NCBI GenBank assembly: GCA_029856435.1 | Contig: JAHQXB010000043.1 | Span: 1 to 37,827, forward strand | From: Candidatus Jordarchaeia archaeon | GTDB lineage: Archaea > Asgardarchaeota > Jordiarchaeia > Jordiarchaeales > Jordiarchaeaceae | Direction of reading: 5' to 3' | Length of the DNA: 37,827 bases | Made by a program: the position numbers and the translations under genes | Shown: positions 1 through 37,827 of the stretch, piece by piece | Layout of the letters: every line of letters begins with the position of its first letter | Position numbering within the stretch: position 1 is the first letter of the stretch | The notes under the pieces: model-generated | Database searches by the model: none | What the model was told of the DNA's origin: nothing | The model's input: the letters and a program-made list of their open reading frames with translations, nothing else

Positions 1-165
1 AATGTCCTCTTTAATGCCTCTAATCTCTTCCCAGATTTTGAGCTGATCCTCCTTGATGCCCCTAATGTCCTCTTTAATGCCTCTAATCTCTTCCCAGATT
101 TTGAGCTGATCCTCCTTGATGCCCCTAATGTCCTCTTTAATGCCTCTAATCTCTTCCCAGATTTT
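1..165. repeat. Perfect 63-bp tandem repeat, about 2.6 copies (1-63, 64-126, 127-165), encoding three heptads per unit
   Basis: Unit aatgtcctctttaatgcctctaatctcttcccagattttgagctgatcctccttgatgcccct repeats exactly; 63 bp = 21 codons, in frame within the minus-strand CDS. Confidence 0.97.
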
Positions 166-291
166 TGTTTGTGTTGCTTCGTGGGTGTCCATTCTTCGGA
201 CTATTTCGTCTAGCCCAAGGTAGCCTAGAACTGTGTATCTGAACACTTCGTCTTTCTTCAATAACGCTAAGAACTCTTCCCTGAGACTCAT
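1..291 (-). CDS. Heptad-repeat coiled-coil protein, N-terminal part only (runs off the left edge); resembles archaeal paREP15/DUF3782-type coiled-coil proteins that often carry a C-terminal PD-(D/E)XK domain
   Basis: Absent from the ORF track because there is no stop in the window. ATG at 291-289 reads open for 97 codons: MSLREEFLALLKKDEVFRYTVLGYLGLDEIVRRMDTHEATQTK(IWEEIRGIKEDIRGIKEDQLK)x2 IWEEIRGIKEDI. The N-terminus matches the recalled family pattern MSLxEEFLxLLxxDxxFRxxVxGxLGL. Confidence 0.75.
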   Translation of the reverse strand, partial: MSLREEFLALLKKDEVFRYTVLGYLGLDEIVRRMDTHEATQTKIWEEIRGIKEDIRGIKEDQLKIWEEIRGIKEDIRGIKEDQLKIWEEIRGIKEDI

Positions 292-678
292 GGTTAAACA
301 AAAACACCTGATGTATATAAACATTAAGGGTTTTTGTAATGAGAGGGATGAAAGGTATTAGAATGTAAAACATTTCATAATGAGAGGGGGGCTTGCAAAT
401 AGGAGAAATATACGGAAGGAACGTACCTACAAAACCAATGTTAAGAGAGGATAGTGAAATCAAACTGATGTAAAAATAGGAAGAGAACTCATTGGGGAAA
501 TTGAAAAATAATCGAGTTGTAAAGAGTGAAGTTTGAAAAAGGAAAGAGAACCAAGGCAGAAAAAATTGCTTAGCAAAACTTCAGAAAAAGCACATTACTA
601 AAAATTACACGAAGTTGCTTAATTCATCAATTAAAATTATGGTATTTATACTTTTTAGCATTAATTTCTAGGAGGTTG

Positions 679-973
679 TTATCCCCCTCCTCTTGCACAT
701 GATAATCCTATGGCTATGGTGTCTCCATCACCTAGTTTGGTTTCCAGCTCTCTCTCACGCATAGCTTGCTAGACGACTGTTTATCAGAACCGCAACACGT
801 CTCTGAAGATTTCCATCTTTTGGGTCGATAACAATTTTTCAAAACGGTTGCCGTAATTCTCAATTAACTTGTTAAGCAAATCTGAAGTGGTCTCTTCACT
901 TACATCCGGCTCTACCATTTTCTTCTTTGATTCCAGCCATACGGACGATTGACTAAATAAATTTCACCCACAC
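679..973 (-). pseudogene. Degraded MoaD/ThiS/SAMP ubiquitin-like sulfur carrier
   Basis: Manual three-frame stitching gives VWVKFI*SIVRMAGIKEE / MVEPDVSEETTSDLLNKLIENYGNRFEK / VIDPKDGNLQRRVAVLINSRLASY / RERELETKLGDGDTIAIGLSCARGGG* (stop at 681-679). It has beta-grasp MoaD-like hallmarks (DLLxxLxxxYG, VAVLIN, LETKLxDGDxI, C-terminal GG), one internal stop and three frameshifts, and lies directly downstream of an AOR gene. Confidence 0.75.
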
Positions 974-1056
974 ATGGCCACAACCAATCATCTTCCAGCC
1001 AAAGTAAAAAATAAGAGGTTGTAGGAAATCAAGATTAGCTTCTTAGTCTGTGTTTA

Positions 1057-2898
1057 TTATCCCCATAGATCCTTTGACACATCTTCTAAGCCAAGTTCTT
1101 TCAGCTTATTTTTCGACGGCCTACCGGTTTCCCAGTCCCAGTCCATAAGCCTATTGTATTCCTTTACCATATCTTCCAGATATGGAGCAATGGTCTTTCC
1201 TTTGGCACCTCCATCTGGTGGTGGTTCTAGTAGCCTTGGTGACACGTCAAGGTCAAACTCCGGCTTAAATCCATGTCTAACATTAAACGCCCGCTGCAAA
1301 TTGGCGATTCTCTCACCTATCACATACGCCTCATCAACACTGAGAGGCCAATCAGTAAGAGCCGTGTAAGCTTTAACCATAGTATCCATTGTGGCAAAGC
1401 CAAACCAGCATACTCCTAAACTGTCCTGAAAGAGCTTCAATATCTGGCCCTTTCTAGTATTCTCGGCTTTTCCCTCGATAGTAAATCGACCTGCCCCGAA
1501 CTGAAAAGTCTCATCCATACCCATTTCCCATCTTGGACCAGCTCCAGCGACGCAGAGTCCTAGGAACATATCCCACATAGCTCTAGCATCGTGCGCGTGT
1601 TGGGTTTCTCCCTTAAAGTGCACTGCGAACTCTGTTGCTTCTTTGCCTCCAATTTTCTCTGGTCCCTTCTTCAAACCTAAAGCAAGGATGTCACCTATGC
1701 CCTCTCTGTAAGCTATCCTTCTTAGCAACTCCGCCGCCGCTTTCTCATCACCCCAATTAAGCTCAAGTCCTCGAAGACCCTCTTTAGTAAGGATTCCCCT
1801 TTCATACGCTTCCATCGCCCAGCCTACAATTGTTCCGGCCCAGTTACCATCCAAACCCAATCTATCCACGTAATCTGTCAGCCATATTACAGCACCCGGA
1901 TCTGTTATTCCGATGTTCGAACCCAGATTTGAGAAGTCCTCATACTCAGGCTCTTCTCCCACAAAACCCGTGTAGGGACCCTCTGTTACCTCCATCATGT
2001 GAACATGCTTTAGGCTGCATCCATAACAAGGGTTTGGCTTCAACTTAAATTTCTCCCTAATATACTTCCCTGACAACTTCTCAACCTCTGGAAAAACACC
2101 AGTCAAAAAATTCTTTACAGGTAGGTCTCCGAGTTCATGAACTACTGGAGTATATCCTGCTGTTCCTAAAGAGTTAACAAGGGATCCAAGCATAGTCTGA
2201 AGGCTTTCCTCTCGCCACTTCTTTGCCAATTCTCTGAACTCATCAGGATTAGCTACGGAAACCTTTTCTTTACCGTACACAGCAATGGCTTTGAGATACT
2301 TTGAACCCATAACAATACCTATGTTTCCCTTAGAAGCAATATGGCCGTGTTCGTTCTCCACACATGCCCCAGCGACAAGATGCTCACCTGTGGGACCAAT
2401 AGCTGCAACGGAGGCCTTTTCTTGGCCAAGTTCTTTCTTGATGAGGTCTTCGGTTTCAAAGGTGTCTGCTTTTCCCCATATTCTGCTGGCGTCGCGTATT
2501 TCGTATTCTCCCTCGTGAATCCACAAATAGACAGGCCTTTCGGCAGCACCTTGGATTACTACACCATCAAATCCAGCAAACTTGAGACGTGGTCCCCAGA
2601 ACCCATGGGAATTAGCGACGGCTATGCTGTACCCGGTAATAGGGTTCAATGATATCACTTCAAAGTTCGAGGGAGACTGAACACTAGTCCCTGTAAATGG
2701 CCCAGTCATAAATATTAGTCTATTCTCAGGATGGTACGCATCGATTTCGGGAGGCACCTCGTCATACATGATTCTTGCGCCAAAACCAAGCTGCCCAATA
2801 TATTTCTTTGCAAAGTTCTCATCCAGTTTTTCTTCCCACATCTTCTCGTCAGTTAGGTCCACTCTTAGTATTTTTCCCATGTAGCCCCCTTTTATCAT
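1057..2898 (-). CDS. aor: Tungsten-containing aldehyde:ferredoxin oxidoreductase family (AOR/WOR) protein, 613 aa
   Basis: N-terminus GYMGKILRVDLT; GxVMGSKxLKAI; EPEYE and DRLGLD pterin/metal motifs; CYGC...H and DSLGVC Fe-S region; SD-like AGGAGA upstream. Confidence 0.93.
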   Translation of the reverse strand: MIKGGYMGKILRVDLTDEKMWEEKLDENFAKKYIGQLGFGARIMYDEVPPEIDAYHPENRLIFMTGPFTGTSVQSPSNFEVISLNPITGYSIAVANSHGFWGPRLKFAGFDGVVIQGAAERPVYLWIHEGEYEIRDASRIWGKADTFETEDLIKKELGQEKASVAAIGPTGEHLVAGACVENEHGHIASKGNIGIVMGSKYLKAIAVYGKEKVSVANPDEFRELAKKWREESLQTMLGSLVNSLGTAGYTPVVHELGDLPVKNFLTGVFPEVEKLSGKYIREKFKLKPNPCYGCSLKHVHMMEVTEGPYTGFVGEEPEYEDFSNLGSNIGITDPGAVIWLTDYVDRLGLDGNWAGTIVGWAMEAYERGILTKEGLRGLELNWGDEKAAAELLRRIAYREGIGDILALGLKKGPEKIGGKEATEFAVHFKGETQHAHDARAMWDMFLGLCVAGAGPRWEMGMDETFQFGAGRFTIEGKAENTRKGQILKLFQDSLGVCWFGFATMDTMVKAYTALTDWPLSVDEAYVIGERIANLQRAFNVRHGFKPEFDLDVSPRLLEPPPDGGAKGKTIAPYLEDMVKEYNRLMDWDWETGRPSKNKLKELGLEDVSKDLWG

Positions 2899-3441
2899 TC
2901 CAATTTCTCCTACTACTCAATTCACAATTTATAACATAATGTAAATTAAATAAACGTTATAAGTATGCCGAATCCCCACATTAATGGATATTTTTTCAAC
3001 TAAGGTATAATTCGAGACATTCCGCCGACCGTCCTCTACGAAGTCGCCTAAGAAATTGTAAGCTTTTTATCGTTAGTTATATTGGTCTCCGGGAAAAAGA
3101 GGGCAAAATAACGCCTTTTTTGGAAAAAGAGGCCTTCATTAAACGTTCGTGCCAGGGACAACAAATGACAAAAAATTTTTCAAAACTATTACACCAAGTC
3201 TTATTTGTTTCTAAGGGCACTACCAAAAAACAGCGACTCAACTTTAGAAAAACAGTGTTCTGTAAACATCGATGGCTAAAGGCCTTTTCGATATTAGTAT
3301 AATGGATTATCCACTGAAAAGTGTCAATTGATTCATATTTTTGATAAATCCATAATAATTCTCGATGGCCTTGTTTTAAAAGAAGAATTACGGTTAAAGC
3401 ACTCTCAAAATAAAAATTAAAGGGGTAGGTGATTACTGCGA

Positions 3442-4539
3442 TCATATTCTAATTTTTATGTTTTCAATCGGGTATGCCATGCATGGGTGAATGTATCCGA
3501 ATTTGCGGTCGGCTTCCAGCAATGTCACAGTGCGGGGCATGAAAACCTTTCCTGAAACCAGCTTAGTGCGGCATGTTGTACATACACCCGAGCGGCAAAC
3601 TGCGGGGATTACTATGCCCTCCCTTTCCAGCGAGTTCATAAGTGGCTCTCCTGCACGGGCCTTAAAGGTCTTTTTCCCAACTACCTCCACGGTGAATATG
3701 TCGTCGGCTTTGATGCCCTTTGGCCAACCTGGCTCCAATGTGACATCGTCTGGCGGACCGTAAGCCTCACGTTTGAGCCTTCTTCTGGGCAGTTTCAAGC
3801 TGGCTAGTTCGGCGTCGCAGAAATTGTACATTGCCTCTGGTCCACACATGTAGAATGTTTTTCCCTCAGTGTCGCCAATCTGGTTTAGGATGATATCCCT
3901 AGTTAAGAATCCGCATAGTCCCTTGTAACCTTCTGGAGGCTCAGATATGACTACGCTGTAGTGGATGTTTTTGTTCTTTTTTGCAATTTCTTCTAGTTCC
4001 TTGCCGAAAATTATGTCTTCTGGAACACGGCTTCCATAAATTAGCCAGATGTTTAGGTCGAGTTTTCGCTCCACCACTTCCCTTATAATGCTCATGAAGG
4101 GAGTTATTCCACTACCACCTGCGAGGAATACAAGGTTTTTTCCATCTGTAAGTGGTTCATAGTAGAACTGCCCCATGGGCCCCGTGGTTTCGAACTCATC
4201 GCCCACCTTTACATTGTCCAGCAGGTAGTTGGAAACAAAGCCGCCCTTTTTTCGGCGAACTGTGAGGTCGATGTAGCTGGTCTTCGTGGGGGACGAGGAT
4301 ATGCTGTATGGTCTGCTGGTGAGCACATTGCCTATTTTGACGAAAAGGTTAACGTATTGCCCCGCCCTGAAAGGGGGCAACTTTCCCTTGGTTGGCACCA
4401 TCCTGAAGGTTTTAGTACTGGGCGTCTCCTGAATTATTTCTTTTACTTTAAGATACATTCTCTCGGGATGCAAGCTTTCCACGATTTTCTTCACGAAGTC
4501 GGGTTCCTTAGTATAATCTCTCGGTTTTGCTTCCGACAT
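3442..4539 (-). CDS. FNR-family FAD/NAD(P)-binding oxidoreductase with C-terminal [2Fe-2S] ferredoxin (PaaE/Hcr-like reductase), 365 aa
   Basis: RPYSISS (FAD), GGFVS, GGSGITP (NAD), MCGP, and CRSGVCTTC...C plant-type ferredoxin motif; GGAGG SD upstream; 22 bp from the upstream gene. Confidence 0.92.
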   Translation of the reverse strand: MSEAKPRDYTKEPDFVKKIVESLHPERMYLKVKEIIQETPSTKTFRMVPTKGKLPPFRAGQYVNLFVKIGNVLTSRPYSISSSPTKTSYIDLTVRRKKGGFVSNYLLDNVKVGDEFETTGPMGQFYYEPLTDGKNLVFLAGGSGITPFMSIIREVVERKLDLNIWLIYGSRVPEDIIFGKELEEIAKKNKNIHYSVVISEPPEGYKGLCGFLTRDIILNQIGDTEGKTFYMCGPEAMYNFCDAELASLKLPRRRLKREAYGPPDDVTLEPGWPKGIKADDIFTVEVVGKKTFKARAGEPLMNSLEREGIVIPAVCRSGVCTTCRTKLVSGKVFMPRTVTLLEADRKFGYIHPCMAYPIENIKIRI

Positions 4540-4561
4540 TTTTTAATTTCCTCCTTTTTAT

Positions 4562-6055
4562 TTATTTTTTTAATTCTTTTATTACCTTTTCCGCGGCCCA
4601 GCGGCCGGATGTTATGCAGGGCTCGTATCCACCTCCTGGCTGAGTCCAAGCCCCAGCAAAGTAGAGGCCCTTAAGGGGTCCCTCATTAGACAAGCGTGAG
4701 AGCGGCCCATCTTTCACAGAGTAGGTGAATCCCAGATAGGTTCCCCCGGGGTTGCCAGAATACCTCATGAGGGTTATTGGGGTGGCGACCTCAATGACCT
4801 CTATGTGTTCCCTTAAGCCCGGAAAATGTTTTTCCGCCTTTTTTATCAGCATTTCTGCATATTTGTTTTTAGTTTCTACATATTTTGAGGATGGGGTGCT
4901 GTACCATGGTTCCGGGTCGCTGAGGGCGGAGAGCACAATTACAGATGTTCCTGGGGGGGAAAAGTTGGGGTCGCCCTTATTGTAGGCTGTTAATAGTAGT
5001 AAGTCGGTGTCGTTTAGTTTTTTCCTTGATTCGTAGACTCGGTCATGGTCGTATGTGTCATAGTACCATATTTCAAAATCGTCTATACCAAGTTCCTTGC
5101 ATGAGGCGTCCATTCCCATATAGGCGGTTACTAATGATGTGCTGATTTCACTGGTTCTTATTCTTTCCAGAAAGGATTGGGGTACCTTGTCTTTTCCAAT
5201 TAGGTTGACTGCTGTGGAGATGGGATTGACGTTTGAAATAATGTGGTCGCTGTGTATTTTTTCACCCTTTTCGGTGATTACGCCCTTTACTTTGCCTCCC
5301 TCTGTGAGGATTTGTTTGACTCCGCAGCCCAGCCTTACCTCTCCACCGTTTTTCTCTATGACATCTATAAATGCGCCGGATAACATGGCGGATTTTCCAA
5401 AGATTTGTTTGGGGCCATTCCCTATGTATGAGGAAAGAGCGATGGCGAATAGAACATAGGATATTTTTGAGGGCGGCAAACCGAAGTAGGGCCAGTACAC
5501 GCTGAGCACCGCCCTGAGCTTCTCATCCTTAACGTAGGAGTTTACCACTTCGCCCCAAGTCTTATCCATCTTTGTGAGCAGGTATTCTTGAAGTTGCTCC
5601 TGAGTCATCTTAGGCTTTCCTGTTTGCAGATAATCAATAGCGTAGCCCGTGTTAAAAGACAACTCAAAAATTTTCTTGATTCCCTCCGCCTCTCTGGGAA
5701 AATGGTCTATGAGAATGCCTTCCGCAGCCTCCCGGTTAGCTGGAATTGTTATGTCAATGTCTGGAAACACCGCCCGATAACAGTCCTCCAGACTCACAAA
5801 TTTAGCCCTGTCCATTATGCCCAGTTCTTCAAGAAAGAGGCATAGCCCACTTTTCTCCTTCAAATTTAGTCCAGACATCTGGTGAAGAGAAATTTCAAAC
5901 TCGAAACGGCCCCTAACAAAGGTTGAGGCGTAACCCCCGGGCTGATGGTGCCGCTCCAAAAGCAATACACTCAACCCATTTTTGGCAAGAGTCGCCGCCG
6001 AAGCAAGGCCGCCCAAACCTGCACCAATAACTATAGCATCGTATCGGTCAGCCAT
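4562..6055 (-). CDS. Phytoene desaturase/retinol saturase (CrtI/RetSat)-like FAD-dependent oxidoreductase, paralog 1, 497 aa
   Basis: DAIVIGAGLGGL Rossmann motif, LERHHQPGG, and C-terminal EVATPxTxxRY...GLYFAGAWTQPGGG typical of the family. Confidence 0.9.
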   Translation of the reverse strand: MADRYDAIVIGAGLGGLASAATLAKNGLSVLLLERHHQPGGYASTFVRGRFEFEISLHQMSGLNLKEKSGLCLFLEELGIMDRAKFVSLEDCYRAVFPDIDITIPANREAAEGILIDHFPREAEGIKKIFELSFNTGYAIDYLQTGKPKMTQEQLQEYLLTKMDKTWGEVVNSYVKDEKLRAVLSVYWPYFGLPPSKISYVLFAIALSSYIGNGPKQIFGKSAMLSGAFIDVIEKNGGEVRLGCGVKQILTEGGKVKGVITEKGEKIHSDHIISNVNPISTAVNLIGKDKVPQSFLERIRTSEISTSLVTAYMGMDASCKELGIDDFEIWYYDTYDHDRVYESRKKLNDTDLLLLTAYNKGDPNFSPPGTSVIVLSALSDPEPWYSTPSSKYVETKNKYAEMLIKKAEKHFPGLREHIEVIEVATPITLMRYSGNPGGTYLGFTYSVKDGPLSRLSNEGPLKGLYFAGAWTQPGGGYEPCITSGRWAAEKVIKELKK

Positions 6056-6160
6056 AATTTTCCCTCTAATTAATCTCTTAATACACCTCCCAAATCCAAA
6101 TTTTCACTTTGGACTTAATAATCTTTGATACCATCCATATTTTTTATTTTTACTTTTAAA

Positions 6161-7663
6161 TCAGCGTTCTTCATCCTTTTTCCTAATTATCGCCTCAGCC
6201 GCAGCCTTACCAGAAAGTATGCAGTTTTCGTAGGCTCCTCCAGGCTGACTCCAAGCATTTGCCAAGTAAAGTCCTTTAAGGGGACCTTCCTGTGGAAGCC
6301 TTAAGGGTGGAGTTCCAGCAGTGGAGAAACTGAATCCCAGATAGGTTCCTCCATGGTTCCGAGTATATCTCATTATGGTTAGAGGTGTGAACACTTCTAC
6401 CACTTCTATGTGTTCCCGGAGTTCCGGAGCCACCTTTTCTGCTTTTGTGATCAGCCTGTCTGCAAGTCTATTTTTTGTTTCCACGTACTTGTGAGGGGGC
6501 AAATCGTACCAGGGGTCAGCATAACTGGGAGCGGTAAGGGTAATAACTGATGTGCCGGGTGGTGAGAAGTCGGGGTAGGCTAGGTTGTATGTGGTGATTA
6601 GTTGGTGTTCTGGTTCCTCCAAGGTGAAAGCCTTTTGGTAAGCTTTGTCAAAGTCTGGGTGGTCGTTCAGACCTATTTCAAATTCTTTTATTCCAAGCTT
6701 ATGGTGTGGGGTGTCGAGTCCCATGTAAACTCCAATGAGGGAAATTCCCACCTCGTTTGACCTGAGTTTGTCGAAGTATGTGCCTGGTATTTTGTCCGCT
6801 CCTATGAGGTCTAGGGCCATGGTTAGAGGGTTAGCATTTGAAACAATGAAATCCGATTTTATCTGTTCACCGTCATCTGTTAGAACTCCGGTTACTCTGT
6901 CTCCCTCCGTGAGTATCTTCCTTGCACCGCAGCCGAGGCGAACTTCACCACCATACTCTGTGATAAGTTCTACAAAGGCCGCAGCAAGGCCGTGAGATTT
7001 TTCCCTGGGTTGTGCCCCTCCATAGTGGAATAGGTGGGACATGGCGACCGCAAAAATAATGTAGTCAACTTTTTTGGGTGGTAGGCCCAGAAACATCCAT
7101 AGTTGAGAGATTATGGCTCTCACCATGGGATTCTTAACTTCAGGATACATTATGTCAGCACAAGTTTTTCCCAAGTAGCCGAGCAGGTTTTTTGAGAGTT
7201 CCTCCTGAGTTAGACTGGGGTCTCCTCTGCGGAATTTGTTTATGGTTTCAAAGGTTGCAAACATCCGGTTTAGAAATTTGGTTATGTCTTCGCCGTCCTT
7301 GGGAAAATTTTCCTTCAACAAGTTTTCAATATTTTCCTTACCGGTGGGTAGGGTGATTTCAAAGTCTGGAAACACACATTGGTAAACGTTCTTCAGTTTT
7401 GTGAATTCCACCTTCCTGGTAATGCCCAGTTCCTCAAGGTAAGGGATAAGATTTCCAGTTTTCCTCTCCAGATCCGTGCCAGAAAGCATATGGAGTGAAG
7501 AGTCAAATTCGAAGCGGCCCCTAATAAAACCAGTAGCGCAGCCTCCGGGCAGTTCCCTCTTTTCAAGTAGAAGAACACTCAGCCCATTCTTAGCCAACAG
7601 GGCGGCGGAGGAAAGACCACCAAGACCACCGCCAATGACTATCACATCATACTTATCAGGCAT
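6161..7663 (-). CDS. CrtI/RetSat-like FAD-dependent oxidoreductase, paralog 2, 500 aa (ORF track extends to 7726)
   Basis: DVIVIGGGLGGL, LEKRELPGG, EVFTPLTIMRY...GLYLANAWSQPGG; colinear with paralog 1. Start placed at MPDKYD (ATG 7663) from the purine-rich SD and alignment with MADRYD of paralog 1. Confidence 0.9.
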   Translation of the reverse strand: MPDKYDVIVIGGGLGGLSSAALLAKNGLSVLLLEKRELPGGCATGFIRGRFEFDSSLHMLSGTDLERKTGNLIPYLEELGITRKVEFTKLKNVYQCVFPDFEITLPTGKENIENLLKENFPKDGEDITKFLNRMFATFETINKFRRGDPSLTQEELSKNLLGYLGKTCADIMYPEVKNPMVRAIISQLWMFLGLPPKKVDYIIFAVAMSHLFHYGGAQPREKSHGLAAAFVELITEYGGEVRLGCGARKILTEGDRVTGVLTDDGEQIKSDFIVSNANPLTMALDLIGADKIPGTYFDKLRSNEVGISLIGVYMGLDTPHHKLGIKEFEIGLNDHPDFDKAYQKAFTLEEPEHQLITTYNLAYPDFSPPGTSVITLTAPSYADPWYDLPPHKYVETKNRLADRLITKAEKVAPELREHIEVVEVFTPLTIMRYTRNHGGTYLGFSFSTAGTPPLRLPQEGPLKGLYLANAWSQPGGAYENCILSGKAAAEAIIRKKDEER

Positions 7664-8068
7664 TCCTCTCTCTCCATTCATTTCAACGCCAGTACAACAA
7701 ATTTTTTGAGAAAAGCCTTTTTCCAAATTCTTGATTTTAGTCTTTTAGGTGGAAAAATTATTTATGCATATTCTAAGCGCAATCCTAAAATTTTAACATC
7801 GATTCGTAGTAACTAACACTCCTAAAAGCTTCATAAAAGAGCATCGGAATGAAACAATCCAGCCTGATTCGCCGCCTTAGGGACTCAAAATCACAAAAGC
7901 CACAAAATTGCTCCTTTTTAGAAAATCAAAAGCCTACATTCAATTACAAGAATTGTGGCAAGAAAGGCCTCCACCTCAAGAGTCTAGGATAATGTCAATG
8001 GCTCAGAAAGACATTTAACTACACTCTAATATTAATTCTATAATTATTAAAGGTGGAGGAGTGCCCTT

Positions 8069-8524
8069 TTGCCAAAAGTTTTAATTGTTTATTGGAGTAA
8101 GTATGGGAACACCAAACAGGTGGCTGAAGCAATAGCTAAAGGTATTAATGAAACGAAAAAGGCTGAGGTAGTGGTCAAGAATGTTAAAGATACCAAACCC
8201 GAAGAAGTGCTAAATTACGATGCCTTAATTATCGGTTCCCCAAATCATGGGGGAGGACCTGTTGGAGAGATCAAGAATTTCTTAAAAAAACTAGAGAAAA
8301 TTAACTTGAAGGAGAAGTCAGCTGCCGTTTTTGACACACATGCCAGAGATGACATTAAAACTGTTCAAAAAATGGAGAAACAAATACGGGAAAAGCTCCC
8401 CGGCCTAAAACTTGTAGCTCCAGGCTTAGCAGCGCAAGTCAAGGGACTTTTGAAGGGACCACTTGTTGAGGGGGAACTCGCCAAAGCTGAGGAATTCGGA
8501 AAAAACATTTCCCAGAAGATTTGA
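8069..8524 (+). CDS. Flavodoxin-domain protein, 151 aa
   Basis: IVYWSKYGNT phosphate-binding loop, IIGSP, AVFDT; TTG start preceded by GGAGGA. Confidence 0.9.
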   Translation: MPKVLIVYWSKYGNTKQVAEAIAKGINETKKAEVVVKNVKDTKPEEVLNYDALIIGSPNHGGGPVGEIKNFLKKLEKINLKEKSAAVFDTHARDDIKTVQKMEKQIREKLPGLKLVAPGLAAQVKGLLKGPLVEGELAKAEEFGKNISQKI

Positions 8525-8587
8525 AAAAGTTATATCAAAAAACTTTTAAGGAAGCGAGTCTAGCAACCTTTCCCCACCCTTTTTTAT

Positions 8588-9757
8588 TTAATTGTTGTTT
8601 TTGTTGTGTCGTAGGTAGAGTATGAAAAACATAAAGCCAGCAAGGGCCATGACTAGAGCGAAGAGCATAGTGTATCTGTATCCCCATATTTGGCTGATGA
8701 CTCCTCCTATTATGGGTCCCACAACAGTTGATAGGCTTATGGTGAAATTGAGTAGGCCCACTGATGTTCCCCTCTCTATACCGCTTTCGGCTACAAATTT
8801 TAGGGAGCCAATGTATAGTAGTGACCATGAGAGGGCTAGAACTAGCTGCATGGGGATTGTCTGCCAAAAGTTTTGTGCAATAAAGTATAAGGCGAAAGTT
8901 AATGCAGAAAAAGAAAGTCCCCCCACAACTAGAGATGTGCTTTTGAACCGGTCCAGGGGTCTCATTATGAAGAATTGGCCAAATGAATTTATTGCGTATA
9001 GTATTCCTATCCAGAGCTCGTTTGCTCCCAGCTGATTTAAGAAAAGCGGGAAAATTATCCATGTAGCGTAAGCGCCCGTGTGCCTAAAAAAGAAGGCTAT
9101 GTAGATGGAGATGTTTCTTTTGATTACATTTTTGGGAAACATAGGCACCTTAAGCCTAACATCGGGTATTGACATTTTGAGAGCCACGAGAAAACCCAAA
9201 AAGAAGAAAACTCCAGCCAATACAAACACTTCCCAGTAAACTGCAACAATGCCCGCCACGAAGTTGCCCACACCCCAACCTAGGGAACCATAAGAGACGA
9301 AACTGCCCATTTTCCTCCTTATCTCGTAACCATAGGCGATTAAGGCTTGGGGATAGATTCCCACACAGAAACCCGCCGCCGCCCAAGTCATTGTAAATAC
9401 TGTAGTGTTGGGAGCTAAAGGCTGCAGGGAGAACATCAATGCGGAGGATAACAGGCCAGCCACTAACAATGTCTTTCTTCCAGTAACATCAGCTGCTCTA
9501 CCAAAAATGTAGTTGGAAATGAGCTGGGTTAGCCCAAAAAGAGTGCCAATGAGACCTATTTGGGTGTCCGTGGCACCCAGATCTTTAGCAAAAAGAGGAA
9601 TAATTATGAAGCTAGTGGCTACAGAAACATTGGCAAAAAACATAATGGCGTTAGGCTTAAACATAGAAACTTGGCCTGTCTCTACTTTTTCAGCCACCTT
9701 TTTCCTGAACATTCTGCTTAGCAGGTTACCGCTCACCATTTGCACTCCATCTTTCAC
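8588..9757 (-). CDS. Major facilitator superfamily transporter, about 389 aa (start may be ATG 9739)
   Basis: About 12 hydrophobic segments; MFS motif A-like GRAADVTGRK and a second-half PLDRFKS equivalent. Confidence 0.9.
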   Translation of the reverse strand: MKDGVQMVSGNLLSRMFRKKVAEKVETGQVSMFKPNAIMFFANVSVATSFIIIPLFAKDLGATDTQIGLIGTLFGLTQLISNYIFGRAADVTGRKTLLVAGLLSSALMFSLQPLAPNTTVFTMTWAAAGFCVGIYPQALIAYGYEIRRKMGSFVSYGSLGWGVGNFVAGIVAVYWEVFVLAGVFFFLGFLVALKMSIPDVRLKVPMFPKNVIKRNISIYIAFFFRHTGAYATWIIFPLFLNQLGANELWIGILYAINSFGQFFIMRPLDRFKSTSLVVGGLSFSALTFALYFIAQNFWQTIPMQLVLALSWSLLYIGSLKFVAESGIERGTSVGLLNFTISLSTVVGPIIGGVISQIWGYRYTMLFALVMALAGFMFFILYLRHNKNNN

Positions 9758-9967
9758 TCTTTTTTATACGGATCCAAGAATATTTTTTTAAGGATGAAAC
9801 TGTAAACGAACAAGCTTTAATTCTTTATGGTAAACCCCAGACCCACTCTCCATAAAAAATAAGAGAAAACAGGAATGAAACTTATATTTTCCAAAAAATG
9901 AAGGGGAAAATTCTTAAAAAAAGTAGGTTTAGGGAACCCGAATTGAGGAAGTGTGCTTGTTTCTGCA

Positions 9968-12900
9968 TTATATTTTTTTGGCTCTCGCCGACACATCTTG
10001 AAGTATCAGGTTTAACAGTTTTATTAGTTCCATATTTGTGGTGTATATTCCCAGAGGCTCTGGTGCTGCGACTGCTAGGATCATTTCTTCGCTGTCCCTG
10101 TTGAAGGCGTACACATTTCCGGAGTAATGTTTGATTTGTATGTTTGGCGTGGATATTGGGGGAGCCTTCCCCTCAACGTCTGAGACCAACATGACTCTCT
10201 GTCTGGGCATCTGTGAGAGCTCACTTAAGGGTACGTCCTCAAGAGTGGGTGTTAGGATTGTTATGGTGCTCTTTGTGTTTCTTATGAAGGTTTTGAGCAG
10301 GTTGAGTATTTGCTCTCTTCCCACCACCCTCTCAGTGTCTTCGAATGGTTTGGGCTCAATTTCCTCGGCTAGTTTCATTATTTTGGTAATTAATTTCAGG
10401 GTATCCTGGGTGTTGGTTATGGCTTCATCTATTTTTTCTGGAATTTCTTCTGCGAAGCTATTTAGGGCTAGAGTTGAGTCTCTCTCGTTTTCTTCGATGT
10501 TTATCTTGGTTAGGGTTATGGTTTTGCTTATTTCTTTTAGGTAGTTTGAGGTTGCTTCTTGAAGCTGTTGTTTCAGGGACTGTTCCATGGTTGAGTAACC
10601 TGAGTTTAGGGCCTCTCCAAGTGAGGTGTAACTATCCTTTATGCTTTCAATGGTTTCATAGGTTTTGGATTTGAGGTCAGAGTGTCTTTTTTCAAATAAG
10701 AGACCCAGTTCTCTTTCAAAATCCAAGAGTTTTGTTTGAAGGCTTGCGAAAGGCTTATCAGTTATTCCAGCAACGCTCTTCAGTTCGGTTTCTGTGGCGT
10801 CTCTACTCTCCCTACTATGTTTGTCCAGTGTAGATAACAAATCGTATTTCATTTTTTCCAAGTAGCCTGGCAATTCTTGTCCAATAGCGGATATTACCTC
10901 TTTGGCTCCTTTTAGCACATTGTCCTGTTTCTCCCTAATCTCGTCTCTGGTCTTGGCCAGGTTTTCTTCCAGTTTTTCCTTATGGTCAGTGAGTTGTTTT
11001 CTGAGCACTTGGAATTCTTGTTCTATTCTAGAGGATACCTCCTTCTCCTTTAGGCTCAACAGTTTTACTGCCTTCTCAACGTAGCCATTTAGAGCCTCCT
11101 TTAAATTGGAGTGGAATTCTCCCAGTCTTTGCTCAGTTGTACCAATGAACTCCTTTATCTGGGTTTCCAAGTTTCTTTCAAGCGCCAGCCTCTCATCAGA
11201 TATCTCCTGAATGATCTGGCTTCCAAGGACGGGGACCTCGCTGGCAATTTTATCCGCGAATGTTTCCAAATCCGCTATGGACTCTGAGGAAACTTTTTGT
11301 ATTTCTTCTTTTGAAGCTAGAAGGCCACTAACAGTTTGCCTGGTTCGTGTGAAAATTTTTTGGGCCTCTATATTTGCGTTTTCCAAAGTTTTCTGGAGGC
11401 TTTCAGTGGTTTCCTCAAGTGAACTCTTTAAAGTCTCAGAAAGGCTCTCCACTGTGCCTTTAAACTGGCCCACAGTGTTTTCTATCAGTGCAGTGGACTG
11501 GGCTCTTACTGATGTCAACACCTCGCTGAGGGTCTGCGATACTTGACTTAGCTGCTGTGTGGCCTCACTAAGCATCTCCTCTCCCTGCTGACTCACTCTC
11601 TGGGACATGTTGGAGCATTGTTTCAGAATGTTTTCCCTCCCCTTTTTCATTGCATCTCCAATGCTTCGCTCCAGCTGGTTCTGAAGAGATAAAACGTTTT
11701 TGCCCTGTTCACTTAAGTTATTGATTGTTTCCTCTAAAAACTTGTTCAGAGCCATTCCAGTTTGTTCCTTGAAGCTGTTCTGCTCTTCCAATATTTTGTT
11801 AATTTCATTCTTCACAGATTCGTGTAGTGCCTGATAGGTTTCAACGATTTTTCCAATCTTTGATTCGAAGGCGCCCAGTAGGGTTTTTATTTGCTCAGCT
11901 TTGCCCGACACCTCTTCATCAGCGTATTTTTCTGTGCGTTTAACCATTTCACTGCTTTCTGTAAACATGGATGCTGCGAGTTCTTCCAATTGCTTGGAGA
12001 AGGAATCTGTAGCCTCGGTTAACTTTGAGTGATGATTAGAATTCAGAGTGTTCAGTTTTCCCCGCATCTCCTCCAAGTTTGTGGCTTGGGTCAAAATGGA
12101 GCTAAGTTCTTGGAGAGAGTTTAGATTTGTTTCGGTGACAGCACTGGCGCTGTCTGAGACCAACTTGTAACTGGTTTCTAGCACGTCCTGGACTTGGCCA
12201 AAAAGGTTGCCCAATTGCTCCTGAACATCCGAAGAAAGGGCAGTGGTGGTTTCATAATTTTCAATTATTGCTTTCTGTAAAACTTCAGAGGTTTCCTCCA
12301 ACTGTTTACTGATTCTAGTTTTAGCTGATTCAAACGCTGTTAAGCAGCTGTCTTCATGGCTTCTCATCTGGCTTGAGGCGTCTTTTATAATCTCCATTAT
12401 TTCTTGAAGATAGCTGTCTAATTGCTTGTCAACCTCCAGGAATGATTCGCTCAAACTGCTCTCGTTTATGTTCTTGAGGTTAATTATTTCGGAGTTCACA
12501 ACATCTTCGTAGGTTACCTTCACCGCTTGGTCAATTTCCCCTTTAGTTTTGGCGTCCTGGTCAACGAATAGGCGAATTGTTTTTTCAGTGCTCTTTCCGA
12601 GCGACTCTCTAATGTATGTCAAACTCCTGTCAAGCTCATCGAGGATGTTTGTGGAAACCATATTAATATTCTGGTTAACATCATTAACGGAGCTGCGTAG
12701 TTCACCTTTTAGAACCATAATTTCCTTTTTACTTGCAGCGATTCTATTCATAAGCTCCTCTGTTTCTTCCTTTCCCAGTGAGAACTTTTTCTTATCGCCC
12801 GACTTGTCCTCAATGTACTGGAGGATGTCAACCATTTTGTTAATCGCGGTGGTGAAGGTTTCTTCAAAACTGGTCATTTTACTCTTTTGAACCGCAACAC

Positions 12901-15406
12901 TATCTGTAAAGTTAACTGAAAGATTTTTTCTAAGAGACTCTGACTCGGAAGCGAAGTTGGACATAAAGTCTTCTAGGTGTTTCTTGGTTAACTGTGTCCT
13001 ATTCTCCAAGTACTCACCAATTTTTCCCACCAGACTCTTGTCCGCTTCACTTATCCTTTTTAGAATATTTTCTACAACTGTTCTTAAGTCTTTAGAGGCG
13101 CTGTCTTTTCTTTCTTTTAAGTTTTGCTTTAGGGATTTGGTTCTCCCGTCTATTTCTGCGCCTTTTGTTTCCAGCTCGACCTCCACTTTTTGGAGCCCTT
13201 CGCTTAGGGACGATTTTAACAGTTTTTCCTGCTCCCCCAAAATTTCCCAGATTTTTTCCAATCCCTTTTTTACTTTGTCCGAGTCAATGGTCTTTTTTGT
13301 GAATAGAGTCTCTTCCCACTCCTTAGTCTTTTTCTCCAATTTCTCCTTCAACTGTTCAAGATTTTTCATCAGCTCTTCTTGATTGGTTCTAAGGGTTGAT
13401 GCAACCTGCTGGCTCTGCGCATTTATTTTTTCTTCCACAATTGTACGGGTTTTGTTAAAGGACCCCATTATGTAGTTAACCTTGTTCTCCAATCCCTCAA
13501 TTGTCTGTTTTAGGGCTTCATCGATTTCCACCAAGTAACTGTCCCTAAGGACCGTTATTCTGTCACCAACGCTTTTTGCCAGCCCAACAAATCTCTGTAA
13601 CACCTGGTCACTGTGTTTACGAAATTCTTGAACCAAGTTTTCCCGCAGTTCATTTAGGGTGTTGTGGAATTCTTGTATTGCATCTTTGACCAAGTTTTTC
13701 ACAGAGTCATTAGTCTGGCTAGTTACAGAGTCAAAAGCCTGTTTTGACCAGTTATCGAAGCCAATCAAACTGTTTTCCCGAGCATCTAAAACCTCGTGGA
13801 AATTGTCCAGAGAGATTTGCACTGCTTCCTTAAATTTGTCCTGAAGTTTGTTTAGAACCGCAGCCTGTTCTTTTATGCAGCTCTCCACTTCACTCATAAC
13901 CATTGCGGAGTAGCCCTCAAAGAGATGTGTGGTGGACTTCTCAATTATTGTTCCCTGTTCTTCCACAGCCCTCATCAGAGACTCTTTTAAGTTTCGGGAA
14001 GCTTCTCCGATCATATTTATTTGTGTTTGGATTTTCTCTCCCAGAGTGAGTAAGCTGCCACCCAAAGAGTCAGCCATTTGCTCCCACTGTTTCGAAATCT
14101 GGAATACTGTTCGCTCAAAGAGGACTCCCTGTCCACCCTCATATTTTTTTAGTGTAGTTGTGATATCTTGCATCCTTTGTCCTAGTGCCTCAAATGATCT
14201 ATCTAGTGTGCTTAGGGGTTCTGTGGTTTCATCCTTATATTTCTCCATTATGCGTGATGCTTCCGTTTGGAAATTGTTTATGAATTCTTTAATCTTGGAG
14301 TTTACTCTCTTTGATTCTTCAAGTATTAGACCTCTAAGCTTTGCGGTTTGAACCTTAACCTTTTCCTCAGCTTCTCCTAGGAAGCCGACTAATTTTTTCT
14401 GGTTCAGATCGAGGTTTTTTCCGATATCCCCTAAAAGTGCCGAGTTAACGTCCCTCACTCTTGATAATTGTGTTTCAGTTAGGGGCTTCAATTCCTCCAC
14501 AAATTCCGAAACTCCAGACATCACGGTCTTAGCAATTTTTAGGGTGTTTTCATTTATAGTGTTTAGTGATTGGAGTTTGATGTCTCTAACACCTTTTAGA
14601 GATTGGTCTAAGGTATAATCTATGTCTGAGAATAGGGTTATGAGTTCAGAGTTTGTTCTTGCGGATACATCGCTTGTTCTTGTTTCTATGGCTTTTAAAG
14701 TATCGTTTACAGCGGTTTCCAGCTTTTCTTGAAACTCATTTATGGAGTTTCTTGTATGTTCTATGAAGTCCTTCAAAACTTTCTCGGAAGTTTCCTTTAC
14801 CCTTTCTATGTCGCTTCGAAAGGTGTCCACTGCTTCTTTGGCTCTGCCGACGAGGGTTTTTATTATTTCGCGGGAATCCTTCTCGTGGTGTTCAAGCATC
14901 TGTGTTAGGAGCTCTCCAACGCTTTGTGATTGTTGATTTGCTTCGGTTTGAAAATTGTCCAAGGATTCTTTAGTTGAAGCCAGAAGCTGGCCTAGCAGTT
15001 GAGAACTACTGTCTTTAACTTCCTTCAAATAAGTGGCTAAGCGCTCATCCAGACGAGTTTTGAGAGAAAGCACGCTCCTACTAAGTTGTTCAATGGCGCT
15101 TTTGGCACGTTCCACCATGTTTTTCTTCAAGTTTTCCAGCTTTGACTGAAGTGTTTCGGCAACCATACCAGTAAGGGCTAGGCGGGGGGTTAAAGCAATG
15201 TAGAAGTCAATTTTTCCCGGAATTTTTTTAATAACTCCCATAGACTCCAGTTTTTCCAGCTCCCGTGTAACTTCCGGAATGGTTAGATTCGTGTAGACTG
15301 CTAATTCTGAGGCTGTTTTTGCGCCAAGTCCCACACATGTTGCGTAAACTTTTGCCTGTACGCCGGTTATTCCAATATCCTTCAGAGTGTCTTCCCAAAC
15401 GGACAT
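9968..15406 (-). CDS. Giant TrmB-like protein, 1812 aa: N-terminal winged HTH (about aa 1-77), about 1600 aa of amphipathic helix/coiled coil, C-terminal TrmB effector/PLD-like domain (about aa 1692-1812)
   Basis: N-terminus LKDIGITGVQAKVY...TASELA...ELEKLESMGVIKKIPGKIDFYIALTP fits the TrmB wHTH pattern. C-terminus VVGREQILNLLKTFIRNTKSTITILTP...YAFNRDSEEMILA fits the TrmB C-terminal alpha/beta domain. The middle is E/K/L/S/Q-rich with very few Pro. Confidence 0.85.
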   Translation of the reverse strand: MSVWEDTLKDIGITGVQAKVYATCVGLGAKTASELAVYTNLTIPEVTRELEKLESMGVIKKIPGKIDFYIALTPRLALTGMVAETLQSKLENLKKNMVERAKSAIEQLSRSVLSLKTRLDERLATYLKEVKDSSSQLLGQLLASTKESLDNFQTEANQQSQSVGELLTQMLEHHEKDSREIIKTLVGRAKEAVDTFRSDIERVKETSEKVLKDFIEHTRNSINEFQEKLETAVNDTLKAIETRTSDVSARTNSELITLFSDIDYTLDQSLKGVRDIKLQSLNTINENTLKIAKTVMSGVSEFVEELKPLTETQLSRVRDVNSALLGDIGKNLDLNQKKLVGFLGEAEEKVKVQTAKLRGLILEESKRVNSKIKEFINNFQTEASRIMEKYKDETTEPLSTLDRSFEALGQRMQDITTTLKKYEGGQGVLFERTVFQISKQWEQMADSLGGSLLTLGEKIQTQINMIGEASRNLKESLMRAVEEQGTIIEKSTTHLFEGYSAMVMSEVESCIKEQAAVLNKLQDKFKEAVQISLDNFHEVLDARENSLIGFDNWSKQAFDSVTSQTNDSVKNLVKDAIQEFHNTLNELRENLVQEFRKHSDQVLQRFVGLAKSVGDRITVLRDSYLVEIDEALKQTIEGLENKVNYIMGSFNKTRTIVEEKINAQSQQVASTLRTNQEELMKNLEQLKEKLEKKTKEWEETLFTKKTIDSDKVKKGLEKIWEILGEQEKLLKSSLSEGLQKVEVELETKGAEIDGRTKSLKQNLKERKDSASKDLRTVVENILKRISEADKSLVGKIGEYLENRTQLTKKHLEDFMSNFASESESLRKNLSVNFTDSVAVQKSKMTSFEETFTTAINKMVDILQYIEDKSGDKKKFSLGKEETEELMNRIAASKKEIMVLKGELRSSVNDVNQNINMVSTNILDELDRSLTYIRESLGKSTEKTIRLFVDQDAKTKGEIDQAVKVTYEDVVNSEIINLKNINESSLSESFLEVDKQLDSYLQEIMEIIKDASSQMRSHEDSCLTAFESAKTRISKQLEETSEVLQKAIIENYETTTALSSDVQEQLGNLFGQVQDVLETSYKLVSDSASAVTETNLNSLQELSSILTQATNLEEMRGKLNTLNSNHHSKLTEATDSFSKQLEELAASMFTESSEMVKRTEKYADEEVSGKAEQIKTLLGAFESKIGKIVETYQALHESVKNEINKILEEQNSFKEQTGMALNKFLEETINNLSEQGKNVLSLQNQLERSIGDAMKKGRENILKQCSNMSQRVSQQGEEMLSEATQQLSQVSQTLSEVLTSVRAQSTALIENTVGQFKGTVESLSETLKSSLEETTESLQKTLENANIEAQKIFTRTRQTVSGLLASKEEIQKVSSESIADLETFADKIASEVPVLGSQIIQEISDERLALERNLETQIKEFIGTTEQRLGEFHSNLKEALNGYVEKAVKLLSLKEKEVSSRIEQEFQVLRKQLTDHKEKLEENLAKTRDEIREKQDNVLKGAKEVISAIGQELPGYLEKMKYDLLSTLDKHSRESRDATETELKSVAGITDKPFASLQTKLLDFERELGLLFEKRHSDLKSKTYETIESIKDSYTSLGEALNSGYSTMEQSLKQQLQEATSNYLKEISKTITLTKINIEENERDSTLALNSFAEEIPEKIDEAITNTQDTLKLITKIMKLAEEIEPKPFEDTERVVGREQILNLLKTFIRNTKSTITILTPTLEDVPLSELSQMPRQRVMLVSDVEGKAPPISTPNIQIKHYSGNVYAFNRDSEEMILAVAAPEPLGIYTTNMELIKLLNLILQDVSARAKKI

Positions 15407-15407
15407 T

Positions 15408-17729
15408 TTAGGCTTCCCCTACTTTTGAGATTTCTTTTTCAACGGCCTCTAATTGTTTTTGAGCTTCGCTCACAGACTTCAAAAAGTTTGCGAGTCCCTT
15501 TGATATGCTTCCTCCACTCTTTTTCACTTCACCCTCAACAGAGGAGAGGCTGGTAATAAGCGTTTTAATGTTCTCCTGTATATTGCTCATCTCTTCCTTC
15601 AATTCTTTGAGCAGCTGGTTTCCCTGTTCTGATAATTCACTGCTTGTTTTTTTGCCTTGCTCCGACAGTTTTTTAGAAATACTTGCGTAGGAACCTTCAA
15701 GGTTTTCCTTCACCTTTACTTTAACGGAAGTCAAGCTGGGTTCAGCGTCCTCAGCCACACTTTTTATATATTCGCTTAGGGAGTATTTTTCCGCATCTGC
15801 GGTTTCCAAAATGCTCGATTTGCTCTCCTCCAACTCCTTCTTGAGACTACTTATACTATTTGTGACGATGTTCTTTAGGGTGGACTCCAATCTCTCAACA
15901 GACTCCATAGTTGCTGAAGAACTCTCATTTATTCCTTCACCCATTTTTTGCTGGAACTCATTTACCAGATTTTCAATACTTTTTCCCAAATTCTGGTCCA
16001 GCTCCCGCAATTTCTTGATGAAGGCTTCCTGCACTTCTATCGTTTTCGTTTTGGTTCCTTCAAGAATTTGACTAAAATTCCCTTTTGATTCTCCAACGTC
16101 TCTAATCACTCTTTCTAGGGATTGCTCTATTTCTGTGGTCATGCTTGTTGATGCACTTTCTCCAATTTCACCCATCAATTCACTGGTGCTTTTAATAAGT
16201 CCTGAGGTCTTACTCCTGAAATCAGCATTCTGAGATAGGATTAAGGCTTGGTTGGCGTCGAGGACGCTCCTAACATTCCTTGTGACACTATCTTTAATGG
16301 ACTTGTTCTTTTCAACATATCCCTCCAAAGATTCAGACAGTTTTTCTAGGAATTTTTTTAGAGCCCCATCAAAATCCTGCTTTGTTTCTGCCAGTCCAGA
16401 GTCGAAATTGGACTTTATTAGTGAGGCGTTATCATAGAAGGATTTAACGGACACAGTTGCCATTTGTGTGAATTGCTCCTCATAGCTTTGAAGAACGGAT
16501 TGAATCTCCTTCAGTTGCGAAACAAACATTTCATTAATATTAGTATTTATTGAGTCTACCAATTTGGATATCTGCTCCAAAGCACTCGAGAGATCCTCTC
16601 TTATCTGTTCCTGTAAAGATAGCACACTTCCCTCCAGTCGTTCCAGCTGACTCACAAGTTGGGAAGAGAAGCTGGAAATCAGGTTTCCCACACTCTTGGA
16701 GAACTCTTCCTCCTTTGAACTGACTACTTCCGAAAGTTTATCCTTGGCTCTGCTGCTAATCTCTTCAATTTCCTTGATTTTAGCTTCCGCAATGCCTTTT
16801 AGTTCTGTTTTAAACTCTTCTTTCACCTTCTCCAGAAGGGATGTAGCCTCCTCAAATTTTTCGTCCGCATCACCCTTAAGCCTTTCGTGAGACTCAGCCA
16901 CCTTACCCTTATACTCGTCACAAATCTTGTCCAGAGAGCTTATGGTTTCTGTATCCAGCGTTTCCAGCCTATTTTTCATCTGGAGAACCATGGATTCAGC
17001 TTTCCTTTTGGCGTCCGCAAATATGGATAAGAGATTATCTTGATGCTTATCTAAAATTTCAGATGCCTGTGTTCCAAAATCCCCAATTTGAGTCGTAAAG
17101 CGTGCATAGTTTCCTTTTATTTCGCTGCCTTCCTCCTCTTCGAATTTTTGTATGCTTGAAAGGAGTTGACTGCTTAACTCTTCAGAGACTTTTGATAATA
17201 GTTCCTCCTGTTTCTTTCGGTTTTCCTGAGTTTTGGAGCGAAACTCCGCCGCTAGTTCACCAATCTGTGAAATCATTGATTCTACTTGGGTGTCCAGGTT
17301 TGATTGTGTGCTTGTGATACTTTGGCTGAAACTGCCCTTTGAAGCCTCAATTTTTTCCGTGATTCTACTATCTACTTGTTTCAGGTTTGCAAGTAGCCCC
17401 TCAGTTATGCGGTCAATTCCCTGGCTGAGAGCATCAACCTGAGTGTTAATTTCTTCCCTCAGGCTTGCCTCCATCTCTTGCATCCATTTAATGACATTGC
17501 TTTCAGCATCCTTAAGTGAGGCCAAAAACTTCTTCCTTAACGCATCCTCATTCGACTGCAGCTGTTTTGAAGCAGTTTTCAATTTTTCAGATGAGGAACC
17601 AATTTGCTCAGTTAAGCTGGAAAACGTCTGGTCTAACCTCGTTTCCAATTCCTTGACACTATTTTTTGTTTCTTCCAATGATTCCCTTTTGGCTGCAACC
17701 TTCTGCTGAATTTTTTCCATAAAGTTCAT
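15408..17729 (-). CDS. All-alpha-helical coiled-coil/apolipoprotein-like protein, 773 aa, no recognisable globular domain (start may be ATG 17720)
   Basis: Long ORF in the E/K/S/L-rich helical style of its neighbour, with a single Pro. ATGA overlap with the upstream stop; ends 1 nt before the next ATG. The GGAGG SD is better spaced for ATG 17720. Confidence 0.88.
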   Translation of the reverse strand: MNFMEKIQQKVAAKRESLEETKNSVKELETRLDQTFSSLTEQIGSSSEKLKTASKQLQSNEDALRKKFLASLKDAESNVIKWMQEMEASLREEINTQVDALSQGIDRITEGLLANLKQVDSRITEKIEASKGSFSQSITSTQSNLDTQVESMISQIGELAAEFRSKTQENRKKQEELLSKVSEELSSQLLSSIQKFEEEEGSEIKGNYARFTTQIGDFGTQASEILDKHQDNLLSIFADAKRKAESMVLQMKNRLETLDTETISSLDKICDEYKGKVAESHERLKGDADEKFEEATSLLEKVKEEFKTELKGIAEAKIKEIEEISSRAKDKLSEVVSSKEEEFSKSVGNLISSFSSQLVSQLERLEGSVLSLQEQIREDLSSALEQISKLVDSINTNINEMFVSQLKEIQSVLQSYEEQFTQMATVSVKSFYDNASLIKSNFDSGLAETKQDFDGALKKFLEKLSESLEGYVEKNKSIKDSVTRNVRSVLDANQALILSQNADFRSKTSGLIKSTSELMGEIGESASTSMTTEIEQSLERVIRDVGESKGNFSQILEGTKTKTIEVQEAFIKKLRELDQNLGKSIENLVNEFQQKMGEGINESSSATMESVERLESTLKNIVTNSISSLKKELEESKSSILETADAEKYSLSEYIKSVAEDAEPSLTSVKVKVKENLEGSYASISKKLSEQGKKTSSELSEQGNQLLKELKEEMSNIQENIKTLITSLSSVEGEVKKSGGSISKGLANFLKSVSEAQKQLEAVEKEISKVGEA

Positions 17730-19447
17730 TCCTCCTTAATTGTAACTTTTTTGTTTAAAGCCTCAAACTCCTTTAGAAAAATCGGCTGATTAGTAAAGGC
17801 GTTTGTAGCCTTTTCATATAACCTCTTTATTCTATCTTTGTCACCCGCCCGCATGTAATGTTCAAAGGCTTTGTGATAAAAAACTCGAGCCATCATTTTG
17901 AAGCCCATACCATCATATTCGTCTCCAATTTCCTCGTAAATTAAAGCAGCACTCCTAGCTACGGAGCGGGCCTTCCACTCCACACCCAATGCGGCAAAGA
18001 GTTCCGAAGCGTGGGAAAGAAGGAATCGTGAATAGAAGCGTTTACCCTTACCCTCAAAAAGTTCAGCGGCCTTCTCCAGAATCATTCCCGCCCGCTCCCT
18101 ATCCCCCAACCTTTCATAAATACTTACAGTTATCCGGAAAAGCTGAAAAGATTCACTATAAAGCTTCTTCTCCATAGCAGAGTATGCATAAACCTCGGCG
18201 TTTGCAGCAATCTCTAAGGCAAGGGCCGGTTTATCCTGAGAAATCAACATGTTCGCTGAATCCCTCAACCATTCAAAATAAATACGATCCAACCTCTCCC
18301 TAGTCTCTATCATCCTTCCAATAACCTTCAACAACGTTCTTGCTCGGCCATAAATCTGATCCACGTTTACAAGAAGCCTCAACATTTCATAGATGGCTTC
18401 AGACTTGAGCCACACCGTGGACTCATCAACCTCCACTATGCCCTCTCCAACCAAGAGGTTTAGAACCTCCCGACTGGTTTTCTTATCACCCTCCTGACTT
18501 ATCTCCTCTATGGGAACCATGTTAAATTTTTGCGAAACAATCCTCTCTATTACCGTCTCCTTTTCCACAGTGAGATCAGTTATAGCATTGAGAGCATTAT
18601 CTTGGATCTTTCCATTTACCATTCGAAAAAGTTCTACGCTTGGCTGAGAACCACTCTTAACGGTTTCCCGCAGCAAGCCACACATAAACAAGGCTAGTTT
18701 GAAAGGAATACCCCCCGAAGCTTTGGTTAATTCCTCCTTAAGAGCATCATCAATTTTGATTCCAGTTAAAGCCTGATATTTCTGTATTAACAGTCGAATA
18801 TCTTGGGTGGAGAAAACATCCAACTCCACAACATAAAAGAGTTCAGGCCTATCACCTATCAAAGCCTCAAGAAACCTTCTGTCCACGCAGAGCACAAAAA
18901 ACAAGTTAAATTTCATTTCGCCCAGTTTAGCTGCCACCTCTCTCAATAGAAGATAAGCGGTCTCGTAACCCAACCAGGCGAAACGCTCAAAATCGTCGCA
19001 GAAAAACATCAAAGTCCTGCGAAGCTTTTCCTGAACCTTATCCATATCCTCAAAAAACTGCTTCAAAAAGTATTCCAGCTCACCTTCCCCAAGCTCCTTG
19101 GACACGGGGGGAGCCGCAACATATTTTTTTTCTCCCATAAACTTTTTCCTAGCCTCAGGAGCATAACCATCAACAGTCTTCTTAACATCATCAAAAAACA
19201 CTCTCACATTGGACGCAGAAACCCTTCTAACCACCACTTCGATGCCTTCCTTTTCCGCTATCTGCGTAAACCTTTTTAGCAGGGAAGACTTTCCAATACC
19301 GGGAATCCCAGTTATAACGAAAATCCTCCTATCCTCAGAACCAGTCTTCGCCCGAGAAATAAAGTCCTGAAACAAGCTAACCTCTCTGGTTCTACCCGTA
19401 AAAAGCTCCCTATCAACAGGCTCAACACAACTAATTTTCTTCTCCAA
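17726..19447 (-). CDS. STAND/AAA_16-type P-loop NTPase with winged helix and C-terminal TPR/SNAP-like helical repeats (ORF track extends to 19510)
   Basis: FTGRTRE (hhGRxxE), Walker A GIPGIGKS, Walker B MFFCDDFE, SGGIP (GxP), wH-like EVLNLLVGEGIVEVD, then A/Y/E-rich repeats (AAELFEGKG...AALIYEEIGD...AFEHYMRAGD). Probable TTG start at 19447 after GGTGG. Confidence 0.85.
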   Translation of the reverse strand: MEKKISCVEPVDRELFTGRTREVSLFQDFISRAKTGSEDRRIFVITGIPGIGKSSLLKRFTQIAEKEGIEVVVRRVSASNVRVFFDDVKKTVDGYAPEARKKFMGEKKYVAAPPVSKELGEGELEYFLKQFFEDMDKVQEKLRRTLMFFCDDFERFAWLGYETAYLLLREVAAKLGEMKFNLFFVLCVDRRFLEALIGDRPELFYVVELDVFSTQDIRLLIQKYQALTGIKIDDALKEELTKASGGIPFKLALFMCGLLRETVKSGSQPSVELFRMVNGKIQDNALNAITDLTVEKETVIERIVSQKFNMVPIEEISQEGDKKTSREVLNLLVGEGIVEVDESTVWLKSEAIYEMLRLLVNVDQIYGRARTLLKVIGRMIETRERLDRIYFEWLRDSANMLISQDKPALALEIAANAEVYAYSAMEKKLYSESFQLFRITVSIYERLGDRERAGMILEKAAELFEGKGKRFYSRFLLSHASELFAALGVEWKARSVARSAALIYEEIGDEYDGMGFKMMARVFYHKAFEHYMRAGDKDRIKRLYEKATNAFTNQPIFLKEFEALNKKVTIKEE

Positions 19448-19616
19448 AATAACCACCAACCAAAAATGAACACTAAACAAAAATAATAGAGAAAAACGAT
19501 AAATAAACATTTTTTAACTAAACCAGAAAAGGGGAAAAGTTTAGAATAGAATTTCACAAAAACAAAATTATACATCCTCAGCACAAAATCCCAAGCTTAG
19601 AGAGGAGGAAATAGTT

Positions 19617-20429
19617 TTGAGGGCAAACCTAGATGGTTTTCAAATGTACTATGAAGATGTGGGTAAAGGGGCGCCAGTGATTTTTATTCACGGGTGGGGC
19701 GGAGACTCCAGAGAGTGGAAACTCGTTATACCTGAACTGGCCAAAGAGATTAGATGCATAGCCGTTGACCTCAGGGGCCATGGACAATCGGATAAACCTA
19801 ATGAACCCTATACCCAGTCCCTTTTTGCCAGGGACTTGATATCTTTGCTAAACTATTTGGGCATAGATCGCGCATACTTTTGCGGTGCCAGCATGGGAGG
19901 ATACGTGGCTCAAAAAGTTGTTTTGACTTATCCCCAAAGAGTCAGAGGACTAATATTGGTAGGCGCATCACCCTACATTCCAGAGCAAACCGTAAAAGTT
20001 TCGGGAAAATGGGCGGAAACCCTCCTGGGCAAGGGGTTGGAAGCCTTCGTAGAAGCCCAAGTCAAAGACGTTTTTCATCCCGCCTTTGCCAGACGACACA
20101 AAGAAACAATCGATATCTTTCGGGAGAGTAAGCGGGTGCCACCCTCTGAAGTTTCAGGATTAATAAATAAGGGCATGCAGATTGAGCCCATAGACTTCAG
20201 GAAAAGTCTGAGGGAAATTAAGGCGCCCACCCTAATTATCCACGGGCGCGACGACCAAATAGTTCCAGTAGAATATGCGGAACATATGCACAAACAAATC
20301 CCCAACTCCCAGCTAGCAGTCCTCCCACTTTGTGGCCACCTACCCGTAATGGAACGACCAACATATTTCGCGGACCTACTGCTCTACTTCATAGAAAAAA
20401 CAGAGAAAAAGGCCGGGAGGAGAAAATGA
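19617..20429 (+). CDS. Alpha/beta hydrolase (PcaD/enol-lactonase-like), 270 aa
   Basis: IHGWGG oxyanion loop, DLRGHG, GASMGG nucleophile elbow, IHGRDD acid, GHLP His; TTG start after GAGGAGG. Confidence 0.92.
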   Translation: MRANLDGFQMYYEDVGKGAPVIFIHGWGGDSREWKLVIPELAKEIRCIAVDLRGHGQSDKPNEPYTQSLFARDLISLLNYLGIDRAYFCGASMGGYVAQKVVLTYPQRVRGLILVGASPYIPEQTVKVSGKWAETLLGKGLEAFVEAQVKDVFHPAFARRHKETIDIFRESKRVPPSEVSGLINKGMQIEPIDFRKSLREIKAPTLIIHGRDDQIVPVEYAEHMHKQIPNSQLAVLPLCGHLPVMERPTYFADLLLYFIEKTEKKAGRRK

Positions 20430-20645
20430 ATCATTCATTTGCTCAAAAAAACATCCAAATAAATAAAATGGCACACACAAACATTTTGTATGAACGCCCG
20501 GCGAGTAAATATTCCTTACCTTAAAAGTTTTGGACCATACGATTTTTAACATTATTTTTTAAGGTAAACATGCACTACGCCTAAATTCTTAAGCTGATTG
20601 GCTATCTTAATCTAGAAGGCTAGTGTCTGCTTTAGAATTGTAGTT

Positions 20646-21107
20646 TTATTTGGAGGATTTGCCTAGTTCTCTGATTCTGGACTGTATGAACTCCAAAACT
20701 TTCTCTTCACCGTATTTTCTCTCTTCTTGTTGTTTTTTCAAAAGTTCTCTAACTGCTTTTAGGAGTTCTTCCATGTTTAGGGGTTTAAGTAGGTATCTAT
20801 CGGCGTTCCTATTTACGGCTTCTATGGCATTCTGCATAGTGGGGTAGCCGGTAATTATTATTTTAGCCATTTTTGGAACTGTTTCTTTCATCATGCTTAG
20901 CAATTTTGTTCCCTCTATGTCTGGAAGGCGAATGTCTACCAGTGCCAAGTTGTAGAAATTGTTTTCCGTTTTTTCTATCGCCTCCTTACCATTTCTAGCA
21001 GTATCAACGGTGTAGCCTTCCTCTTGAAGTATAGCAGTTAAAACTTTTCTTATGCTTTCATCATCGTCCACAATAAGAATCCTAGCGGGTTCACTCATAA
21101 TTTTCAC
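20646..21107 (-). CDS. Single-domain response regulator receiver with short C-terminal helix (start GTG 21107 or ATG 21098)
   Basis: ILIVDDD, LVDIRLPD (phospho-Asp), IIITG, LLKP; overlaps the kinase stop codon. Confidence 0.95.
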   Translation of the reverse strand: MKIMSEPARILIVDDDESIRKVLTAILQEEGYTVDTARNGKEAIEKTENNFYNLALVDIRLPDIEGTKLLSMMKETVPKMAKIIITGYPTMQNAIEAVNRNADRYLLKPLNMEELLKAVRELLKKQQEERKYGEEKVLEFIQSRIRELGKSSK

Positions 21108-23811
21108 CGTCCTTAATTTTTCGTTTAATCGGAAGCGTTATCGTAATAGTGGTGCCCTTCCCAAGCAAACTTTCTAAAAGAATGGAGCCCCCGTGAGCCT
21201 CCACCAGTCGTTTACAGATTGGTAAGCCCATTCCAAGCCCCCTCGCCTTTGTAGTGAAGAGCGGGGCCCAAATTTTATCCAAAAGCTCAGGGGGCACTCC
21301 TCTTCCGGTGTCCGCAAAAATTATTTTTAAGTTACCGCCAGCCAATCTAGTTTCTATTGTGAGCTCGCCACCCTCCGGCATAGCATCAACACTGTTTTTA
21401 ACAATGTTCACAAACACTCTCTTCAGTTTCTCCACATCAACCATAACTACTGGATCATCAATAACCACTTTTGACACTCGAATATTGTCTGGCACATCCA
21501 CCAAACTTAAAGCCACATCCACAACGCTTTTAACACTGGCCTCAGCTAGTTCCAGTTGAACCTCTCCTGAATACTCCAGAAGATCCTCGACTATTTTATT
21601 AGAATACTGTACGTTTTTCTCGATTAGTTCAAACATTTCAGCTGTTTTCTCATCCATGCTTGAAGCCAGCTTCTTTTTCAAGTAATAAACAGCGCCAGCA
21701 ATGCCGGTCAAAGGGTTGCGGAGATCGTGGCCCACCATCATCGCCACCTCACCTATGGTGGCCAGTCTCTCCGACTTGAGAAGGGCTTCCTCCATCATTT
21801 TGCGTTCAGTTATATCTTTCGTTATCGCCACAAAACCTATGGGTTTGCCTGAAGCATCCCGCAAAACACTCGCAGACAACTCAGCCGGAAATTCTCGTCC
21901 ATCTCTAGTCAAAAGAGTATACTCAACATTACTCACAGAACCTAGCATCAAAGTTTTCATCAGATTACGATTGGCTTTTTCCCTATCTTTTTCAGCAATA
22001 TACTTGAAAGCACTTTGACCAATCACTTCCTCCCTAGATGAGAAACCGTGAACGTCCAAGGTTGCTTGGTTGCATTCAATCACATTTCCATTAAGGTCAG
22101 TGACGGTGATTGCATCTGGGGAGGAAGATAGAATGGTTCTAAGCTTCTCCTCGCTCTCCTTCAACTCCTTAGTCCTTTCTTCCACCATTGCCTCAAGACG
22201 CTCCGCATATTCCTTCAACTTCTTCTCCAACCTTTTACGCTCGGTTATGTCTCTTAAAAAGACCAAATCTGCGGTTTTCCCCTGAAAATTGATGCGCGCC
22301 GCGTTTATTTCTACGGGTAAGGGTGCGCCGTCTTTTTTTATGATTTCAATCTCATATATTGGTGGTACTTTTTTGCCCTCCAGTCGGTCATTGTATCTTT
22401 CAAGAACAAGTTCCCGGTAATCGGGAGCGACGAAATTCAAGAAATTAGCGCCTTTGAGTTCTTCAGGCGTGTATCCCGCAAGCTCTACTGAAGCAGTGTT
22501 AACAAATTTAAGTTTGCCGTCTTGGATTATTATGATACCATCCTTTGAGTTCTCAACCACAGCAGAATATTTAGCCTCTGATTCCCGCAACGCTTCCTCC
22601 GCAAGTTTACGCTCAGTAATATCCCTTGACACTGCAAGTATAGCTTTAGGCTTCCCATACGCATCCGCTATTACCGACATATTGGTCTCAATTGAAACGA
22701 CTGTGCCATCCATCTTAACTATTTTGTATTCAACGTTGCGTGCGCTACCTGTTTCAAGAAGACATCGCATAATCTCCAGTGCGTGTTGACGGTATTCAGG
22801 CGCTATAAATTCAAAACCATTTTTCCCAATCAACTCCTCTTCCTTTTCGCACCCTAATACCTTTAAGCCCTCCCTGTTAACCATAAGTATTTTGCCATCT
22901 AGGTCAGTGAGTGTGATTGGGTCGGGTGAAGTGTCAACCAGGCTACGATATTTTTCTTCGCTCTCCCGCAAAGCCTCCTCTGCACGCTTGCGTTTAGTGA
23001 CTTCTAAGGTGACCTCAACAACACCTATAATGTTTCCTTTTTCGTCTCTAACAGGATAACCGCGAATAAGCCAAATTCGCCCATCCGGGGCAACCATCTC
23101 TCCTTCCTGCGGTTGACCAGTTTCTAAAGATTTTGTCACTGGGCAGCCTACACAGGGTTTGCTGCGCTTCTGCCAAACTTCATAACAATAGCGTCCCACT
23201 AGTTGTTCTGCTGTTAAAGAAGCGGATGTGCCAGCAGTCCTATTTGTCCATACAATCCTATGATCCTTATCTTGATAAATAACATCCTCAGCTATACTAT
23301 CTAAGATTAGTGCTTTTTCCCGCTCAGCCTTTTTTAAAGCCTCCTCCATACGTTTACGCTCAGTTATGTCTATAACTACTCCTATTAAACCCACACACTT
23401 ATTTTCCCTAGTAAGGCGATTCGCAAGTATGGCGACTGGGAATGTGCTGCCATCCTTTCTACGAGCCGTGTACTCGATACTTCCCAGTTTCTCTCCCACA
23501 AGTACTCTTTGGAAATTTTTTACGGCTCTATCCAAATCTTCGGGAATTAACATTTGAAAGACATTTAAACCTTTATCATAGTCTTCCTGCGTGTAGCCAA
23601 ATGCTTTAAATGCGTAGCGGTTAGCAAAGGTAATATTGCCCTTGTCATCCGTTTCCCAAACAATTTGAGGTAAGGAATCAACCAATTCACGGAATCTATC
23701 TTCGTTCCGCCGAAGAAAATTCTCCATCCCCCCAACCTCACTGATTCCAAGCTGAAGTTGCCCATTAGCCTCCGATAATTTGGCGGTTTCCTTCAACACT
23801 ACTTCCTCCAA
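21091..23811 (-). CDS. Cytoplasmic sensor histidine kinase with five PAS/PAC domains, HisKA and HATPase_c, up to 906 aa (alternative start ATG 23727)
   Basis: Five PAS/PAC units ending DITERK or a variant; H-box GHDLRNPL; N-box NIVKNSVDAM; G1 DTGRGV; G2 FTTKARGLGMGL; no transmembrane segment seen. Confidence 0.95.
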   Translation of the reverse strand: MEEVVLKETAKLSEANGQLQLGISEVGGMENFLRRNEDRFRELVDSLPQIVWETDDKGNITFANRYAFKAFGYTQEDYDKGLNVFQMLIPEDLDRAVKNFQRVLVGEKLGSIEYTARRKDGSTFPVAILANRLTRENKCVGLIGVVIDITERKRMEEALKKAEREKALILDSIAEDVIYQDKDHRIVWTNRTAGTSASLTAEQLVGRYCYEVWQKRSKPCVGCPVTKSLETGQPQEGEMVAPDGRIWLIRGYPVRDEKGNIIGVVEVTLEVTKRKRAEEALRESEEKYRSLVDTSPDPITLTDLDGKILMVNREGLKVLGCEKEEELIGKNGFEFIAPEYRQHALEIMRCLLETGSARNVEYKIVKMDGTVVSIETNMSVIADAYGKPKAILAVSRDITERKLAEEALRESEAKYSAVVENSKDGIIIIQDGKLKFVNTASVELAGYTPEELKGANFLNFVAPDYRELVLERYNDRLEGKKVPPIYEIEIIKKDGAPLPVEINAARINFQGKTADLVFLRDITERKRLEKKLKEYAERLEAMVEERTKELKESEEKLRTILSSSPDAITVTDLNGNVIECNQATLDVHGFSSREEVIGQSAFKYIAEKDREKANRNLMKTLMLGSVSNVEYTLLTRDGREFPAELSASVLRDASGKPIGFVAITKDITERKMMEEALLKSERLATIGEVAMMVGHDLRNPLTGIAGAVYYLKKKLASSMDEKTAEMFELIEKNVQYSNKIVEDLLEYSGEVQLELAEASVKSVVDVALSLVDVPDNIRVSKVVIDDPVVMVDVEKLKRVFVNIVKNSVDAMPEGGELTIETRLAGGNLKIIFADTGRGVPPELLDKIWAPLFTTKARGLGMGLPICKRLVEAHGGSILLESLLGKGTTITITLPIKRKIKDGENYE

Positions 23812-23954
23812 CTTTTTTCATTCTTTCTATAACTTCTTTGGGAGCACGCTTCAAATTAGAGAAGGTTCTGGAAATATTCAGCCCTAAACTAGGCGGAGTC
23901 TCATCCCTTACCAACATAGTATTTTCATCCATGCTACCTACAACTCCGATGCTA

Positions 23955-24314
23955 CTATTTTTGCCCATCTTTTCCCATGGAACTATTACCTCTCAACTCA
24001 GTTATATAGTCTAGAAAGTCGTAGCCTTCCTTCTCTTCATATTTTAACCCAAGCACTAAGTGCAAGTTCTTCAGAACCAGTCTCTCAATAGGGGAGGACG
24101 CGAAACCAAGAATGCTTCTTAGTGCTCCAATTAGAACCTTAACTCTTTCAGGGCCCTCTTCACTTTTTGGATAGCTTTCAGTCACGTATACATAAATGGT
24201 CTTTGCTGCCTCTTCACCGAGAATCATTTTTAATTTGCCAATAATTGTTTTTAGAACTAAATCATCGAGGCCTTTCCCGCTCAAGGGCTCCGAAGTATGT
24301 CCATTGGACTTCAT
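23955..24314 (-). CDS. Small archaeal helical protein, DUF3227-like (ORF track extends to 24362)
   Basis: LKMILGEEAAKTIY...ALRSILG...IERLVLKNLHLVLGLKYEEKEGYDFLDYITELR matches the recalled pattern of this archaeal family, which is often next to signalling genes. Confidence 0.65.
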   Translation of the reverse strand: MKSNGHTSEPLSGKGLDDLVLKTIIGKLKMILGEEAAKTIYVYVTESYPKSEEGPERVKVLIGALRSILGFASSPIERLVLKNLHLVLGLKYEEKEGYDFLDYITELRGNSSMGKDGQK

Positions 24315-24454
24315 GCCGCTTCTTCCAAGCAGCTTTACTTTACATATATAACAGTTTTTCAAATAAGACTTTCCTAAACCCGCCTACCAGGCAACATTTA
24401 ACAGAAGTTATAAAATGCGAATTGTAGAAATAGAGAAATGTCGAGGTGTAGAAC

Positions 24455-25564
24455 CTATAGGCGGACGTCTCTGAGAAGAGTAATAATATTGTTTCTTCCC
24501 CGAGGCTCCCTCTTAATGAAGCCCTTCTTCTCCAATATGGAAAGCGTGATGCTCACCTTAGCTTTACTATAATTGGTGGCCTTCTGAATCTCCTTCTGCG
24601 TGACACGCTTATTTTCAGATGAAGCGATAACTCGGAGAATCTCAATCTCTGCCTCGTTAAGCAGGGTGAGAGAAGTGTCAGTCACCGTTTCAACCAGTTT
24701 TGTTCTATGATAAAGATAGAAAACAAACATCCCAATAACAAGACCCAACAAAAAAATAGCAACAAAAAGTGAGGGACTAGAAGAGGTGGGGTATAAAACT
24801 GGAAAATAAAGTATTTGTGGTATCAGGGCCGCATCTGAGAGTTGGTATCGTATCACAAAAAGCTCGGTGCTCCCCTCATCTAATTTTAAGCTCCACTGGA
24901 AAAGTAAAGAGGAACCATCTGTAAAGTTTAAACTATCTATGGGATAGAGGGGGTCGACACCGGAATACAAAAACCTCTCAGGCGGAAGCTTCACCCGGAA
25001 AACTATATTTTTCATGTTAACATCCGCTTTGAGCATGTAAGAAAACTGAGTGTAACTGGTGGTAAGTGAAACCACCTGGGAAGTATCAAAATCAACAGTA
25101 AAATTATAAAAAGAATTGGGCTCAAGATTAGATACATTCAGACGAACAACAGTTTTGGTAGACAAAGTATCAATTATCGTGTCATAAAGCGGCCCAGTTT
25201 TATTTTCCACCCGGAGGTTTATGATATTGGTTAAACTGAAGGAAACGTTTAACTCATCTATAGGTGTGGCTCCCGTATTATTTGCGGAGAAAAAGCAAGA
25301 GAAATGAGCAGTATCATTATCATAAAGGATAATATTAAACTCCACATCAACATACTCAAACGAAGAAGGAGACTTAACAGTCAAGAATGGAGAATCACAG
25401 TAATGATAAAGAGGAGAAATGCAAAAAGAACTGTTGTGAAATTGTCCATAGGAAAGATATGAAAAACAGGCGAAAAGTAAAACAAGTATCACAATTAAAA
25501 AGAATGCTCCCTTTAGACGAGTATACCCCACTGGACTTTTTAATATAGGAACACTAGCACACAT
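24455..25564 (-). CDS. Membrane-anchored winged-HTH regulator (COG2512-like): N-terminal TM/signal, extracellular beta-rich glycosylated domain, TM, cytoplasmic wHTH (start uncertain; ORF extends to 25672)
   Basis: Hydrophobic FFLIVILVLLFACF; many N-x-S/T sequons; TM LFVAIFLLGLVIGMFVFY; C-terminal LNEAEIEILRVI...VTQKEIQKATNYSKAKVSITLSILEKKGFIKREPRGRNNII. Confidence 0.8.
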   Translation of the reverse strand: MCASVPILKSPVGYTRLKGAFFLIVILVLLFACFSYLSYGQFHNSSFCISPLYHYCDSPFLTVKSPSSFEYVDVEFNIILYDNDTAHFSCFFSANNTGATPIDELNVSFSLTNIINLRVENKTGPLYDTIIDTLSTKTVVRLNVSNLEPNSFYNFTVDFDTSQVVSLTTSYTQFSYMLKADVNMKNIVFRVKLPPERFLYSGVDPLYPIDSLNFTDGSSLLFQWSLKLDEGSTELFVIRYQLSDAALIPQILYFPVLYPTSSSPSLFVAIFLLGLVIGMFVFYLYHRTKLVETVTDTSLTLLNEAEIEILRVIASSENKRVTQKEIQKATNYSKAKVSITLSILEKKGFIKREPRGRNNIITLLRDVRL

Positions 25565-25900
25565 TAAAACACCGTCAAGCGAACTTACTCCTATTCTACA
25601 TTTCCTGCAGATTACTTTAAGTTTTACCAATAGGGCACAAAAATAAATAACCGCCATTTTTGACCAGCCCATTGTGAAGCATTACAAACACGAAAACAAG
25701 CATGGTCCAGCAGTGAATCTATGGTTTACTAAAGGTGATTTTCCTGCTTTGTTTCTTCCCACCGCCATCCTAAAAGGTGCTGTTCTTATGCTTCTCGACC
25801 CGCTAGGCTTAAAGTACCATTTGCAAACTATATTTGAAAATATCCCCTTCAAACAAGACCCTGAAGGAGCTTTGAATTAAAATTAGAATCGGAGGGAATA

Positions 25901-26277
25901 GTGACCTCCTCCACTATTTGAAAATGGTGGCTTCCAAGTTTCGTTCACCATTTCCCGCTTGTCGCCAAGGCGGCTTTTTATGGATGCTTGCGAGGTTGCA
26001 CCTCTACCTTCAAGGCTTTAACGGTACACAGACCAACGCCTCTCAGGCTTATCTCCCTCTTCCTTGTGCTTCAGGGCTTGGTCACCTAGTGAATGGTACT
26101 CCAGTCAAGACCCTATGCCAGACGTCGAGACTAGCATTCGTTCGTTGCCGAACGTATCGAAGCCCTTTTTGGGTATCCCAAGCTTCATCCGCACAGCGTG
26201 GCTTGGGTTTCTCCGATTGTTCCACTTGTGGAACATTTTGATATTCTGTTCACTTCGCCGGCTTTACCTCGATTCAT
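25901..26277 (-). ncRNA. Putative highly structured RNA (omega-RNA-like scaffold) filling the IS605-derived element
   Basis: Consecutive stems (plus-strand coordinates): 26218-26235 (8 bp perfect), 26177-26207 (7 bp outer), 26139-26154 (6 bp, GCAA tetraloop on the minus strand), 26115-26137, 26073-26114 (enclosing 26082-26092), 25992-26004, 25963-25972. No credible ORF. Confidence 0.55.
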
Positions 26278-26315
26278 CCACGTTTGAAAACGTTGGTCTT
26301 CTTGAGGTGGTCTTT
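25901..26315 (-). mobile_element. Non-autonomous IS200/IS605-family element (PATE-like), 415 bp, lacking tnpA and tnpB
   Basis: Minus strand: target-like TTTAT (26320-26316), AAGA at +16..+19, left hairpin CCAACGTTTTCAAACGTGG (26296-26278); right end GAAG plus hairpin CCACCATTTTCAAATAGTGG (25930-25911), terminating in GGAGGAGGTCAC. No terminal inverted repeats and no target duplication, as expected for HUH (Y1) transposons. Confidence 0.85.
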
Positions 26316-26377
26316 ATAAAGGGTTCGTTGATAGCTGGTAAATTTTGGGAAAGTTTTTGGTGGGATCAAGTAATAAA

Positions 26378-27517
26378 TTAAATTCCTTTTCTTTTCAGGT
26401 AATAAACGATGACGGCTATTAGAGCACCAGCAGTAACTCCTAAAATAATGAGAGGGGCCGGTTCCATTGAAAATGTGTAATAGTACAAAACTAGGTGAAG
26501 AGGAGGGATGATTTCTGGGGCATTGTCAGAGGGAGGATTATGCATCGAGAAGGAAGGGTCCAAAAGGATGCTGCTGTCAAAATGGGGCACCGATGAGTAA
26601 AGGTTAAAGGCTGTTCCATTCGTCATGAATGAGGAATTCAGAGGTATAAGAGATTCATCCTCCTTTACTGCCAAGTTAAACCAGCGTATCTGACCATGAG
26701 TCACATTGTCAGGTGTAACGAGGGAAATTAAGCTCTCATTTTTATTACCAGTGACGGAGGGTACAGGACTGGTATTAACCATGATGTTAGTGCTGTCAAT
26801 TTTGCTTCCATTAGCAAGCTGGAACAAGTGTTTCAAATTTCCCGGCATAACTTCACTCTTAAGAGCTATATTTAAGGCGAGCATTCTGCTGCTATAATTT
26901 CCATACCCGTCCTCTGGTGCCCACTTGTAGTTACTAATTAAGATGAGAGTTTTAACCGTTAAATCTCCCAGCACTGTGAAATTAATTTCGGGGTAATGCT
27001 CACTGATTGCTACGGTTTTTGTTGTAAGGTAAAGATTTTGCCAAAAAATGATAATCATAGGTGGCGTGAATTTCAAGTTTATTCCAATCTGGTATAAGAC
27101 CACTTCACCAGAATTGGACATGATGTGATACGACCAATCGAATTCCGCCAGATCAGTGGTATTGATTTGGGTGTCGGTAAGGTCAAAAATGCCATTTTGG
27201 TTGGTGTCGTTAAATTCAATTAGTTTGTTGTAGTGAACTCCGAATTGAATGTTTTTTGTGTGATTTTGTGTGAAGGAAAAGATTCCGGAAGGCAAGTAGC
27301 TCCCATTGTCAGAGGGTAGCAGGCTTAGCATAATTTTGTTTGAGAAAAGCACCCCTTGGCTTTGGTTGAAGCCTGATGACGTTTCAACTTGAGGCGCGCC
27401 GTATTCCCAAATACTTAATGTCGCCACACTAGGCGCAGAGAGTAAGGGAACAATTACGATGAAGAATAGTAGAACCAATGTAAAGAGTATGGTGAATAGT
27501 TTTGAGCTGCGAAACAT
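26378..27517 (-). CDS. Secreted/membrane-anchored glycoprotein, 379 aa, function unknown
   Basis: N-terminal signal/TM; more than ten N-x-S/T sequons; LIEFNDTNQNGIFD Ca-binding-like motif; C-terminal TM LIILGVTAGALIAVIVYY followed by the basic tail LKRKGI. Confidence 0.85.
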   Translation of the reverse strand: MFRSSKLFTILFTLVLLFFIVIVPLLSAPSVATLSIWEYGAPQVETSSGFNQSQGVLFSNKIMLSLLPSDNGSYLPSGIFSFTQNHTKNIQFGVHYNKLIEFNDTNQNGIFDLTDTQINTTDLAEFDWSYHIMSNSGEVVLYQIGINLKFTPPMIIIFWQNLYLTTKTVAISEHYPEINFTVLGDLTVKTLILISNYKWAPEDGYGNYSSRMLALNIALKSEVMPGNLKHLFQLANGSKIDSTNIMVNTSPVPSVTGNKNESLISLVTPDNVTHGQIRWFNLAVKEDESLIPLNSSFMTNGTAFNLYSSVPHFDSSILLDPSFSMHNPPSDNAPEIIPPLHLVLYYYTFSMEPAPLIILGVTAGALIAVIVYYLKRKGI

Positions 27518-27860
27518 TTTCTATCCAGAGTCACTAATGCATCTCATTATTTAAAAATTCTTTATAAACAATTTACGTCACGACAAAAATAAAACCTCTA
27601 AAAAACTAGAAAAGAGAAAAAAACTATAAAATTGCCCAAAACAGTTTATAAAAACTAAAAAAGTTTTTAAATTGAAAAAAGGGGTTTTTCCAAAAATTTT
27701 ACTAAATACAAAAGACCGATATTCAACAAGGTATCCTCTTGGTTAATACTCATCGGCTCCATAAGGCTGTTGAGAAAATTCTAACGGTTCTGTCCAAAAG
27801 CAGGGGGATGTTTATTTTTTCGAATTCTGGTGGCGAAGCATTCTAAAAGTGATGAAAATA

Positions 27861-27868
27861 TTTATATG
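27861..27868 (+). promoter_or_regulatory. Putative archaeal TATA box (TTTATATG) with upstream purine-rich BRE-like sequence for the wtpABC operon
   Basis: gatgaaaata-TTTATATG lies about 100 bp upstream of the probable wtpA start and just upstream of a palindrome. Confidence 0.5.
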
Positions 27869-27882
27869 TAGGGTAGCCCAAT

Positions 27883-27906
27883 CGATATGAAGGATAATAC
27901 ATATCG
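27883..27906. promoter_or_regulatory. ModE-like operator palindrome CGATATG-N10-CATATCG
   Basis: Perfect 7-bp inverted repeat spanning 24 bp, upstream of a Mo/W transporter and near the expected transcription start; resembles the recalled ModE box (CGnTATAT-N8-ACATAnCG). Confidence 0.65.
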
Positions 27907-27969
27907 GTTCGTGGCAAAAAAGGAAGTTTCTCCCAATGAAGAAGGATGCTACAGGTTGATGCAATAAAA

Positions 27970-29058
27970 ATGAGCAGTGACTTGAAACTATCTCGAGGCG
28001 CGGGCATAAAGGCAGTAGCCCTAATTTTAATCTTCTGCATAGTGCTAGGAGGCACTGCATTATACTATGGGTGGTACATTCCCCAGGAGGAAGAACAACA
28101 ACAGAATGTTTTAAGCCTAATCGGCCTACCAACTGGAAGCCTTAACATTCTCTGTGCGGGGAGTCTATCCAGAGTTTTAACCGCTGCAGCCCAAAACTTC
28201 GAGGCGAAACACCCTGGAGTTGACATTTTCATTTCGGCTCACGGCTCACTGGAATGTGCAAGTCTACTGAAGCAGGGAATTCAGTGCGACATAATATTTG
28301 TCTCCGACTTCAACGTAATTAAAAAAGAACTATACCTCTACCCCATACCCTGGAATCCCATTGTTAACTATGCAGATTGGTGGGTGGATTTCGCGGGAAA
28401 CCAAATCGTAATCGCCTACAATCCCACCACTACCATAGGAAGAATGATTAATGAAACCAACTGGTACACGATTCTAGTCACAGGTCAGGGACATTGGGCT
28501 CGAGCTAACCCCGACGCAGATCCCTGTGGATACAGGACGCTAATTACTCTAAACATATCAGATACTTATTACCCAAGTAATCCCGGCGAGTATCCTAATT
28601 ATCCCCCAAGCGGCGTATTAAGTTATGTGCTGAATCCCAGTTGTCCAAACATGGTGGTGGCAGCTAAAGAGTACGATATTATGGGTCCCTTGCAGGCGGG
28701 ACAGTGTGATGCGGGTTTCACCTATCTCTCACTTGCCATCCAGTTTGGGCTGCGCTACATTAAGCTTCCAGAGAACGTTAGTCTAGGAAGCGTGTTGCCG
28801 GAATACGATGAGTGGTATTCCCAGTGGTCAATTTCTACCCAAGCGAAGACTTACTGGGGTTCAGCTATCAAATATGCTGTTACAATTCCCAATACTGCTC
28901 AAAACCGTTTTTGGGCCATTGAGTTTCTGAAATTCTTATTGTCCTCTGAGGGACAAGCTATACTCACCGCCGGGGGACAACCAGTGATTAATCCACCAAT
29001 AGCGGAGGGTAATTTGGCTAAGGTTCCAAGCCAAATATTAAGCCTCTGCAACTATTAG
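27970..29058 (+). CDS. wtpA: Tungstate/molybdate ABC transporter substrate-binding protein, WtpA type (ORF track start 27946)
   Basis: N-terminal TM anchor; AGSL, HGS, DADPCGYR and AKE motifs (the WtpA Asp/Glu oxyanion ligands), FTYLS, IKYAVTIP. Confidence 0.88.
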   Translation: MSSDLKLSRGAGIKAVALILIFCIVLGGTALYYGWYIPQEEEQQQNVLSLIGLPTGSLNILCAGSLSRVLTAAAQNFEAKHPGVDIFISAHGSLECASLLKQGIQCDIIFVSDFNVIKKELYLYPIPWNPIVNYADWWVDFAGNQIVIAYNPTTTIGRMINETNWYTILVTGQGHWARANPDADPCGYRTLITLNISDTYYPSNPGEYPNYPPSGVLSYVLNPSCPNMVVAAKEYDIMGPLQAGQCDAGFTYLSLAIQFGLRYIKLPENVSLGSVLPEYDEWYSQWSISTQAKTYWGSAIKYAVTIPNTAQNRFWAIEFLKFLLSSEGQAILTAGGQPVINPPIAEGNLAKVPSQILSLCNY

Positions 29059-29094
29059 ATAGGAGGATTCAAACAGTTAAAGCATAGGAAAAAT

Positions 29095-30006
29095 TTGAGG
29101 GTGAGGTCAATGGTTTGGTGGAGCAGAGTTAGTGTTTATACTGTTCTTTTGTTTTTCATCGGATTCACCTTTTTTGTAGTTTTCTTTTTATCTCCACTTG
29201 GAGCTCTTATATATTCTACCATTAATCCCTTGTATGCGGATCCCGGATTTCTCCAAAGAGTTTACAACATTTATCTGAGTTTGGGGCCCGTAGATGCCTT
29301 CAAAGAGTTTTTGATTGTAGTTGGAAATCCGATAATCAAGTCGCTACAGAGTGACATCATCATCAGCGCTATTCAGGTAAGTTTAATCACCACATCTGTT
29401 TCTAGTGTAATATGTGTCTGTTTCGGTATACCCCTAGCTTACATTTTATCAAGGTATGATTTTTGGGGTAAGAAGATTATTGACACCGCGGTGGATTTGC
29501 CCATGGTTCTTCCCCCCACAGTCGCTGGAATAAGCCTGATACTGTTTTTGGGACCCAATACTCCTCTGGGAACCTTTTTACACAATAGTGGCATTGACAT
29601 AATTTTTACTTGGAGGGCCATCATATTTGCGCAAATTTTTGTTTCAGCGCCCTTCTTTATAAGAACTGTTTCCACAGCCTTTTCGGGGGTGCCCAGAAAC
29701 CTTGAGCTTGCCGCCACAAACCTTGGAGCATCGCCTATCCGAACTTTTTACACGGTCACCCTACCTCTCTCAACTAGGGGAGTCTTTGCCGGTTGGGCCA
29801 TGATGTGGGCTCGGGCGATGGGAGAGTTTGGAGCGACAATAATGGTTTCCAACAATGTGCCCGGACAGAGTTACACTCTTACAACTGCAATATACTGGGA
29901 GTTTTGGTCTGGTGGACTATTCCAAAGCATTTCAGCCGCGATCATTTTGCTAATTGTAGCTTTTTCGGTTCTGATTTTGGTGCGCATAGTGATGAGTAGG
30001 AGATGA
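29095..30006 (+). CDS. wtpB: Tungstate/molybdate ABC transporter permease
   Basis: DLPMVLPPTVAG, EAA-loop ELAATNLGASP, ARAMGEFGAT. Confidence 0.9.
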   Translation: MRVRSMVWWSRVSVYTVLLFFIGFTFFVVFFLSPLGALIYSTINPLYADPGFLQRVYNIYLSLGPVDAFKEFLIVVGNPIIKSLQSDIIISAIQVSLITTSVSSVICVCFGIPLAYILSRYDFWGKKIIDTAVDLPMVLPPTVAGISLILFLGPNTPLGTFLHNSGIDIIFTWRAIIFAQIFVSAPFFIRTVSTAFSGVPRNLELAATNLGASPIRTFYTVTLPLSTRGVFAGWAMMWARAMGEFGATIMVSNNVPGQSYTLTTAIYWEFWSGGLFQSISAAIILLIVAFSVLILVRIVMSRR

Positions 30007-31136
30007 GCCGGGAAATGGCATTCTTGGAACTAGAAAAGATAAGTAAAAGCTTTAAGGAAACTGTAAGCCTGAGAGAGAGGTTCTCTGGAATAAGTAGAGA
30101 AAATCCTGTTTTGAAGGATTTAAGTCTAAAGGTGGAGAAAGGAGAGCTAATGGTCATACTGGGTCCTACGGGTTGCGGGAAAACCACGCTGTTACACATA
30201 GTTTGTGGGTTAATTAGACAGGATTCGGGTCACATCTATCTAGATGGAGAGTGTATTGACAGTTTGCCTCCAAACAAGAGGGAGGTGTGCATGGTTTTTC
30301 AAGACTTCTGCCTTTTCCCACATATGAATGTGGCAGACAATGTTGCTTATGGATTGTCTTCTCGAAAGGTTAAGAGAGAAACGCTAATTGAAAGGGTTAA
30401 GGAAGTTTTGGAAAATTTGGATTTGTACCATCTCCGGTATCGTAAGCCGGAAACCCTCAGCGGCGGGGAGAAGCAGAGGGTGGCCTTAGCAAGGGCTTTG
30501 GTTGTTCAGCCCAAGGTTTTGCTTTTTGATGAGCCTCTTAGCAACCTAGATTTAAACGTCAGAAAAAGTGTGAGGAGTGAAATCTTGAGGATTCAGAAGG
30601 ATTATGAGTTAACATCTATTTATGTGACCCATGACCAATATGAGGCCAGAAGTATGGCTAATCGGGTGGCCATCATTCATAATGGTAAAATAGAACAAGT
30701 GGGGAAACCTGAAGACATTTTTTACAAGCCCCAAACTGAATTTGTCGCTTCATTTACTGAAGCCGAAAACATACTACAAGGCAAAGTGTCGGAAAATCGG
30801 CCCTATGAAGGTCTCTCAGAGGTGCTTGTGGGAAACGTTAAAATCAGCACCGCCTTTGATTCAAGCCTAACAATAGGGCAGGATGTGAAATTAATGATAA
30901 GGCCTGAAGACATAATTATAGCTAAGGAAAAACCAGTTACAAGTGCCAGAAACGTTTTAATGGGGAAGGTGTCAAGTGTTGAGCCTCATGGTTCTCTCTT
31001 TAAAGTAGACTTAAACATAAAGGGGGTATCTTTAAGCTGCCTAATATCCAGAATTTCGCTCGAGGAATTTGGGGTTGCACCCGGCTCAAACTTGTATGTA
31101 GCTTTTAAATCCTCAGCAGTGCACATAATTAAATGA
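30003..31136 (+). CDS. wtpC: Tungstate/molybdate ABC transporter ATPase with C-terminal TOBE domains
   Basis: Walker A GPTGCGKT, LSGGE signature, Walker B LLFDEP, VTHD; C-terminal OB-like YVAFKSSAV; ATGA overlap with the permease. Confidence 0.92.
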   Translation: MSREMAFLELEKISKSFKETVSLRERFSGISRENPVLKDLSLKVEKGELMVILGPTGCGKTTLLHIVCGLIRQDSGHIYLDGECIDSLPPNKREVCMVFQDFCLFPHMNVADNVAYGLSSRKVKRETLIERVKEVLENLDLYHLRYRKPETLSGGEKQRVALARALVVQPKVLLFDEPLSNLDLNVRKSVRSEILRIQKDYELTSIYVTHDQYEARSMANRVAIIHNGKIEQVGKPEDIFYKPQTEFVASFTEAENILQGKVSENRPYEGLSEVLVGNVKISTAFDSSLTIGQDVKLMIRPEDIIIAKEKPVTSARNVLMGKVSSVEPHGSLFKVDLNIKGVSLSCLISRISLEEFGVAPGSNLYVAFKSSAVHIIK

Positions 31137-31165
31137 AAATTTAGACCAAGAAAATCCGGGTGGGG

Positions 31166-31867
31166 CTAAAATTTACAGTATGTTTTTACTGGGCACGCGT
31201 CGCACTTGTTTTTTCTGCAGTAGTTCTTCCCTATCCTGAGGAGTGCGGTTTCAAAATTTTGGAAATGGTATCCTTCTACCTTGTTTTGGTTCCAAATTTG
31301 GTAAAGTTCTTGAAGGTTTCTGGTTTTATCAGCTTTTTTAATTAGGCCCAGATTCTTGGCAGAGTTAATGGTTAATTCTTGGAGGGGAGGATTTGCCTTG
31401 TCCCAGATACCTCTAAGCTCCCTCAAAAAAATATTTACTGTAACATCTCCTATTCCCTTCCCCAAGTTTTTAAGTCTTTGCTCCAGATCTTTAGAATCAA
31501 TTGATTTTTCGTGGAGGAGGTTTAAGTCTCCACCATACTCCTTCTCAAGGTTGCCCATAACTTCCAAGAACTTGTCGGCTGTTTTGTAATCGTATCTCAC
31601 ATATCCACCCCTATCAAGAATGTAAACCAAGCCGTGCCAACCTGTTTTCAGAATTTTTCCAGCAGACAGAAGACCAGTCCTCTCAAATTCGTGGTAAGTG
31701 TTTTTGGCTATGGTTTCCGAAATCCTGGCTCCAAAGAGCAGTGAGGCCACAAACCATTTGAACACCTCATCTGAACTCCTTTTTTGCAGATTTATTCCCA
31801 GCTCAGTCGAAAACAATCCACCCATCTTAACAGTGATTTCTTCTACAAGATCCTTCACGTAGCCCAT
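31166..31867 (-). CDS. HhH-GPD/endonuclease III-related protein with C-terminal Fe-S motif, 233 aa
   Basis: HhH-like LKNLGKGIGDVTVNIFLRE; C-terminal CRKNKCDACPVKTYC (Cx4Cx2Cx5C). Confidence 0.7.
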   Translation of the reverse strand: MGYVKDLVEEITVKMGGLFSTELGINLQKRSSDEVFKWFVASLLFGARISETIAKNTYHEFERTGLLSAGKILKTGWHGLVYILDRGGYVRYDYKTADKFLEVMGNLEKEYGGDLNLLHEKSIDSKDLEQRLKNLGKGIGDVTVNIFLRELRGIWDKANPPLQELTINSAKNLGLIKKADKTRNLQELYQIWNQNKVEGYHFQNFETALLRIGKNYCRKNKCDACPVKTYCKF

Positions 31868-32208
31868 ACTTTAAACTTTAATTAAATCCCTTTAAAACCC
31901 TTGTTAATGGGGGTGCGCCGCTCAATCTATAAATTTTTTAATAAGCAGCTTAAAATTTCCAAAAAGAGTTAACCGTTAAGAATTGGTCATAATGCTTATG
32001 AAAATTAACATTTTCGTTTTTCGTTTTTTCGCTTTGGGCAATTCGAGCGTATCTTGAAGCGATGTGGGTTAAAGGCACGCAGTTATAAAATAAATGTAAG
32101 GAGAGAATTAGTGCCTTATACCTTTTTTTAAGAATAATAAGAATTGGAAAAGGAAAAATTTATTATTTAAATATTAGAGTAAATTGAACATTAAAAGGAG
32201 ATTGGCGA

Positions 32209-33075
32209 ATGTCGGGAACATTAAGGTATGCAATGGTGTCCGGAATCTTTGCAGGTATAGTTGCAGCGTTTATGGGACTACTTCTCTTCGTTATGTTTCA
32301 CAGTTTCAACTCTACCATTTTTGCCACAGTACTGAGCGCGATAGGAACACTGATTGTAACCTTGTTTTTGGGATTATTGGTTGTAATTGTGGTTATAGTT
32401 CTTGTAGCGATTTTCGGCGGCAATCCAGCGGAGGCAATAGGGAAGTTCTTCGAAGAGTTATTAGCCCCCATATCCGTAGTGGTTATGTTGGGCTATTTCC
32501 AAGGGCTTGGCTATAGTTTGAGTGTTTCTTCGTTTAACCCTGTTTTCACAATTTTCATGACTATTTCTGGCATTTTGACAGCTGTGGGGTATTTCCTGAA
32601 GTTTAGACTGGAAAGAAGGTCTACCCACCTTGCGAGAGGCTTCTTTGCTATTGTGGGAATAGATGTTGCGGGTATACTCATATATTTAGGCTTGAGTCCA
32701 GTGTCAAACTATGCTCTGGGGGTGTTCTCACTCACCCTATTGTTTATCGCCTATCCCAATTACTTTTATCTAAACATTGCGGCAGTTCTACTCCTTTTGG
32801 TATTTATGGGATTAGGCATCATACAACTGAGGGATAGACAAGAATCAGCAAAACCCATACTATGCGTAGGAATTGGAATTATGGAAGTCCTATCCGGAAT
32901 CCTCTTTCTTGGAGGAACAGTTAGTTATATAATGTTCATACCTGGTTTCGCCTCAATGCTCATAACACTCATTCTTTGGATGCCATACGCCTGGTCAGAA
33001 AACGAGGCACCACCCAGCCTTTCCAAAAAAACATCTAGAAAAGGCCCTCAAGAAGGTGTGCAAAAATGGGAATAG
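32209..33075 (+). CDS. Polytopic membrane protein of unknown function, 288 aa
   Basis: AGGAG SD; about 8-9 hydrophobic segments and a short polar C-terminal tail; no family recognised. Confidence 0.8.
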   Translation: MSGTLRYAMVSGIFAGIVAAFMGLLLFVMFHSFNSTIFATVLSAIGTLIVTLFLGLLVVIVVIVLVAIFGGNPAEAIGKFFEELLAPISVVVMLGYFQGLGYSLSVSSFNPVFTIFMTISGILTAVGYFLKFRLERRSTHLARGFFAIVGIDVAGILIYLGLSPVSNYALGVFSLTLLFIAYPNYFYLNIAAVLLLLVFMGLGIIQLRDRQESAKPILCVGIGIMEVLSGILFLGGTVSYIMFIPGFASMLITLILWMPYAWSENEAPPSLSKKTSRKGPQEGVQKWE

Positions 33076-33233
33076 AAGCAGAAGTGAACCACACCCACTA
33101 TTTTTTCGTAGTTAAACCCGTAAATTAGAAGATTGGGAAAAGCTTAATACAATTCTTCTCTTATAGCTCACAACACAAATGAAGGGTGTTTAAGCACGTG
33201 TATTGAAAAAGTATATTTCATAGTGGTGGTTGG

Positions 33234-34121
33234 ATGAATATAGGTGAGTCTTGGGAGCATAAATTTGTTGAAACCAATGGGGTTCGCCTGCACTGCGTTA
33301 TTCAGGGTCAGGGTAAACTGATGATTCTTTTGCATGGTTTTCCCGAGTTCTGGTATTCTTGGAGACATCAGATACCCGTTATGGCAAAGTACTTCAAAGT
33401 TGTAGCTCCAGACATGAGGGGATATAATGAGAGCGATAAACCAGAGGGCGTTGAAAATTACAGGCTTAACATACTGGCTGAAGACGTTATGGGTCTCATT
33501 AAAGCCTTAGGAGAGGAAAAGGCAATAATAGTGGGTCACGATTGGGGAGGCATAGTAGCTTGGTACTTCGCAATGGCCCACCCTGAAGCCACAGAGAAAC
33601 TAATAATTATGAATGTTCCCCACCCCCAGGTGTGGCAGGAAAAAGCAAAATACAATGCTAGGCAGCTCCAGAAGAGCTGGTATGTGTTCTTCTTTCAGAT
33701 CGAGAAGGTCCCCGAAAATTATTTCAGTAGGAATAATTTTCTCGCCATGAGGCTAATGCTTAGCAATTCAACTTTTAAGAAAGGAGTATTCAGCGAGGAG
33801 GACTTAGAAAAATTTGTGGAGGCGTGGTCGAAACCCGGAGCGCTAACCGCCGCCATAAATTATTACCGGGCAAACATCAGACCCGAAATTTTCATGGAAG
33901 ACATTGATTTAAAACTTCCAAAAATAAAGAGCCCCACACTGGTAATTTGGGGAGAGGAAGACCTAGCTCTTACACTTGAGGTTAGCAAAGGGGCGGAAAA
34001 ATATATTGATGCCCCCTACACTATAAGATATATCACCAAATGTGGGCACTGGGTGCAACAGGAAGAACCAGAACTCGTAAACAAGTATATGCTAGAATTT
34101 CTGAGGGAATACACCAAATAG
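33234..34121 (+). CDS. Epoxide hydrolase-like alpha/beta hydrolase, 295 aa
   Basis: HGFPE, PDMRGY, GHDWGG (Asp nucleophile), SWY and NYYRA tyrosines, GHWVQQE. Confidence 0.92.
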   Translation: MNIGESWEHKFVETNGVRLHCVIQGQGKLMILLHGFPEFWYSWRHQIPVMAKYFKVVAPDMRGYNESDKPEGVENYRLNILAEDVMGLIKALGEEKAIIVGHDWGGIVAWYFAMAHPEATEKLIIMNVPHPQVWQEKAKYNARQLQKSWYVFFFQIEKVPENYFSRNNFLAMRLMLSNSTFKKGVFSEEDLEKFVEAWSKPGALTAAINYYRANIRPEIFMEDIDLKLPKIKSPTLVIWGEEDLALTLEVSKGAEKYIDAPYTIRYITKCGHWVQQEEPELVNKYMLEFLREYTK

Positions 34122-34451
34122 ATTTCTAGTACCCTGAGCTCATAATAGGAGGTCGGTAGAATAATAGAGAAATATTAATTCAATTTTACCATATATTGTG
34201 GAGTTCACAATTTAATCAACAAAGTTTAAATAAATACGTGTTTCTAATCAACACAAATACACAAGTATTTAAGCAAAACGTTTGTATTCGGGAAAGCGGT
34301 TTGAAAACTTGGAAGAAGTAGGTTAATTTGATTTTACATCCACCTTTGTAGTTCCATGACGGTAATAGCCACAGAAATTATATGCGAGGCACAATCAATT
34401 TCCTTAGATGTGGGAAAATGAAATTTTCAAATTGATTGGAGCTGAAGAAAA

Positions 34452-35636
34452 ATGGTTTGGAGTGAGATTGCCAAAATAGCAGCTTCTTATGGATTGAATT
34501 TAGAGAACGCTTTAGTGGACGGATGGTTTCTGGCGGGTATGCAGATAGCCACCTTCGGCGGAGAATTTGTAAAAAGTTTTGGGGAGGGAGCAAGGGGAAT
34601 ACTTCTACGTGGAGCCGTGGCAACGGGAAAATACGTAGGAAATAAAATAACCAATGACTTTGGATTAGGCAAAGAACTAATTGACGTGGGAAGAATACAG
34701 AACCTAGTTATGTATTCAGTTCTTATGCCCCACACGGTGGAACAGTTAGAAAATGGGGATGTTAAACTGTCAGTTTTTGACTGCCCCTTTGCTCCCTTTG
34801 CGGTTTTACTATCCGACCCTATGGCTTGCGAGATGTGTGTAGGATACGTTAGAGGTGCGGCCAAGTATGTAACAGAGGGTAAAGCAGGCGTTTTCAGAGT
34901 AACACACATTCCCGCAGGAGACGAGAGATGCGACTTCTTTGTTAGGGATGGCGTGCCCCATGGGCTAACCCGCTACCAAATAAAAGCAAATATTCCATCT
35001 CAAGAGTACCTCTCAACACTTATCCAAAAAGATTTGAGATTCGTCAAAGAAAACTACCTTCCAAAGGCCTTCTCAAATCCAAAAATAGTAGACCAGAATG
35101 CAAGTGAAGAGGAGAAAAAGAACCAAGCATTAGCATACCTAATTGAGATAATGTCTTTGGTTTTACGGGGGTTAGTAATGACTGAGTCTTATAGTGCTTA
35201 CAGCATCCTCGGAAAAGGCATCTCCTATAGAACTGCGGAGGGAGTTGGAAAAGCCGCCGCTGATCTTATGCTTGCTGGTTTTCCACCAGTAGTCTCCGGT
35301 TGGAATGAGAGATTTGGTCTATCTAATTCGGAGAAAAGAGCTGAGAAGGCCGCGGTGTTATATTCAACTGTGATGAAGCTTGATGGTGAGATCGGAGACG
35401 GATGGTTTGAAGTTAGCAATTGCCTCTGGAAAAATATGGTTGAGGAAATGTTGAAGGATCCGGCTGGTTATGATATGGCCAGCCTCAGTGAGTCAGATAA
35501 GATGGAGGCAATGAAGTGTGGTTGCGTCTCCTGCGATAGCTGCCTTAAAGGGCTCGTAGGTTCAAACGGTATTCATGTAGAACAAGCCAGTTGCCAAGCT
35601 GATGGAAAGGACAGATGCCGCTGGGTTTTTAAATGA
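34452..35636 (+). CDS. Protein with two tandem V4R/ATC-hydrolase-like domains carrying Cys clusters, 394 aa
   Basis: Domain 1: DCPF...CEMC...G...THIPAGDERCDF. Domain 2: NCLW...CVSCDSC..G...SCQADGKDRCRWVF. Both fit the V4R-like C-P/C...G..xC C-terminal pattern. Confidence 0.65.
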   Translation: MVWSEIAKIAASYGLNLENALVDGWFLAGMQIATFGGEFVKSFGEGARGILLRGAVATGKYVGNKITNDFGLGKELIDVGRIQNLVMYSVLMPHTVEQLENGDVKLSVFDCPFAPFAVLLSDPMACEMCVGYVRGAAKYVTEGKAGVFRVTHIPAGDERCDFFVRDGVPHGLTRYQIKANIPSQEYLSTLIQKDLRFVKENYLPKAFSNPKIVDQNASEEEKKNQALAYLIEIMSLVLRGLVMTESYSAYSILGKGISYRTAEGVGKAAADLMLAGFPPVVSGWNERFGLSNSEKRAEKAAVLYSTVMKLDGEIGDGWFEVSNCLWKNMVEEMLKDPAGYDMASLSESDKMEAMKCGCVSCDSCLKGLVGSNGIHVEQASCQADGKDRCRWVFK

Positions 35637-35686
35637 GCTTATCGCCTATTTTTCATCCTTCAACTTTTCCTGTCTAATCTCACCAT

Positions 35687-35990
35687 TCAATGTTGACGTG
35701 GATTGACTGATTCTACTTCTATCCTATTATTTTTTAACGTTAGATCGGCAACATCAAGTGGTGTAGGTATTACCGTCTTGTCCCCGAGTTTTTCTTGGTT
35801 GCTGACAAATTTTTAGCAGTCTCCTTGTTAAATGCATCTTCCTTTTCATCTCCAACTATCTTGTGAACCTAGTAAAATATGCCTCCTATAAGTACTGCTG
35901 CGTTCTCCCTCCTGTTTCCTCCAATCCTACACCTAGAATTTCAAGTGCTTTCTGTTCAGTTTTGAATTCAAATGTGTTAACCACTCTCAT
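35687..35990 (-). pseudogene. mtrH: Truncated, frameshifted mtrH/mtgA-like methyl-H4MPT(H4F):corrinoid methyltransferase remnant
   Basis: Manual stitching gives FEFKTEQKALEILGV / IGGNRRENAAVLIGGIFY*VHKIVGDEKEDAFNKETAK / FVSNQEKLGDKTVIPTPLDVA. This matches the MtrH N-terminus pattern (FxFxxEQxxxEIGGVxxGGQPGExxTVLxGxIFYxxHKIVxDExxGxFxxxxAxxLxxxQEExxDxTGNP). Two frameshifts, one stop, rest of gene missing. Confidence 0.75.
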
Positions 35991-36044
35991 TCAAATAATC
36001 CAAACTATCAGAACGAATTGTTTAGAAAGGATAATGCTTCCTTT

Positions 36045-37307
36045 TTAGTATTTCCCGTACTTCTTTACTGCATCCGTCAATGCTTTAATGTTTTCTGGTT
36101 TCACATCCAGCGACGATGCCTCAGCTGGAGCTAGTGCAAATCCGCCGCCAGGTTTTAGGTCTTCAAGCAGGCTCTTAACATGCTCTCTAACCTTTTCAGG
36201 CGTCCCTCCAGCCAGTAAAGATCCCGGTATGCCACCCATTATGCATGTATGGCCTCCCAGTACCTCTTTAGCTTTTCTTAAATCAGCTCTCTCAAAATAT
36301 GCCACTGTCTTTCCCTTTGGTAGTTCAAGCATTGTTTCCAGATGAGGTGTATGGTCTCCCTCATAGAATATGAAAGGCGTTAGTCCCGCTTTGATTAGTT
36401 CCCCAATAACCTTCTTGAGGGCTGGCCAATAATACTCATTGTATAGTTTTGGCGATAGTATCGAGTTTAGGTGTAAGGGTATGAAGGCAAGCACAATGTC
36501 CGTTCCAAAAAACTTCTTAACCTCTGGCGGTACTTGGCCAGAAATAACCCCGACTTTAGCTGCAAGGGGTGTTAATACCTCAGTGGCCTGCTGAACCTTG
36601 TCGGGAATTCGGTGAAGGTCAACAACGACATCTGTTACGTGGCGCATAAAATCCCCTATAAGATCAAGTGGCGAGTAGGACCAAGCAAATGGAAATGATG
36701 GGAATCCGAGATTTTTAAGTTCCAAAGTTAATTCCTGCATCATAGCGCCATACTTTGCAACATCCATTCCCAGCTTAATCATCGCACCATATGCTTTAGC
36801 TGAGTTTGGTTTTTCTAAGCTCGCGCACACCCTTGGCAACAGAACCTCGTTGATAAAGCCAAGTGGGTCGTCTATTAGTTTACCGTATTCTTCTGGTTCC
36901 ATAAATTTTCCGCCGAGGAATTGTGGATACGTGTTCTCCGAAGTTTCCCTTCCGGGCCACTTAGTGTACTTATCCTGTAAAATATCATGCATGGGTCCTG
37001 TCAAAAAGCGAACAAAGGGGGCTATGTCAGGGTGACTTTCAATGAGGGCCAAACTAAATATGAAACCTTCTAATCCTGAAAAACAGCCAAACATGTCGAA
37101 CCCGAAGTCTGATGCAACCTTTATAACTCCCTTTTTACATTCTTGGTAGTCGAAGGCTATTTTCTCATAAGTCGTCTCTAAGTAACTTACCGGGAGAAAG
37201 CAAGCAGCCATCATTAATGGCACTCTGTCTGGTTCCTTTACACGTATTACTTTCTCCAGCCTTTCAAGCCTCTCCTTTAAGAGGACTTCACGTTTAGGTT
37301 TTGACAT
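36045..37307 (-). CDS. Uroporphyrinogen decarboxylase-fold protein, likely substrate:corrinoid methyltransferase (MT1-like), 420 aa
   Basis: KEPDRVP N-terminus; PLH...YWPALK...FYEG...ELPKG; CIMGGIP; GGGFAL; directly coupled (TAAATG) to a corrinoid protein gene. Confidence 0.85.
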   Translation of the reverse strand: MSKPKREVLLKERLERLEKVIRVKEPDRVPLMMAACFLPVSYLETTYEKIAFDYQECKKGVIKVASDFGFDMFGCFSGLEGFIFSLALIESHPDIAPFVRFLTGPMHDILQDKYTKWPGRETSENTYPQFLGGKFMEPEEYGKLIDDPLGFINEVLLPRVCASLEKPNSAKAYGAMIKLGMDVAKYGAMMQELTLELKNLGFPSFPFAWSYSPLDLIGDFMRHVTDVVVDLHRIPDKVQQATEVLTPLAAKVGVISGQVPPEVKKFFGTDIVLAFIPLHLNSILSPKLYNEYYWPALKKVIGELIKAGLTPFIFYEGDHTPHLETMLELPKGKTVAYFERADLRKAKEVLGGHTCIMGGIPGSLLAGGTPEKVREHVKSLLEDLKPGGGFALAPAEASSLDVKPENIKALTDAVKKYGKY

Positions 37308-37827
37308 TTACTTTATCCCCACAAATTCTTTAATGAGTTTTATACCTGTTGCAGCATCTCTCGTCCATGCGTCCGCCCCAACGTATTTCTCGGCATCCTC
37401 GTCCACCCTTCCGCCACCAATTATTACCTTAACTTTATCTCTGAGACCTGCATCCTTGATTGCGTCAATGGTTCTCTTCATCGACTCTATGGCTTCCGTT
37501 AATAAGCCACTTAGCCCAACAGTTTCTGGCTTATTCTTCTTAATTGCCTCTACAAATTTCTTTGGTGAAACATCTACTCCAAGATCTATTACCTCAAATC
37601 CACTTGCTTCAAGAAGAGCTGTGACAATGTTCTTACCTATATCGTGAATATCCCCTTCAACAGTACCAATAGCAACCTTGCCAACTTTCTTGACTTCCTT
37701 CACGCCAATTGCAGGCTTTAGTATCTCGAGTGCTTCCTTCAGCAGTTCTCCAGCGATTATGAGGTCAGATATGAAGTATTGCTTCTCCTCAAACAGTTTG
37801 CCAATTTTGTCCGTAGACCTTCTGATG
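37308..37827 (-). CDS. Corrinoid (B12-binding) methyltransferase cognate protein, 5'-truncated by the window edge
   Basis: The frame stays open past the ORF-track start (37703) to the edge: IRRSTDKIGKLFEEKQYFISDLIIAGELLKEALEILKP (cap domain), then GTVEGDIHDIGKN (DxHxxG), GLSGLL, IIGGG. Confidence 0.95.
   Translation of the reverse strand, partial: IRRSTDKIGKLFEEKQYFISDLIIAGELLKEALEILKPAIGVKEVKKVGKVAIGTVEGDIHDIGKNIVTALLEASGFEVIDLGVDVSPKKFVEAIKKNKPETVGLSGLLTEAIESMKRTIDAIKDAGLRDKVKVIIGGGRVDEDAEKYVGADAWTRDAATGIKLIKEFVGIK

Follow-up and report, generated by a model that had tools for sequence, protein, structure and literature searches.

Proteins of the TrmB family are mainly regulators, and one relative, TrmBL2, is a chromatin protein of the Thermococcales. 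TrmB and TrmBL2 are proteins of 260-340 aa that contain a linker helix of a few dozen residues. Long antiparallel arms that join two terminal half-domains are known from SMC, Rad50 and MukB, in which the arms show heptad periodicity, the head is an ABC ATPase and the apex carries a hinge domain or a zinc hook. STAND NTPases, including MalT, Avs/NLR-like proteins and archaeal AAA_16/ATPase_2 members, combine a P-loop and an hhGRxxE-type N-terminal motif with a helical/winged-helix region and a C-terminal helical-repeat tail. An 11/3 (hendecad) periodicity leads to straight or slightly right-handed bundles, or to amphipathic belts; it is found in the tetrabrachion stalk, in exchangeable apolipoproteins and in the tail of ZorA from the Zorya system.

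We analyzed a stretch of 37,827 nucleotides, referred to as the window, from a Jordarchaeia/Freyarchaeia member of the Asgard archaea, the closest known prokaryotic relatives of eukaryotes. The window contains an operon of three genes, A, B and C, arranged end to end on the minus strand (Table 1). A sequence-only reading had described three co-oriented open reading frames joined by an ATGA overlap and a 1-nt gap, and re-reading the frames from the sequence bore this out. The stop codon TGA of A (17728-17726) overlaps the ATG of B (17729-17727), and the stop codon TAA of B (15410-15408) is separated from the ATG of C by the single base 15407. For A, the TTG at 19447, also chosen previously, is the most likely start and gives a protein of 573 aa, since homologues are 570-576 aa long, this codon is preceded by the GGTGG at a distance of 6 nt, and the ATG at 19510 falls within an AT-rich, promoter-like stretch. 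For B, the second ATG (17720) may be the true start; the protein would then have 770 aa and the N-terminus MEKIQQ as in its homologues, and the A/B overlap would become a 5-nt gap. A divergent alpha/beta-hydrolase gene begins at 19617.

Table 1 Features of the operon and its flanks, with the observation or method behind each.
Feature	Position	Strand	Description and basis
Upstream region	19448..19616	-	AT-rich, TATA-like; putative promoter, read from sequence
Shine-Dalgarno-like GGTGG	19453-19457	-	Read from sequence
Gene A	17726..19447	-	573-aa STAND-like P-loop NTPase without effector domain; Pfam
A Walker A (G47-S54, GIPGIGKS)	19286..19309	-	G50 and G52 invariant, K53 nearly invariant; alignment A1
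A Walker B (aa 146-152, LMFFCDD)	18992..19012	-	D151 invariant
A C-terminal helical-repeat tail (aa ~395-573)	17729..18265	-	TPR/alpha-SNAP-like; weak Pfam matches
Gene B	15408..17729	-	773 aa (770 from second ATG); 70 uninterrupted hendecads
B conserved central core (aa ~320-460)	16350..16772	-	Sole part of B alignable to every B homologue
Gene C	9968..15406	-	1812-aa TrmBL2/TrmB-type protein split by a predicted hendecad hairpin arm
C N-terminal winged helix-turn-helix (aa 1-77)	15176..15406	-	Pfam TrmB and PDB profile search
C N-arm (aa 78-874)	12785..15175	-	797-aa hendecad helix; local hendecad power and phase, arm lengths
C apex loop (aa ~867-882, DKSGDKKKFSLGKEETE)	12761..12808	-	Basic and hydrophobic; hendecad signal collapses
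C C-arm (aa 880-1684)	10355..12769	-	805-aa hendecad helix; local hendecad power and phase, arm lengths
C C-terminal PLD-like domain, TrmBL2 type (aa 1685-1812)	9971..10354	-	AF2 and Foldseek
Two oligo-T runs	9893..9922	-	45-75 nt past the C stop codon; read from sequence

The sequence-only reading had named adjacency of the three genes in other genomes as its test. Homologues do stay adjacent in Jordarchaeia, Sif/Borrarchaeia, Wukongarchaeia and Heimdallarchaeaceae as well as in MAGs labelled Hod-, Hermod- and Helarchaeota, and the genes remain linked even where their order is rearranged. A-type genes were present in 83 of 400 Asgard genomes (E ≤ 1e-54), and a hendecad-rod gene adjoined A in all 28 genomes with readable context. 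The order is mostly A-B-C, which is shared by about 20 genomes; these belong to at least 10 GTDB families, and A identity falls as low as 20%. A-C, C-A-B (genome G242) and split variants also occur. In family f21, A and B are adjacent and C lies 8-18 kb off, and one clade has A-C only. Where A is present it is family-wide (31/31 genomes in f5, 11/12 in f14, 5/5 in f16). Among the 400 genomes, the operon was not found in most members of the largest sampled families (1/135 in f9; also f7 and f12), and on this distribution it is not a universal Asgard housekeeping function. In a tree of A, sequences group by family with each family monophyletic, and the neighbours of the operon differ between families. 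Judged from these genomes, the operon is chromosomal and vertically inherited. The set matches no named system, in line with the earlier reading, and we found no literature description of the three-gene operon.

A matches Pfam AAA_16 (45.2 bits, cutoff 32.6), whereas its scores against nSTAND1 (26.5, cutoff 27.1) and ATPase_2 (25.9, cutoff 33.2) stay below the cutoffs. A PDB profile search returned weak matches to the RuvB lid and Cdc6 only. Homologues are annotated just as 'ATP-binding protein' or 'hypothetical', and the family is small, with 33 representatives at E<1e-30 among 1.84 billion. The Walker A lysine is replaced by arginine in two lineages, and the residue following D151 of Walker B varies between D, N, S, C and K. 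This variation suggests that A hydrolyses slowly and acts as a switch, not as a motor. Pfam matches of the tail are weak (SNAP, E 5e-4; TPR_14 and TPR_8 below their cutoffs); hairpin-like repeats are nevertheless visible and conserved in the alignment, the motifs GDxERAG and EWKxKSxAR are kept across families, and A-C-type operons have one additional hairpin. The previous assignment of A as a STAND NTPase with a TPR sensor is supported by Pfam and alignment at the level of a STAND-like NTPase with a putative helical-repeat tail.

Like STAND NTPases, A has the P-loop, the hhGRxxE-type motif and the AAA_16 match; a helical/winged-helix region after the NTPase and helical repeats in the C-terminal tail are putative further similarities. 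A differs from STAND NTPases in its non-conserved post-Walker B residue, in forming a small family of its own, in always being encoded with hendecad rods and in lacking an effector: by Pfam and alignment, no effector or output domain is present at either end, as the NTPase begins no more than ~15 aa into the protein and the TPR-like tail extends to the C terminus.

These features bear on two alternatives. In the first, the operon would be a chromosome or replicon partition apparatus, with C as DNA-binding adaptor, B as spacer or track and A driving or licensing separation, by analogy to the three-component AspA-ParB-ParA or TubZRC systems. The composition would fit such an apparatus, since a single, tightly coupled operon encodes an NTPase, a predicted DNA binder of the wHTH type and a third protein; the single chromosomal copy and vertical inheritance would fit as well. 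However, A is STAND/AAA_16-like and does not belong to the cytomotive NTPases of ParA, actin-like or tubulin-like type, its post-Walker B catalytic residue is not conserved and many Asgard families lack the operon, so that we consider partition quite unlikely.

The second alternative, conflict or defence, had been among the options of the sequence-only reading and is disfavored by the vertical, family-wide inheritance and the absent effector. Here, A would act as an NLR/Avs-like sensor and the rods as effector or scaffold, e.g., with C heads trapping invader DNA. The STAND-like architecture of A points in this direction, and B and C score high in PADLOC against ZorA tails, LmuB and LeoB; these matches, however, are confined to the coiled-coil tails of the three models. 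Neither a MotA/ExbB domain nor a nuclease, TIR or other effector was found by Pfam and PADLOC, and the PLD-like domain of C has no invariant histidine. Monophyly of the families in the A tree and the changing neighbours also argue against defence, and no defence or mobile genes were seen beside the operon in the window. We regard this role as improbable.

C had been described as 'TrmB-headed'. The N-terminal TrmB wHTH on which this rested was confirmed: the N-terminus matches Pfam TrmB (PF01978) at E 1.6e-8 (34.7 bits, cutoff 25.6), and a profile of 15 C homologues retrieved TrmB (3qph, 2.1e-10) and TrmBL2 (5bqt, 5bpd and 5box, 1.7e-9) from the PDB. A second globular TrmB-type domain at the C end had been missed. 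While sequence profiles alone found nothing for this domain, an AF2 model of it, built on 9 homologues, reached a mean pLDDT of 79.5, with 84-93 in the core. Foldseek placed TrmBL2 on top (5bpd, 5bpi, 5bqt and 5box, E 1.5e-8), together with TrmB (3qph and 2f5t), at E-values of 1.5e-8 to 1.4e-7, and PLD-fold nucleases ranked after both. Residues P, E, K, P, R, D, E and E are invariant in this domain; since they include no histidine, it is presumably non-catalytic. C shares with TrmBL2 and TrmB the N-terminal wHTH, and with TrmBL2 the ~130-aa C-terminal PLD-like domain without sugar-binding subdomain, which places it closer to TrmBL2 than to TrmB. By contrast to both, its linker measures ~1,600 aa with a predicted turn at the midpoint, and its gene is accompanied by those for a second rod and a dedicated ATPase. 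DNA binding by C is predicted.

Given that both TrmB domains are present and that the family consists mainly of regulators, C could be a transcription factor with an unusually long linker, regulating the operon or distant genes with A as a MalT-like co-regulator. Yet local control has no evident need for a conserved, length-matched arm of 1,600 residues plus a dedicated 770-aa helix, and structurally C comes closest to the chromatin protein TrmBL2, not to the sugar-sensing TrmB. We hold regulation to be very improbable.

The helices of B and C are dominated by a hendecad repeat. In B, hydrophobic residues recur with a period of 3.664 residues (normalised power 84 vs ~4.5 in shuffles; P(3.5) 0.9), occupying positions a, e, h and partly d, and no phase break was seen over the whole length. 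The 11/3-residue period of C likewise stays in phase throughout its helix, with a normalised power of 90 vs ~4.5 after shuffling. Hendecad power was 35-147 in all 12 B and 9 C homologues vs ~4.5 in shuffles, and the periodicity analysis detected no heptad signal in the B and C helices. Of the earlier claim of ~2400 residues of nearly Pro-free helix, the low Pro content stands (one Pro in the 773 aa of B, five between aa 75 and 1655 of C), but the helices are hendecad and not classical coiled coil. B and C share their uninterrupted 11-residue hydrophobic periodicity with the tetrabrachion stalk, exchangeable apolipoproteins and the ZorA tail, although the runs are far longer here (70 hendecads in B, ~145 in C). 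This likeness is one of periodicity and composition, not demonstrated homology, and parts for membrane insertion, MotA function or secretion are absent from B and C; ZorA carries a MotA/ExbB-type membrane domain before its tail, whereas B and C show no MotA_ExbB match in Pfam.

In all A-B-C-type homologues, the C helical region carries an apex motif of the h-G-K type precisely halfway along. In 12 homologues with this midpoint apex, the arm length of C spans 463-805 aa, yet the paired arms stay near-equal, with 797/805 aa in the window and, e.g., 566/563, 655/666, 582/600 and 792/804 aa in others. Between C of the window and its homologue L027 (62% identity) there are two gaps and no more; they measure 231 and 241 aa and lie 251-481 and 201-441 aa from the apex. 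In a second pair, L015 and L016, one arm differs by gaps of 33 and 40 aa and the other by two gaps of 33 aa each; the distances from the apex are 392-424 vs 387-420 aa for one matched set and 160-199 vs 176-209 aa for the next. In a full-length AF2 model of a 1176-aa homologue, which is of low confidence (pLDDT 57.6), the apex stretch is non-helical. Because of the basic loop at the exact midpoint, the near-equal arms and the mirrored deletions in relatives, C almost certainly folds back at the apex, bringing both end domains together; an antiparallel homodimer without fold-back would produce the identical mirror pattern. The earlier description of C as a TrmB-headed giant rod, in effect a head on ~1,800 aa of straight rod, is thereby corrected to a whole TrmBL2-type protein whose linker would be a folded-back arm of ~2 x 800 aa.

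In this respect C resembles SMC, Rad50 and MukB, with terminal half-domains apparently joined by a long antiparallel intramolecular coiled-coil arm, the strands of which co-vary in length. Its head, however, consists of wHTH and PLD-like domains and not of an ABC ATPase, the ATPase being the separate STAND-like protein A; no SMC_N or ABC match was found in B and C. The apex is a short basic loop rather than a hinge domain or zinc hook, and the periodicity is hendecad in place of heptad. Overall, we are confident in the architecture: the genes form an operon, C is a TrmBL2-type protein whose hendecad arm is folded back or antiparallel, and A is a switch-type NTPase with intact P-loop, variable post-Walker B residue and no effector.

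B would measure ~115 nm if it forms one helix. Its conserved core sits in the middle whether B is long (~770 aa) or short (425-557 aa), and it aligns gap-free; no turn motif was seen there in the alignment of B homologues. B probably self-pairs with two-fold (antiparallel) symmetry about this conserved centre. Families f1, f2 and f16 keep B at a constant 767-773 aa, and its length is uncoupled from that of C, since B stays at ~770 aa while the C arms range over 463-805 aa within one genus. Hence, B cannot simply lie one-to-one along C.

Two-fold symmetric growth of B recalls the antiparallel double belt of ApoA-I, and in a PDB sequence search the B core matched ApoA-I and ApoA-IV best (E 1e-6). 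Pfam Apolipoprotein (PF01442) is also matched above its cutoff of 90 by B (102.9 bits) and C (119.5 bits), the 11-mer register has basic residues beside the hydrophobic stripe and acidic ones opposite, and the C apex is basic and hydrophobic. B and the C arms might accordingly be apolipoprotein- or perilipin-like amphipathic helices on the surface of a lipid tubule, vesicle or droplet, with C tying this surface to DNA and A regulating the loading. However, the stripe is narrow (~3-4 of 11 positions) and built from large aliphatics as in bundle cores, and while tandem 11/22-mer amphipathic helices are shared with exchangeable apolipoproteins, their punctuation of 22-mers by Pro is not. Shared periodicity alone can account for the similarity, and the mirrored C indels imply helix-helix pairing. 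We therefore give the lipid-surface explanation little credence.

As a tentative reading, below even probability, we propose that the operon encodes a long-range chromatin tether or scaffold that is anchored on DNA and switched by nucleotide. It would constitute a three-protein structural module in which the short dimerising linker of TrmBL2 has been expanded in C to a hendecad helix of ~1,600 residues. The wHTH and PLD-like domain of C would form one predicted DNA-binding head, from which a stiff arm of ~120 nm would extend. Since A has no effector domain, gating of the rods is its only plausible output; A may bind them via its TPR/SNAP-like tail and so control their assembly. Once bound to ATP, A would oligomerise and serve as a hub at which rods are gathered or released. 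DNA on the C heads could then be linked over distances of ~100 nm to other DNA or, via the basic apex, to a membrane. With architecture and function blended, we see an even chance that this is the best explanation as a whole. A more specific version, in which the ~120 nm nucleotide-gated tether runs from chromatin at the C head to the cell envelope or a second DNA at the apex, with B as bundling rod and A as assembly switch, is unlikely.

If true, the chromatin tether would represent a prokaryotic chromatin-to-periphery scaffold in a lineage that includes the closest relatives of eukaryotes; carriers of the operon include Heimdallarchaeaceae and Hod-labelled MAGs. The proposed Asgard tether would be functionally analogous, not homologous, to nucleoskeletal tethers.

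At the downstream end, the oligo-T runs 3' of C may form an archaeal terminator. An MFS gene follows (8588-9757), which is not kept beside the operon in other families. The GC content of the operon matches that of its flanks.

The sequence-only reading had described three tightly joined, co-oriented genes, and the reading frames, the ATGA and the 1-nt gap were all found in the sequence. Gene A encodes a STAND-like P-loop NTPase, gene B a rod of ~770 aa and gene C a 1812-aa rod of the TrmBL2/TrmB type. The TGA of A and the ATG of B overlap as ATGA (17729-17726), and the TAA of B is followed by a single base (15407) and the ATG of C. The most likely start of A is a TTG at 19447, which would give a product of 573 aa, since this length agrees with the 570-576 aa of homologues, the TTG has a GGTGG 6 nt ahead of it, and the alternative ATG at 19510 falls within an AT-rich, promoter-like stretch. 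For B, the second ATG (17720) may be the true start, as homologues begin at this position, opening with MEKIQQ; a GGAGG within window 17715-17745 (minus strand) precedes the first ATG by 2-3 nt and the second by 11-12 nt. The overlap taken for translational coupling is thus present, but it may not be the start really used.

Reading frames of the three operon genes in the window
Gene	Position	Strand	Remark
A	17726-19510	-	reading frame in window
B	15408-17729	-	reading frame in window
C	9968-15406	-	reading frame in window

Two oligo-T runs lie 3' of C, and GC content is even throughout the operon region. The flanking genes (MFS transporter, alpha/beta hydrolase, response regulator and PAS histidine kinase) are unrelated. 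The MFS gene was considered as a fourth member and rejected, as the downstream membrane proteins at Jord- and Borr-type loci are unrelated. The 906-aa histidine kinase carries five PAS domains and overlaps a stand-alone receiver-domain gene (20646-23811, minus strand); this is an ordinary two-component pair, not kept beside the operon in other families. A 405-aa protein encoded 5 kb from the operon (24455-25672, minus strand) combines ~330 unannotated N-terminal residues with a C-terminal MarR/TrmB-like wHTH and DUF7343.

That the three genes stay adjacent in other genomes was borne out. Where contigs permit reading, the order A-B-C is found in ~20 genomes, drawn from at least 10 GTDB families, with sizes of 550-596 aa for A, 425-773 aa for B (~0% Pro) and 1176-1812 aa for C. 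Of 400 genomes sampled from the phylum, 83 have a full-length match to A (A profile, E<=1e-54). Within these 400 genomes A is family-wide where found (31/31, 11/12, 5/5 and 3/3 genomes in families f5, f14, f16 and f20) and almost missing from the largest sampled families, with 1/135 in f9. The linkage is also seen in rearranged orders: the single strong f9 genome has C-A-B, and in f21 A adjoins B, with C 8-18 kb off on the opposite strand. The Hel-labelled families f24-f26 have A-C only, without B; this clade receives 100% SH-aLRT support in the A tree, its A carries one additional TPR-like hairpin, and its C is shorter (1048-1123 aa) and retains the three-part build. Every family is monophyletic in the A tree, which, together with a linkage that outlasts rearrangement, argues for a vertically inherited functional unit. 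At one A-C-type locus (L049:1-2295, genome G146) C appears broken into two ORFs, one of 503 aa and the other of 231 aa or more; a frameshift, a fault in the assembly or a true split could account for this.

A has its nearest relatives, at 88-93% identity, on MAG contigs that carry the label Candidatus Jordarchaeia or Freyarchaeota, and a 71% homologue lies on the complete chromosome CP147778.1 (Freyarchaeia). Relatives in Borrarchaeum and Sifarchaeum show 29-31% identity. More distant clusters are labelled Wukongarchaeota, Heimdallarchaeaceae (including Ca. Heimdallarchaeum endolithica), Hodarchaeota, Hermodarchaeota and Helarchaeota, and their members are annotated solely as 'hypothetical', 'ATP-binding protein' or 'AAA family ATPase'. 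Among 1.84 billion representatives only 33 proteins match A at E<1e-30, the next matches being AAA_16/ATPase_2 proteins of ~380 aa that cover the NTPase part only. A 51%-identical A fragment lies on a contig labelled Thermoproteota (JAPDJY010000070.1); its upstream genes match the ones on the Jordarchaeales contig L029, which points to a probable mislabelling of the MAG or to a mixed bin.

A had been read as a STAND NTPase with a TPR-type tail, and a STAND-like NTPase with a helical-repeat tail is supported: Pfam AAA_16 scores above its cutoff, with nSTAND1 and ATPase_2 narrowly below theirs, and the C-terminal ~180 aa form hairpin-like helical repeats with conserved basic motifs and weak SNAP and TPR matches. 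The family keeps the Walker A motif GIPGIGKS and, in Walker B, the aspartate D151. Across the family the residue following D151 varies (D, N, S, C or K), and the Walker A lysine K53 is replaced by arginine in two separate lineages (GSGRTS and GIGRRS; L019:2111-3820 and L044:10909-12792). Judged from these substitutions, a binding-driven switch would fit A better than a motor. No effector domain was found in A by Pfam or alignment, and protein binding would be the sole output left to it. Complex prediction for full-length A with the conserved core of B gave a score of 0.17, the mark being 0.32, a result that bears on binding in neither direction. A role in defence, as entertained earlier, is disfavoured by the inheritance pattern, the missing effector and the neighbouring genes.

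The helices of B and C are built of hendecads, not heptads. Hydrophobicity shows a sharp period of 3.66 residues (11/3), in phase along the full length of both proteins, with a normalised power of 84 for B and 90 for C, compared with ~4.5 in shuffles and ~1 at a period of 3.5. The same signal is present in all 12 B and 9 C homologues (power 35-147). This periodicity explains why Pfam Apolipoprotein scores above cutoff for both proteins, why PADLOC reports ZorA tails and why ApoA-I and ApoA-IV are the best PDB sequence matches of the B core. The non-helical parts that define apolipoproteins and ZorA are all missing from B and C; a lipid belt is a possible reading of the rods, at lower odds than a structural role on DNA.

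Protein C had been described as a TrmB-headed giant rod. The head is confirmed, in that the N-terminal 77 aa match Pfam TrmB and, as a profile, TrmB 3qph (2e-10) and TrmBL2 (2e-9), but the description is incomplete. The last ~128 aa, which have no sequence match in PDB or Pfam, fold in AF2 (pLDDT 79.5, core 84-93) as a PLD-like domain; in structure it comes closest to TrmBL2 (E 1.5e-8) and TrmB, an identification made by fold search alone. C is a whole TrmBL2-type protein. The PLD-like domain has no invariant His and is therefore probably non-catalytic, as in TrmB proteins. TrmBL2 coats DNA in Thermococcales. The head of C is of the same type and would make a putative DNA anchor; a plain regulator is a possible, less probable alternative. 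Three further hendecad rods with the same PLD-like end are encoded elsewhere in the genome, one of 753 aa with a TrmB-like wHTH (L050:5368-7629, minus strand), one of at least 591 aa cut by the contig end (L051:49-1824, plus strand) and one of 548 aa with no obvious wHTH (L052:4904-6550, minus strand). None adjoins an A- or B-type gene. The TrmB-rod architecture thus forms a small paralogous family in this organism.

The hendecad signal of C collapses at one mid-protein site, DKKKFSLGKEE (FSLGK, aa 875-879), and an h-G-K-type motif is kept at this apex in all A-B-C-type homologues. On either side of the apex the helical arms run to 797 and 805 aa; equal arms, within 0-8%, recur in 11 other homologues, with arm lengths ranging over 463-805 aa. 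Aligned with its homologue from Ca. Jordarchaeum madagascariense (62% identity), C differs by two gaps and no more, one of 231 aa (21 hendecads) at 251-481 residues from the apex and one of 241 aa at 201-441 residues. Between two Borr/Sif proteins of 73-76% identity, one arm has gaps of 33 and 40 aa and the opposite arm has two of 33 aa, at apex distances of 392-424 versus 387-420 and 160-199 versus 176-209 residues. Losses that come in pairs, equal in size and at corresponding distances, are the pattern demanded by a two-stranded antiparallel arm. A turnless antiparallel dimer would give the same indel pattern; the conserved midpoint loop favours a predicted hairpin. AF2 on a 1176-aa homologue (12 sequences) was too poor to judge the hairpin (pLDDT 57.6, pTM 0.27), with the midpoint loop visible at 536-544. 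When hendecad phase breaks were mirrored between the arms, the best mirror centres lay off the midpoint in 10/10 proteins, an outcome that speaks for neither form. At 0.15 nm per residue the arm would measure ~120 nm.

B consists of 70 unbroken hendecads, hydrophobic at a, e, h and partly d, without a phase break. Its length is constant (767-773 aa) in Jord-, Frey-, Borr- and Sif-type genomes, where C spans 1176-1812 aa, so B does not simply line the C arm; a one-to-one fit of B (~770 aa) on C arms of 463-805 aa was rejected. Only their central part can be aligned among all B proteins (aa ~320-460 in the protein from the window, corresponding to aa ~170-300 of the 425-505-aa forms). A fold-back at this point was also rejected, as the core aligns gap-free as a conserved helix with no turn. 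Its central position in long and short forms implies growth that is symmetric about a continuous helix, and points to an antiparallel homo-oligomer whose dyad would lie at mid-length. Conserved terminal peptide motifs that might serve as TPR ligands were not found on B, and an ESM Atlas look-up returned low-scoring helical clusters only.

The best-supported reading of A-B-C is, we propose, a structural module anchored on DNA, with a nucleotide switch as its gate. From the putatively DNA-bound head, the arm of C would reach to its conserved basic-hydrophobic loop, which could bind membrane, DNA or a partner. A partition apparatus is possible as well, with a smaller likelihood. Full-text searches found no description of the operon, in line with the earlier remark that the gene set was not recognised as a named system; a single Asgard chromatin preprint mentions TrmBL, just as a proteome category.

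Among known prokaryotes, Asgard archaea stand closest to the eukaryotes, and to our knowledge the long-range organisation of their DNA and cell interior is an open question. Of the continuous helical rods predicted for archaea, B and C are, as far as we know, two of the longest. A chromatin-protein head sits on one of them, both are encoded together with a dedicated putative nucleotide switch, and the gene set is retained in lineages labelled Jord-, Sif/Borr-, Wukong-, Heimdall-, Hod-, Hermod- and Hel-. If the operon encodes a switchable tether or scaffold for DNA, this would be a new kind of chromosome-organising machine, one with the topology of SMC proteins but without an ABC head, and built of hendecads. 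The operon offers something definite to look for by cryo-ET and biochemistry in those few Asgard strains that are in culture, and C lengths of 1812, 1339 and 1176 aa within one genus, with paired arm deletions, provide a ready-made ruler experiment.

Follow-up and report, generated by a model that had tools for sequence, protein, structure and literature searches.

TrmB (3qph) and TrmBL2 (PF0496/TK0471; 5box, 5bpd, 5bqt) of the Thermococcales have a common domain order, in which a winged helix is followed by an amphipathic pairing helix of about 30 aa, an E-x-P-K...V-x-G linker, and a first C-terminal subdomain. The pairing helix of TrmB is antiparallel (with contacts Phe81/Ile91' and Phe84/Leu88') and a review regards it as the hinge loop in a domain swap (PMC4158304). 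A second point of reference is provided by the arms of SMC, Rad50, and MukB, in which a long antiparallel coiled coil joins the N- and C-terminal parts of the protein at one end; SMC and Rad50 have a heptad repeat, ABC ATPase heads, and an apex formed by a hinge domain or a CxxC zinc hook.

We analyzed P0001, the 1812-aa product of a single open frame on contig JAHQXB010000043.1 of Candidatus Jordarchaeia archaeon (the window is the entire 37,827-nucleotide stretch of this contig that was examined). In PDB searches, both ends of P0001 match TrmBL2 and TrmB best, and the domain order is the same, but the pairing helix is approximately 1600 aa long, follows an 11-residue (hendecad) repeat, and contains a central turn. 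On the evidence of its sequence, P0001 contains the two halves of a TrmB-type regulator, and a helix of about 1600 residues with an 11-residue repeat lies between them. Its predicted coiled coil resembles the SMC, Rad50, and MukB arms in being antiparallel and in bringing the two termini together, whereas its repeat is hendecad, not heptad, TrmB domains occupy the termini in place of ATPase heads, the apex is a 9-residue loop, and no sequence homology with SMC or Rad50 was found. P0001 contains no Walker A motif and matches neither the SMC_N nor the Rad50 Pfam family, in line with the suggestion of the first-pass annotation that there are no ATPase heads. The architecture described here was derived entirely by computation, and the structure models are predictions from a shallow alignment of 10 sequences. 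Literature searches found no paper describing the P0001 family, which is apparently an undescribed, Asgard-wide branch of the TrmB family.

Table 1. Coordinates of P0001, its parts, and its operon partners in the window
Feature	Residues	Nucleotides	Strand	Basis or remark
Whole gene P0001, 1812-aa TrmB-headed hendecad rod protein		9968..15406	(-)	Open frame
TrmB-type winged helix-turn-helix	1-85	15152..15406	(-)	PF01978 match
N arm, predicted hendecad coiled coil, a-d-e-h core	86-869	12800..15151	(-)	Period 3.66
N-arm block without counterpart in 1340-aa homologs	396-626	13529..14221	(-)	231 aa = 21 hendecads; long-gap global alignment and diagonal scan
Conserved tip module around the turn	805-940	12587..12994	(-)	Conservation
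Midpoint turn GDKKKFSLG	870-878	12773..12799	(-)	AlphaFold2 break and hendecad-amplitude minimum
C arm, predicted hendecad coiled coil	879-1684	10355..12772	(-)	Periodicity, core positions, register model
C-arm block, mirror partner of the N-arm block	1077-1317	11456..12178	(-)	241 aa; long-gap global alignment and diagonal scan
TrmB/TrmBL2-type C-terminal domain, first subdomain only	1685-1812	9971..10354	(-)	Family profile and hhalign
Upstream partner gene, 773-aa protein, hendecad helix throughout		15408..17729	(-)
First operon gene, 594-aa STAND-type NTPase (AAA_16) with TPR/SNAP-like tail		17726..19510	(-)	Pfam

The TrmB-type ends

The Pfam model of the TrmB winged helix, PF01978, matched aa 8-74 of P0001 with 34.7 bits (cut-off 25.6), which agrees with the initial placement of a winged helix-turn-helix at about aa 1-77. 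Among PDB entries, TrmB 3qph was the best match for the N-terminal domain (E 0.002), followed by TrmBL2 (E 0.006). The canonical paralogs encoded in the same genome score 76-87 bits with the winged-helix model, versus 35 bits for P0001. Residues Tyr50 and Asp51 of the TrmB recognition helix align to T47 and R48 in P0001. The DNA-reading Tyr50 is absent from all rod-bearing members and retained in three short paralogs from the same genome, and the recognition helix of the rod-bearing members is acidic. Together, these two features weaken the idea that the protein serves as a DNA tether.

The C-terminal domain begins at approximately aa 1685-1692 (EPKPFEDTERVVG). By itself, this domain of P0001 has no direct match in Pfam or NCBIfam, and a profile built from 9 sequences retrieved nothing meaningful from the PDB. 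The profile of the entire C-domain family, in contrast, had TrmBL2 5box as its top PDB match (E 0.028), and the alignment was collinear over the whole domain. An hhalign comparison with the C-domains of the three TrmB paralogs from the same genome gave 97.4% and an E value of 9e-12; two of these three paralogs pass the PF11495 threshold. Seven of the 49 family members match PF11495. The linker EPKPFEDTERVVG is similar to EVPKYGVERVWVVRG of TrmBL2. P0001 stops after the first subdomain and, like TrmBL2, lacks the sugar-binding second subdomain; the PF11495 matches of the paralogs end at position 134-135 of 233. The AlphaFold2 model of aa 1640-1812 reached a pLDDT of only 65, and Foldseek (PDB) and VIA-align wide searches with this low-confidence model returned only generic helical matches from its two long helices, with TrmB not among them. 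Judged by the family profile, the C-domain is TrmB-like, and so the profile searches bear out the original reading of both termini, including a TrmB-like domain from about aa 1692.

The hendecad rod and its probable midpoint turn

HMM boundaries delimit a rod of aa 85-1684 with its midpoint at aa 884.5. The first-pass annotation had proposed DeepCoil or Fourier analysis to choose between 7- and 11/22-residue repeats; the periodicity is 11/3 rather than 7/2 (power 429 versus 12; period 3.66 rather than 3.5). Hydrophobic residues fall at mod-11 positions 1, 4, 5, and 8, which correspond to an a-d-e-h core. A register model gave unbroken hendecad runs of up to 247-280 aa, with no register shift in the first 247 aa of the N arm, and 15 shifts in the rod as a whole, more of them in the C arm than in the N arm. 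This model suggests that the shifts occur at roughly mirrored positions (413/1366, 589/1189, and 860/898). The four Cys residues of P0001 are at aa 24, 510, 1021, and 1264. Glycine-containing spots occur in the rod, for example KKYEGGQGV at aa 420-428.

Such glycine spots and the 15 register shifts speak for a parallel dimer or for spectrin-like serial short helical bundles, with no single fold-back in either case. We regard these arrangements as extremely unlikely, given that hendecad runs extend for 247-280 aa without interruption, that AlphaFold2 predicts continuous helices of 129 and 121 aa, and that neither arrangement requires a break at the exact midpoint or matched deletions in the two arms (see below).

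The periodicity of the rod also calls to mind lipid-binding proteins. Apolipoprotein A1/A4/E (PF01442) scored 119.5 bits on P0001, above its cut-off of 90, models of the ApoLp-III and phasin types matched as well, and a period of 3.67 is typical for lipid-binding 3-11 helices. P0001 might therefore be an apolipoprotein- or perilipin-like coat whose 11-mer amphipathic helices lie unpaired and flat on a lipid or membrane surface. However, PF01442 and the tail of ZorA have in common with P0001 long amphipathic helices of approximately 3.67 periodicity, from which above-threshold or highly significant profile scores arise, and the matches consist of multiple sliding stretches that reflect this periodicity. 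In P0001, the hydrophobic residues form a narrow stripe, the a-d-e-h core seen in hendecad coiled coils. Unlike the apolipoproteins, P0001 has no Pro-punctuated tandem 22-mer (2 x 11) repeats: one stretch of 994 aa is free of Pro, and near period 22 the power reaches only 32, less than shuffled sequences attain at their maxima. No hydrophobic segment of P0001 is TM-like (on the Kyte-Doolittle scale, the highest mean over 19 aa is 1.14), and a lipid coat would leave the central loop, the mirror-image deletions, and the TrmB ends unexplained. We consider this reading highly improbable.

The segment EDKSGDKKKFSLGK (aa 866-879, nt 12770-12811), originally noted as a basic, turn-like segment within about 15 residues of the middle of the insert, is indeed close to it: with its center at aa 872, it falls at 0.492 of the rod length. 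The turn is the global minimum of hendecad amplitude, and thus the strongest break in the repeat, and its G, KKK, S, and L residues are invariant in 10 homologs. In the AlphaFold2 model of aa 740-1000 (pLDDT 88.9), helices at 741-869 and 879-999 are separated by a loop at 870-878, which is the sole helix break. This tile, modeled around the position named at the outset, folded as a hairpin that superposes over both arms on known antiparallel hairpins (SMC arms, chemoreceptors, and the Maxi antifreeze protein), although AlphaFold2 tends to hairpin any helix-break-helix monomer. The Smc arm fragments 5xg2 (Z 11.3 over 233 aa) and 5nnv ranked highest among the long structural matches. The lowest rmsd (2.6 A over 196 aa) was obtained with Maxi (4ke2), a hyperactive type I antifreeze protein from winter flounder. 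Maxi is a straight helical hairpin on an 11-residue repeat; the analogy is only geometric, since it has about 195 aa and no end domains, and its sequence, function, and organism are unrelated to those of P0001.

Residues 805-940, which surround the turn, are conserved far above the remaining rod and to an extent comparable with the end domains. This conservation suggests that the tip module is probably a docking surface. A jackhmmer search with aa 830-919 found this central element only in 10 close homologs. The first-pass annotation raised the possibility that the tip binds membrane, which is conjectural: the charge at the turn is basic ahead of the loop and acidic behind it, a pattern that helix capping alone would also yield.

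Length variants and the symmetry of the arms

Homologs of P0001 differ in length, and the question of whether the insert stays symmetric about the turn in such homologs can be answered from them. Those of 1340 aa lack two blocks of P0001, one of 231 aa in the N arm and one of 241 aa in the C arm (Table 1); the boundary sums 396 + 1317 and 626 + 1077 place the mirror centers at aa 852-857. In homologs of about 1170 aa, 334 aa are missing from the N arm and 315 aa from the C arm. As a result of these matched deletions, the loop remains central: the N and C arms measure 787 and 812 aa in the longest class, 556 and 571 aa in the intermediate class, and 453 and 503 aa in the shortest, in which the arms are not fully balanced (453 versus 503-511 aa). 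The probability that the center would be kept so well by chance is approximately 0.03 and 0.08 for the two length classes. Matching of arm length across indels is a property of SMC arms as well. The conservation profile of the N arm also mirrors that of the C arm, with the best fit at i+j = 1730-1736 (center aa 865-868, r 0.60).

A self-BLAST of the two missing blocks detected only background similarity of about 20%. Nothing here indicates a recent duplication, and the direction in which the length changed is therefore judged from an outgroup ortholog of 1.8 kaa. The ortholog from the same order, with about 20% rod identity, has a rod of 1596 aa versus 1599 aa in P0001 and carries EGKKKLGKDE at its midpoint; at this level of identity, indels cannot be mapped reliably against G070 and G006, the orthologs from that order. 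Constancy of length at about 20% rod identity, together with the matched deletions, points to selection on length itself.

In more distant members, the midpoint break was identified by periodicity and charge. The hendecad-amplitude minimum lies at 0.47-0.52 of the rod in 11 of 28 non-redundant members (binomial p 4e-5), so the location of the break at the midpoint is more than chance; for about 60% of distant members, the deepest minimum lies elsewhere than at the midpoint break. The midpoint is the most basic window in 12 of the 28, and several members have prolines there (RRPNQE, FRKPFPQ, KNPEF, and EEGPRM).

An antiparallel domain-swapped dimer would account for much of this equally well. 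In such a dimer, two extended chains would run head-to-tail over about 240 nm, and each end would combine a winged helix from one chain with a C-domain from its partner. The pairing helices of TrmB are antiparallel between chains (PMC4158304), and mirror symmetry, paired deletions, and a special midpoint are predicted by the dimer just as they are by a hairpin. What distinguishes the two is the midpoint itself, which is a conserved, non-helical Gly loop with Pro in relatives and with charges that fit helix capping. These features count against the dimer because a helix that continued through the dyad would need none of them. AlphaFold2, moreover, gave a confident hairpin for the monomer. On the reunion of the two ends, a complex prediction for aa 1-250 with aa 1510-1812 (score 0.04, mark 0.32) speaks neither way. 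We consider the dimer unlikely.

Antiparallel arms of matched length are predicted by the AlphaFold2 hairpin and supported by the paired deletions and the mirror-image conservation; pairing within one chain is more probable than pairing between two. The proposal that the chain folds back on itself at the midpoint of the insert is thereby strengthened by the 11/3 repeat, the predicted hairpin, and the paired deletions, with the two-chain dimer only disfavored. Overall, these models make it probable that P0001 has TrmB-type ends and a hendecad rod that hairpins at its midpoint and is about 120 nm long. In such a molecule, the short amphipathic pairing helix of TrmB would have been extended to a hendecad (a-d-e-h) coiled coil of about 1600 residues. 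The chain would run out for about 790 residues, turn through the 9-residue loop, and run back for about 810 residues, forming a nearly straight two-helix rod with the TrmB halves adjacent at its base and the conserved module at its tip.

Operon partners, distribution, and possible roles

The ATG of P0001 lies 1 nt past the stop codon of the upstream gene for the 773-aa protein, and that gene overlaps the STAND-type NTPase gene at an ATGA start/stop. The order STAND NTPase, 773-aa protein, rod protein is the same at three loci (L001-L003), and the flanking genes recur in related contigs. The 773-aa protein has a power of 792 at period 11/3, with constant phase over its full length and no midpoint break, and BLAST detected no similarity between it and the rod. 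It was considered as a sheath matched to the arms, and this was rejected: the partner stays at 769-773 aa where the rod protein has 1168, 1340, or 1812 aa, while the length of the arms varies between about 450 and 810 aa. The operon of STAND and 773-aa genes was absent from the distant members examined. The C-domain family itself occurs in 145 of 151 sampled Asgard genomes. Its members include natural short-rod proteins such as P0067 (360 aa) and P0068 (601 aa).

An operon that starts with a STAND-type NTPase could encode an anti-virus defense system, with the rods as sensor or effector scaffolds in the manner of the long tail of ZorA. Models of ZorA from PADLOC and NCBIfam match the rod, those of PADLOC with E values down to 3e-30, and the rod-protein frames vary in length within one genus (1816, 1353, and 1180 aa). 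These matches are confined to tail positions, from model position 218 onward; unlike ZorA of Zorya, P0001 has no N-terminal MotA/ExbB/TolQ membrane domain and no TM segment. The STAND protein has no credible PADLOC match, the C-domain family is near-universal among the sampled genomes, the neighboring genes are conserved between related contigs, and distant members are solitary, without the NTPase. A defense role is therefore very unlikely.

Selection on rod length, with length held constant and changes matched in both arms, fits a spacer or ruler, and we tentatively suggest that the rod could function as a fixed-length spacer or tether. A TrmBL2-like head would rest on DNA or on some other partner specific to the head, and a second partner would dock at the tip. 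The STAND NTPase and the 773-aa hendecad protein, both co-translated with the rod, would contribute to its assembly or regulation. More speculatively, and with little probability in our view, the proteins could serve an intracellular scaffold specific to Asgard archaea as rulers or tethers of fixed length. A repurposed TrmBL2 head would be anchored on the nucleoid and connected through a rod of 45-120 nm to a conserved tip, which would engage the membrane, the cytoskeleton, or the co-encoded hendecad protein of 115 nm, with the STAND NTPase in control. On this reading, the central loop might also allow the rod to switch between the closed hairpin and the swapped 240-nm dimer. If the rod does fold back, the three length variants found within one genus would measure about 72, 85, and 120 nm and would offer a natural series for EM and functional work.

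If the fold-back rod is real, the Asgard archaea would possess a near-universal, multi-paralog family of rods of SMC length with a transcription-factor head and no ATPase, a combination that has not been described. Its existence would raise questions about the organization of the Asgard nucleoid and cell interior that bear on the origin of eukaryotic cell architecture. If the scaffold reading is true, the closest relatives of eukaryotes would have a prokaryotic system that sets the spacing between nucleoid and cell periphery.

Terminal domains, genomic copies, and operon

The first-pass annotation assigned TrmB-like termini to P0001, the 1812 aa rod protein, and profile searches bear this out. 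Residues 8–74 match the TrmB winged helix in Pfam above cut-off, and the best PDB sequence matches to aa 1–130 are TrmB (3qph) and TrmBL2. Searched directly in Pfam and NCBIfam, the last ~130 aa gave no match. With aa 1620–1812 as query, phmmer picked out 60 proteins, from about 120 to 1812 aa in length, among 1.8 billion representatives, and the three-part layout of P0001 (winged helix, rod, C-domain) is common to most full-length proteins among them. For a profile of 49 of their C-domains, the top PDB match is TrmBL2 (5box; E 0.028), collinear across the entire TrmBL2 C-domain, with TrmB 3qph next. Seven members of this set match PF11495, and rod-family C-domains align with three 253–273 aa TrmB-family proteins of the same genome (hhalign 97.4%, E 9e-12). 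Judging from these profile, PF11495, and hhalign matches, the C-domain is, like that of TrmBL2, the first of the two C-terminal subdomains of TrmB. Fold searches used a mediocre model (pLDDT 65) and were uninformative.

The genome holds seven C-domain copies in all. Besides P0001, two are rod proteins (one of 753 aa, the other truncated at a contig end and at least 607 aa long), one is a ~540 aa form in which the winged helix was not detected, and three are the canonical 253–273 aa proteins, which have strong PF01978 scores and two of which pass the PF11495 cut-off. The nearest database relatives are annotated as Freyarchaeota, Jordarchaeia, or Lokiarchaeia, which places the source among the Asgard archaea.

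The ATG of P0001 lies 1 base past the TAA of the gene for a 773 aa hendecad partner, the start ATG of which shares bases with the TGA of a STAND-type NTPase gene (ATGA); the three genes are therefore translationally coupled. The partner keeps a constant hendecad phase from end to end, lacks a midpoint break, and would measure ~115 nm as a single helix. BLAST found no similarity between it and the rod. Its orthologs (769–773 aa) align almost without gaps, with conservation peaking at the centre (aa ~330–440). The operon of STAND NTPase and ~770 aa partner is kept across the close clade, independent of rod length, and was not found at the three distant members examined.

Features of the operon, C-domain copies in the same genome (G000), and length variants of the rod protein
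Feature	Position	Strand	Description
P0001 gene	window 9968–15406	minus	open frame, 1812 aa; no block missing; N/C arm 787/812 aa; loop at 0.492; rod ~120 nm
Tip module	window 12587–12994		aa 805–940 of P0001
Partner gene	window 15408–17729	minus	773 aa; ~70 uninterrupted hendecads
STAND-type NTPase gene (AAA_16/nSTAND1)	window 17726–19510	minus	594 aa; TPR/SNAP-like tail, no effector domain
C-domain copy	C137:21376–21849
C-domain copy	C74:1327–1800
C-domain copy	C180:54924–55343
C-domain copy	C23:3259–3633
C-domain copy	C94:1042–1383
C-domain copy	C49:12650–13048
P0006			1340 aa; lacks N-arm 396–626 (231 aa, 21 hendecads) and C-arm 1077–1317 (241 aa); N/C arm 556/571 aa; loop at 0.493; rod ~85 nm
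P0009			1168 aa; lacks 334 aa of N arm and 315 aa of C arm; N/C arm 453/503 aa; loop at 0.474; rod ~72 nm

The hendecad rod and its midpoint

Residues 85–1684 have a single dominant hydrophobic periodicity of 3.66 residues. Power is 429 at 11/3 versus 12 at 3.5 (shuffled-sequence maxima ~69), which settles the earlier question of a 7- or 11-residue repeat in favor of the latter. Positions a, d, e, and h are hydrophobic in both arms, stretches free of register shifts run to 247–280 aa, and proline is absent from a stretch of 994 consecutive residues. No Walker A motif was found, in keeping with the proposal of arms without ATPase heads, and no membrane-like segment was found. An above-threshold Apolipoprotein match and strong PADLOC matches to the ZorA tail were rejected as evidence of membership, both being sliding multi-stretch fits to the periodicity. 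The ZorA models match aa 96–1692 (E down to 3e-30) at tail positions only, which points to the same ~3.67 periodicity in the Zorya tail; we read this likeness as convergent or compositional rather than as homology.

The basic segment EDKSGDKKKFSLGK (aa 866–879), predicted from the first reading to be a midpoint turn, lies at 0.492 of the rod and marks the deepest minimum of hendecad amplitude. An AlphaFold2 model of aa 740–1000 (10 homologs; pLDDT 88.9, pTM 0.50) agrees with that prediction: helices 741–869 and 879–999 are separated by a sole break at aa 870–878, and an all-against-all structure search identifies the model as an antiparallel hairpin. Both of its arms align with SMC arms (5xg2 fragment, Z 11.3 over 233 residues; also a 5nnv fragment) with chemoreceptor cytoplasmic domains, and, at an rmsd of 2.6 Å over 196 residues, with the Maxi antifreeze protein; the Z-scores indicate a common arrangement of the predicted structure, not homology. 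The region around EDKSGDKKKFSLGK (aa 805–940) is the best-conserved part of the rod, about equal to the end domains. This tip module has many invariant Phe, Ser, Thr, and Asn residues (NFTDSVAVQKSKMTSFEETFTTA ... VSTNILDELDRSLTYI), a composition unusual for a plain coiled coil that looks like a docking surface.

Arm symmetry and proposed antiparallel geometry

Close homologs of P0001 fall into three lengths (1812, 1339–1340, and 1168–1176 aa), all present in one genus. Symmetry about the turn, proposed as a check in the first-pass annotation, holds across them: alignment with long-gap scoring and HMM boundaries places losses in both arms. The deletion boundaries give mirror centres at aa 852–857 (1340 aa class) and aa 880–898 (P0010, a ~1170 aa homolog). 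If lost residues were split randomly between the arms, a centre this well kept would occur with probability ~0.03 and ~0.08 for the two shorter classes, respectively. The identity profile of P0001 against a 54%-identical 1812 aa homolog is also mirror symmetric (best r 0.60, at i+j = 1730–1736, centre aa 865–868). A same-order ortholog from a different family (L021, G006:C1:202000–208500), with EGKKKLGKDE at its midpoint, keeps a rod of 1596 versus 1599 aa at ~20% rod identity; the long form is thus probably ancestral, and selection seems to act on the length of the rod.

According to a TrmB review (PMC4158304), the pairing helices of the two TrmB chains touch as Phe81/Ile91' and Phe84/Leu88', and the dimer is domain-swapped, the helix serving as its hinge loop. 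These contacts make the pairing helices antiparallel. Taken with the swap, this would mean that the giant rod retains the ancestral antiparallel geometry, either by pairing with itself in a closed hairpin or by pairing with a second extended chain in a swapped dimer. The conserved midpoint loop, the prolines of relatives, and the AlphaFold2 model point to the hairpin as the more probable arrangement, with the dimer a less probable one.

Family distribution and possible function

Among 28 nonredundant full-length members (rods of 372–1599 aa), the strongest hendecad discontinuity falls at 0.47–0.52 of the rod in 11 (p 4e-5), and the most basic 12 aa window at 0.45–0.55 in 12. At many midpoints acidic residues come after a basic or aromatic stretch, and several midpoints contain proline, which fits a true helix stop; as helix capping would also produce this charge pattern, it does not imply membrane binding. 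In another subfamily (L022 in G050, L023 in G031), with frames of 1921–2092 aa, the top minimum lies away from the midpoint break. All named members are from Asgard archaea. Of 151 genomes sampled across the phylum, 145 carry the C-domain, usually as several copies, and the open frames that contain it reach 2092 aa. No account of the family turned up in a literature search.

DNA binding by TrmB requires a tyrosine in the recognition helix. The short paralogs encoded alongside P0001 in its genome keep this residue; all rod-bearing members have lost it and have an acidic recognition helix, and what they conserve is the wing motif IPGK. Because of this loss and acidity, DNA binding by rod-bearing members is unproven. 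A role in defence is the less likely reading, given the restriction of the PADLOC ZorA matches to the tail, the lack of a credible PADLOC match for the STAND NTPase, and the near-universal distribution of the C-domain. Our best guess, a tentative one, is that the protein would act as a fixed-length spacer or tether, with one partner on the head and one on the tip.

Follow-up and report, generated by a model that had tools for sequence, protein, structure and literature searches.

A protein-free IS200/IS605 mini-element with matching guide and cleavage tetranucleotides and a predicted TnpB omega-RNA scaffold in an Asgard-group archaeon

Organization of the locus

Between two co-oriented genes of a Candidatus Jordarchaeia archaeon, an Asgard-group host belonging to the same phylum as Candidatus Sifarchaeum, lies a sharply bounded element of 415 nt that reads on the minus strand from position 26315 to position 25901 of the window, the term used here for the whole 37,827-nt stretch of DNA that was analysed. 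The element sits 63 nt after the stop of a 379-aa reading frame and 229 nt before a reading frame of 405 aa, and its G+C content is about 50% as against about 40% around it. It begins with AAAGACCACCTCAAG from 26315 (first bases AAAGACC), is preceded by TTTAT and has TCAC as its last bases. The downstream 405-aa gene was considered as a TnpB or IscB and rejected, as it matches only C-terminal winged-helix families (DUF7343 best, and MarR). RNase P RNA, SRP RNA, an IscB-type upstream omega-RNA and an intron were considered and rejected: searches of the window at Rfam gathering thresholds returned nothing, a permissive search yielded the weak HgcC match described below and no other, and ARAGORN found no tRNA or tmRNA in the window. 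The component parts of the element and its immediate flanks are as follows (families A and B are defined below).

26316 to 26320, minus strand: TTTAT target and left cleavage motif (core TTAT), in flanking DNA outside the element; found 5' of 6/6 family-A copies
26267 to 26315, minus strand: left end, made up of a 19-nt linker whose last bases are the AAGA guide, an imperfect hairpin, ATGAATC and GAGG
26307 to 26304, minus strand: CCTC, which pairs with GAGG (after ATGAATC) to form a predicted outer left stem
26300 to 26297 (element +16 to +19), minus strand: DNA guide AAGA, directly 5' of the left hairpin
26296 to 26278, minus strand: left hairpin CCAACG-TTTTCAAA-CGTGG
26115 to 26266, minus strand: apparent tnpB 3' coding relic, with no open frame and several hairpins; 85-92% identity to family B
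26073 to 26114, minus strand: predicted pseudoknot ('nexus'-like) hairpin AGGG.CU...AG.CCCU with an inserted sub-hairpin; loop GTGACC at 26085-26080
25935 to 26072, minus strand: extra structured spacer of about 140 nt from the pseudoknot hairpin to the right end, including a GGCGAC-loop hairpin at about 25973-25953
25901 to 25934, minus strand: right end, made up of the GAAG guide, a hairpin and a 10-nt tail
25934 to 25931 (-34 to -31), minus strand: DNA guide GAAG, directly 5' of the right hairpin
25930 to 25911, minus strand: right hairpin CCACCA-TTTTCAAA-TAGTGG
25910 to 25901, minus strand: 10-nt tail AGGAGGTCAC, with the cleavage motif TCAC at 25904-25901 and the predicted pseudoknot 3' arm GGTCAC at 25906-25901
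25881 to 25900, minus strand: 3' flank, equal to the right half of the empty site; by the layout of TnpB omega-RNAs, the would-be guide segment if transcription passes the right end

The two hairpins are nearly alike in sequence and occupy subterminal positions at both ends in direct orientation. The ends themselves, AAAGACC.. and ..GGTCAC, are not inverted repeats, and the element is without terminal inverted repeats. The outer left stem covaries between elements, in which it takes the forms CCTCAA/TTGAGG, TCGCAA/TTGCGA, ACGCAA/TTGCGT and GGAGCAAG/..TTGCTCC. In the first-pass annotation, which was made from the letters of the window, this stretch had been described as an intact-ended derivative with TTTAT, AAGA, GAAG and TCAC at particular positions of the minus-strand reading. 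All four positions proved exact. The description as intact-ended calls for a caveat, since this copy departs from the family consensus at three points: a bulged A replaces the sixth pair of the left hairpin, there is a T>C substitution in the outer left stem, and the right hairpin has one G>A mismatch. Additionally, the run of T residues seen after the left end of other copies is missing from this one, for which no archaeal promoter was identified.

Guide and cleavage motifs

The type members of the IS200/IS605 elements, which move by single-strand 'peel-and-paste' transposition, are IS608 of Helicobacter pylori and ISDra2. In IS608, the left site TTAC is external to the element, with 19 nt separating it from the foot of the hairpin on the 5' side, the right site TCAA is internal, 10 nt beyond the 3' side of its hairpin, and the guides AAAG and GAAT, located just 5' of the hairpins, pair with the cleavage sites, A+16 with T-3 and A+17 with T-4 (PMC3201880, PMC5934647). 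The spacings of the element described here, 19 nt from cleavage site to left hairpin and 10 nt from right hairpin to end, are those of IS608. The element further resembles IS608 and ISDra2 in its direct, subterminal and imperfect hairpins, in the absence of inverted repeats or duplication together with a presumably scarless excision, and in the placement of the left site outside and the right site inside, with 4-nt guides that follow the same rule. It differs from them in being without tnpA and tnpB, in the extra outer stem around its left hairpin, and in the tetranucleotides themselves, which are TTAT/TCAC with AAGA/GAAG as opposed to TTAC/TCAA with AAAG/GAAT.

These altered tetranucleotides had been interpreted as a compensatory change of guide and site at the last position of both ends, an interpretation that stands. 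The rule was applied in the form C(-4):G(2), C(-3):G(1), C(-1):G(4), where the pairing of the fourth guide base with position -1 is an extension of the IS608 rule. TTAT/AAGA then gives the pairs T:A, T:A and T:A, and TCAC/GAAG gives T:A, C:G and C:G, with Watson-Crick pairing at all three canonical positions of both ends. As read from the sequence, the guide/cleavage pairs at both ends satisfy the published IS608 rule.

Copies and sister families in the host genome

The host assembly consists of 181 contigs totalling 3.54 Mb, with a completeness of 97.8%. It contains six full-length copies of the element, here termed family A, namely the copy in the window and those on contigs C88, C34, C113, C84 and C168. 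The copies are 83-88% identical, and all of them begin and stop at the same bases within unrelated flanks, which excludes the possibility that the six are parts of a larger duplicated segment. Further copies preceded by TTTAT and ending in TCAC had been anticipated, and such copies exist: TTTAT stands before each of the six (6/6), and TCAC forms the 3' terminus of five, the copy on C113 ending in TTAC. The boundaries first proposed are likewise upheld, as sequence conservation ends at 25901 and 26315. The cleavage and guide tetranucleotides are unchanged in 5/6 copies. With the copies 12-17% diverged from one another and none identical, there is no sign of recent transposition.

Two sister families accompany family A. 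Family B consists of elements of about 310 nt on C160, C79, C68 and C48, along with right ends on C152 and C161; it has nt 1-213 in common with family A and then a different right module ending in GGTGGTAGTTCAC, and TTAT precedes those copies whose 5' end is intact. Family C, present in about 10 copies of about 280 nt, is built on a different hairpin with the same TTTAT, AAGA, GAAG and TCAC. In 6 of 10 copies the upstream gene runs in the same direction as the element, which amounts to no significant bias. An unrelated repeat of about 107 nt, whose ends resemble inverted repeats, was also observed in more than 100 places of the host genome.

Empty sites and distribution

An empty allele had been predicted from the window, and it was found at the predicted junction, in the same intergenic position, in three congeneric species (G001, G003 and G004). 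The flanks of these congeners align with the window flanks at 73-82% identity, and about 415-470 bases are absent. The empty-site sequence, ...AATGAACTCTTTA(G/A)TATT..CTCTGA..., is a base-for-base match to the window flanks when TTTAT is joined directly to TATTCC, and the empty alleles keep the target in the form CTTTA(G/A). This base-for-base alignment indicates that insertion was precise, took place without duplication and occurred later than the separation of these species.

The element itself was found in none of the five congeneric genomes searched. Among the 35 more distant relatives searched, 34 gave no match and one (G018) has the left end only. A whole-element search of four genomes that carry the left end similarly matched the left end only. 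The right-module pattern gave no match in the genome collection, and the left-end pattern none in viral contigs.

Relatives that carry tnpA and tnpB

An exact-pattern scan for the left hairpin recovered 15 loci in 9 other genomes. Left-hairpin loci occur in Hadarchaeota, Candidatus Sifarchaeum, a 'Hermod' archaeon, Bathyarchaeia, Methanococcoides, Methanolobus and two bacterial MAGs. In each of the 15 loci of these 9 genomes the hairpin is preceded at 19 nt by TTAT, an observation that, combined with the five further host copies sharing the same ends, places the ends far beyond chance. Gene content varies among relatives, with tnpB alone at L074, at G031 and in the Hadarchaeota copies, and no gene in the Sifarchaeum mini-elements. 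The left-end sequence also heads elements with tnpA and tnpB, and the right end with the AGGAGGTCAC tail was seen only in protein-free elements.

The first-pass annotation had proposed a search for a tnpA-bearing element with the same hairpins, and one was found both in another archaeon, as the complete element L077, and in the host's own genome, as a fragment at the end of contig C15. L077, from an uncultured archaeon (CBFDVL010000024.1), comprises a left end, a reverse-strand tnpA, a tnpB and a right end, with profile scores of 137 bits for Y1_Tnp (Pfam) and 72.8 bits for TnpB. The opposite-strand position of its tnpA corresponds to the divergent IS605-type layout of the ISfinder descriptions. 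Its left hairpin, CCACCG-TTTTCAAA-CGGTGG followed by ATGAATTG, has a TTAT target and an AAGA guide, and its right side presents the GAAG guide, a hairpin and an 8-nt tail, TAGTTCAC, ending in TCAC. The element in the window therefore resembles L077 in TTAT, AAGA, left hairpin, GAAG, TCAC end and the pseudoknot hairpin GGGCTG..CAGCCC; L077 differs in carrying tnpA and tnpB, in its tail, in a pseudoknot of the GTGAAC/GTTCAC type, and in an interior that is unrelated except for the tnpB tail. The difference in tail length, 10 nt at the family-A right end and 8 nt in L077, the only tnpA-bearing relative found, counts against the identification of the element given below.

In the host assembly, the end of contig C15 carries TTTAT and the same left end, which adjoins the final 27 codons of a tnpA on the reverse strand; the encoded segment is 63% identical to L077 TnpA over 27 aa (E 3.7e-6). 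Contig C152 starts with the last 30 or so codons of a tnpB-like frame and a family-B right end. No overlap joining these two contig ends was found. Because the assembly breaks exactly at IS copies, as at these two contig ends, an autonomous partner may be unassembled, and it may sit in the gap between them. Beyond the 27-codon fragment, an intact cognate tnpA was not found in the 97.8%-complete assembly; the two other Y1 genes (on C166 and C58) are part of an element whose hairpin is different and whose target is TTTAC. The assembly also yielded no intact tnpB of the L077 clade, the best candidate being that of C43, the one clearly intact tnpB of the genome, which has 27% identity and other ends. 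Finally, BLASTN and nucleotide HMM searches of the host's own genome detected no tnpB with a 3' end resembling the interior of the element.

A tnpB tail in the interior

The element had been classed as protein-free, and its interior bears this out. No reading frame is conserved among the copies, the longest open frames have no Pfam match, and indels have put them in different frames and on different strands in the individual copies. The origin of the interior emerges from family B, in which the stretch between about nt 120 and the end matches the final 61 codons of L077 TnpB (tblastn, 40% identity, E 7.8e-7). The alignment spans the second CxxC, the RuvC-III motif and the stop, and a 20-nt block, GGGCTGTCGTGAACCAGCCC, is identical in family B and L077. 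Since family A has its sequence in common with family B as far as nt 213, the initial half of the family-A interior would be a decayed tnpB tail. Judged by these alignments, what the interior preserves is the relic of a tnpB 3' end, and it is this part of tnpB that is known to specify the guide RNA of TnpB.

A predicted omega-RNA scaffold and its pseudoknot

Characterised TnpB omega-RNAs have in common a conserved pseudoknot in which a stem-loop pairs with the scaffold's 3' end, and in the system tested this pseudoknot was essential for TnpB cleavage. The corresponding feature of the element is the loop GTGACC (26085-26080), which is the exact complement of the terminal GGTCAC (25906-25901). 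The two arms take the following forms among the host copies and their relatives.

GTGACC/GGTCAC: family A and the metagenomic mini-elements L091 and L093
GTGAAC/GTTCAC: family B and the tnpB-bearing L077 and L074
GTCAAC/GTTGAC: the tnpB-bearing G031
GTAACC/GGTTAC: the family-A copy on C113; its sister on C84 has the loop change only
GTGAGC/GTTCAC: family C, with a G.U pair that works in RNA only

A homologous hairpin, GGGCTG-..GTGAAC-CAGCCC, sits in the tnpB tail of the autonomous relatives. Family A differs from these relatives in that its pseudoknot hairpin contains an additional sub-hairpin of 22 nt, and the distance from this hairpin to the right end is about 140 nt in family A as compared with about 70 in family B and the tnpB-bearing relatives. 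The comparison firmly supports the prediction that the loop-to-3'-end pseudoknot has been retained and that it covaries across relatives and within the family. The element accordingly appears to carry a TnpB omega-RNA scaffold, enlarged to roughly 300 nt, and we infer that its RNA could be used by a TnpB, for which the TTTAT at 26316..26320 would, if that TnpB were cognate, double as TAM.

Other features of the predicted RNA were examined in the host copies and in metagenomic relatives. Compared with shuffled sequences, the fold of the whole element is unusually stable as minus-strand RNA (z = -4.0), the plus strand giving z = -1.9. For the ordinary helices, a comparison of the copies within this genome gave no significant covariation, the copies being too alike for such tests to be informative. 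Substitutions shared by multiple copies within predicted helices keep the sense-strand pair in 7/7 cases (G-C to G-U, A-U to G-U); the changes that break helices are singletons, and singletons break helices about as often as they keep them. This pattern may reflect selection on master copies followed by neutral decay, and is suggestive only, because the structure was predicted from the same sequences. A right-end pattern scan of metagenomes produced three loci, among which L091 and L093 are mini-elements and L092 was discarded as a chance match inside a GC-rich gene. The last 120 nt or so of the element are also found in the protein-free L093, with an nhmmer E of 1.7e-13, and L093 displays compensatory changes in the GGCGAC-loop hairpin and in the right hairpin.

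Identity of the element, mobilisation and alternative explanations

We consider the element, with a probability of roughly 0.85, to be an IS605-derived mini-element that has lost tnpA and nearly all of tnpB while keeping both ends and the omega-RNA scaffold of the tnpB tail. Elements of this kind are known as palindrome-associated transposable elements (PATEs), and the present one is a PATE, a protein-free member of the IS200/IS605 family. It is presumably mobilised in trans by a TnpA encoded elsewhere. A TnpA (Y1) supplied by an autonomous relative would bind both hairpins on the single-stranded top (minus) strand, position TTAT and TCAC by base-pairing to AAGA and GAAG, excise a single-stranded circle with scarless resealing of the donor, and paste the circle in again on the 3' side of a further TTAT. 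Transcription of the element, should it occur, would give an RNA running past the right end (25901) into the flank, with which a cognate TnpB supplied from elsewhere could cleave the allele that lacks the element (TTTAT plus flank), recombination then restoring the element, in line with the homing model of Meers et al.

The same identity is compatible with a dead fossil, an immobile family whose RNA is unused and whose copies are decaying in intergenic regions, a possibility that we regard as unlikely, if by no means far-fetched. The 12-17% divergence of copies none of which is identical would fit such a state, as would the deviations of this copy, three in its left end and one in its right hairpin, the failure to find either cognate gene, tnpA or tnpB, intact in an assembly that is 97.8% complete, and the singleton changes, with their near-even split between breaking and keeping predicted helices. 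Against it stand the cleavage and guide tetranucleotides that remain intact in 5/6 copies, the compensatory double change in the pseudoknot of the C113 copy, and the pairing-compatible nature of 7/7 shared substitutions on the sense strand, the last to be read with the structure's derivation from the same sequences in mind; moreover, the assembly breaks at IS copies, and a partner may be unassembled.

A different and rather doubtful proposal concerns how the family makes its living, either as a 'guide-only' parasite of the whole IS605 system or as a set of orphan guide RNAs put to other use. As a parasite, the omega-RNA cassette of about 300 nt would borrow TnpA to move and a foreign TnpB to home into emptied sites; as orphans, the guide RNAs could program a remaining TnpB-like protein against chosen sites. 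The parasite would persist in a genome in which the omega-RNA cassettes of families A, B and C (>20 copies) far exceed the intact tnpB genes.

It is highly improbable that the element is instead a host-domesticated gene for a structured noncoding RNA, HgcC-like and with a cellular role, whose transposon ends are vestigial. The stability of the minus-strand fold (z = -4.0) and a weak HgcC match, described below, would suit such a gene, and overexpression of PATE-derived RNA and of sotRNA has been reported to affect the growth of Halobacterium (PMC4615843). The element is, however, absent from 5/5 congeners and 34/35 distant relatives searched, the 35th having the left end only, and it occupies six unrelated sites, shows insertion polymorphism and decays copy by copy, all of which are expected of a selfish element and not of a conserved host gene. 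Lastly, another type of small mobile repeat, either a RAYT-mobilised REP/REPIN or a MITE bounded by terminal inverted repeats, is scarcely credible: RAYTs are also Y1 enzymes and the genome does hold the unrelated repeat of about 107 nt with inverted-repeat-like ends in >100 places, but the element has no terminal inverted repeats, no target duplication, direct hairpins, asymmetric ends (19 and 10 nt), a tnpB-tail relic and an omega-RNA pseudoknot.

Relation to known PATEs and significance

PATEs have been described in Haloquadratum walsbyi (PMC3119063) and in Geobacillus stearothermophilus and Clostridioides (PMC10055086, bioRxiv 2023.11.20.567912), and they 'often encode omega-RNAs', which a TnpB would need to use in trans (Meers et al.). 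In common with them, the IS605-derived mini-element described here is protein-free, has IS200/IS605 ends, is multicopy and is presumed to move in trans. It differs in its Asgard-group host, in its length, 415 nt being long for a PATE, in a scaffold whose pseudoknot hairpin contains a sub-hairpin and whose spacer is roughly double the usual length, and in the lack of a cognate tnpB in the assembly of its host. The PATE class and its omega-RNA-encoding members being already known, what is new here is limited to the Asgard-group host, the particular motifs and the enlarged scaffold.

The element provides a clean, bounded example of a protein-free IS200/IS605 derivative in an Asgard-group archaeon, documented by six copies and three empty sites, by the existence of an autonomous relative and by a legible guide/cleavage logic. 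Such elements are missed by ORF-based annotation and can be mistaken for novel RNA genes. Their interior would be a TnpB guide-RNA scaffold and not arbitrary cargo, and a covarying pseudoknot serves to identify that scaffold. The last bases of the element would be subject to a triple constraint, acting at once as TnpA cleavage motif, as partner of the DNA guide and as an arm of the RNA pseudoknot. The enlarged scaffold and this triple constraint are modestly useful data for TnpB biology and engineering. The known workings of these elements are unchanged by the finding, which is solid but ordinary.

Resemblance to the HgcC RNA family

A link between HgcC, the sotRNAs that overlap tnpB, and a PATE-derived RNA was already made by Gomes-Filho et al. 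(PMC4615843). HgcC (RF00062) and the haloarchaeal sotRNAs, omega-RNAs and VNG_R0052 (PMC4615843) share with the element a right hairpin whose loop contains UUCA, followed by a ..GAGGAGGUCA tail, and they are also like it in that the RNA derives from the tnpB 3' end. Within the window, HgcC matches weakly at 25892-26004 (20.9 bits), and the matching sister copies score 17.8-28.9 bits; no member of family A reaches the HgcC gathering score of 50 bits, and only the last 110 nt or so of the element resemble HgcC. Against the same model the metagenomic mini-element L091, in which a tnpB tail is legible and the AGGAGGTCAC end is present, reaches 42.9 bits, and the HgcC RNA family appears to belong to the class of TnpB guide-RNA scaffolds.

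Covariation at the right end

The last bases of a tnpB-only element from another genome are under a three-way constraint:

G031:C1:408140-411171, locus L051, tnpB-only element whose right end was examined

The L051 element ends in GTTGAC vs GTTCAC, the pseudoknot loop with which the element end pairs is GTCAAC vs GTGAAC, and the right DNA guide begins with C in place of G (CAAA vs GAAG). Together, these differences show that the C>G change at position -3 has a matching change in each of its partners, RNA and DNA guide alike.

Related elements in the Jordarchaeia genome

The Jordarchaeia genome also carries a third family of protein-free IS605 mini-elements, designated family C, of ~280 nt:

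C36:17032-17310, family-C copy
C127:4840-5118, family-C copy
C21, C26, C78, C88, C136, C158, C69 and C140, about 8 further copies

Despite a hairpin (CCCCTTCC-GAAA-GGGAGGGG) that differs from that of family A (the element under study and its five sister copies), the TTTAT, AAGA, GAAG and TCAC motifs of the two families are identical. In family C the tnpB tail remains legible (..YDRDLNACVNIA..), and the left end is directly followed by a TATA-like CTTAAATAA.

Coding sequences, or parts of them, accompany element ends on these contigs:

C166:58-560, IS200/IS605 element with Y1 tnpA, copy 1
C58:2-420, IS200/IS605 element with Y1 tnpA, copy 2
C15:19895-20026, contig end, left end and reverse-strand tnpA C-terminus
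C152:1-123, contig start, tnpB C-terminus and right end

The C166 and C58 copies, both cut by contig ends, represent another element, with a related left end (hairpin CCCACGG-TTTTAA-CCGGGG, then ATGAATTG) flanked on the left by TTTAC, not TTTAT. The C15 end and C152 start look like two halves of a single autonomous element; no sequence overlap linking them was found.

Resemblance of tnpB tails to HgcC

Locus L091, on the minus strand of metagenome contig Ga0190319_1004313 at about 1845-1958, is a mini-element whose tnpB tail is clear; it scores 42.9 bits against the Rfam family HgcC (gathering score 50). In the Jordarchaeia genome, too, HgcC matches a tnpB 3' end weakly (C160:22484-22622). Because of these matches, HgcC looks like the tnpB-tail, or right-end, RNA of one IS605 subgroup.

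Neighboring gene and an unrelated repeat

Directly downstream of the element under study lies the following gene:

24455-25672, minus strand, gene for a 405-aa protein

No Pfam family matched the N-terminal ~330 residues, the sole Pfam match being a C-terminal winged-helix domain (DUF7343, MarR-like).

A ~107-nt repeat, distinct from the IS605 mini-elements, has 117 BLAST matches in the genome, including:

C168:2223-2326 (locus L006, about 1801-1904), within a family-A copy
C68:1018-1084, adjoining the 5' end of a copy of the shorter sister family B

The C168 family-A copy is interrupted by insertion of this repeat, whose ends (GGTGATGTAGA.. and ..TCTACACC), judged by eye, look like terminal inverted repeats.

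Follow-up and report, generated by a model that had tools for sequence, protein, structure and literature searches.

A gene-less IS200/IS605-family element of an Asgard archaeon with a probable omega-RNA scaffold as its only cargo

Introduction

Which function, if any, is served by a densely structured intergenic segment in the genome of a Candidatus Jordarchaeia archaeon? The segment is found in the window, by which we mean the whole stretch of 37,827 nucleotides that was analysed. An initial annotation, made from the letters alone, described positions 25935-26277 as a putative non-coding RNA that is the only cargo of an IS200/IS605-type element. It was thought to be either an orphan, unusually large omega-RNA-like scaffold serving a nuclease in trans, or a different large mobile RNA class.

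RNAs and elements of this kind have precedents. In the cryo-EM structure of ISDra2 TnpB, the omega-RNA bases -5 to -3 pair with bases -103 to -105, forming a pseudoknot that is conserved in Cas12 guide RNAs (PMC10097598). The PATEs of Geobacillus stearothermophilus "often encode omega-RNAs" that need TnpB in trans (PMC10055086). Halobacterium has a transcribed PATE RNA, VNG_R0052, and sotRNAs at tnpB 3' ends, and a UUCA tetraloop resembling that of the right end is known from sotRNAs, from HgcC and from a PATE RNA (PMC4615843).

Results

The window carries a non-autonomous IS200/IS605-family element

The structured segment lies in a 700 nt gap between two minus-strand genes (24455-25672, whose product is a wHTH/MarR-like protein, and 26378-27517), and the GC content is ~52% inside the gap compared to ~40% in its flanks. 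Five genomes of the same genus lack the element, and in two of them (G003 and G004) the orthologous intergenic region has been kept. The element-free site of these two genomes reads GAGAATATTAAAGAG, compared to GGGAATA, the element and then ATAAAGGG in the window. Deleting positions 25901-26315 from the window results in a gapless alignment to the orthologous region of G003 and G004. Thus, the element is 415 nt long and was inserted directly after TTTAT (26320 to 26316), without duplication. The element and its ends are:

25901-26315, minus strand: whole gene-less IS200/IS605-type miniature element (PATE) of 415 nt, defined by repeat copies, the empty site and ends matching those of the autonomous element L033
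26316-26320, minus strand: target or transposon-adjacent motif (TAM) TTTAT, directly 5' of the left end, single and not duplicated
26262-26315, minus strand: left end with a subterminal hairpin at 26278-26296, whose loop is UUCA in the minus sense, from alignments of copies in the own genome
25911-25930, minus strand: right-end subterminal hairpin CCACCAUU-UUCA-AAUAGUGG with a UUCA tetraloop, whose stem covaries among homologs

Both end hairpins have the form CCACnnTTT-GA-AAAnnGTGG. The asymmetric loop GA is oriented alike in the two hairpins, which shows that they are direct, as in IS200/IS605 elements, and not inverted. The last bases of the right end finish in a TCAC cleavage motif. The A/T-rich motif TTTAT/TTAT is retained at nearly all copies in the own genome, the exception being copy C68, and also at the elements of other archaea; the empty-site relatives carry an A/T-rich hexamer at the insertion position. 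We conclude that the window element is a non-autonomous IS200/IS605-family element (PATE) in an Asgard archaeon. Its own copy of the right-end hairpin contains one C.A mismatch, and its left end differs from that of other copies by a 1-nt deletion and a C-to-A change. With these small defects in both end hairpins, the window copy may no longer be active.

The orientation of the element is given by L033, a complete element of another archaeon, whose ends match those of the window element. Between both ends L033 encodes, divergently, a Y1 TnpA (PF01797, E = 3e-40) and a TnpB (PF07282, E = 2.5e-20). Its tnpB terminates inside the hairpin that is homologous to the one at the window's left (25901) side. 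Therefore, this side corresponds to the right end of the transposon and the window minus strand to its top strand; left and right end are used in the transposon sense throughout. The left-end hairpin overlaps the stop codon of the Y1 tnpA both in L033 and at C15:19860-20026 in the own genome. In an exact-pattern scan with one of the ends, the same end was found in assemblies of Hadarchaeota and of the Asgard archaeon Ca. Sifarchaeum. G018, a genome from the phylum of the window's genome, appears to be this Sifarchaeum MAG, since the pattern matches of its locus L025 coincide in position with those of L028; this also assigns the window's genome to the Asgard phylum.

The own genome (3.54 Mb, 181 contigs) contains ~10 copies which fall into two subfamilies and are 77-93% identical. 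Five full copies show 87-88% identity to the window copy, and one further copy is interrupted by an internal insertion. Members of subfamily 2 are ~315 nt long and have in common with the window copy only the 213 nt on the right of the window sequence (26108-26320), with an analogous hairpin at their other end. The copies are multiple and dispersed, consistent with TnpA putatively mobilising them in trans. At the end of contig C15, a TnpA C-terminus (WSPGYYIGTAGHVSAETIRKHIEGNLNSYTI, then a stop codon) is followed by a matching left end (C15:19860-20026), and contig C152 starts with a tnpB-like C-terminus and a matching right end; it is likely that these are the two parts of an autonomous copy that was split by the assembly. 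A tnpB with a matching 3' end was not found in the assembly of the own genome, where the best match to the TnpB of L033 has 27% identity, and the GGAGGAGGTCAC terminus is present in this genome on miniature elements only and on no tnpB.

Two observations concern individual sequences. The full copy at C168:1923-2459 (L006) contains an extra ~105 nt within the scaffold, between halves that match the window at ~26030 and ~26040. Moreover, window positions 25690-25880, between the element and the downstream wHTH gene, are well conserved in two genomes of the same genus (alignment A3). This stretch contains small frames (25674-25880, plus strand, 68 aa; 25682-25852, minus strand, 56 aa) and could be a small gene or a leader.

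The right end forms a conserved fold with a covarying closing helix

The last ~215 nt at the right end of the element (26117 to 25901) form a conserved fold with a covarying closing helix. Its features are:

25901-26117, minus strand: conserved omega-RNA-like scaffold of ~215 nt (covariance model R2, 216 positions; cmsearch 251.5 bits)
26080-26085, minus strand: 5' strand of the closing helix or pseudoknot, GUGACC, complementary to the terminal hexamer of the element
25901-25906, minus strand: 3' strand of the closing helix, GGUCAC, the terminal bases of the right end
25955-25973, minus strand: hairpin CCG(C)CUUG-GCGA-CAAGCGG with a GNRA loop, with covariation in an alignment of 16 sequences
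25885-25900, minus strand: predicted guide segment, the flanking DNA read from the right end, according to the layout of TnpB omega-RNAs (PMC10097598; PMC10055086)

The right end finishes, in all lineages, with six bases that can pair with a hexamer further upstream, and six complementary variants of this pseudoknot were found among the copies and genomes. GUGACC:GGUCAC is present in the subfamily of the window and in two metagenomic sequences, the remnant L072 and the element L073. GUGAAC:GUUCAC is found in L033, C152 and subfamily 2, with the upstream hexamer ~95-100 nt away in the loop of a GGGCUG..CAGCCC hairpin. The copy C113 has GUAACC:GGUUAC, a double compensatory change in the closing helix, a tnpB pseudogene on contig C23 of the own genome has GUGAGC:GCUCAC, and distant relatives have GUGACG:CGUCAC and GUGACA:UGUCAC. 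The two strands are 180 nt apart in the window, compared to ~95-100 nt in its relatives and in ISDra2. With the last bases before the flank paired to an upstream segment, the closing helix reproduces the pseudoknot layout of the ISDra2 TnpB omega-RNA.

Covariation was analysed in three alignments. In the first (A5), which consists of the seven short-form sequences L033, L072, C152 and four copies of subfamily 2, 95.4% of the cells are paired and 7 pairs are compensatory, which was matched by none of 500 shuffles. In the second (A6), comprising five copies of the window subfamily and L073, the terminal closing helix was chosen by RNAalifold itself, and 10 pairs show compensatory changes, two of which fall in the 25955-25973 hairpin. 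The third (A8) contains 16 sequences that were fitted to model R2, and its counts are thereby biased towards the modelled structure: 91.6% of the cells are paired, as opposed to 71% in shuffles and 33-41% in slid controls, and 40 of 55 pairs are compensatory, again matched by 0 of 500 shuffles. All seven pairs of the 25955-25973 hairpin are compensatory in A8, and its loop stays GNRA (GCGA or GUGA) in the sequences inspected by eye. Thus, the covariation among homologs on which the initial annotation had made its RNA depend is indeed present when distant homologs are included. The five full copies of the own genome, taken alone, have diverged too little for such a test: with them, RNAalifold recovers 2 compensatory pairs and a positive covariation term.

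As a single sequence, the minus strand folds weakly better than shuffled controls (-105.8 kcal/mol, z = -2.0, 3 of 100 shuffles as good), and the plus strand has a z of -1.35. The alignment-based comparison is stronger: the RNAalifold energy relative to column shuffles has a z of -5.7 in the minus sense and of -4.6 in the plus sense.

The 5' module is structured but shows modest covariation

Upstream of the scaffold, the left ~145 nt of the interior form a separate part:

26118-26261, minus strand: 5' module, 85-92% identical to subfamily 2, with hairpins at 26218-26235, 26177-26207, 26139-26154 and 26116-26136

The stems reported in the initial annotation could all be located in the sequence. 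They include the 8-bp perfect stem TGTTCCAC/GTGGAACA at 26218-26235 and, at 26139-26154, the stem CGTTCG-TTGC-CGAACG with a GNRA loop (GCAA when read from the minus strand); a further stem, CCCAAGC/GCTTGGG, is found at 26177-26207. The metagenomic homolog L078 is 77-80% identical to the 5' module. When it is included, 93.3% of the cells are paired with 3 compensatory pairs; of 500 shuffles, 14 matched this. The GCAA loop changes to GGAA and is still GNRA, and the stem at 26116-26136 shows two compensatory changes. The covariation of the 5' module is modest, and only suggestive of being real. The claim that stems extend across the whole interior therefore holds for their presence, but strong covariation as one fold applies to ~215 of the ~340 nt, with the left ~145 nt showing the modest signal. 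Likewise, the interval 25935-26277 is structured as described, but the scaffold extends further on the right-end side, to 25901.

The 5' module may be a 5' extension of a guide RNA, a remnant of tnpB or something else. A left-end guide RNA of the IscB type was considered as its identity and found to be without Rfam support.

The scaffold is related to RNAs at tnpB 3' ends

An overlap with the 3' end of tnpB is normal for omega-RNA scaffolds. In a tblastn search with 13 TnpB proteins against the elements, only the TnpB of L033 gave a match, and only to subfamily 2: its residues 342-402 align with 39.7% identity over 63 aa (E = 2e-6). Subfamily 2 translates to a sequence ending in GAVVNQPITEALPSSELSSVVQGTASEATLLKGW and a stop codon, which aligns with the C-terminus of the L033 TnpB, and this alignment extends into the 5' module common to the window's subfamily, covering the ~57 nt at the 3' side of the module. 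The possibility had been raised that the region is a decayed tnpB coding sequence; an alignment of this kind exists in the sister subfamily 2. The best blastx match of the window copy had an E of 0.39. Since an overlap with the tnpB 3' end is the normal arrangement, the alignment in subfamily 2 does not refute an omega-RNA.

The short-form covariance model R1, built from the relatives, matches the 3' end of the tnpB pseudogene on contig C23 of the own genome. In the complete Asgard genome G021 its matches lie 15-60 nt past the TNB domain of four tnpB genes, and R1 recognises the 3' part of the window subfamily as well. The pseudogene locus itself (C23:12700-14500, minus strand) consists of a frameshifted tnpB followed by an R1-type scaffold.

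Rfam searches at gathering scores gave no match in the whole window. At E <= 10, positions 25500-26700 matched HgcC (RF00062) and noise only, and HEARO, the RNA of the IscB/IsrB type named in the initial annotation, was not found even at this threshold, nor were other IS605/IS607-associated motifs. The gathering score of HgcC is 50 bits. All matches remained below it: 20.9 bits (E = 0.027, relaxed E-value) for the window at 25892-26004 on the minus strand, 28.9 bits for the copy C113, and 42.9 bits (E = 9e-7) for the metagenomic L072, which is matched over the full length of the model. The link between HgcC and tnpB 3' ends suggests that HgcC, whose function is listed as unknown in Rfam, is a family of TnpB right-end (omega-RNA-type) RNAs. 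Further weak HgcC matches (15-19 bits) were seen at C160:22484-22622, C36:17018-17156 and C127:4826-4965 in the own genome and at G021:C1:2422563-2422664. These directly follow tnpB 3' ends encoding DRDLNA..NI before the stop codon.

RNAs at tnpB 3' ends and HgcC have in common with the fold its hairpin, terminal motif and pseudoknot, and there is no need for a different class of large mobile RNA to explain the element. The other proposal of the initial annotation, an orphan and unusually large omega-RNA-like scaffold, largely agrees with what we find: the scaffold resembles omega-RNAs of the TnpB type, is on the minus strand, has no nuclease gene and is longer than its TnpB-linked relatives.

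The enlarged scaffold recurs in gene-less elements of other Asgard genomes

Model R2, the covariance model of the right-end ~215 nt of the window subfamily, was searched against 151 Asgard genomes, including the own genome. Full-length matches were obtained in 6 other Asgard genomes (E between 1e-12 and 2e-4), and the complete genome G021 alone contains eight. At none of the nine R2 loci inspected is the match directly preceded by a TnpB ORF or by similarity to TnpB, and none of the eight matches of G021 is near any of the 46 TnpB-domain matches in this genome. Thus, among the loci checked, the enlarged scaffold type is confined to gene-less elements. Compared to the TnpB-linked forms, it contains ~90-110 nt of extra GNRA-capped hairpins. 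Because R2 was never found beside tnpB in the inspected loci, it is by homology of its 3' core that we assign it to the TnpB omega-RNAs. BLAST searches of the interior against 400 Asgard genomes recovered the own genome only, and all homologs beyond it surfaced through covariance models or end-motif patterns.

Many of the 46 TnpB-domain matches of G021 (2.8 Mb) are intact frames of 380-500 aa, which makes this genome suited to pairing orphan scaffolds with nucleases. The gene-less elements L082 (in G031) and L090 (in G021) have a second right-end-type hairpin, GGAAGCCCACGCCC..GGGTGGGAGGA, ~400 nt before their right end. This hairpin at their start is unlike the left end of the window element, and their 5' halves are unrelated to its 5' module.

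The strand assignment rests on tnpB orientation and loop motifs

The minus strand had been proposed to be the RNA strand on the basis of its GNRA loop and of G-U pairing. The GNRA loop is confirmed, but G.U counts show no strand asymmetry relative to A.C: in the helices of the own copies, A.C mismatches are about as frequent as G.U (16 versus 15 and 10 versus 16). This is expected under neutral drift after insertion, and individual copies indeed look as if they drift neutrally. The strand call therefore relies on the orientation of tnpB and on the GNRA and UUCA loops and not on wobble pairs. Covariation alone does not separate an RNA structure from one in single-stranded DNA.

As to transcription, TTTAT together with the first AAA of the left end might, speculatively and judged by its letters, act on the RNA as an archaeal TATA box (TTTATAAA). 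Most copies have a minus-sense run of 5-8 T next to the left end, on its inner side (alignment A2, columns 53-66; window ~26262-26266), which is missing from the window copy, C160 and C68. The run could terminate archaeal transcription coming from the left, and simple read-through from TTTATAAA is disfavoured since the run lies downstream of it in most copies.

Discussion

We think that this PATE probably carries what the 3' core of its interior suggests: a TnpB-type omega-RNA scaffold as its only cargo, read from the minus strand and predicted to guide TnpB in trans. The RNA would be transcribed through the right end into the flank, so that the guide would correspond to about 25900 to 25885. 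A TnpB made elsewhere in the cell would load the RNA and cut alleles in which TTTAT and the flank are joined without the element, and repair would restore the element. A Y1 TnpA, likewise made elsewhere, would move the element as single-stranded DNA.

The alternative that survives best, although we consider it rather unlikely, is an inert relic: a decaying internal-deletion derivative of a tnpA and tnpB transposon, whose stems were inherited from the ancestral tnpB 3' end or omega-RNA region and serve nothing now. The mere 77-93% identity of the copies, the A.C mismatches in helices at about the frequency of G.U, the mismatch and the deletion in the end hairpins of the window copy, the lack of a cognate tnpB in the assembly and the five genomes of the same genus without the element would all fit a relic. 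However, the enlarged scaffold is found in full length, with many compensatory changes and always gene-less, in at least 6 other Asgard genomes, which requires selection on an RNA or DNA fold in spreading lineages. Moreover, the double compensatory change of C113 (GUAACC:GGUUAC) preserves the closing helix.

A bolder version of the guide-RNA reading, which we hold to be unlikely, is that the enlarged ~215-nt scaffold represents a separate Asgard lineage of guide-RNA-only selfish elements. These would have shed the nuclease gene permanently and would borrow both TnpA and TnpB from other transposons. The extra GNRA-capped hairpins and the 5' module would be adaptations, either for the capture of a nuclease encoded elsewhere or for an additional function directed at the host.

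Less probable still, the element could carry a structured RNA with a job unrelated to TnpB, be it regulatory, antisense or as the partner of another protein, that rides on IS605-type ends. Such an RNA would be compatible with R2-type scaffolds never being beside tnpB in the checked loci, with the ~90-110 nt of GNRA-capped hairpins that the TnpB-linked forms lack and with a 5' module common to two subfamilies; overexpression of the Halobacterium PATE RNA altered growth (PMC4615843). It is at odds with the presence and covariation of all parts that characterise a TnpB guide scaffold, namely the hairpin of the right end, the terminal motif and the pseudoknot involving the bases next to the flank, and with model R1, which comes from the relatives and falls on tnpB 3' ends.

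It is highly improbable that the hairpins act in single-stranded DNA, with a role in stabilising or marking the strand that TnpA excises in "peel-and-paste" transposition. IS200/IS605 elements do move as single-stranded DNA and their TnpA reads DNA hairpins (PMC10055086), the structure of the opposite strand is nearly as good (z = -4.6 versus -5.7), and G.U is not in excess over A.C. But the known TnpA requires subterminal hairpins and cleavage motifs only, the GNRA (GCAA/GGAA, GCGA/GUGA) and UUCA tetraloops of the interior are kept in the tnpB-sense strand as RNA-type motifs, and the long-range helix to the last six bases matches an RNA pseudoknot solved by cryo-EM.

A small protein gene on the plus strand (25918-26241, 107 aa; 26064-26381, 105 aa) is effectively refuted: several copies do have plus-strand frames of 105-137 aa, but 1-nt indels change and break them between copies so that they are not conserved, the pyrimidine-rich plus strand makes stop codons rare, and the single database match of the 107-aa frame is a spurious ORF on another element copy (L078). 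As had been proposed, the element contains no tnpB- or iscB-like ORF.

Gene-less IS200/IS605 elements that carry only a guide RNA have been mentioned for bacteria and haloarchaea and are little studied. If the guide-RNA reading is true, the window RNA is a concrete example of a guide RNA that can act only in trans, with relatives over several Asgard lineages that are nuclease-less at every checked locus. Its compact archaeal scaffold and the TAM (TTTAT) are candidates for work on Asgard TnpB nucleases. For annotation, a set of GC-rich, hairpin-rich intergenic islands of the own genome is explained as mobile elements. PATEs carrying guide RNAs were already known; what is new is a PATE family in Asgard archaea whose scaffold is enlarged and well supported.

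How does the element compare to known systems? Like the ISDra2 omega-RNA, its RNA has the same sense as tnpB and is located at the right end, where it stops at the boundary of the transposon, and the guide would be the flank. In both, the bases before the guide pair upstream (~100 nt away in the relatives and 180 nt in the window copy) and the target motif doubles as TAM. Unlike ISDra2, the window element has no tnpB and a matching one is not found in the assembly, the two pseudoknot strands are separated by about twice the length of scaffold, and there is no detectable sequence similarity.

HEARO, the omega-RNA of IscB and IsrB, is also a large structured RNA tied to IS200/IS605-family elements. 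However, it is found at the left end, upstream of iscB, and has a 5' guide, whereas the fold in the window abuts the right end. HgcC of Methanocaldococcus jannaschii (RF00062) resembles the window RNA in that both have, on the 5' side, a hairpin GGGCUG..CAGCCC with a loop complementary to GGUCA on the 3' side, and then an end hairpin followed by GGAGGAGGUCA. The window RNA differs in that ~90 nt are inserted between these parts and that the 5' hairpin of the model aligns to a different stem.

A parallel in lifestyle is provided by the PATEs of Geobacillus and Halobacterium, which, too, are gene-less, have IS200/IS605 ends including an end hairpin with a UUCA tetraloop, and presumably depend on TnpA in trans while supplying a guide for TnpB in trans. 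In contrast to these, the window element resides in an Asgard host and, at 415 nt, far exceeds the size of a left and a right end simply joined. It has an additional 5' module and a conserved, enlarged scaffold, of which a TnpB-linked version was not found.
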